Of a stretch of DNA of 32,000 nucleotides, positions 1-32,000 are shown piece after piece. Positions within the stretch are counted from its first letter, which is position 1. Each line of letters begins with the position of its first letter. The notes under the pieces are model-generated. The model was given only the letters and a program-made list of their open reading frames with translations, had not been told where the DNA came from and searched no databases. The stretch is from Aliivibrio fischeri ES114 (GTDB lineage Bacteria > Pseudomonadota > Gammaproteobacteria > Enterobacterales > Vibrionaceae). Position numbers and translations under genes: made by a program. The stretch lies in assembly GCF_000011805.1 (NCBI RefSeq), contig NC_006840.2. One strand, written 5' to 3'.

Positions 1-459
1 AGTAATGATAAGAAGAAAACATTAGGAGGCCTATATATTGATGTTAACGCAAACCTTGTAGATAAGGTCTTTTTTGATGGCTACGCCGATTTCGCAACCA
101 GAATCAGTTCAGATGTTGATACTTGGAAAGCCGGTCTTGGTTACGCTTTTTACTCAACACCAACCTTATCAGTTCCAGCCTCTTGTGGTTGGGTAAACTA
201 TCATGCTGAACGTGACTCAAGATCATACTCTGAAGGTGCAGGCTACTGTAAAGTCGGAGTAAAAACACAAATAGCAAATCACTGGCTACTGGATGCAACC
301 TATCAACATGAATTTTTAGATGAATCTAAAGATACCTTGGGGATTAAAAACGTATTTCAATTTGGACGTGTTTTTGGATTAGTTGCAGGCTTTAAATATG
401 CAGAACGAATCGAGAGTGAAATCACATACCAATTAGGTATGCAGTTCTCTTTCCACTAA
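1..459 (+). CDS. Outer-membrane beta-barrel protein, C-terminal fragment (5' end outside window)
   Basis: Frame 1 is open from base 1 to TAA at 457-459 (hand translated). Amphipathic alternating strands (GLGYAFY, GYCKVGVKTQ, ITYQLGMQFSFH) and an aromatic-rich C-terminus are typical of OM barrels. It is missing from the ORF track because it has no in-window start. Confidence 0.5.
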   Translation, partial: SNDKKKTLGGLYIDVNANLVDKVFFDGYADFATRISSDVDTWKAGLGYAFYSTPTLSVPASCGWVNYHAERDSRSYSEGAGYCKVGVKTQIANHWLLDATYQHEFLDESKDTLGIKNVFQFGRVFGLVAGFKYAERIESEITYQLGMQFSFH

Positions 460-490
460 TTCAATCAGTTATATAGATCTTAATAGCAAA

Positions 491-519
491 AATGGAGGTC
501 TACATAGTATTCCTCCATT
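491..519 (-). terminator. Rho-independent terminator for the lipoprotein gene
   Basis: 8-bp stem aatggagg (491-498) / cctccatt (512-519). On the minus strand it is followed by a T-run (complement of aaaa at 487-490). Confidence 0.45.
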
Positions 520-536
520 ATCAAATAGCGTTATTA

Positions 537-989
537 TCACTCTAAAATGATTTTTGCATTTTTCTCTTGGTCTTCACTTACCAAACTTTGCATTGATGGA
601 TTACTAGGGTAACTCTCACCATCAAAGCGCATTAATACACTTCCCTTTCCTTTTGACCATACAATTATATCGTTCCATCCACTCGTTTTTGTTTCAGCAA
701 TACGTATTGGTGAACCCGTTACTGTACTTTTAGATATGAATGTAAAATCCGAACCCGTATTTTGAAAAATTAATACGGTACACCCACCAGACCCACACCA
801 ATTCATTCCTTTCAACATTACAATTGCATCATCAAATCCATCTGAATTTAAATCAGCATAACCAACATCAAAATTTGGTTTATTTTCTTGAGATATTAAT
901 GACACGGCTTGATTAATGTCTGGAATCTCATGGGCTTCTTCATTACAACCAAATAAGAATAATGAAAATAGAATCCACCAGTATTTCAT
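537..989 (-). CDS. Putative lipoprotein, unknown function
   Basis: N-terminus MKYWWILFSLFLFGC has a signal peptide plus lipobox (LFG|C). Contains a DLNSDGFDD calcium/FG-GAP-like motif and a WCGSGGC motif. Confidence 0.7.
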   Translation of the reverse strand: MKYWWILFSLFLFGCNEEAHEIPDINQAVSLISQENKPNFDVGYADLNSDGFDDAIVMLKGMNWCGSGGCTVLIFQNTGSDFTFISKSTVTGSPIRIAETKTSGWNDIIVWSKGKGSVLMRFDGESYPSNPSMQSLVSEDQEKNAKIILE

Positions 990-1020
990 CTTATTCCTCT
1001 CTTATAAAAACAGAATGGCT

Positions 1021-1063
1021 AAAACAAAAACACTCGACAAATTTTAACTGTCGAGTGTTTTTT
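1021..1063. terminator. Bidirectional-looking rho-independent terminator downstream of the helicase gene
   Basis: Perfect 9-bp stem cactcgaca (1031-1039) / tgtcgagtg (1049-1057). It is flanked by an A-run upstream and a T-run downstream, so a U-tract follows on either strand. Confidence 0.7.
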
Positions 1064-1088
1064 AGATTATTCATATAACAGTATAGAG

Positions 1089-2354
1089 TTACCAGTTATC
1101 TTTGTATTTCTTTTTGTTCTTTTTACCAGTACCTTCAGGTTTAGCGACAGGCTTAATTGAAGCTAAAAGTGCTTCTGTGATCTCTTCATTCACTTCAAAC
1201 CCTTCAACTTGCTCACGCTCAAGACGAATTTTATTTTTCTTCTCAATGATTTTAAAGTGATGGTAATCTTCATAATCAATCAAAGATAATGCTAGACCAA
1301 CTTCTCCTGCACGGCCACTTCGACCAATACGGTGCATATAATCTGCTGGACTTCTTGGTAAATCAAAATTAATCACAACAGGCAGTTTTTCAATATCCAA
1401 ACCACGAGCGGCAATATCTGTTGCGATCAAAACATCAATCTCACCCGCTTTAAATGCTTCAAGAACGCGAGTACGAGCACCTTGACCTTTATCACCATGG
1501 AACACTTCCGCTGCAATACCACGTTTAGCCAGTTTATCAGCTAGATGATTACACGCATTTTTAGCGTTTACAAAGATAAGCGCTTGTCGCCATTGGTTCT
1601 TTTGAATCAAATGAGCAAGAACCGATGTCTTCTCACCTTTATTCACGGTAAAGACACGTTGTACGACGGTACTTGCATCTGCGCTTTGTAATTGAATTTC
1701 TACAGGATTATTCAATAGCGCTTGAGTTAATGTTTGAACTTCTTCTGGAAACGTTGCTGAAAACAGTAATGTTTGTTTTTGCTTTGGGGCTAATGCTAAT
1801 AATTCATTAAGCTCTTCAGTAAAGCCTAAGCTCAGCATTCTATCAGCTTCATCAAGCACTAGCGTTTTCACTTTATCTAGCTTAACTGCATTGCTTGAAA
1901 TCAAATCAAGTAAGCGTCCTGGAGTAGCGACCAAAATATCTGCACCACCACGTAATGCAAGCATTTGAGTATTTACGGAGACACCGCCAAAGACAGAAAC
2001 GGTTTTAATTGCACCATTAAAATGCACAGCGTAAGACTTAATACTATCCGCTACTTGTTTCGCTAACTCACGAGTAGGTACTAATACTAAACCAGTAACA
2101 AAGTTCCCTTTGCTCGCTTGCGCTTTACCCGATTGAAGTTCCGCAATCTGTTGCAATAAAGGCAAAGCAAACGTTGCAGTTTTACCAGAACCTGTATTTG
2201 CTCCTGCAATCAAATCACGTCCAGCAAGCACGCTTGGGATAGCTTGTGCTTGAATTGGTGTTGGCTGTTGATATTCCAACTCAGTTAAACGAGCTAAAAG
2301 AGGCGAAATAAGGCCAAGTTCTGTAAAATTGGCAGGTGCTGTCGTAGTGGTCAT
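1089..2354 (-). CDS. rhlE: ATP-dependent DEAD-box RNA helicase, RhlE-like
   Basis: Q-motif region (PTPIQAQAIP), Walker A ANTGSGKT, VLDEADRM (DEAD box), SAT, HRIGRSGRAG, and a lysine-rich C-terminal tail. Confidence 0.9.
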   Translation of the reverse strand: MTTTTAPANFTELGLISPLLARLTELEYQQPTPIQAQAIPSVLAGRDLIAGANTGSGKTATFALPLLQQIAELQSGKAQASKGNFVTGLVLVPTRELAKQVADSIKSYAVHFNGAIKTVSVFGGVSVNTQMLALRGGADILVATPGRLLDLISSNAVKLDKVKTLVLDEADRMLSLGFTEELNELLALAPKQKQTLLFSATFPEEVQTLTQALLNNPVEIQLQSADASTVVQRVFTVNKGEKTSVLAHLIQKNQWRQALIFVNAKNACNHLADKLAKRGIAAEVFHGDKGQGARTRVLEAFKAGEIDVLIATDIAARGLDIEKLPVVINFDLPRSPADYMHRIGRSGRAGEVGLALSLIDYEDYHHFKIIEKKNKIRLEREQVEGFEVNEEITEALLASIKPVAKPEGTGKKNKKKYKDNW

Positions 2355-2493
2355 GTATATAAAGAACTCAAAGCTAAAAAATAGCCGATCATTTTAGCCT
2401 ATTTCGATGCGATTAAGTGAATTAATTACGTAATAAATTCGGTAACCATTAAAAGCAATTGATCTTTCACGACAGCGATATGAATCATTTCTT

Positions 2494-2913
2494 CTATTGT
2501 TTTTCAATAAACCATGTACCTCGGCACGGTGCGTTTGTTACTTTCCATTCACCTTCAATACGATTATTTTTAGCTAAACCAGTGAAGCGATAACCCCACT
2601 TTTGACTATCAGCATACAAGGCTAGCTCCCCGTGATCAGATATCCATCCTTTTAAGGTCGTATTGTTATACACCAGTCTTAACGACACTTTCCCTTCTTG
2701 AATGGCACCGACAACACTTGTTTGGCGACAAATACTATCACCACTAATATCAATACGTTTACCACTCCAATCACCATCAAAATCGTTTGATATATTAAAT
2801 GAAGGATTATCAGGTAATGGCGTATTTAATGGTACTCTTTCCGTATTATTCATATTACTTGTAATAAAAACAAATAAACCAACCGCAATAATACCCAATA
2901 ATCCTTTTTTCAT
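2494..2913 (-). CDS. Hypothetical exported/membrane-anchored protein
   Basis: 139-aa ORF with N-terminal hydrophobic segment MKKGLLGIIAVGLFVFITS. No recognisable catalytic motif. Confidence 0.55.
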   Translation of the reverse strand: MKKGLLGIIAVGLFVFITSNMNNTERVPLNTPLPDNPSFNISNDFDGDWSGKRIDISGDSICRQTSVVGAIQEGKVSLRLVYNNTTLKGWISDHGELALYADSQKWGYRFTGLAKNNRIEGEWKVTNAPCRGTWFIEKQ

Positions 2914-2945
2914 TTTATATCCTTATAATACATTCAAATAACAAA

Positions 2946-3524
2946 CTACTCTGTTGCTTTATTATCACGTAGTGTGGCTTTTACAGGTTCAACAACAATG
3001 GTATTTATATCGATATCAGCGACATTATTTTCGATATAATTAAGATCTCGTTCATTTTTATCATGTACCGTAATCGTAATGTCTCCATTACCACCACAGC
3101 GATCACCATAAATTTCACCGATGTACTTTATTTCTTTAGGCTTTAATGTAAATGATTCGGTAATCATCGGCTCATCATAACTGAAGAATGGGTTCGTATT
3201 CGATAACCAGAAATCATAAGTACCCGGCTCAAGAACGGTTGAATAAACTAAGGCATATTCTGATTCAAAAAAACTATCAATATATCCATTATTTAACTGA
3301 TAAACACCGATACTATCAGCGAAAACAGCCGGATCTTCTGCTTTTTTTATAACAACTTGAACGGTATTAATCTTACAAGCTTCGTATGCACCAGCTGAAA
3401 AAATTAATACGGATTGATTCTCTTCTAGGTTATTTACATCAACGTCATAAACCGTTGGCAACGTGGTCGCGCAACCAGTCAATACACTTAATGCTGTACC
3501 AATAAACAAAGCTTTAGTTTTCAT
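2946..3524 (-). CDS. Putative lipoprotein, unknown function
   Basis: The ORF track starts at 3554. The internal Met at 3524 gives MKTKALFIGTALSVLTGC with a signal peptide and lipobox (LTG|C), so that start is preferred. Confidence 0.65.
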   Translation of the reverse strand: MKTKALFIGTALSVLTGCATTLPTVYDVDVNNLEENQSVLIFSAGAYEACKINTVQVVIKKAEDPAVFADSIGVYQLNNGYIDSFFESEYALVYSTVLEPGTYDFWLSNTNPFFSYDEPMITESFTLKPKEIKYIGEIYGDRCGGNGDITITVHDKNERDLNYIENNVADIDINTIVVEPVKATLRDNKATE

Positions 3525-3831
3525 TTTGCATCCCTGTATAAACAATATATCCACTAACGAACACTAAGTTTATATAGGTCTTTTTTCTTCATCATTACTG
3601 TTTCTATTTCAAACAATAAATATGCTAAGTCACTCTAATAACTTGGCATTGAATATAAAAAAATGAGAGACACTCGATATATCAGTTAAATTCACTATAA
3701 TTGATTTAATCGTAATATTTACTCTAAGCAAAAAAGTTCGATACCCTTTACAAAAAGAATAAGCACTTTCCACATTAAATCAGTGTTAAAATATCTGCCT
3801 CAATACTTAAACTATTTTACGAGAATTTTTA

Positions 3832-4167
3832 ATGTCGACTCAAAACCCTGTTCTTGAAGATGTGTTTGTTGCTTTTCAAGTGATCCCACGATTAAAAGAA
3901 GGCAATAATTTTGAAGTTGTAGATAAAGCAATTGAAGTTGTTAAAGCAGCAAATGTTCCCTACCAAGTTGGCGCAATGGAAACAACGATGAAAGGTGAAT
4001 TGAATTATTTACTAGAAGTCGTTAAAAAAGCTCAACAAGCATGCTACGACGCAGGTGCTCTAGAAGTGATTACCAATATAAAAATCCACAGTAAAACAGA
4101 GGCTGCGACAGATACTTTCTGCACTTATGATCGTGGTGTAACCAAAGCAAACCATATGTTTGTTTAA
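3832..4167 (+). CDS. MTH1187/YkoF-like (DUF77) small thiamine-binding-family protein
   Basis: 111 aa. Pattern VAFQVIP...VDKAIEVVKAANVPYQVGAMETTMKGEL...AGALEVITNIKI recalls the MTH1187/YkoF ferredoxin-like family. Confidence 0.6.
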   Translation: MSTQNPVLEDVFVAFQVIPRLKEGNNFEVVDKAIEVVKAANVPYQVGAMETTMKGELNYLLEVVKKAQQACYDAGALEVITNIKIHSKTEAATDTFCTYDRGVTKANHMFV

Positions 4168-4177
4168 CATGAATATC

Positions 4178-4204
4178 TAGCCGTCAGTAAAATGCTGACG
4201 GCTA
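4178..4204. terminator. Stem-loop between convergent genes (no clear U-tract)
   Basis: 10-bp perfect stem tagccgtcag / ctgacggcta with a 7-nt loop. No T-run directly follows on either strand, so function as a terminator is uncertain. Confidence 0.35.
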
Positions 4205-4246
4205 AAAATGAACTAATTATTGTATGTTATTTTTCAAACTCTACAC

Positions 4247-4528
4247 TTAATCTGAAAATTTAGAATACAACTCAGGTTCCTTGCTTAATAAATTAAGAAC
4301 CTTACTTGCTAAACCTGTTGGGTTTCGTCTTCCTTGCTCCCAACTTTTCACGGTATCAACACTAACATCAATTGCCATTGCTAACTCTTTCTGTGTTACA
4401 TGTAACTGTTCTCGAATGGCCTTCACGTCTGCTATTTCATAACGTGTAACGTTACCTTCTAAATTTCCTTTTTTTATTTCAACCGCTTGCTCTAGTGATT
4501 TAATGATGTCATCTGCAATACTACTCAT
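4247..4528 (-). CDS. XRE-family HTH protein resembling HigA2/NadS-type type II antitoxins (no adjacent toxin)
   Basis: 93 aa. VKAIREQLHVTQKELAMAIDVSVDTVKSWEQGRRNPTGLASKVLNLL is the HTH plus 'WEQGRR.P.G' signature recalled for this antitoxin family. Confidence 0.7.
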   Translation of the reverse strand: MSSIADDIIKSLEQAVEIKKGNLEGNVTRYEIADVKAIREQLHVTQKELAMAIDVSVDTVKSWEQGRRNPTGLASKVLNLLSKEPELYSKFSD

Positions 4529-4553
4529 TGTTGTACCTCATTTTTCAATCTAG

Positions 4554-4568
4554 GAGTACATTGTACTC
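4554..4568. promoter_or_regulatory. Perfect 15-bp palindrome, candidate autoregulatory operator of the HTH gene
   Basis: GAGTACA-T-TGTACTC lies 26-40 nt upstream of the HTH start codon at 4528. Confidence 0.4.
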
Positions 4569-4760
4569 TACTAGTAACGAGTATACATAAGCTTAAGAAT
4601 CAATCAATTTGAAAGTACCCTTTTCCTTTTCATCTTTAAGTATCTAATAAACTTTGCGCTAGATCTCTTATTCAGTCTTTCATCAATTAGATTCCTGCGT
4701 TTGATCACAATTAGTTACATTCCTAGATGCAATGTGTCAATTCTTGCTCTAAATTCACCA

Positions 4761-4786
4761 TCGAAACGTTTACGCAAACGTTTCGA
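4761..4786. promoter_or_regulatory. Candidate double RbsR (LacI-family) operator upstream of rbsD
   Basis: TCGAAACGTTT-ACGC-AAACGTTTCGA: two 11-bp arms are exact reverse complements and each contains the self-palindromic AAACGTTT core with a central CG. It sits 55-80 nt upstream of the rbsD ATG. Confidence 0.65.
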
Positions 4787-4840
4787 TGAGCACAAAACAG
4801 ACAATAAACGCTCATTGCATTTTTAACTTAAGGTGTCCTC

Positions 4841-5260
4841 ATGAAAAAAAATACGCTGCTAAATTCTGAATTGTCATACGTTATCGCAACACTTGGTCAT
4901 ACTGATGAGATCACCATTTGTGATGCTGGCCTTCCTATTCCTGACGCTTCACAACGTATTGACCTTGCTCTAATTCAAGGCATACCAACCTTTATTGACA
5001 CCGTAAAAGCAACACTTACTGAAATGCAAATTGAAGGCGTAATTGTTGCCGAAGAATTTAAAACCGTTAGCCCACAAATGCACGATGAACTAATGACACT
5101 CATTGCAGCCGAAGAAGCGCAATGTAGTAAATCAATCACTGTTTCTTACATTCCTCATGAGGAATTCAAAATCCATACTCGTGAGAGTAAAGCGATCGTT
5201 CGAACTGGTGAATGTACCCCTTATGCCAATGTAATTTTTCAATCTGGCGTTGTTTTTTAA
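4841..5260 (+). CDS. rbsD: D-ribose pyranase
   Basis: 139 aa, MKKNTLLNSELSYVIATLGHTDEITICDAGLPIP is typical RbsD. First gene of the rbsDACBKR order. Confidence 0.92.
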   Translation: MKKNTLLNSELSYVIATLGHTDEITICDAGLPIPDASQRIDLALIQGIPTFIDTVKATLTEMQIEGVIVAEEFKTVSPQMHDELMTLIAAEEAQCSKSITVSYIPHEEFKIHTRESKAIVRTGECTPYANVIFQSGVVF

Positions 5261-5272
5261 GTAGGATACGTT

Positions 5273-6787
5273 ATGACTCAAGCTATCTTAGAATTAAACG
5301 GCATTGAGAAAGCCTTCCCCGGAGTGAAAGCTCTGGATGGTGCTTGTCTTAATGTCTATCCCGGCAAAGTCATGGCCCTGATGGGTGAAAATGGCGCGGG
5401 TAAATCAACCTTAATGAAGTCACTAACGGGCATCTACGCAATGGATGCTGGCGAAATCCGCTATGAAGGCAAAGCGGTTAACTTTAATGGTCCTAAACAC
5501 TCTCAAGAATCTGGTATTAGTATTATTCACCAAGAGTTGAACCTAATTCCTGAATTGACCATTGCAGAAAACATCTTCTTAGGCCGTGAAAAAACCAATG
5601 CGTTTGGCGGGATCAAATGGTCTGAAATGTACAAAGATGCTGATGCCCTACTCAAACGTTTGAATGTAAAACACCACTCTCGCCAACTATTAGGTGAACT
5701 GAGTTTAGGTGAACAACAAATGGTTGAAATTGCCAAAGCTCTATCATTCAAATCCAAAGTTATCATCATGGATGAACCGACAGATGCGTTAACGGATACC
5801 GAAACCGAATCGCTATTTAAAGTAATTAACGAACTACGTGATGAAGGTTGTGGCATTGTTTATATCTCGCACCGTCTAAAAGAGATCTTCGAGATCTGCG
5901 ATGACATTACAGTACTGCGTGATGGTAAATTCATCGGTGAACGTGTCGTTGCGGATATCGATGAAGACACACTAATTGAAATGATGGTAGGCCGTCGTCT
6001 TGATGAGCAATACCCTCGCATCGATGTTCAACATGGTGAAAAATCCCTAGAGCTATTCGATGTATCAGGTCCTGGTGTTCATAATGTTAGCTTTTCATTA
6101 GACCGTGGGGAAATCCTTGGGATCTCAGGTTTAATGGGCGCAGGCCGTACTGAATTGATGAAAATCATCTACGGTGCACTGCCAATGACTTGTGGTGCTA
6201 TCAAGCTAAACAACAAAATGATTAACCCTATTTCACCACGTGATGGATTAGCTAATGGCATCGCCTACATCTCAGAAGACCGTAAAGGTGATGGTCTGGT
6301 TCTTGGATTATCGGTTAAAGAGAACATGTCGATTTGTTCTTTAGATCAATTATCGAAAGGCATTCAATTAGATCATCATGCGGAAGTCACCGCGGTTGAA
6401 GACTTTATTCGTTTATTCAACATTAAGACCCCTACTCGTGATCAAATCATTGGTAATTTATCTGGTGGTAATCAACAAAAAGTAGCCATTGCTAAAGGAT
6501 TAATGACTCGTCCAAAAGTATTGATTTTAGATGAACCAACACGTGGCGTTGATGTTGGTGCGAAAAAAGAGATCTACCAATTAATTAACCAATTTAAAGC
6601 GGAAGGCATGAGCATCATTTTAGTCTCATCTGAAATGCCTGAAGTTCTAGGAATGAGTGACCGCATCCTAGTTATGCATGAAGGCCGTATTAGTGGCGAA
6701 TTCATGGCAAAAGATGCCGACCAAGAAAAATTATTGGCTTGTGCAGTAGGTAAAACTGTTGAGCAAAATGTAGAGGTAACAGCATGA
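5273..6787 (+). CDS. rbsA: Ribose ABC transporter ATP-binding protein (tandem ABC domains)
   Basis: Two Walker A motifs ([17 protein letters not shown]), two signature motifs ([15 protein letters not shown]) and two Walker B motifs (IIMDEPT, LILDEPT). Confidence 0.95.
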
Positions 6788-7770
6788 GCACCAAATCAAT
6801 GACTTCAACTGAAACACAACAAAAGAAAGGCGGCATTTTTTCTAAAGAGTGGCTGATTGAACAAAAATCATTAATCGCGCTATTGCTTTTGATTGTCGTG
6901 GTATCCTTTTTGAACGACAACTTTTTTACTGTCGACAACATCCTAAACATCCTACGTCAAACCTCAGTTAACGCGATTATTGCGGTAGGTATGACGTTAG
7001 TTATCTTAACGGCAGGTATCGACTTAAGCGTTGGCTCTGTATTAGCCCTTTGTGGTGCTTTTGCGGCAACCATGATTGGCCTTGAAATTCCGGTGATGAT
7101 TGCGGTTCCAACAGCACTACTTGCTGGTGCAGCTCTAGGTGCAATCAGCGGTATTATTATCGCAAAAGGTAAAGTTCAAGCATTCATTGCGACGCTAGTA
7201 ACCATGACGTTATTACGTGGTGTGACAATGGTTTACACAGAAGGTCGCCCTATCTCTACTGGTTTTACTGATGTTGCTGACAGCTTTGCATGGTTCGGTA
7301 CAGGTTACGCGCTTGGTATCCCAGTTCCTATCTGGCTAATGGTTATCGTGTTTGCATCTGTATGGTACTTACTAAACCACACACGTTTTGGTCGCTACGT
7401 TTATGCTCTAGGTGGCAATGAATCAGCAACTCGCCTATCTGGTATCAATGTGGATCGCGTTAAGATCGGTGTTTACGCTATCTGTGGTCTACTTGCTGCA
7501 CTGGCTGGTTTAATCGTAACGTCTCGTCTTTCTTCAGCTCAACCAACAGCAGGTATGGGCTACGAGCTAGACGCTATCGCAGCGGTTGTACTTGGTGGTA
7601 CAAGCCTTGCGGGTGGTAAAGGTCGCATCATGGGTACATTAATTGGTGCGCTTATCATCGGCTTCTTAAACAACGCTCTGAACTTATTAGATGTTTCTTC
7701 TTACTACCAAATGATTGCCAAAGCAGTGGTTATCCTACTGGCAGTATTAGTGGACAACAAAAACAAGTAA
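6784..7770 (+). CDS. rbsC: Ribose ABC transporter permease
   Basis: Polytopic membrane protein whose ATGA start overlaps the rbsA stop. Position in the rbs operon supports the call. Confidence 0.92.
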
Positions 7771-7901
7771 CACCTTATTATTTATACAATAACTTATTAC
7801 GAATACCCCTATAAATTCGTTTGCTGTTAACACAAAAATAGGCACAACCAGACGTACCATGTTTGACTTGTGCCGCCCTACACCCTTATAAGGAATATAG
7901 A

Positions 7902-8780
7902 ATGAAAAAGTTAGCAACCCTAATCTCTGCAGCCCTACTTTCTACCTCTTTCGCATCAACAGCGGCAGCTCAAGATACGATGGCAATGGTCGTTTCAACA
8001 TTGAATAACCCATTTTTTGTGACCATGAAAGAAGGCGCTGAAGCAAAAGCAAAAGACCTAGGCTACAAACTGATTGTTCTTGATTCTCAAAACGATCCAA
8101 GTAAAGAGCTTTCAAACATTGAAGATCTTACGGTTCGTGGCGTAAAAGCAATTCTTATCAACCCAACCGATTCAGATGCCGTTTCAAATGCGATTCGTAT
8201 GGCTAACCGCTCTGGTATTCCTGTATTAACGCTTGACCGTGGTGCGAGCCGTGGTGAAGTAGTTAGCCACATTGCATCAGATAACGTTGCTGGTGGTGAG
8301 ATGGCAGGTAAATTCATCATGGAAAAAGTGGGCGAAAAAGCACGCGTTATCCAACTTGAAGGCATCGCTGGTACCTCTGCTGCACGTGAACGTGGTGAAG
8401 GTTTCATGAAAACAGTAGATAATGGTGATCTGACTCTACTTGGTAGCCAACCTGCTGATTTTGACCGTACTAAAGGTCTTAACGTTATGGAAAACATGAT
8501 TGCAGCAAACCCTGATGTTCAAGCGGTATTTGCTCAAAATGATGAAATGGCGTTAGGTGCTCTACGTGCAGTTCAAGCATCAGGTAAAGACGTATTAATC
8601 GTCGGTTTTGATGGCACAGAAGATGGTATTGCAGCGGTTAATCGTGGTCTACTTGGCGCAACTATCGCACAGCAACCAGACCTAATTGGTGCACTTGGTG
8701 TAGAAACAGCGGCTAAAGTTCTTAAAGGTGAAAAGGTTGAGAAATTCATTCCTGTTGACCTAAAAGTTATTACAAAGTAA
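7902..8780 (+). CDS. rbsB: Periplasmic D-ribose-binding protein
   Basis: The ATG at 7902 is preceded by aggaat, and the signal peptide [23 protein letters not shown] follows. The track ORF begins 39 nt earlier at a TTG, which I reject. LacI/PBP type-1 fold sequence follows. Confidence 0.92.
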
Positions 8781-8803
8781 TCAGCTTATAAAGTAATAAA
8801 AGC

Positions 8804-8850
8804 GGAGCATTGATACGCTCACAACAACCAGTATCAGTGCTCCCTCTTTT
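8804..8850 (+). terminator. Intra-operon terminator/attenuator hairpin after rbsB
   Basis: 13-bp stem ggagcattgatac / gtatcagtgctcc (one G-U pair) followed by ctctttt. A 190-nt gap precedes rbsK. Confidence 0.6.
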
Positions 8851-8971
8851 CAAACATTAGAACCCTATAAAACCTATCGTTAAATGTACGAATTAATCAG
8901 TGAACTGATCGCCCATTTACCCATATGTTTTAAGACCACATTCCGGTCACAGATAAGAAACAAGGCACATT

Positions 8972-9889
8972 ATGAATAAATTAGTTGTTTTAGGTAGCGT
9001 AAACGCAGACCACGTTCTTCAAGTTGCTTCATTCCCTCGCCCTGGCGAGACGTTACACGGTCACAGCTATTCCGTTATTCCTGGTGGCAAAGGCGCAAAC
9101 CAAGCGGTTGCGGCGGCACGTTTAGGTGCTGATATCGCATTTATCGCAAGTGTGGGTGATGACAGTTTTGGTCACCAGATGATTGAAGCTTTTCAGTTTG
9201 ATGGCATTAATACCGAAGCGGTGATGATTGAAGAAAATACACCAACCGGCATTGCGATGATCCAAGTAGCAGCGACCGGCGAAAACAGCATTTGTATTTC
9301 AGCAGAAGCAAATGCGCGTTTAACGGCAGATCGTATCGCTCCTCATCACGGATTAATCGAAGCCGCTGATACCCTATTAATGCAACTTGAAACGCCTATT
9401 GAAACCATAGAAAAAGCAGCACAAATTGCCAAAGCAGCAGGAACTAAAGTGGTATTAAACCCAGCCCCTGCACATCAATTAAGTGATGACTTATTACAAC
9501 TTGTTGATATCATTACACCAAACGAAACAGAAGCCGAACTATTAACAGGCATTCAAGTAACGGATATGGCAAGCGCTCAACAAGCGGCTGATGCACTTCA
9601 TGCAAAAGGCATCGAAACCGTAATGATCACCCTTGGCAGCAAAGGGGTCTGGATAAGCCAAAATGGTTCTGGTCGCCAAGTTGAAGGTTTCAAAGTACAA
9701 GCGACAGATACAACAGGTGCAGGAGATACTTTCAACGGTGCATTCTTAACTGGATTACAATCAGGCCGTAAATTGGATGATGCTATCAAGTTTGCTCACG
9801 CTGCTGCCGCAATATCTGTAACTCGAATGGGTGCTCAAACGTCAATACCTTCAATCACTGAAGTCGAACGTTTTCTCTTAGAGCATTGA
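8972..9889 (+). CDS. rbsK: Ribokinase
   Basis: PfkB-family motifs GGKGANQAVAAARLG and DTTGAGDTFNGAF. Operon context supports the call. Confidence 0.93.
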   Translation: MNKLVVLGSVNADHVLQVASFPRPGETLHGHSYSVIPGGKGANQAVAAARLGADIAFIASVGDDSFGHQMIEAFQFDGINTEAVMIEENTPTGIAMIQVAATGENSICISAEANARLTADRIAPHHGLIEAADTLLMQLETPIETIEKAAQIAKAAGTKVVLNPAPAHQLSDDLLQLVDIITPNETEAELLTGIQVTDMASAQQAADALHAKGIETVMITLGSKGVWISQNGSGRQVEGFKVQATDTTGAGDTFNGAFLTGLQSGRKLDDAIKFAHAAAAISVTRMGAQTSIPSITEVERFLLEH

Positions 9890-9954
9890 TAATTAAATAT
9901 CGTTGCCTGTATTTGTATTTAATGTAGGCAACGATATAAACAAGGATTGAATTT

Positions 9955-10962
9955 ATGGCAACAATCAAAGATGTAGCCAAACATGCAAGTGTCTCAACCT
10001 CAACAGTAAGTCATGTTTTAAATAAAACTCGATTTGTTAGCGAAGATATTTCAGAACGTGTCATGGCCGCAGTAGCAGAACTAAACTATGCGCCTTCTGC
10101 CCTCGCCCGCAGTTTAAAAGTCAATCATACAAAAACCTTTGGCATGTTAGTGACAACCTCAACGAACCCATTTTTTGGTGAAGTGGTAAAAGGGGTAGAA
10201 CGTCGCTGCTATGAAAAAGGCTATAACCTCATCTTATGTAATACCGAAGGTGACGCAGAGCGTGTTCATTCAAGCTTAGATACCTTGCTACAAAAGCGTG
10301 TCGATGGCTTGTTACTGATGTGTACCGAAATCGAAAATCAAGTGCTTGAGCTCTTTTCTCGTTATCAACCGGTTCCTACCGTTGTAATGGATTGGGGATT
10401 GATTGATTTTCCAAGCGACAAAATTCAAGACAACTCGCACCACGGTGGCTATCTGGCAACAAAACACCTTATTGAACAAGGTCACACTGAAATTGGTTGT
10501 TTAACTGGTCCTCTCAATAAGTTGCAAGCACAACAACGTTTAAGTGGTTTTGTGCAAGCAATGGAAGAGTCAGGATTAGAAATCAATAAAAACTGGATTG
10601 CATCAGGCAATTTTGAATGTGAAGGCGGTGAAGCGGCTTTCAACGAAATTCATGCTAAAGGCAAACTACCAACGGCATTATTTGTTTGTAATGACATGAT
10701 GGCAATGGGAATGATCAATTGCGCAAGTAAAAAAGGCATTTCAGTTCCTAATGACATTTCAATTGTTGGTTATGATGACATTAAAATGGCTAAATACATC
10801 ACGCCATCACTTACTACCATTCATCAACCAAAACACCGATTAGGCCAACAAGCGGTCGATTCACTACTAGAAAAAATAGCAACAAAATCAGAAACGAATC
10901 GAGTTTTTCAGCTAGAGCCTACACTCATGGTTCGAGACAGCGTAAAGACGCTATCAAATTAG
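9955..10962 (+). CDS. rbsR: Ribose operon repressor, LacI family
   Basis: N-terminal HTH MATIKDVAKHASVSTSTVSHVLNKTRFVS followed by a periplasmic-binding-protein-like sugar-binding domain. Last gene of the rbs cluster. Confidence 0.9.
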   Translation: MATIKDVAKHASVSTSTVSHVLNKTRFVSEDISERVMAAVAELNYAPSALARSLKVNHTKTFGMLVTTSTNPFFGEVVKGVERRCYEKGYNLILCNTEGDAERVHSSLDTLLQKRVDGLLLMCTEIENQVLELFSRYQPVPTVVMDWGLIDFPSDKIQDNSHHGGYLATKHLIEQGHTEIGCLTGPLNKLQAQQRLSGFVQAMEESGLEINKNWIASGNFECEGGEAAFNEIHAKGKLPTALFVCNDMMAMGMINCASKKGISVPNDISIVGYDDIKMAKYITPSLTTIHQPKHRLGQQAVDSLLEKIATKSETNRVFQLEPTLMVRDSVKTLSN

Positions 10963-10995
10963 AACCATCACTGAATAAAAAATAAAGCAGAACAA

Positions 10996-11050
10996 TAGAG
11001 CCTCTCATCATATTCCTTTCTAATGGAAGATAATAAGAGGCTCTTTCTAT
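10996..11050. terminator. Possible bidirectional terminator between rbsR and the ligase gene
   Basis: tagagcctct (10996-11005) pairs with agaggctct (11036-11044) and is followed by ttctattc. The loop is long (about 30 nt), so confidence is low. Confidence 0.3.
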
Positions 11051-11051
11051 T

Positions 11052-11909
11052 CTAATAATTATTTCTCACTGCAACGTATCGTGCAAATCTTGGGATTCCG
11101 TTATCCGTATAACCGTTATAACGATAAGTCACTGTAGAGCCTAATTTAGGTGGGTTTTCTCTTACTTCAATACTCAAACCGCTACCAACTTTAAATTCTT
11201 TTCCATTTGGCATACGTAAAATCATTGCGCCCACCATACCGCGAAACTTTCCTTTCCCATCGGTATAGCCGATCACAATGGCTTCATTGTCTTGATGTTT
11301 TTTCACTTTAATTAAATCGTCACTGCGTCCGGGTCTATAAACTTCACTGACCTTTCTTAGCATCACCCCTTCACCATTACGTGCAGAGATATCATCTAAT
11401 GCTTCTAATAGAGAGTCTTCATTACTGATAGGATAATGTTCAACCAATTTTAAGTGCGGGTGATCGAGCTTTTTAACTATGGTTGATAGCTCATAATATC
11501 GTTTGGGAAACATACCGGCAGAGCTAGGTAAATCGAATGCCATGAAGCGAATTTTTTTCCATAATTCATCATTAGGTTGACTGTCTAACACTGTTTTTGC
11601 AACTTGTTGAAATCCACCTCTTCCAGCCCATAACTCTCCATCAATCTTATGATCAGGTAATGGGCCAGTAAACCAATCTGGTGCATATATCGTGTGACCT
11701 GTTCGTGTTATTAACTTTTCTCCTGTCCATAATGCTCGAATACCATCTAACTTCTCACTTGCCCAATACCCTTCAATATCCATTCCTTTTTCATATTGAG
11801 TAGCAAGAACCACATCTATTGATGCAGTATTTGGTTCATCATGTGAATATGTGGGGAGTGGGGTTAACCCAAGCGCAACCAAGGCTGCAAGTAATTTTAT
11901 TTTCATCAT
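11052..11909 (-). CDS. Minimal ATP-dependent DNA ligase with signal peptide (Lig E class, predicted periplasmic)
   Basis: Signal peptide MMKIKLLAALVALGLTPLPTYS, then nucleotidyltransferase motif I EKLDGIRA (KxDG). It has adenylation and OB regions only (285 aa). Confidence 0.85.
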   Translation of the reverse strand: MMKIKLLAALVALGLTPLPTYSHDEPNTASIDVVLATQYEKGMDIEGYWASEKLDGIRALWTGEKLITRTGHTIYAPDWFTGPLPDHKIDGELWAGRGGFQQVAKTVLDSQPNDELWKKIRFMAFDLPSSAGMFPKRYYELSTIVKKLDHPHLKLVEHYPISNEDSLLEALDDISARNGEGVMLRKVSEVYRPGRSDDLIKVKKHQDNEAIVIGYTDGKGKFRGMVGAMILRMPNGKEFKVGSGLSIEVRENPPKLGSTVTYRYNGYTDNGIPRFARYVAVRNNY

Positions 11910-12235
11910 CCTGACCTATTATCATTATTCCTTTAATTCATGATTACATAAGCCCACAAACAACTAACGAAAAAATTGAACAAATATCACTCTATTTCGA
12001 TCCATCTCCAGAAACAATGAAATACGAGAACTATCACTTTCACTGTTTAAATATCCACTATTACCATAATTGTTATTTCATTGAGCTCTGCCAGATTTGT
12101 AGCTTATCAAAAAGATCAACATCTCACTCTTAATGCAAAGGTAATGTTTGTGACACATCAATATGAGATGTTTATTTATAGATAATTCTAATATCTATAA
12201 ATAATTCATATAACTCAACTATGGAAAGTAGTGAA

Positions 12236-14890
12236 ATGAAAACAACACAAATAAAAACCTCGCTTGCTATGGCGATTGGCTTGGCGCTATCTGGCAACGC
12301 TTCTGCTGACATCATTATCTCTCAATACGTGGAAGGCGGAAATTACAACAAATCATTGGAGATCAGTAACACCTCTGATACTCCTGTTTCCCTTTCAGGT
12401 TATGTACTTAAATCTAAATACAACGGTCTTAATGACTGGAAAAACGATTTAGATTTATCCTCTATCACTCTTGATGCCAAAAGTGTTTATGTCATCTCTA
12501 ATGGCCGAGCATCAGACCCAATCAAAGCTGTTACCGACAGCATTGAAAGCATTGTAAATCACAACGGTGATGAGACTTACATGCTATTTAAAGATGGTGT
12601 AGAGCATGATCGCATAGGCATTGATGGCGATGTTGATTGGGGTAAAGATAAGAGTTTTGTTCGTACTGATTTAACCCCAAGCACAACGTTTGATGCCAAC
12701 ATGTGGATTGAAAAACCAAAAGACAACATTGACGGACTAGGGGTATATCAAGAAGGCGTCACACCACCTCCGGCATTTGCGTGTCAAACAGAATCAGGTG
12801 CAACCCCCGTATTTACAGAAATAAACCAAATTCAAGGAACCGGAGACAAATCCCCTCTTATCTCTAGCGGCTTTATTTCAGATGATGAGTATTTTGTTCA
12901 AGGTGTTGTTACCGCTCGTGGCGAAAGCTTACTAAAAGGATTTTACTTACAGGGTCTCAACGATGATTTTGATCCTAACAGCTCAGAAGGCATATTTGTT
13001 AGCACAGGAAGTGCGCCATCGTTAGAAATTCAACCCGGCGCATTAGTGTGTGTAAAAGCCAAAGTTCAAGAATATTACGGTCAAACGCAATTAAAACCTG
13101 ATACCAATAACTTCTTAGTTCAAGGCCATCAAGCTCCTGTATCCGTTACCGAGCTAACCATTAATGAAAACGAAACACTTGCGCAAGCCCTTGAGCGTCA
13201 TGAAGGGATGCAAGTCAAACTCACTTCACACTCAGATTTACGTATCACACGTAATTTCAGCTTTGACTACGCAAGTAAACGCAACAACATGGTACTTTCT
13301 CATGGTGAACCACTATTCAAACCTACACAGCTCTTTGCTGCAGAAAGTCCAGAAGCCATTCAACTTGCTGAAGAGAATGCAAAACGCCAAATCACCATAG
13401 AGTCTGATAATAAAGCACCTAATGGAGAAGTACCTTACTTCCCTGATTTTGCAACCGATTCCAATCAAGATGGCAGCGCAGATTCATACTTACGCCTTGG
13501 TGCTCGAATCGAAGGTTTAGAAGGTGTTATCGCCTACTCTTACGGCCAATACCGCCTTGTTACCACCAATACCATTTCACAAGAAAATATCATCACTCAA
13601 GCTTTCGATGAAGATGGTGATACCCTATTTAATGTAGAGCGTACTGACGAACCAAGTATTGACGATGCAGATCTCACCATTACTAGTTTTAACGTATTAA
13701 ACTACTTCACATCCGTTGCTGCTGGTGGCGATGCGAACCCAACAGGTCAAAACCGTGGTGCAACAAGTGCTGATGACTTTGCGATTCAACAAGCAAAAAT
13801 CCTCTCGGCATTAGTGGCTATTGATGCTGACATTATTGGTTTAATGGAAGTTGAAAATAACGGCTTTGGCGAGAACAGTGCCATTAACGATCTAACCACG
13901 GCATTAAATGCTCAATTTGAAGACGAAGAAGATCACTACAAATACGTAGAGATCAAAAACAAAGACAAATACCAAGGAGAATACCTAGGCTCTGATGCCA
14001 TTATGGTTGCCCTTCTTTACCGCCCTAGTGAAGTAAAACTCAAAGGCAAAGCACGCGTTATCAAAACACCAGAACAACACATTGCAGAAAATACTATTAC
14101 TCGTGACAACAACGGGACCATTGAATTTAACCCAGCTTATGACAAATACCAACGTCATAGCCTAGTTCAAAAATTCATGATTAAAGACGCTAAAGAACCA
14201 TTAACCGTTGTTGTAAACCATCTAAAATCAAAAGGCTCTGAGTGTATTGAGCAATGGCAAAACTTTGAAGAAGACAAAGACCCATCAGATCTACAAGGTA
14301 ACTGTAACCGCTTTAGAGTATCAGCAGCAAAAGCCATTGGTGATGAACTAGAAAGCGTAAAAGGCGATGTGTTAATTCTTGGCGATATGAATGCTTATGG
14401 CATGGAAGATCCACTATTAACCCTTACGGATTACAGCCAAGAGAAATATAACCGTGACATCTTTACCGCTTCTTACACCACACTAGGCACAGATAAAGAT
14501 GGTAAACCCCTGCCTTATGAAACAACAGGCAGCCAGGTCACTCAAGGTTATGGTTACATTAACTTAAATACCTTACTGCATGGAACGGATACTTTCTCTT
14601 ACACCTACTCAGGTGAATTAGGAAATCTTGACCACGCTTTAGCGAATAAGTCACTGGCAAAACGTGTTGCTGAAATTGAAGATTGGCACATTAACGCAGC
14701 TGAAAGTAACTTATTTGAATACAGCCCGAAATACACGGGTGATATGGTGAAATACAATGACATGTATTCAGCATCTGATCATGACCCAATTGTGATCACA
14801 CTTGATTATGAGAAAGGGGCATCATTTAACTTCTTTGCATTAGCTTCTTTATTAGGCTTTGGTTTCTTGCGCAGAAAACTACGTAAATAA
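12236..14890 (+). CDS. xds: Extracellular nuclease, Xds-like: lamin-tail domain + OB-like region + endonuclease/exonuclease/phosphatase (EEP) domain + GlyGly-CTERM-like tail
   Basis: The ORF opens at 12221. The Met at 12236 (ggaaag upstream) gives signal peptide MKTTQIKTSLAMAIGLALSGNASA. The LTD-like segment is IIISQYVEGGNYNKSLEISNTSDTPVSLSGYVL. EEP motifs are ITSFNVLNYF, GLMEVEN and SASDHDPIV. The C-terminus is GASFNFFALASLLGFGFLRRKLRK. Confidence 0.85.
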   Translation: MKTTQIKTSLAMAIGLALSGNASADIIISQYVEGGNYNKSLEISNTSDTPVSLSGYVLKSKYNGLNDWKNDLDLSSITLDAKSVYVISNGRASDPIKAVTDSIESIVNHNGDETYMLFKDGVEHDRIGIDGDVDWGKDKSFVRTDLTPSTTFDANMWIEKPKDNIDGLGVYQEGVTPPPAFACQTESGATPVFTEINQIQGTGDKSPLISSGFISDDEYFVQGVVTARGESLLKGFYLQGLNDDFDPNSSEGIFVSTGSAPSLEIQPGALVCVKAKVQEYYGQTQLKPDTNNFLVQGHQAPVSVTELTINENETLAQALERHEGMQVKLTSHSDLRITRNFSFDYASKRNNMVLSHGEPLFKPTQLFAAESPEAIQLAEENAKRQITIESDNKAPNGEVPYFPDFATDSNQDGSADSYLRLGARIEGLEGVIAYSYGQYRLVTTNTISQENIITQAFDEDGDTLFNVERTDEPSIDDADLTITSFNVLNYFTSVAAGGDANPTGQNRGATSADDFAIQQAKILSALVAIDADIIGLMEVENNGFGENSAINDLTTALNAQFEDEEDHYKYVEIKNKDKYQGEYLGSDAIMVALLYRPSEVKLKGKARVIKTPEQHIAENTITRDNNGTIEFNPAYDKYQRHSLVQKFMIKDAKEPLTVVVNHLKSKGSECIEQWQNFEEDKDPSDLQGNCNRFRVSAAKAIGDELESVKGDVLILGDMNAYGMEDPLLTLTDYSQEKYNRDIFTASYTTLGTDKDGKPLPYETTGSQVTQGYGYINLNTLLHGTDTFSYTYSGELGNLDHALANKSLAKRVAEIEDWHINAAESNLFEYSPKYTGDMVKYNDMYSASDHDPIVITLDYEKGASFNFFALASLLGFGFLRRKLRK

Positions 14891-14914
14891 CCGTTATAAA
14901 GAGCATTAAATAAA

Positions 14915-14942
14915 AATGGCGGAGTATCTACACTCCGCCATT
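14915..14942. terminator. Bidirectional rho-independent terminator between the nuclease and MATE genes
   Basis: 11-bp stem aatggcggagt / actccgccatt with a 6-nt loop, an A-run upstream and cttttatttt downstream. Confidence 0.75.
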
Positions 14943-14945
14943 CTT

Positions 14946-16415
14946 TTATTTTGAAGCCACAGAAACTTCCAACTCTTCGTCGGTTTCTGCACCACTTTGC
15001 ATGATGACGGCATCATTATTACAAAACGGCGTCATGGTGACACTAATGTCTGCTAATGCATCTTCTGTGCATACGGTTTCACAATGCTCTCTCACCATAC
15101 TGATAACATGCATTCTTAACACAATTAAGCTAATAATACCGAACACCACATTACCTACGGCTTGACCATATAATACACCCAAACCGCCATACCACTGCGC
15201 ACCAAAGTACACAAAAGGCAGAGTACCAATGGTTGCTTTACTTAAATTAAGTGCCGTTGAATATAAAGGTTTACCCAAATTATTAAATGACGTATTTGCT
15301 ACAAACATTGCGCCATTAAAAATAAAGGTGATAGCCACAAAACTACAGAATGTCATCATAATCAGCGATGCATCACCAACCAAGTTAAAGGCTTTAACGA
15401 TGTAATCTTGCAGTAAAAACAAGATCAGTGACACCGCAATACAATAAATCGCAGTAAAGAACAGCGAATTACGCAGCGTGTCTTTTACCCTATCAATGCG
15501 TCGTGCACCAAAGTTCTGCCCTATGATTGGACCAACCGCTCCAGACAACGCAAAAATAACCGCAAACGTTACGGGAATTAATCGTCCAATTACCGCAAAA
15601 CCAGCAACAAAATCTTCACCAAACGGCGCAAGGGTTGATGTCACAATCGCATTACCAATCGGTGTTGCCGTATTCGTAATAATAGCCGGAGCCGCAATAG
15701 TAATAATGGCAGGCGTATGATCTTTTATGATCGACCATTCAGGCCATTTCACTAAATTGTGCGTTTTCACTAATGGGTATAAAGAGAAAACCAATACGGT
15801 AATTCGAGAGATTACCGATGCAATCGCCGCTCCTTCAACATTAAGTCCAAAACCAAAAATGAAAATTGGGTCTAAAATAGCATTCACAATACCACCGTAT
15901 AACGTGGCTAACATTGAACGTTTAGCATCACCTACAGCACGAAGGCCTGCACCCGCAGCCATAGCAATGGCAATAATTGGAGTACTTGGTAATAAAATAG
16001 AAAGATACGCTTGAGCACGCTCAGCAACAAACCCTTTTGCTCCTATCATTGAAAGCAATTCAGGAATAAAGCAAAACATGACAATCGTTACAACGGTATT
16101 CACAATAAAGGCGATCGCCAGTGTACTACTCGCTAATTGTTGTGCTTTTTCATTCTCTTTTGCCCCTAGCGCTTTAGATACCAAAGCCCCCATAGCAATA
16201 GAAGAACCGATAGAAACTGAGGTTGAAAAGAATATTATCGTTCCAGCAAAACCAATGGCAGCGGCTAACTCAACTTGTCCTAATAAACTGATAAAAAACA
16301 TATCTAATAAGTCAACGACAAACAGTGCCATTAAACCAATAGAAGATGCTCCCGACATTACTAAAATATGTCTCATGGTCGATCCATGAACAAATTTAGC
16401 CGTTTGATTACTCAC
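14946..16415 (-). CDS. MATE-family efflux transporter
   Basis: 489 aa with about 12 predicted TM segments. The N-terminal region (GSTMRHILVMSGASSIGLMALFVVDLLDMFFISLLG) is typical of MATE/NorM-DinF family proteins. Confidence 0.8.
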   Translation of the reverse strand: MSNQTAKFVHGSTMRHILVMSGASSIGLMALFVVDLLDMFFISLLGQVELAAAIGFAGTIIFFSTSVSIGSSIAMGALVSKALGAKENEKAQQLASSTLAIAFIVNTVVTIVMFCFIPELLSMIGAKGFVAERAQAYLSILLPSTPIIAIAMAAGAGLRAVGDAKRSMLATLYGGIVNAILDPIFIFGFGLNVEGAAIASVISRITVLVFSLYPLVKTHNLVKWPEWSIIKDHTPAIITIAAPAIITNTATPIGNAIVTSTLAPFGEDFVAGFAVIGRLIPVTFAVIFALSGAVGPIIGQNFGARRIDRVKDTLRNSLFFTAIYCIAVSLILFLLQDYIVKAFNLVGDASLIMMTFCSFVAITFIFNGAMFVANTSFNNLGKPLYSTALNLSKATIGTLPFVYFGAQWYGGLGVLYGQAVGNVVFGIISLIVLRMHVISMVREHCETVCTEDALADISVTMTPFCNNDAVIMQSGAETDEELEVSVASK

Positions 16416-16509
16416 ATATCTCTCCTACCATTATCTTTCTACTCTTTACCATTTTAGATAAAAATAGCGTAATGGTGTTGAATACTAAAAATTAAATCGT
16501 TATTTCCTA

Positions 16510-16540
16510 AAAATAAAAAAACCACAAACTAATTGTGGTT
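16510..16540 (-). terminator. Rho-independent terminator of the coiled-coil protein gene
   Basis: 8-bp stem aaccacaa / ttgtggtt with a 5-nt loop. On the minus strand it is followed by a long T-run (complement of aaaataaaaaa). Confidence 0.75.
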
Positions 16541-16567
16541 TTCTTCAAACAGTGGAAGTAATAACGA

Positions 16568-17314
16568 TTACATACCTATGCTTTCACTAATGCTATCAAT
16601 TTCTTTGATATCCATCTGTAGCAATTGTAATTCATCATTATATTGAGCGATGAGTTTTTTTGCTGCTTCTTGACGTTGGCAAACATCTGACTTCACATCC
16701 CAACTCTTACCTTCAAGGTACACTTCACACTCTTTCGCAAGACGTTTTTCATTTGATGTTGTTACTTCAAGTTTAACTTCAAGTGCACTTGCTTCTTCTT
16801 TCAATTGAAGTTGACGTTGGAACAACTGCTTTGCACGCGTCAGCATCGTCACTTGTAAATCAACTTGGTTAGTTAATTTATCAATTTGCTTATTTTGCTC
16901 TTCAACTTGCATTTCTAGTGAGGCTTTTTGAGACTTCAATGCACCCACTTCTTTTGTTAATGTCGCATGTTTTTTTGATTCTTCAACAATCGCTTGTGCT
17001 TTTTCTTCATCAAGCGTTTGTTTTTGTGCTTCTAATGCTTGCTGTTTTTCTTTTTCAACCAGCACATCAACCTCAGCACTCTTCTCTTTTGCTTGAGTTA
17101 ACTGTAATTGATATTGCTTAGTTTGAGTTTCTAATTGAGTGTAGGCTTCTGTCCATTTATTTTCTGAAATACTAGAGCCAATTAAACCACCGGCAACCGC
17201 ACCGATAATCAAGGTTACCCCTGCTACCCAATGGCTCGCTTTTGATTTCTCTTCAATAATAATGACATCTTCATCGTGCTCATCAGATGTTCTTGTTTGA
17301 TTTTCTACACTCAC
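16568..17314 (-). CDS. Membrane-anchored coiled-coil protein, unknown function
   Basis: Acidic N-terminus and one TM segment (WVAGVTLIIGAVAGGLIGSSI), then about 190 aa of Q/E/K-rich heptad-like sequence. Confidence 0.6.
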   Translation of the reverse strand: MSVENQTRTSDEHDEDVIIIEEKSKASHWVAGVTLIIGAVAGGLIGSSISENKWTEAYTQLETQTKQYQLQLTQAKEKSAEVDVLVEKEKQQALEAQKQTLDEEKAQAIVEESKKHATLTKEVGALKSQKASLEMQVEEQNKQIDKLTNQVDLQVTMLTRAKQLFQRQLQLKEEASALEVKLEVTTSNEKRLAKECEVYLEGKSWDVKSDVCQRQEAAKKLIAQYNDELQLLQMDIKEIDSISESIGM

Positions 17315-17388
17315 GTGATAACCCCAAGCAAATAGATTTTATTGAGTATAGTGTTATTCCCTATACTCTTTGTTAAAAATAAGACAAC

Positions 17389-17547
17389 TTATCGAATTAG
17401 CTCTGAAATCATGACATATGCCACATAAATGACAAGTCCTGCAACAGAGGTATAAATAACCGATTTTTGAACCTTCTCATTTGATCTGAACTTGAACAGT
17501 ACAGCAGCAAATACGAATAATAAAATGATGACCGCAATTCTTAGCAT
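17389..17547 (-). CDS. Small (52 aa) two-TM membrane protein, not in ORF track
   Basis: Hand-translated MLRIAVIILLFVFAAVLFKFRSNEKVQKSVIYTSVAGLVIYVAYVMISELIR. A strong SD (gaggtg) ends 5 nt before the ATG. Confidence 0.45.
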   Translation of the reverse strand: MLRIAVIILLFVFAAVLFKFRSNEKVQKSVIYTSVAGLVIYVAYVMISELIR

Positions 17548-17732
17548 AGTACACCTCACTTTTCTTATACTTTAGCACATTTTTGCTTTCTAAATACTTG
17601 AGTTTTAGTCGTTATTTTGAACAAAGAAATCGGTTTCTTATAATATTTTTGAATTTTTCAAATAAAATACATGACATAAAATGTGACTTAGCTAACATAG
17701 CGTCTTGCTGTTATACAGCACACAATTTGTTG

Positions 17733-17950
17733 ATCCGATGAAGACTGCAGGAGAGTGGCAAAAACCGTCAAGGTTACGCCCGCCGAAGAAGTAAATCTTT
17801 CAGGTGCCGAGTTCATTTTTTAAGTGAATAAGGTGAGGACTGTAGTTGGAGGAATCTCTGGAGAGAGCCGTTAAATCGGCCGCCGAAGGAGCAAGCCCTT
17901 ATCTGAAAAATGATAAAGGTGAAACTCTCAGGCAAAAGGACAGAGGAGAA
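17733..17950 (+). promoter_or_regulatory. Tandem glycine riboswitch (two aptamers)
   Basis: Aptamer 1: gaagactgcaGGAGAGtggc...cgCCGAAGAAGTAAatctttCAGGtgccga...AGGACtgtag. Aptamer 2: ctctGGAGAGagccgttaaatcggcCGCCGAAGGAGCAAgccc...aaaCTCTCAGGCAAAAGGACagag. This nearly matches the V. cholerae glycine riboswitch as I recall it, and it lies upstream of a sodium:alanine symporter gene as in V. cholerae. Confidence 0.92.
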
Positions 17951-18050
17951 AGTGATCCGATTAATCTCGGCTCTATACTATTTGTCGATCTTTTGACTTT
18001 GGTACACCACTCTCTCTTCTCCTTTCTATATGTTTTATTAAGGGGAAACC

Positions 18051-19433
18051 ATGAACACTTTTCACAACACGCTTGTTACTATAGATAACTTCATTTGGGG
18101 TCCACCTCTTTTGATTTTATTGGTTGGTACGGGTATCTACTTTACGTTTCGTTTACGTATTTTCCAACTTCGCCACTTACCAACTGCGCTTAAAATGGTT
18201 TTTTCACGAGAAGAAAACCAAAGTACGGGCAAGGGTGATGTTTCAAGCTTTGCGGCGTTATGTACTGCCCTATCAGCAACCATTGGTACAGGTAACATCG
18301 TAGGTGTAGCAACAGCCATCAAACTGGGTGGTCCTGGTGCTCTTTTCTGGATGTGGCTTGCTGCTGTATTTGGAATGGCAACAAAATATGCCGAATGTTT
18401 ACTTGCGGTTAAATACCGTAAAACAGACAGCAAAGGCGAAATGGTTGGCGGCCCAATGTACTACCTTGAATATGGCATGGGTAATAAATGGCTAGCAAAA
18501 CTGTTTGCCCTATTCGCTTTAGGTGTTGCTTGCTTTGGTATTGGTACATTCCCACAAATTAACGCGATTGTTGACTCAGCACAGCTAACAATGAATGCAC
18601 CAGCATGGTTAACAGGCGGTATCCTTACGGTGCTTGTTGCGGTTGTAACACTTGGTGGGATTCAATCTATCGCTAAAGTTGCTGAAAAAGTCGTTCCAAC
18701 AATGGCGGTAATTTATGTTGTATCGTGTGCTTCTGTTTTAATAATGCAAGCCGAAGCTTTACCAGCTGCATTTCAATTAGTAATTACGTCTGCGTTTACT
18801 GGTACTGCTGCAACTGGTGGTTTTGTTGGTGCATCAATCATGCTAGCTATTCAATCAGGTGTGGCTCGTGGTGTATTCTCAAATGAATCAGGTCTTGGTA
18901 GCGCCCCAATGGCAGCGGCAGCCGCTAAAACTGACTCTTGTGTAAAACAAGGCCTTGTATCGATGACAGGTACCTTCTTTGATACCGTGATCATTTGTAC
19001 CATGACAGGATTAACTTTAGTGGTTACTGGTGTATGGCAAGGTGATGCGGCAGGCGCACTAATGACAACCCAAGCATTTGCTATTGGTTTAGGCTCTGAA
19101 CAAATTGGTCCTTATCTTGTATCTATCGGTTTAATGTTCTTCGCCTTCACGACAATTTTAGGTTGGAACTACTACGGTGAACGTTGTGTGACTTACTTAT
19201 TTGGTCGCAAAGGTGTTTTACCATACAAAATAATCTTTATTAGCCTAGTGGCATCTGGTGCTTACATGCATTTAGACACTATTTGGGTTATTGCTGATAT
19301 TGTTAACGGTTTAATGGCTATTCCAAACCTAATTGGTCTAATCGCTCTTCGTCATATTATTATTGAAGAAACTCACCTGTTCTTCAGTAAACAGAAAGAG
19401 ACTGAAAACGAACAAGTTTTTAATAGAATATAG
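18051..19433 (+). CDS. agcS: Sodium:alanine (glycine/alanine) symporter family protein
   Basis: 460 aa polytopic protein with AGCS-family sequence (SFAALCTALSATIGTGNIVGVATAI, GGPGALFWMWL, GLGSAPMAAAAAKT). It is controlled by the glycine riboswitch. Confidence 0.9.
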   Translation: MNTFHNTLVTIDNFIWGPPLLILLVGTGIYFTFRLRIFQLRHLPTALKMVFSREENQSTGKGDVSSFAALCTALSATIGTGNIVGVATAIKLGGPGALFWMWLAAVFGMATKYAECLLAVKYRKTDSKGEMVGGPMYYLEYGMGNKWLAKLFALFALGVACFGIGTFPQINAIVDSAQLTMNAPAWLTGGILTVLVAVVTLGGIQSIAKVAEKVVPTMAVIYVVSCASVLIMQAEALPAAFQLVITSAFTGTAATGGFVGASIMLAIQSGVARGVFSNESGLGSAPMAAAAAKTDSCVKQGLVSMTGTFFDTVIICTMTGLTLVVTGVWQGDAAGALMTTQAFAIGLGSEQIGPYLVSIGLMFFAFTTILGWNYYGERCVTYLFGRKGVLPYKIIFISLVASGAYMHLDTIWVIADIVNGLMAIPNLIGLIALRHIIIEETHLFFSKQKETENEQVFNRI

Positions 19434-19554
19434 CGTTCCAATGAATTGTCTCTGTTAATTTTCAGAGATAATTTGAAACATTTATGTAAACCAAATCTCA
19501 CAAATATATTATTTATTCTGCTATTATTACCTTATACATTAAGTGAGGTGATAT

Positions 19555-19665
19555 ATGGACATATTAACTCTTATATTTGGCTCAGTACTTTTAGTTTTAG
19601 TCATAGGCTTTTTTATCTCCTTTTGCAAAGGACTTATTAACGAATATAAAGAGCTACATAAATGA
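19555..19665 (+). CDS. Small (36 aa) single-TM protein, not in ORF track
   Basis: MDILTLIFGSVLLVLVIGFFISFCKGLINEYKELHK. SD gaggtg ends 6 nt upstream and a terminator follows 13 nt downstream. Confidence 0.45.
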   Translation: MDILTLIFGSVLLVLVIGFFISFCKGLINEYKELHK

Positions 19666-19677
19666 TAGACCCAATTT

Positions 19678-19710
19678 AAAAGCAGCTTTCTCGGCTGCTT
19701 TTTCATTTTT
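19678..19710 (+). terminator. Rho-independent terminator
   Basis: Stem aaagcagc / gctgcttt with loop tttctcg, followed by ttttcattttt. Confidence 0.75.
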
Positions 19711-19797
19711 GTGACTACCAGTTAAAAAGTTATCCTGCCACTCTTGATAAAATTTCACTACAATAGGTCTAGCTTAATTCACAGTTATCGAGGCTCT

Positions 19798-21483
19798 ATG
19801 CGACATTTTATTTGGATCTTACTCTTCTTTAGTTCACTTTCCTTTGCTAGCGAAGCACAAGACTTAAGTCATTTAGAGAAAATTAATGCGGAAATTGCAC
19901 GACTAAAAACCGAGTCAAACTCATTTAGCGGCAGTGAATTGGCTATTATTCGAGTTCAACAAGTCGAAAAAAATAATGAACTGCGATCTGTTTTATCACA
20001 GCTAATTCAAGAACATGACAAAACAACAAAAGAGCTTTTAATCTCAGAGGTGAATAATCAAATTGGTTATGCAGAGCGATCTTTTGCCTATTTAGATAAA
20101 GAACTAAAATCAAAACAAGCACAACTTGATAAAGCTGACATTGAACATAAGCTAGCGCTTCAAAACACATTAAAAGAAACCCGAGACTATTATTACCTAT
20201 CCCTTAGCGACCAGCTTGAAAACTACCAATGGCTCGCAGATCTTGGTGAATCTAACGAAGCTCAAATCGATGCGTTCAAATTACTCATTGATCAAAAAAT
20301 CAAATTTCTTTCTGCTTCATTAAGCTTTGATGCTAGCCGTGAACAACGTTTATCCGACCAACTTCAACACTCTTCTGAATCAGAAAAATCATCATTAACC
20401 CTAGATCACCTGTTCTTTGAGCGTAAAGTATTTAACTCTACATCAGGGTTAGAAAAACTGATCAGTATTGCCGATCAGTTGGACATCAATACCACCGACT
20501 ATAAACGTCAGCTATTTTCGACAACGGGTAACCTAACAGAAGATATTCTTAAGTTCCCTGTTATTGCTGCCATCTTAAGTAATTGGATATCTTCAGGTAG
20601 TAACTGGCTACTTAAACACGCTCCGGATCAGCTATTAAAATTCTTAGTCTTTATTCTGATCTTATTTGCTACCCGCTTAATTGCCCGTTTAACAAGCCGC
20701 GTGGTATTAAAAGCAGTTGTTCAGCCTCATTTACGCATGAGTAAATTGATGCAAGACTTCTTTGTATCCATGTCGAGCAAGCTCATTTACTTTATTGGTA
20801 TCCTAATCGCCTTTTCAAAAATCGGATTAGATCTGGCACCTGTATTAACAGGTTTCGGTGTTGCCGGTATTATTATTGGTTTCGCATTACAAGATACGTT
20901 ATCTAACTTCGCATCGGGCATGATGCTACTTATCTATCGCCCATTCGATGTCGGTGATTTAGTAGAAGCGGGTAGCGTATCAGGCAAAGTAAGCCACATG
21001 AGCCTAGTAAACACCACCATCAAAACCTTTGATAACCAAATCATTATTCTACCTAACAGTATGATTTGGGGGGATGTAATCAAAAACGTCACCCACGAGA
21101 GAGTGAGACGTGTGGACATGGTATTTGGGATAGGATACGAAGACAGCATAGAGCACGCAGAGAAAATCTTAGCTGAGATTGTAGACGCACACCCTGCAGC
21201 ATTGAAAAAACCAGAACCAAACATCAGAGTCCACACATTAGGTGCTTCTTCTGTTGATTTCATTGTTCGTCCTTGGGTAAAAACCGATGACTATTGGGAT
21301 GTGTATTGGGACATTACTCGTGAAGTAAAACTGCGTTTTGATAAAGAAGGGATTTCGATTCCATTCGCACAGCAAGATGTGCACGTTCACTTTGCGAAGA
21401 AAGATAAAAAACCAAAGAAGCCAAATCCAATTACCGAGAAAATTGGTAACGTGATTGACTCAGTAAGATCAAAAGACAGCTAA
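19798..21483 (+). CDS. MscS-family mechanosensitive channel with large N-terminal periplasmic helical domain
   Basis: The ATG at 19798 gives signal peptide MRHFIWILLFFSSLSFASEA (the track start at 19744 is a TTG). The C-terminal half has the MscS core (GFALQDTLSNFASGMMLLIYRPFDVGD...IILPNS). Confidence 0.85.
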   Translation: MRHFIWILLFFSSLSFASEAQDLSHLEKINAEIARLKTESNSFSGSELAIIRVQQVEKNNELRSVLSQLIQEHDKTTKELLISEVNNQIGYAERSFAYLDKELKSKQAQLDKADIEHKLALQNTLKETRDYYYLSLSDQLENYQWLADLGESNEAQIDAFKLLIDQKIKFLSASLSFDASREQRLSDQLQHSSESEKSSLTLDHLFFERKVFNSTSGLEKLISIADQLDINTTDYKRQLFSTTGNLTEDILKFPVIAAILSNWISSGSNWLLKHAPDQLLKFLVFILILFATRLIARLTSRVVLKAVVQPHLRMSKLMQDFFVSMSSKLIYFIGILIAFSKIGLDLAPVLTGFGVAGIIIGFALQDTLSNFASGMMLLIYRPFDVGDLVEAGSVSGKVSHMSLVNTTIKTFDNQIIILPNSMIWGDVIKNVTHERVRRVDMVFGIGYEDSIEHAEKILAEIVDAHPAALKKPEPNIRVHTLGASSVDFIVRPWVKTDDYWDVYWDITREVKLRFDKEGISIPFAQQDVHVHFAKKDKKPKKPNPITEKIGNVIDSVRSKDS

Positions 21484-21488
21484 ACAAA

Positions 21489-21522
21489 AGTGCCATGCGT
21501 ATTCAATAATAGGCATGGCACT
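21489..21522. terminator. Bidirectional terminator between the MscS and LysE genes
   Basis: 10-bp stem agtgccatgc / gcatggcact with aaaa upstream and gtttcatt downstream. Confidence 0.65.
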
Positions 21523-21566
21523 GTTTCATTCATCTTTTATATCAAGCTTGACACTTTAAAAACAAA

Positions 21567-22196
21567 CTATTTAGAAACAAGTAAGTTCACACCAAGCATC
21601 ACAAGTACCGCCCCTGTCACCCTTTCAATTCTATTTTTAACCACAGAGCTAGACATTAACTGCTTGGCTTTTTCCACCAACAAAGCAACGCCACCCTGCC
21701 ATATCATCGCAATAACAAAATGAATACTCGCCATCAATAATGATTGAGCAAACGCGCTGTACTCAGGGTTAATAAATTGCGGTAATAATGCCAAATAAAA
21801 TACTGCGGTTTTTGGGTTCAAGATATTAGATAAAAACCCTTCTTTAAACGACACTTTTAATGACGGCGCTTCAAGGCTTTTATTGCTGCTCGTGTCTATG
21901 GCTTGTGAGTGACTAAAAGTACTTCTTATGGATTGCACACCAAGCCAAATAAGATAAATCGCACCAATGGTTTTCACTACGGTAAACAACTCAGCCGAAC
22001 TCACCAATACCACAGACAAACCAACCGCTGACATAGTTGCATGAACAAATAGCCCACAACAAATACCAAGACTGCAAGTTATACCATCTTTCCAACCACC
22101 ACGTGTTGTATTACGAATAACTAACGCCGTATCTAAACCAGGTGTCATTGTTAACAGCAATATGGCAATAAAAAATGCCCAAAAATCCATTATCAT
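21567..22196 (-). CDS. LysE/RhtB-family amino-acid exporter
   Basis: 209 aa with 5-6 TM segments. The N-terminal FFIAILLLTMTPGLDTALVIRNT is typical of the LysE superfamily. Confidence 0.8.
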   Translation of the reverse strand: MIMDFWAFFIAILLLTMTPGLDTALVIRNTTRGGWKDGITCSLGICCGLFVHATMSAVGLSVVLVSSAELFTVVKTIGAIYLIWLGVQSIRSTFSHSQAIDTSSNKSLEAPSLKVSFKEGFLSNILNPKTAVFYLALLPQFINPEYSAFAQSLLMASIHFVIAMIWQGGVALLVEKAKQLMSSSVVKNRIERVTGAVLVMLGVNLLVSK

Positions 22197-22713
22197 AAAA
22201 TATCCATTTTTTACTTTTATCTCGTTTTATAACAATCCGTTTAAAAAAGCTATCAAATTCCCAACCTAGAGTATTAATTCTATTGATTACCACCCCTCAT
22301 AAATTCACCATATTTATATAAAATAGGCCATATATAGATCTTTTTGACCTTTATCGGAAAGTTATTTGTGTGATATACGGTTAAAGTACACGCATTCATA
22401 TCACGGGGTAAACAGCAATGAATCATGTAAAATTTGAATATCAAATCATGGGGATTGGAAGGTGGATTTCGGCAACCGTCTCTTTGGATATTGCAACCAA
22501 ATTAGCAGAAGAATATACATCTTACGGTTGGCCCGTAAAAATTAGCTAATACATTTTCTCATCCTTTTCGAATTAGCTTCTCTCTCATTTGGCCTCGAAC
22601 TCTCGGGGTCATTTTTTGATATTTTAAAAATCACTGAATAACTCACTACCCTATCTTAAGACAATCGCGATATCATGAGCCTTAACTAAAAAACCTTACA
22701 AGGAACTAGCCTC

Positions 22714-24198
22714 ATGAGTCATTATCAGAAACTTGTTGCTCACAGTTTAAAAATATCTCGTTTTGAACACTTATCTGCAATTTGCGGTTGGGATCAAGCC
22801 GCTGTAATGCCATCAGGCGGTAACGACGCTCGTTCAGAAGCCATGGCCGAGCTTTCTGTACATCTTCATAAACTGGGTACAGAACCACAACTAGCGGAAT
22901 GGTTTGATAAAGCAGAATCAGAATCTTTATCTGCTAATGAACAAGCAAGCCTTCGTGAAATGAAATCAAAATGGCAACAAACCACAGCCCTACCTGAAAC
23001 GCTAGTAGAAGCACAATCGTTAGCAGGCTCTAAATGTGAGCACGCTTGGCGCTCACAACGCAGTGAAAACGACTGGGATGGCTTTAGTAAAAACTTTGCA
23101 GAAGTCGTTGCCCTATCTCAAGAAGAGGCACAAATCCGAGCGGAGATCACAGGCCTAACCCCTTATGATGCCATGCTTGATTTATATGAGCCGGGAACCA
23201 CCACAGCAAAACTGGATGTGGTATTTAATGACGTAAAATCATGGCTACCAGCGCTCATCCAAAACATCCAAGAGAAACAAGCAACAGAGTCTATCTATTT
23301 GCCTCAAGGTCATTACCCAACCGAGCAACAACGCCAGTTGAGTTTGGATGTAATGAAGTTTTTAAACTTTGATTTTAACCATGGTCGTCTTGATGTCAGC
23401 ATGCACCCTTTCTGTGGCGGCGTACCAACTGATGTTCGTATAACCACGCGTTACGATGAAAACGATTTTGTGCAATCTTTGATGGGAACCGTTCACGAGA
23501 CAGGACACGCTCGTTACGAACAAGGTTTACCAAAAGAATTTGCAGGCCTTGCCGTTGGTGAAGCACGCTCAATGGGGATTCACGAATCTCAAAGCCTGTT
23601 TTTTGAAATGCAGTTAGGCCGCAGTGCTGAGTTTATTTCTCAACTATCACCATTAGTGCAAAAGAACTTTGTGAATGCGGATCAGAAGATCTTTGAAACA
23701 GATAACCTGCAAAAAATCTACACTCGCGTAAAACCTGATTTTATCCGTGTCGATGCCGATGAAGCAACATACCCTGCTCACGTTATTTTACGTTATGAAA
23801 TCGAACGTGATTTAATGAATGGTAACATCAGCTATAAAGATATCCCTGAACTGTGGGATGCAAAAATGCAGCAATACCTAGGTTTAACCACCAAAGGCAA
23901 TTACAAAAACGGTTGTATGCAAGACATTCACTGGACAGACGGCAGCTTTGGTTACTTCCCAAGTTACACATTAGGTGCCATGTACGCAGCACAGTTTATG
24001 TCAGCAATGAAACAAACCGTAGATGTAGAGAAAGCCACACTAAGCGGTGATTTAAGCCCTATTTTCACTTGGTTATCAGATAATATCTGGAGCAAGGCAT
24101 CACTATTCTCAACCGATGATTTAGTGAAGCAGGCAACGGGTGATGTGCTAAATGCGAGTTTCTTTAAAGCACACTTAGAGAAGCGTTATTTGGGATAA
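22714..24198 (+). CDS. M32 (Taq-type) metallocarboxypeptidase
   Basis: HETGH (HEXXH), HPFCGG, DVRITTRY, GIHESQS, IRVDADEATY and GCMQDIHW are all M32 signature blocks. Confidence 0.9.
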   Translation: MSHYQKLVAHSLKISRFEHLSAICGWDQAAVMPSGGNDARSEAMAELSVHLHKLGTEPQLAEWFDKAESESLSANEQASLREMKSKWQQTTALPETLVEAQSLAGSKCEHAWRSQRSENDWDGFSKNFAEVVALSQEEAQIRAEITGLTPYDAMLDLYEPGTTTAKLDVVFNDVKSWLPALIQNIQEKQATESIYLPQGHYPTEQQRQLSLDVMKFLNFDFNHGRLDVSMHPFCGGVPTDVRITTRYDENDFVQSLMGTVHETGHARYEQGLPKEFAGLAVGEARSMGIHESQSLFFEMQLGRSAEFISQLSPLVQKNFVNADQKIFETDNLQKIYTRVKPDFIRVDADEATYPAHVILRYEIERDLMNGNISYKDIPELWDAKMQQYLGLTTKGNYKNGCMQDIHWTDGSFGYFPSYTLGAMYAAQFMSAMKQTVDVEKATLSGDLSPIFTWLSDNIWSKASLFSTDDLVKQATGDVLNASFFKAHLEKRYLG

Positions 24199-24240
24199 AA
24201 GCTAGACGTTAATTCGCAGCTTTACTCTAAGTAATTAAGA

Positions 24241-24275
24241 AAATGGATGTAGTTTTGGCTGCATCCATTTTTTGT
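24241..24275 (+). terminator. Rho-independent terminator after the carboxypeptidase gene
   Basis: Stem aaatggatg / catccattt followed by tttttg. Confidence 0.75.
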
Positions 24276-24305
24276 TCAATATCTAATAAACCATTCCTCA
24301 CCCTC

Positions 24306-24324
24306 CTATTCCATTTGGGAATAG
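24306..24324. promoter_or_regulatory. Candidate LysR-type (T-N11-A) dyad upstream of the ThrC-like gene
   Basis: CTATTCC-ATTTG-GGAATAG has perfect 7-bp arms and contains TTCC-N5-GGAA with T-N11-A spacing. Its centre is about 96 nt upstream of the ATG at 24411. Confidence 0.35.
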
Positions 24325-24410
24325 AACGAATACCGAGCTTTCCTTTATAAAATAAAAAAATCGCCCGTAGAATATTTCTTCTAATTCATCAAACTTAGAA
24401 GTGACCATCC

Positions 24411-25541
24411 ATGAAATACCTCTGTATGGCGTGTAATAAAGAATACGCACCGAAACCTGAACTCATTAAATGTGAATGTGGCTCCGCCCTATGGGTTAAA
24501 CCTCAAACGTCATTTAGTAAAAAAGATCTCATAGAAAATGAATTCACACCTAGACGCTATTCTAGTGCTTTCCCAGTAAAAAAAGACGATATCAATATCA
24601 CTTTCAATGAAGCCATCACACCTCTTTGCCAAGCTGAAATATCAGGAACTCCAATACTGGTTAAACTCGATTCGCTACAACCAACAGGCTCATTTAAAGA
24701 CCGAGGTGCCTCTCTTGTAATCAATTACCTTAACAACCATGGAATAACAAGCATTGCAGAAGACTCAAGCGGTAATGGAGGAAGTGCTTATGCCGGTTAT
24801 GCCGCTAAAGGAAACATGCAATGCAACATATTTGTGCCTGCTGGAACATCCAAAGGAAAGACAACACAAACCCGATTATACGGCGCTAACTGTATTGAAG
24901 TAGAAGGAACAAGAGAAGATGTTGCTCTAGCTGCAATAGAGAGCAGCGTCACTCATGGAAGTCATTATGTTGGGCATAACTGGCATCCCCTATTTATCGA
25001 AGGCGTCAAATCCATCGCTTATGAAATATGGGAACAGTGTGGATATAAAGCCCCTGATAATTTTGTTGTTCCCGCAGGAAATGGAAGTTTACTCGCTGGA
25101 GCATATATCGGTTTCTCTGAATTATTAAAAGGCGGAGAAATAAGCAAACTCCCTCGCCTTTTTGGTATTCAAAGTGAAAGCATTCAGCCGTTTGTACAAA
25201 CCTTTAACAATAAAGAAATCAACATTACTTCAGAAGATACCATTGCTGAGGGTATTAAGATTAAGCGTTCATCACGAATGAATGAGATCGTTCAATTTGT
25301 AAAAGAAACGAATGGGAATTTTATTAGTGTTAATGAACAACAAATCCAATCAGCATTAAAAGAGATGGGAGCACAAGGATACTTTATCGAACCAACATCA
25401 GCGACGGCATTTGCAGGAATCGCTCAGCTTATAAAAACGCAAGAAATCAAACCTGACGAGCTTACCGTTGGAGTCGTAACCGGAAATGGACTCAAAGCAA
25501 CAAACTCAATTGAACATTTAATCAATGATATGAGAGGTTAA
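24411..25541 (+). CDS. Threonine-synthase-like fold-type II PLP enzyme with N-terminal Cys4 zinc ribbon
   Basis: CMACNK...CECGS at the N-terminus, PLP-lysine motif PTGSFKDRG, and glycine-rich SSGNGGSA. The 376-aa 'short ThrC-like' architecture is not in a thrABC context. Confidence 0.75.
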   Translation: MKYLCMACNKEYAPKPELIKCECGSALWVKPQTSFSKKDLIENEFTPRRYSSAFPVKKDDINITFNEAITPLCQAEISGTPILVKLDSLQPTGSFKDRGASLVINYLNNHGITSIAEDSSGNGGSAYAGYAAKGNMQCNIFVPAGTSKGKTTQTRLYGANCIEVEGTREDVALAAIESSVTHGSHYVGHNWHPLFIEGVKSIAYEIWEQCGYKAPDNFVVPAGNGSLLAGAYIGFSELLKGGEISKLPRLFGIQSESIQPFVQTFNNKEINITSEDTIAEGIKIKRSSRMNEIVQFVKETNGNFISVNEQQIQSALKEMGAQGYFIEPTSATAFAGIAQLIKTQEIKPDELTVGVVTGNGLKATNSIEHLINDMRG

Positions 25542-25543
25542 TA

Positions 25544-25921
25544 ATGAAATATATTCAAACTAAAAACTCATTAAAAGCAGCAGGACATTACTCTCAAGCG
25601 ATAGTACATAATGGGTTAATTTACGTATCTGGCCAATTACCAATTAACCCAAACACAGGGGAAAAAATAAACGGCGATATAAGCCAACAAACCCGTCGTG
25701 TATTAGATAATTTGAACACAATTCTTGAAGAAGTAGGAAGCGATCTTCAACAAGTATTAAAACTGGTTATCTACATTTCAGACATTGATATGTGGGACAC
25801 GGTTAATGATATTTGCAAAGAGTACTTTATCGATCATAAACCGGTGCGAACCATAGTACCAACCAGAGAATTGCACTTTGGATTAAAGATTGAGGTCGAT
25901 TGCATCGCTATATGTGAATAA
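25544..25921 (+). CDS. RidA/YjgF-family reactive enamine/imine deaminase
   Basis: 125 aa. AAGHYSQAIVHNGLIYVSGQLPINPNTGE...RTIVPTRELHFGLKIEVDCIA is the typical RidA pattern. It starts 2 nt after the upstream stop. Confidence 0.88.
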   Translation: MKYIQTKNSLKAAGHYSQAIVHNGLIYVSGQLPINPNTGEKINGDISQQTRRVLDNLNTILEEVGSDLQQVLKLVIYISDIDMWDTVNDICKEYFIDHKPVRTIVPTRELHFGLKIEVDCIAICE

Positions 25922-25925
25922 CGCC

Positions 25926-26771
25926 TCATAGCTTAATATTTACGTGCTCAGAAAGTGCGGTAATGACTTTCTGAACTCGCTCTAATCGATAATTATTTTG
26001 TCTAGTGCATATATAGATGGGTCTAAAAAGCGGTTTGAGCTCGCTATATTGATATAAATAACGCTCTTCTATATTTAATGCTTTTATTACCGAAAAAGGA
26101 ATCAGTGCCGGAGCAGTCCCTTGTAATGCTAAATGGGCTGCTGCGGTATATGAATCTAGCTCCATTATAGGGTTCACTTTTAAGGCTTCTAAAATAACCG
26201 ACTGATGAGTATTCGCACTGTTTGTCAGATCCGTTGTTATCAATTCATTAGGTAGCTTATCCAAATGTTTGTTACTAACAACATAAAATGGTTCATCGAA
26301 AAGATGAAAGCTTAATAACCCATGTCCAGATGGTAAATACCCAGCACAAAGGCCTAGTGTCGCTTTTCCTGATTTTACATTTTCAACAATTCGTGGCGTG
26401 TGATTCGTTGTAACGGTAAAATTTGGGTCATCATGAAAACATGTTGATAGCGCTTGGCTGAAATACCCCGCCACAAGCGTTTCAGAACAATCAATTCTAA
26501 GTAAAGAATCATTCGCTAAAGCTTGTTGTTCATATATGCGTCCACAAAGTTCGCTAAACGTTGGAGCGATATTGTCAATTAGCGATTTAGCATCCGCCGT
26601 GAGTGTGACATAACGACCATTAGGTTCTATTAATTTTTTCCCTAAACGCTTTTCTAGTTTTGTAATACGCTTACTCACCGCAGATTGACTAAGGTACAGT
26701 ACGCTGCCTGTACGACTCATTGTCTTCTCTTTACTTAAAACTAAAAGTGTTTCAATACCTTCAAGTAACAT
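25926..26771 (-). CDS. LysR-family transcriptional regulator
   Basis: N-terminal wHTH (TMSRTGSVLYLSQSAVSKRITKLEKRLGKKLIE) plus a substrate-binding domain. It is convergent with the RidA gene with only a 4-nt gap. Confidence 0.85.
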   Translation of the reverse strand: MLLEGIETLLVLSKEKTMSRTGSVLYLSQSAVSKRITKLEKRLGKKLIEPNGRYVTLTADAKSLIDNIAPTFSELCGRIYEQQALANDSLLRIDCSETLVAGYFSQALSTCFHDDPNFTVTTNHTPRIVENVKSGKATLGLCAGYLPSGHGLLSFHLFDEPFYVVSNKHLDKLPNELITTDLTNSANTHQSVILEALKVNPIMELDSYTAAAHLALQGTAPALIPFSVIKALNIEERYLYQYSELKPLFRPIYICTRQNNYRLERVQKVITALSEHVNIKL

Positions 26772-27024
26772 CGCATTATCTTATGAAAATTAGGAATAAT
26801 TAACTCAGTTTATCTATGTTTTATGATGCTTGCAAAAAAGTTGATGGGGAATGATTTGTTTATCGAACTTTGAAAAACATTCAGAGACAACCTTAAACGG
26901 CTTTCATTTTGTAATTCGTGTTTGAGCAACACTTTATCCCCTATAAGGGATAAGAACTGCTTTATCCTCGATCGGGGATATTACAGATATGATGAGGTAT
27001 GGTATTACGGAAAAATATCCCGTA

Positions 27025-27062
27025 TCAAAAAATGGATGTGGTTATTTAAAACCACATCCATT
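27025..27062 (-). terminator. Rho-independent terminator of the three-gene operon
   Basis: Perfect 13-bp stem aatggatgtggtt / aaccacatccatt with a 6-nt loop. On the minus strand it is followed by tttttt. It lies about 130 nt downstream of the stop at 27191. Confidence 0.8.
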
Positions 27063-27190
27063 CTTATATTAATTAACTTATTTTTAATAAAAATATTTGA
27101 TTATAAATAATGTTTGAACAATATTTGCTAACCTCAACAAAAATAAATCAGTATAAATCTCATTGACTCAACTCACATTACTACCCAGAA

Positions 27191-29206
27191 TCATTCTTCA
27201 ACAGGGTGAATCAAGCCACGGGTTCGCCATCTGTTATTATTAACTAGCGAATCAAATGGCTCATCATTGGATAATGCCAAATTATCTGCATGATCTGTTA
27301 CTATAATTTGCGGGCTAAAGCCGTAATTTCTTTTTAATTCATTACAGTAAATTGAGAGTTGACTAAATAAGTTTTCAACAGCTTTTATGTCTTCATCAAT
27401 AGGTCTATCTTTATTTGTTCTTTGATTTTCTTCCTTACTTTTTTGCTCTTCGAAACTATTAGAGTTATCACGAGAGAAATCTGGGAAATATACTTGTGTC
27501 GGTTGATCCAGAAACAATATCGAAGGAATAGAACATTTATCACCCAATTCAACAAAATACTTATGTAATGCCAAAAATAAAGTTATGTGACAATATAACC
27601 AATTTGCACCACTTCCCATTGATCGTAAGTAGATTTTTTCATTCTCGGTCGTTAAATGATAAAGATCAAATGTTTCAAATGAAAAATGAAGGTTGATAGG
27701 TTTATAGCTCGCTTCAAACGCAAAATGCCTACCAATTTCAATCATATATTCGTTTACCTTAGCTGATGCACGTTCTAAACCTTTTTGCACATCATATTTT
27801 TTCAGAGCTTCATTAATTTTCTTGAGCTGTCCACCAATCTTTTTGATCTCCTTTTCAAGCTCAACATCGTCGGCCATATTAAGAGTGTCAATAATTGCGA
27901 ATAACTTTGCCTTTTGTATTATGATGCTTTCATACAGAGTCTTTTGTTCCGCTATTTGTTTATTTGTTTTCTCGATATTTATTATTTGTTGATTTAGTTC
28001 TGTTAAATCCTTACTGACAACATCAATATGACGCTGTACATCGACTAATGAAGATTCAAACTTTGCCTTCATTGGACGAGCTTGAGCAAGATTACCCGAT
28101 ATCTTCGTGATAGCCTGTTGTAGTCTTTCTGCGCTTTGTCGTAAACTGTCTTTTTTAGTATGACAAAATGGACAAACCGAAGTCGAAATATGTGCATGCT
28201 TAGGTGAACTAAATTGTTTTACATTATCGACAAAAAGTTCTTCTTCTTGAATGTGCTTATTAATTGACGATACTTGACGCTGCAACTTCCGCAATTCAGC
28301 ATTTTTTTGATTTCTTGTAAGAGTTAACTGATTGTATAGTTGTGCAGACGCATCCGAATTATAATTAATTTTCTCAGGAACTATAATTCCATCAAGCCGC
28401 TCTTTCGCATCTTGTGGATGATGAAGTATTTTATCTAATGATAATGGTTCATATTTAAACCCCATCAAAGCATACATCTGTCTCAATACCGGACTGACTT
28501 TTTGTTTATAATTTTCTGATGTACGCTTATTTGTTTCTTTTTGGCGCTCTAAACGCCTAACTTCTGACGCAATTCGTTCTTTTTCTTGTGATAAATGAAA
28601 GAATTTTTGATCAACAAGACCTAAAAAAATCTTTGTGTGTTCAATAGCCTGATCTCGCTTTTCTTTCTCATCAAATCGATAAAATAACGCATGTTTGTTA
28701 GCAATAAGATTTTGATGTTGAAGAATAAACGATGAAAAACTACGCACCGATGGAGTTGGAGATTTTTGGTTAAATTTCCGATTAAATCGAGCAACTAAAG
28801 ATTCATCGACATCATCGATATCTAAGAAAAACGTTCTTAAATGCTTTTTAAACTCACTCAGTGGTCGAAAATAACTAGTATTAAAATAGTCTTGGTCAAT
28901 ATCTTTAGAATCAAATGCTTCAACACGACGAAAAAAACCTTTCGACGCAATAACAGGATCACGAGCAATTATCATATCCTGCCCGTTAACTGCAAGTGCA
29001 ACATAATAAATAGCAGCTTTAGTTGTAATAATCCCTTTGGGGATTGTATTTTCGCCACTACCAAAACAATAATCAAAAATTTCAATTAAAGCACTTTTAC
29101 CTGTAGAGGATTTACCTGTAACAACGTTAAGCCCAACCTTAAAATTAACAGGGTGTTTTTTACCTTGTTTATCAATAACCCCAATTTCATGAATAAGTGT
29201 ATTCAT
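27191..29206 (-). CDS. ABC-type ATPase with long coiled-coil insertion (DUF3732-like; candidate ABC-3C system ATPase)
   Basis: Walker A GKSSTGKS (res 31-38), signature-like SMGSGAN (529-535), Walker B ILFLDQP (563-569) and TDHAD (637-641). About 290 aa of helical heptad-rich sequence separates the two half-domains and has CPFC at 345-348. The N-terminus (VGLNVVTGKSSTGKSALIEIFDYCFGS) and LDQPTQVYFP match my memory of DUF3732. Confidence 0.8.
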   Translation of the reverse strand: MNTLIHEIGVIDKQGKKHPVNFKVGLNVVTGKSSTGKSALIEIFDYCFGSGENTIPKGIITTKAAIYYVALAVNGQDMIIARDPVIASKGFFRRVEAFDSKDIDQDYFNTSYFRPLSEFKKHLRTFFLDIDDVDESLVARFNRKFNQKSPTPSVRSFSSFILQHQNLIANKHALFYRFDEKEKRDQAIEHTKIFLGLVDQKFFHLSQEKERIASEVRRLERQKETNKRTSENYKQKVSPVLRQMYALMGFKYEPLSLDKILHHPQDAKERLDGIIVPEKINYNSDASAQLYNQLTLTRNQKNAELRKLQRQVSSINKHIQEEELFVDNVKQFSSPKHAHISTSVCPFCHTKKDSLRQSAERLQQAITKISGNLAQARPMKAKFESSLVDVQRHIDVVSKDLTELNQQIINIEKTNKQIAEQKTLYESIIIQKAKLFAIIDTLNMADDVELEKEIKKIGGQLKKINEALKKYDVQKGLERASAKVNEYMIEIGRHFAFEASYKPINLHFSFETFDLYHLTTENEKIYLRSMGSGANWLYCHITLFLALHKYFVELGDKCSIPSILFLDQPTQVYFPDFSRDNSNSFEEQKSKEENQRTNKDRPIDEDIKAVENLFSQLSIYCNELKRNYGFSPQIIVTDHADNLALSNDEPFDSLVNNNRWRTRGLIHPVEE

Positions 29207-29667
29207 CGTGGTTTTACTCCTAAAAATGCATAAACCTCAACCACTGAGTGCCCACAAAATAATCGCCCTAACTTTTCTGCACTTTTTTGATAGATAAAAG
29301 CTACATCAGAACATTCACTTTTACGAATAGATAAATCTTCTTCATCTACCAATAACCAATCATTGACTAAGCAATATTGAATACACTGTTCAGTTAAGGT
29401 TTGAAATCCATCAATTCGCTCCTGCAAATCGTAGAATTTGGAACGGTCTTCGAAAATTGACCAAATAGAACTTCGTCTTTTATCTCCAAATACAGCTCCC
29501 GAAATTTTTTTCCGAAAATCAGGATGACTACACAATGGGATGACCAAAGGAGCAAACAAAAGATTATTTTCAGACTCGTCAATTGCAGTATAAAAAGAAG
29601 CTAAGTAAGAACTATATTCAAATGGATTGTATTTTAATTCGTACAAAGCATCGACAATACTACTCAT
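29203..29667 (-). CDS. Small protein, candidate ABC-3C 'middle component' adaptor
   Basis: 154 aa with no catalytic motif. ATGA overlaps with both neighbours imply translational coupling. Size and central position match the middle component of three-component ABC systems. Confidence 0.6.
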   Translation of the reverse strand: MSSIVDALYELKYNPFEYSSYLASFYTAIDESENNLLFAPLVIPLCSHPDFRKKISGAVFGDKRRSSIWSIFEDRSKFYDLQERIDGFQTLTEQCIQYCLVNDWLLVDEEDLSIRKSECSDVAFIYQKSAEKLGRLFCGHSVVEVYAFLGVKPR

Positions 29668-30788
29668 ATCTCAACCTTCCATTTCAAATTTCGAGATTCA
29701 TCATCCATTGCGTCATGTAGCAAACCATTTTTGTATTCAATTGGAGGAATATCATTACCCATATTCAAAGGCTGCTCTCCCATAATTTTGTTATATAGTA
29801 ACTTTGAGTTTTTAATAACATCAATTGCTTCAAGTTGTGCACTTGAATAAGCAATCTTATATTTTTTAACCAATTGGTTTTGATAAACATTCGTTTTATC
29901 TCTATACAATGGATATTCGTCTAACTCTTCAAAAAGTGAATTTTGCAATTCAAGCCAATTACCTACAGCATCTGCTATCATTTCATCGTGCTCTATTTCA
30001 TAAATTTTTTGGACAAAAGGCTTATCTTGATGTAATCCGATTTCAAGTTCAGACGCTTCATAGCCTGAAAAAACTGGAAAAGTGAACTCTTTTTTACAAA
30101 AAAGAGCTGTTAATTCTTCACACTTTGTAATGAATGCATGTTGGCTGACAACCCACGACTTCTGCGTTGCCTGTGCATAAACAAAACCAACTAAGTTATT
30201 AAGGTAACTACCTAAATTATTCTTCGGAACACCAATAAGCTTAGAAAAAATCATTTTTTCTAATACTTGAACGTTATCAGCTTGTGTAAACAAAGTAACT
30301 TTACCAAGTAAATTTTCTCGTAAAGTTTTATCCGAACTCATAACTGCTCGCTGTAATTTAATAATTTGAGACGATTTGCCCCTATCAAGCAAATCCTCTT
30401 TACGTTCTGAAAAAATAGCCTCAAGTACTCCCATACGTTGATCGACTGTTTGTGTATTCCAGTCTTTTAGGCGAGTTTTTACTCCAAAAGCTTGAGTTGT
30501 ATGAAGCACTAAAAGGCCATATTGTGTATGGTCAAATTCTGGTTCCAACCAATTCTTGAGCGTTTTCCACAGGTTTTCATGATGATCAGTTAGCGGCGCG
30601 GCGTAATTTTTCACTTCAATTTGACAAGATGTAGAAGCATTTGATGAAAGTAGGCTCACATCACCATCCTTTTCAAACCAGACGGATTGACCTTCTTCAA
30701 GAGAAAAACACTTATCCAAACCAATCAGCACTTGATAATGAAAGGCTAATGCCGTTGTTAAGGCTGCATTTTTAGTTTGTCCTTTCAT
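29664..30788 (-). CDS. Effector: N-terminal Cap4/DUF4297-like PD-(D/E)xK nuclease domain + helical C-terminal domain
   Basis: N-terminus TTALAFHYQVLIGL (GFxYQ-like), then FEKDGDVSL...CQIEVKN, giving D(41/43)...E58-x-K60 of the restriction-endonuclease fold. The remaining 250 aa or so are helical with no motif I recognise. Confidence 0.65.
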   Translation of the reverse strand: MKGQTKNAALTTALAFHYQVLIGLDKCFSLEEGQSVWFEKDGDVSLLSSNASTSCQIEVKNYAAPLTDHHENLWKTLKNWLEPEFDHTQYGLLVLHTTQAFGVKTRLKDWNTQTVDQRMGVLEAIFSERKEDLLDRGKSSQIIKLQRAVMSSDKTLRENLLGKVTLFTQADNVQVLEKMIFSKLIGVPKNNLGSYLNNLVGFVYAQATQKSWVVSQHAFITKCEELTALFCKKEFTFPVFSGYEASELEIGLHQDKPFVQKIYEIEHDEMIADAVGNWLELQNSLFEELDEYPLYRDKTNVYQNQLVKKYKIAYSSAQLEAIDVIKNSKLLYNKIMGEQPLNMGNDIPPIEYKNGLLHDAMDDESRNLKWKVEI

Positions 30789-31073
30789 GCCTTTCTAGTC
30801 CTCATATTCATTTATAAAATTGTATTGAATTTTTAATTACAGGCAAACAACATTGTGCAACCATAAATGCCTACACCCTACGGTCTCCAAACTAAGCCAT
30901 CTTACCGCACGACCGCATATTCCTTCTACAAATAACAGAGCAAATCCACCACCATTTTTCAAAACTGCTTATAAATTCACAAAAGTTAACTTGGCTCAAA
31001 TACAGTCCGTTATTTATTACGCTAGACTACAGCTAATTTTCGAGTCACTTCACACTTTATCTGGCCGTACATA

Positions 31074-32000
31074 ATGACTTCATGGATTCTTTCAACAAAC
31101 CCGATTGCTCGTCTCTTTAAAAAAGAAGCGGTTGTAACAATAGATAATGATGGAATACGTATTGTTCAGGCCGAAAATGAAACCATCATTAAATGGGATC
31201 AACTAGATTCCCCACCCAATCTTTCACTTTCTATTGATGGCGGTTGTTTAACGTTTATCTCGCAAGGAAAAAACCATCGCTACCGAATGTTGGGATATTT
31301 TACGCCTTTTAAATACGCCAAGCGTTTCTTTCCCTTCTGGGCGAATCAAAATGCAGAACGTTTACAAGATTTTCTCAGTGATGCTTACATTCAGTGCACA
31401 TCAACGTTTCTTAGAGACTCTTCGATAGAAAATATCCGTGCAGTAGTACGTAATGAAATTAAACGATGGAAAGGTTGGGATAAGGTTGAAGGATTATCTG
31501 AGCTTGCGCATAAAACGGTAACTCAACTTACCAATATTCATCATTGGTCGTCAGCTGATATTGAGAAGATTCGCCAACGCTATGTGAACAAGCAATTAGC
31601 TCAATACCAAACCTTTTTTGATAGCGTTGAATCTAACCCTTTAACCAATAGACAAAGAATCGCTTGTGTTACTGATAATGACAACAACCTCTTACTTGCT
31701 GGCGCAGGAACAGGTAAAACAAGCGTTATGATCGGTAAAGCTGGGTATTTGGTTAATAGCGGTAAAGCAAGCCCAAAGCAGATCTTAATGCTCGCTTATG
31801 GTCGAATTGCTGCTCAAGAAATGAATGAGCGAATCAAAGAAAAACTGGGCTTTGATGATGTAAAAGCGAGTACCTTTCACAGCCTTGGTGTAAAAATAAT
31901 CTCTGAAGTAGAAGGCAAAGCCCCTAGCCTATCTAAGCTTGAAGATAATCCAAAAGTTAAAGCCAAATGGATGCACGATGAGATTGAAATTCTTATGCGT
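31074..32000 (+). CDS. helD: DNA helicase IV (UvrD/Rep superfamily 1), N-terminal part; 3' end outside window
   Basis: Hand-translated from the ATG at 31074 and open to the window end. FFDSVESNPLTNRQRIACVTDNDNNLLLAGAGTGKTSVMIGKAGYLVNSGKASPKQILMLAYGRIAAQEMNERI aligns closely with E. coli HelD around its Walker A as I recall it. Confidence 0.85.
   Translation, partial: MTSWILSTNPIARLFKKEAVVTIDNDGIRIVQAENETIIKWDQLDSPPNLSLSIDGGCLTFISQGKNHRYRMLGYFTPFKYAKRFFPFWANQNAERLQDFLSDAYIQCTSTFLRDSSIENIRAVVRNEIKRWKGWDKVEGLSELAHKTVTQLTNIHHWSSADIEKIRQRYVNKQLAQYQTFFDSVESNPLTNRQRIACVTDNDNNLLLAGAGTGKTSVMIGKAGYLVNSGKASPKQILMLAYGRIAAQEMNERIKEKLGFDDVKASTFHSLGVKIISEVEGKAPSLSKLEDNPKVKAKWMHDEIEILMR

Follow-up and report, generated by a model that had tools for sequence, protein, structure and literature searches.

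A type II "short" Lamassu operon of Aliivibrio fischeri ES114, apparently functional, in a defence slot that varies between strains

Operon layout and signals

The locus in Aliivibrio fischeri ES114, a squid symbiont, comprises three minus-strand open reading frames of 374, 154 and 671 aa within the 32,000-nucleotide stretch of contig NC_006840.2 analysed here ("the window"). They lie where a preliminary description of this DNA had placed them and are, in order, lmuA (29664..30788; VF_1463 by position), lmuC (29203..29667; VF_1462) and lmuB (27191..29206; VF_1461). The first encodes the effector, a Cap4-type PD-(D/E)xK nuclease joined to a Lamassu C-terminal domain, the second the MC3 middle component, and the third the sensor, an SMC/Rad50-like ABC ATPase of the short type. 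Both gene junctions are indeed ATGA on the minus strand, and 54 of 56 homologous operons share these −4/−4 overlaps. The strong terminator described after lmuB is likewise real (27023..27062, minus strand): a perfect stem of 13–16 bp at 27031–27062 runs into TTTTTT on that strand, with a free energy of −22.6 kcal/mol (z = −6.7; 0 of 200 shuffles equally stable). Upstream of lmuA, a candidate sigma-70 promoter, TTGCCT-16-TACAAT (30819..30846, minus strand), is proposed from its consensus match only (9/12), and a Shine-Dalgarno-like GAAAGG stands directly 5′ of the lmuA ATG.

Housekeeping genes directly adjoin the operon in the window; the conserved flanks reported earlier are a LysR regulator on one side and a UvrD-family helicase on the other. 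A DNA ligase and a helicase are present in the wider window. The UvrD-type helicase was considered as a further part of the system, e.g., of a Gabija type, and rejected: it gives generic GajB/UvrD matches only, lacks a GajA partner and does not recur beside homologues of the operon.

The three components and their family

LmuB matches the PADLOC LmuB model over its full length (PDLC03859, 2.6e-116), Pfam PF12532 (DUF3732, now named LmuB_C; 3.7e-59) and, over residues 13–655, two solved proteins: 9hqu_A of the Salmonella enterica Tennessee LmuACB, its best sequence match (1.9e-35), and 9ny5_D of the Vibrio cholerae system (3.5e-34). The ABC motifs are split as previously proposed, and the region of ~285 aa between them matches SMC coiled-coil models. 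On the minus strand we located the Walker A motif (residues 31–38, including K37; 29093–29116), the Q-loop (28709–28720), the signature motif (residues 529–535; 27602–27622), the Walker B motif ILFLDQ (residues 563–568; 27503–27520) and the H-loop (27287–27295). A CPFC zinc hook (residues 345–348; 28163–28174, minus strand) had been overlooked in the preliminary description. Across 56 orthologues, Walker A, hook, signature, Walker B and H-loop are 98–100% conserved, CPFC itself at 100%. In the short Lamassu clade (Haudiquet et al., 2025), LmuB has about 600 aa, a Walker B of the form hhhhD[Q/S/T/E] and 0–2 CxxC hooks (PMC12663957); with 671 aa, ILFLDQ and one CPFC hook, the ES114 protein belongs to this clade.

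The 154-aa product, for which no motifs had been recognised, belongs to the Pfam MC3 family (PF20131, 1.1e-42). It is also called LmuC by PADLOC (3.3e-20), carries the NCBI name "three component ABC system middle component" and is encoded between lmuA and lmuB. A single-sequence search with LmuC found no solved LmuC.

PADLOC recognises LmuA over its full length (LmuA PDLC03848, 2.1e-40), while single-sequence Pfam and NCBIfam searches with LmuA alone returned nothing, the Pfam Cap4_nuclease and CTD7 models included. As single-sequence and shallow-profile searches of the PDB gave marginal matches only (E = 0.27 and 0.043), we used a profile of 121 relatives from an exhaustive representative search. 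This profile matched V. cholerae LmuA (DdmA; 6e-15) and Salmonella LmuA (2e-14), aligning over residues 67–374 of DdmA, i.e., its middle and C-terminal regions. The AlphaFold2 (AF2) monomer model has a pLDDT of 94.8; another, from a shallow alignment of 36 sequences (73–80% identity), reached 43 and was discarded. In Foldseek searches the top matches, both full length, were LmuA chains of tetramer structures (9hr5_C, 1.7e-15; 9nxx_D, 5.9e-14), followed by the CBASS effector Cap4 (6vm5, 7yib and 6vm6; 3.7e-4 to 1e-2), with further fold matches to HerA-DUF4297 (DUF4297 chain 9c1m_G), Avs3 and Hachiman nucleases. Some homologues are named "adenylate cyclase," which no profile or fold result backs and which we treated as mis-annotation.

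The restriction-endonuclease-fold motif set claimed earlier for LmuA lies in its N-terminal nuclease domain, which spans residues 1 to ~150 (30339..30788, minus strand), with the catalytic E39/D43 at 30660–30674 and E58-V-K60 at 30609–30617. E39, G42, D43, E58 and K60 are invariant across the 121 diverse representatives, where mean column identity is 29%. Because the Pfam Cap4_nuclease model matches few relatives (5/121) and those weakly (best 1.3e-3), assignment of this domain to the Cap4/DUF4297 PD-(D/E)xK fold with an intact D…E-x-K site draws mainly on the predicted structure. The helical middle region and C-terminal domain (residues about 151–374; 29667..30338, minus strand) are supported by the DdmA alignment and by the Pfam CTD7 model, which matches 36 of the 121 family members. 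PADLOC, profile, CTD7-matching relatives and fold thus agree on an effector domain joined to an ABC-3C C-terminal domain.

The preliminary description had proposed an ABC-3C conflict system, with a nuclease effector, a middle component and a DUF3732 ATPase in that order, and on this point it was right. Pfam identifies MC3 and DUF3732/LmuB_C, and PADLOC calls all three proteins Lamassu; the A-C-B order holds in 58 of the 58 homologous loci that extend far enough; and defence genes occur in the genomic contexts, both as alternative occupants of the slot described below and as type I R-M systems, which adjoin homologues in 5 of 22 loci. Profile similarity, co-localisation and context were each examined for evidence against the ABC-3C reading, and none went against it. 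For the ABC-3C name, the Lamassu papers cite the Aravind group's 2020 ABC ATPase classification in NAR, reportedly a purely computational description. In kind, the ES114 system does not differ from ABC-3C: it has an effector with the C-terminal domain, MC3 and a DUF3732 ABC ATPase.

The claim that such a system is experimentally uncharacterised fails, since ABC-3C is the computational name for type II Lamassu/DdmABC (10.1101/2025.06.23.660979; 10.1101/2025.03.14.643221), the experimentally characterised name (10.1101/2025.06.23.660979). Lamassu defence was shown in 2018–2022 (10.1101/2022.05.11.491447; DdmABC papers such as PMC11707656) and cryo-EM mechanisms were published in 2025. The operon is therefore of an ordinary, already-understood kind that PADLOC already recognises. 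Taken together, we consider it very probably a complete type II "short" Lamassu (lmuA-lmuC-lmuB) of the Cap4/CTD7/MC3 class, apparently functional and horizontally acquired into a variable defence slot.

Alternatively, the operon might look intact yet be silent or inactive, a remnant carried along in ES114 after its horizontal acquisition and providing no defence. Some regional decay is evident, as an in-frame stop interrupts the adjacent UvrD-type helicase in the ES114 lineage; the promoter matches the consensus at just 9/12 positions; and literature searches on the locus tags VF_1461–1463 found nothing, nor did a search on Lamassu in fischeri yield anything relevant. Yet all three reading frames are full length with every catalytic residue conserved, the translational-coupling overlaps and the strong terminator are kept, and the exact operon proteins recur across dozens of sequencing runs of the ES114 lineage. 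We regard a silent remnant as unlikely.

A strain-variable defence slot

The whole cassette forms an ES114-specific insert of 3.9 kb (26982..30859) that includes both its candidate promoter and its terminator. In blastn comparisons with other A. fischeri strains, homology breaks off at 26981 towards LysR and restarts at 30860 towards the helicase. The block had been described as much more AT-rich than its flanks; it is AT-rich, though only moderately so (33.5% GC vs. 39.0% in the remainder of the window). Still, none of 116 windows of equal size elsewhere has so low a GC content (their minimum is 35.5%), which points to horizontal acquisition. We sought terminal repeats and transposon- or integron-type ends at the insert borders and found none, and an integron-cassette or transposon origin is rejected on that ground; mobility genes are likewise absent from the insert.

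The position of the insert adjoins the LysR gene, beside PLP enzyme and RidA genes. When strains were compared via the LysR variant that other strains carry, the same slot was found to contain long Lamassu, PD-Lambda-1 or HipBA, with BREX neighbouring it. The LmuB cluster has 6 members as against 79–108 for the flanking genes; in a search for empty sites, all contigs with the exact ES114 LysR or RidA proteins carried the operon. As several large proteins without a family match occupy the slot in other strains, it is a useful place to seek new defence genes in A. fischeri.

These patterns bear directly on two further readings. The first is that the operon is a housekeeping Rad50/SbcC-like DNA-repair module and not an immune system, as might be suggested by an SMC/Rad50-like LmuB with a zinc hook and weak matches to RecN and SMC models, by the helicase and DNA ligase of the wider window, and by the proposed derivation of Lamassu from SbcCD (PMC12663957). 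However, a strain-variable, low-GC insert with so small an LmuB cluster, in a slot that holds other defence systems in other strains, lacks the core distribution of Rad50-Mre11/SbcCD; the operon also has no Mre11/SbcD phosphoesterase partner, and its effector combines a Cap4-type nuclease with the C-terminal domain of Lamassu. A repair role is, in our judgement, extremely improbable.

The second sees the cassette primarily as a selfish and addictive element, whose toxic nuclease the partner proteins restrain; it would spread horizontally, and defence would be a side effect. Its compact, self-contained 3.9-kb form, the 73–80% identity of LmuA across several orders and classes of Proteobacteria, and the toxicity of plasmid-expressed Lamassu operons (10.1101/2025.03.14.643221) would all suit such an element. 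Set against this are the insert's lack of mobility genes and terminal repeats, its residence in a defence hotspot, which is typical of immune cargo, and the protection that related systems give against phage and plasmid, dependent on all three components (10.1101/2022.05.11.491447). We judge a chiefly selfish element to be very improbable and retain the reading of a Lamassu immune system.

Proposed mode of action and relation to known systems

Trigger, stoichiometry and target, earlier described as unknown, have been published for Lamassu: the complex is A1B2C1; it responds to dsDNA ends, phage replication origins and palindromes; and an LmuA tetramer cuts dsDNA non-specifically (PMC12663957). 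The earlier suggestion of an ATPase that licenses the nuclease via the adaptor came close, but in the published mechanism LmuB2-LmuC sequesters monomeric LmuA, which is released and then tetramerises (PMC12663957; 10.1101/2025.03.14.643221); in the solved homologues the middle and C-terminal part of LmuA is held by LmuB2-LmuC and is used for tetramerisation.

Taking the mechanism by homology from the solved V. cholerae and Salmonella systems, two ES114 LmuB subunits (Rad50-like heads, kinked coiled coils and the CPFC hook) and one LmuC would grip one LmuA by its C-terminal domain, and this grip would hold the nuclease in an inactive, monomeric state. When a phage or plasmid invades, its dsDNA ends or the DNA structures associated with its replication would be sensed by the LmuB heads together with LmuC, and slow ATP turnover at the deviant Walker B (D-Q) head would help LmuA release. 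Freed LmuA would tetramerise via its C-terminal domain, bringing two Cap4 domains together as an active site (D43/E58/K60). This site would cut dsDNA with little sequence specificity, and the infected cell would die in an abortive infection.

Among known systems, V. cholerae DdmABC (Lamassu Vc-Cap4; 9nxx, 9ny1, 9ny5, 9uxh, 9uxl), in which DdmA, DdmB and DdmC correspond to LmuA, LmuC and LmuB, shares with the ES114 operon its gene order, the Cap4-type N-terminal and CTD7-class C-terminal domains, MC3, a short DUF3732/LmuB_C ATPase with an hhhhDQ Walker B, and a location in a Vibrionaceae chromosome on DNA gained by horizontal transfer. The sequences are nevertheless very diverged (LmuA 14–17% identical in structural alignment; LmuB E = 3.5e-34), and V. 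cholerae LmuB has no zinc hook (PMC12663957) whereas that of ES114 has one. The Salmonella LmuACB (9hqu, 9hqx, 9hr5), which provides the best structural match to LmuA, has a single hook as well: the ES114 CPFC aligns with its CPMC, and the K37 region of LmuB with a Walker A carrying K40. It is also of the Cap4-CTD7/MC3 class, with its catalytic K68 in the equivalent (Q/E)-x-K motif. However, LmuA is only 16–19% identical, the host differs, as presumably does the phage range, and the ES114 LmuA relatives form their own tight clade of 375-aa LmuA proteins.

More distant comparisons separate parts of the system from their relatives. With Cap4, LmuA shares the N-terminal nuclease fold and the D…E-x-K active site, but cyclic oligonucleotide/SAVED activation is Cap4's own; LmuA carries the Lamassu C-terminal domain, and its solved homologues are activated by release from LmuB2-LmuC. 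With Rad50-Mre11/SbcCD, the operon shares the ABC head, coiled coil, CxxC hook and DNA-end recognition, but its coiled coil is much shorter, a Q replaces the Walker B E, and its effector is a sequestered toxic nuclease and not a positioned repair nuclease.

As LmuA is only 14–19% identical to solved LmuA proteins and has no Pfam match of its own, and as solved LmuC proteins escaped the LmuC search, the trigger and the phage and plasmid range could differ from those of DdmABC. For the squid–vibrio field, the intact Lamassu that ES114 carries in its strain-variable slot may influence the phage sensitivity of this strain and the behaviour of plasmid tools in it. We take it that ES114 maintains plasmids stably, so strong anti-plasmid activity is not guaranteed. 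Presumably p15A/ColE1-type plasmids are poorly maintained in V. fischeri, and the ES114 Lamassu might contribute to this. A "Vibrio fischeri" LmuACB, not necessarily the ES114 copy, was included in an E. coli toxicity and phage screen (10.1101/2025.03.14.643221).

Finally, residues ~150–374 of LmuA occur in two versions among relatives, about 20–40% identical to one another, both joined to the same nuclease head (81–88% identical) and both beside closely related LmuC and LmuB (70–87%). Aliivibrio finisterrensis, with the closest LmuB (87%), yet carries the other LmuA version. A real module exchange, in which one LmuB-LmuC sensor accepts two very different sequestration/oligomerisation domains, is a tentative and rather improbable reading of this pattern as opposed to ordinary divergence. 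If it were true, the exchange could be a way of evading anti-Lamassu inhibitors of phages directed at the C-terminal domain, and the clade would serve as a natural experiment on the holding and release of LmuA.

Layout and family of the operon

Three minus-strand genes make up the operon, namely lmuA (30788..29664; VF_1463 by position; 374 aa), lmuC (29667..29203; VF_1462; 154 aa) and lmuB (29206..27191; VF_1461 on chromosome I; 671 aa), with coordinates and lengths exactly as the preliminary description had them. The 4-nt stop/start overlaps reported there also hold, with ATGA on the minus strand at both gene junctions, and this -4/-4 arrangement is common to 54 of 56 homologous operons, which, at the sequence level, argues for translational coupling of lmuA, lmuC and lmuB rather than chance. 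A candidate sigma-70 promoter (TTGCCT-16-TACAAT, 30846-30819, minus strand) is a consensus match only. The strong terminator claimed past the operon is borne out: downstream of lmuB, a perfect stem (27031-27062, minus strand) followed by TTTTTT folds at -22.6 kcal/mol (z = -6.7; 0/200 shuffles equally stable). Of the conserved flanks that had been noted, one is a LysR regulator and the other a UvrD-family helicase that begins within the window. The block had further been called much more AT-rich than these flanks; its GC content is indeed lower than in any of 116 segments of equal size from the remaining sequence (minimum 35.5%), but the bias is only moderate (33.5 vs 39.0% GC).

The operon belongs to a known, well-characterised defence family, which was correctly identified as ABC-3C, and its membership of the Lamassu family is close to certain. 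Specifically, PADLOC models match all three proteins (LmuA PDLC03848 over the full 374 aa, 2.1e-40; LmuC, 3.3e-20; LmuB PDLC03859, 2.6e-116). The 154-aa protein, previously described as without motifs, matches Pfam MC3 (“ABC-3C middle component 3,” 1.1e-42), and Pfam DUF3732—already renamed LmuB_C in precomputed annotations—covers the C-terminal head half of the 671-aa protein (3.7e-59). By exact-sequence match, NCBI names these two “three component ABC system middle component” and “DUF3732 domain-containing protein,” respectively. What did not stand is the view of such systems as experimentally uncharacterised: ABC-3C is equated with type II Lamassu/DdmABC in two preprints (10.1101/2025.06.23.660979; 10.1101/2025.03.14.643221), and defence, stoichiometry, trigger and target have been published. 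Li et al. screened 13 LmuACB candidates for toxicity and phage protection, one of them a “Vibrio fischeri” operon that may or may not be VF_1461-1463 (10.1101/2025.03.14.643221).

LmuB residues 13-655 align with cryo-EM LmuB chains from Salmonella (9hqu_A, 1.9e-35) and V. cholerae (9ny5_D and 9uxl_A, 3.5e-34). The protein carries Walker A (GKSSTGKS, residues 31-38), Q-loop (QHQN, 163-166), signature (SMGSGAN, 529-535), Walker B (ILFLDQ, 563-568) and H-loop (DHA, 638-640) motifs, together with a zinc hook (CPFC, 345-348) that had been overlooked and that aligns with the CPMC hook of the Salmonella Lamassu; all are 98-100% conserved (n = 56 orthologues). The “short” Lamassu clade is marked, in published work, by a D-Q Walker B, a comparable length and one hook (PMC12663957), and ES114 LmuB (671 aa) matches each of them.

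LmuA as nuclease, and the published mechanism

Assignment of LmuA depended on alignment depth. As a single sequence it had no Pfam or NCBIfam match and a marginal one to a solved LmuA (E = 0.27), and its close relatives—375-aa proteins, 73-80% identical, from Photobacterium, Halomonas, Aeromonas, Xenorhabdus, Proteus, V. cholerae, Alteromonas and others—have no Pfam domain in any case. A profile of 36 relatives barely bettered the PDB match (0.043), and the AF2 model based on these 36 failed (pLDDT 43). When 1.84 billion representatives were searched exhaustively, 400 relatives emerged, and in an alignment of 121 full-length relatives (mean column identity 29%) just seven residues are invariant: E39, G42, D43, E58, K60, N79 and T97. 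By sequence, this is a D...E-x-K nuclease signature, and the mutants proposed earlier (D43A/E58A/K60A, and K37A in Walker A of LmuB) aim at the correct residues. Pfam CTD7 is matched by 36 of the 121 family members and Cap4_nuclease, weakly, by 5. Against the PDB, the deep profile recovers V. cholerae LmuA/DdmA (6e-15) and Salmonella LmuA (2e-14), in matches that span from just past the catalytic lysine to the C-terminus. The AF2 model from the deep alignment (pLDDT 94.8, pTM 0.81) has as its best Foldseek matches, over the full length, 9hr5_C from the Salmonella LmuA tetramer (1.7e-15) and 9nxx_D, the V. cholerae LmuA (5.9e-14); after these rank HerA-DUF4297, Cap4 (6vm5, 7yib, 6vm6), the nuclease head of Avs3, and HamA of Hachiman. 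On these profile, AF2 and Foldseek results, LmuA is predicted to be a divergent nuclease of the Cap4 type that ends in a Lamassu C-terminal domain, in the same NTD-Cap4–CTD7/MC3 class in which Li et al. place DdmABC and the Salmonella system (10.1101/2025.03.14.643221). Some LmuA homologues (proteins P0005, P0007, P0066, P0079, P0097 and P0098) go under “adenylate cyclase” in the NCBI or UniRef records; this name has no profile or fold support and is probably a propagated mis-annotation.

For the V. cholerae and Salmonella systems, the published accounts describe an A1B2C1 complex that holds one LmuA by its C-terminal domain, near LmuC and the hook-proximal part of the coiled coils from both LmuB protomers. 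In vitro this complex binds to the ends of dsDNA, and in vivo to the replication origin of phage lambda; palindromic DNA is another trigger. Freed LmuA forms a tetramer in which two paired Cap4 domains make one active site, and it cleaves with little sequence specificity, leaving 1-nt 3' overhangs and causing cell death. Defence depends on the lysines of Walker A and of the nuclease and on engagement of the heads; in Salmonella it further depends on the zinc hook (PMC12663957; 10.1101/2025.03.14.643221). The window's three proteins have, in conserved form, every class of residue that this scheme requires. By analogy with the solved homologues, the ES114 operon would follow the same course—LmuA held, a DNA trigger, release, tetramer assembly and DNA cutting—and we consider it probable that the mechanism transfers.

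Two versions of LmuA

Among relatives, about a dozen loci (including L041-L048, L052 and L060) have a mosaic LmuA: its first ~110-150 residues are 81-88% identical to the window protein and residues ~150-374 (window 29667-30338, minus strand) only 20-40%, while LmuC and LmuB stay 70-87% identical. The closest LmuB of all, that of A. finisterrensis (L045, 87%), is accompanied by the other LmuA version. These sequence patterns suggest module exchange within one Lamassu clade. The two versions deserve a recombination test because residues ~150-374 bind LmuB2-LmuC and build the tetramer in solved homologues. As Lamassu has already been described as modular, with co-evolving parts (PMC12663957), the mosaic is a detail of a known theme and only mildly unusual.

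Insert, defence slot and neighbouring genes

Compared with other A. fischeri strains, homology ends at 26981 next to LysR and restarts at 30860 towards the helicase, which leaves 26982-30859 as an ES114-specific insert made up of precisely the promoter, three genes and terminator; within it we found no terminal repeats or mobility gene. LmuB has 6 members in its 90%-identity cluster vs 79-108 for flanking genes. Gene order A-C-B is kept in all 58 loci that extend far enough (of 62 related loci). Elsewhere in A. fischeri, the same LysR-side slot holds HipBA with giant family-less proteins (L079-L081), PD-Lambda-1 (L082, 9e-178) or, in L083, a distinct Lamassu of the long type with effectors of hydrolase and protease type (LmuB 9e-175). 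BREX lies one slot over in L078, flanked by the genes for the PLP enzyme and M32 peptidase. Among 22 homologous loci in other genera, Type I R-M directly abuts lmuA in five; AAA_21/AAA_15-type ATPases or integrases occur beside others, and housekeeping genes beside the remainder, in agreement with the defence score of about 25% published for short Lamassus (PMC12663957). The operon's genomic context is thus the usual picture of mobile defence cargo.

In the five R-M loci, each from a different genus (L004, L010, L011, L015 and L016; about 3200-9979 each), Lamassu begins 22 nt past co-oriented HsdR/HsdM/HsdS and a ~370-410-aa ORF, which suggests a recurrent composite island. In other A. fischeri strains, these defence slots also encode large proteins without Pfam or PADLOC match (1420 aa; 825 + 100 aa; 407 aa) and a 1558-aa protein with a weak PDC-M54A match only (L079:3676-7938, L081:3676-7938, L080:3142-7818, L079:12636-15412, L082:8505-9731). 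Most adjoin HipBA, and they are candidate uncharacterised defence genes.

The UvrD-family helicase, from window position 31074, is one 957-aa gene in another A. fischeri strain (UvrD-helicase, UvrD_C, Zn_ribbon_Top1; compare L063:1320-4232 and L082:3368-6241). The ES114-lineage copy can be aligned to it without a frame change (99% identity) but has an in-frame stop past codon 465 (about 32469-32471, just beyond the window), and is called as 465 + 467 aa. Because several strains have no such helicase in the region, the gene may be variable cargo and not part of the core.

The remainder of the window is housekeeping (ribose operon, DEAD-box helicase, DNA ligase, transporters, M32 carboxypeptidase, PLP enzyme, RidA). 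The small ATP-dependent DNA ligase (285 aa, 11052-11909, minus strand) is divergent from an adjoining 889-aa protein (12221-14890, plus strand) with lamin-tail and endonuclease/exonuclease/phosphatase domains, which from its domain content looks like an extracellular nuclease. Two conserved minus-strand ORFs have no Pfam match (202 aa at 2946-3554; 248 aa at 16568-17314), the latter syntenic in other A. fischeri strains. Upstream of a sodium:alanine symporter gene (18051-19433) is a glycine riboswitch aptamer (Rfam RF00504, 70.6 bits; 17848-17953, plus strand).
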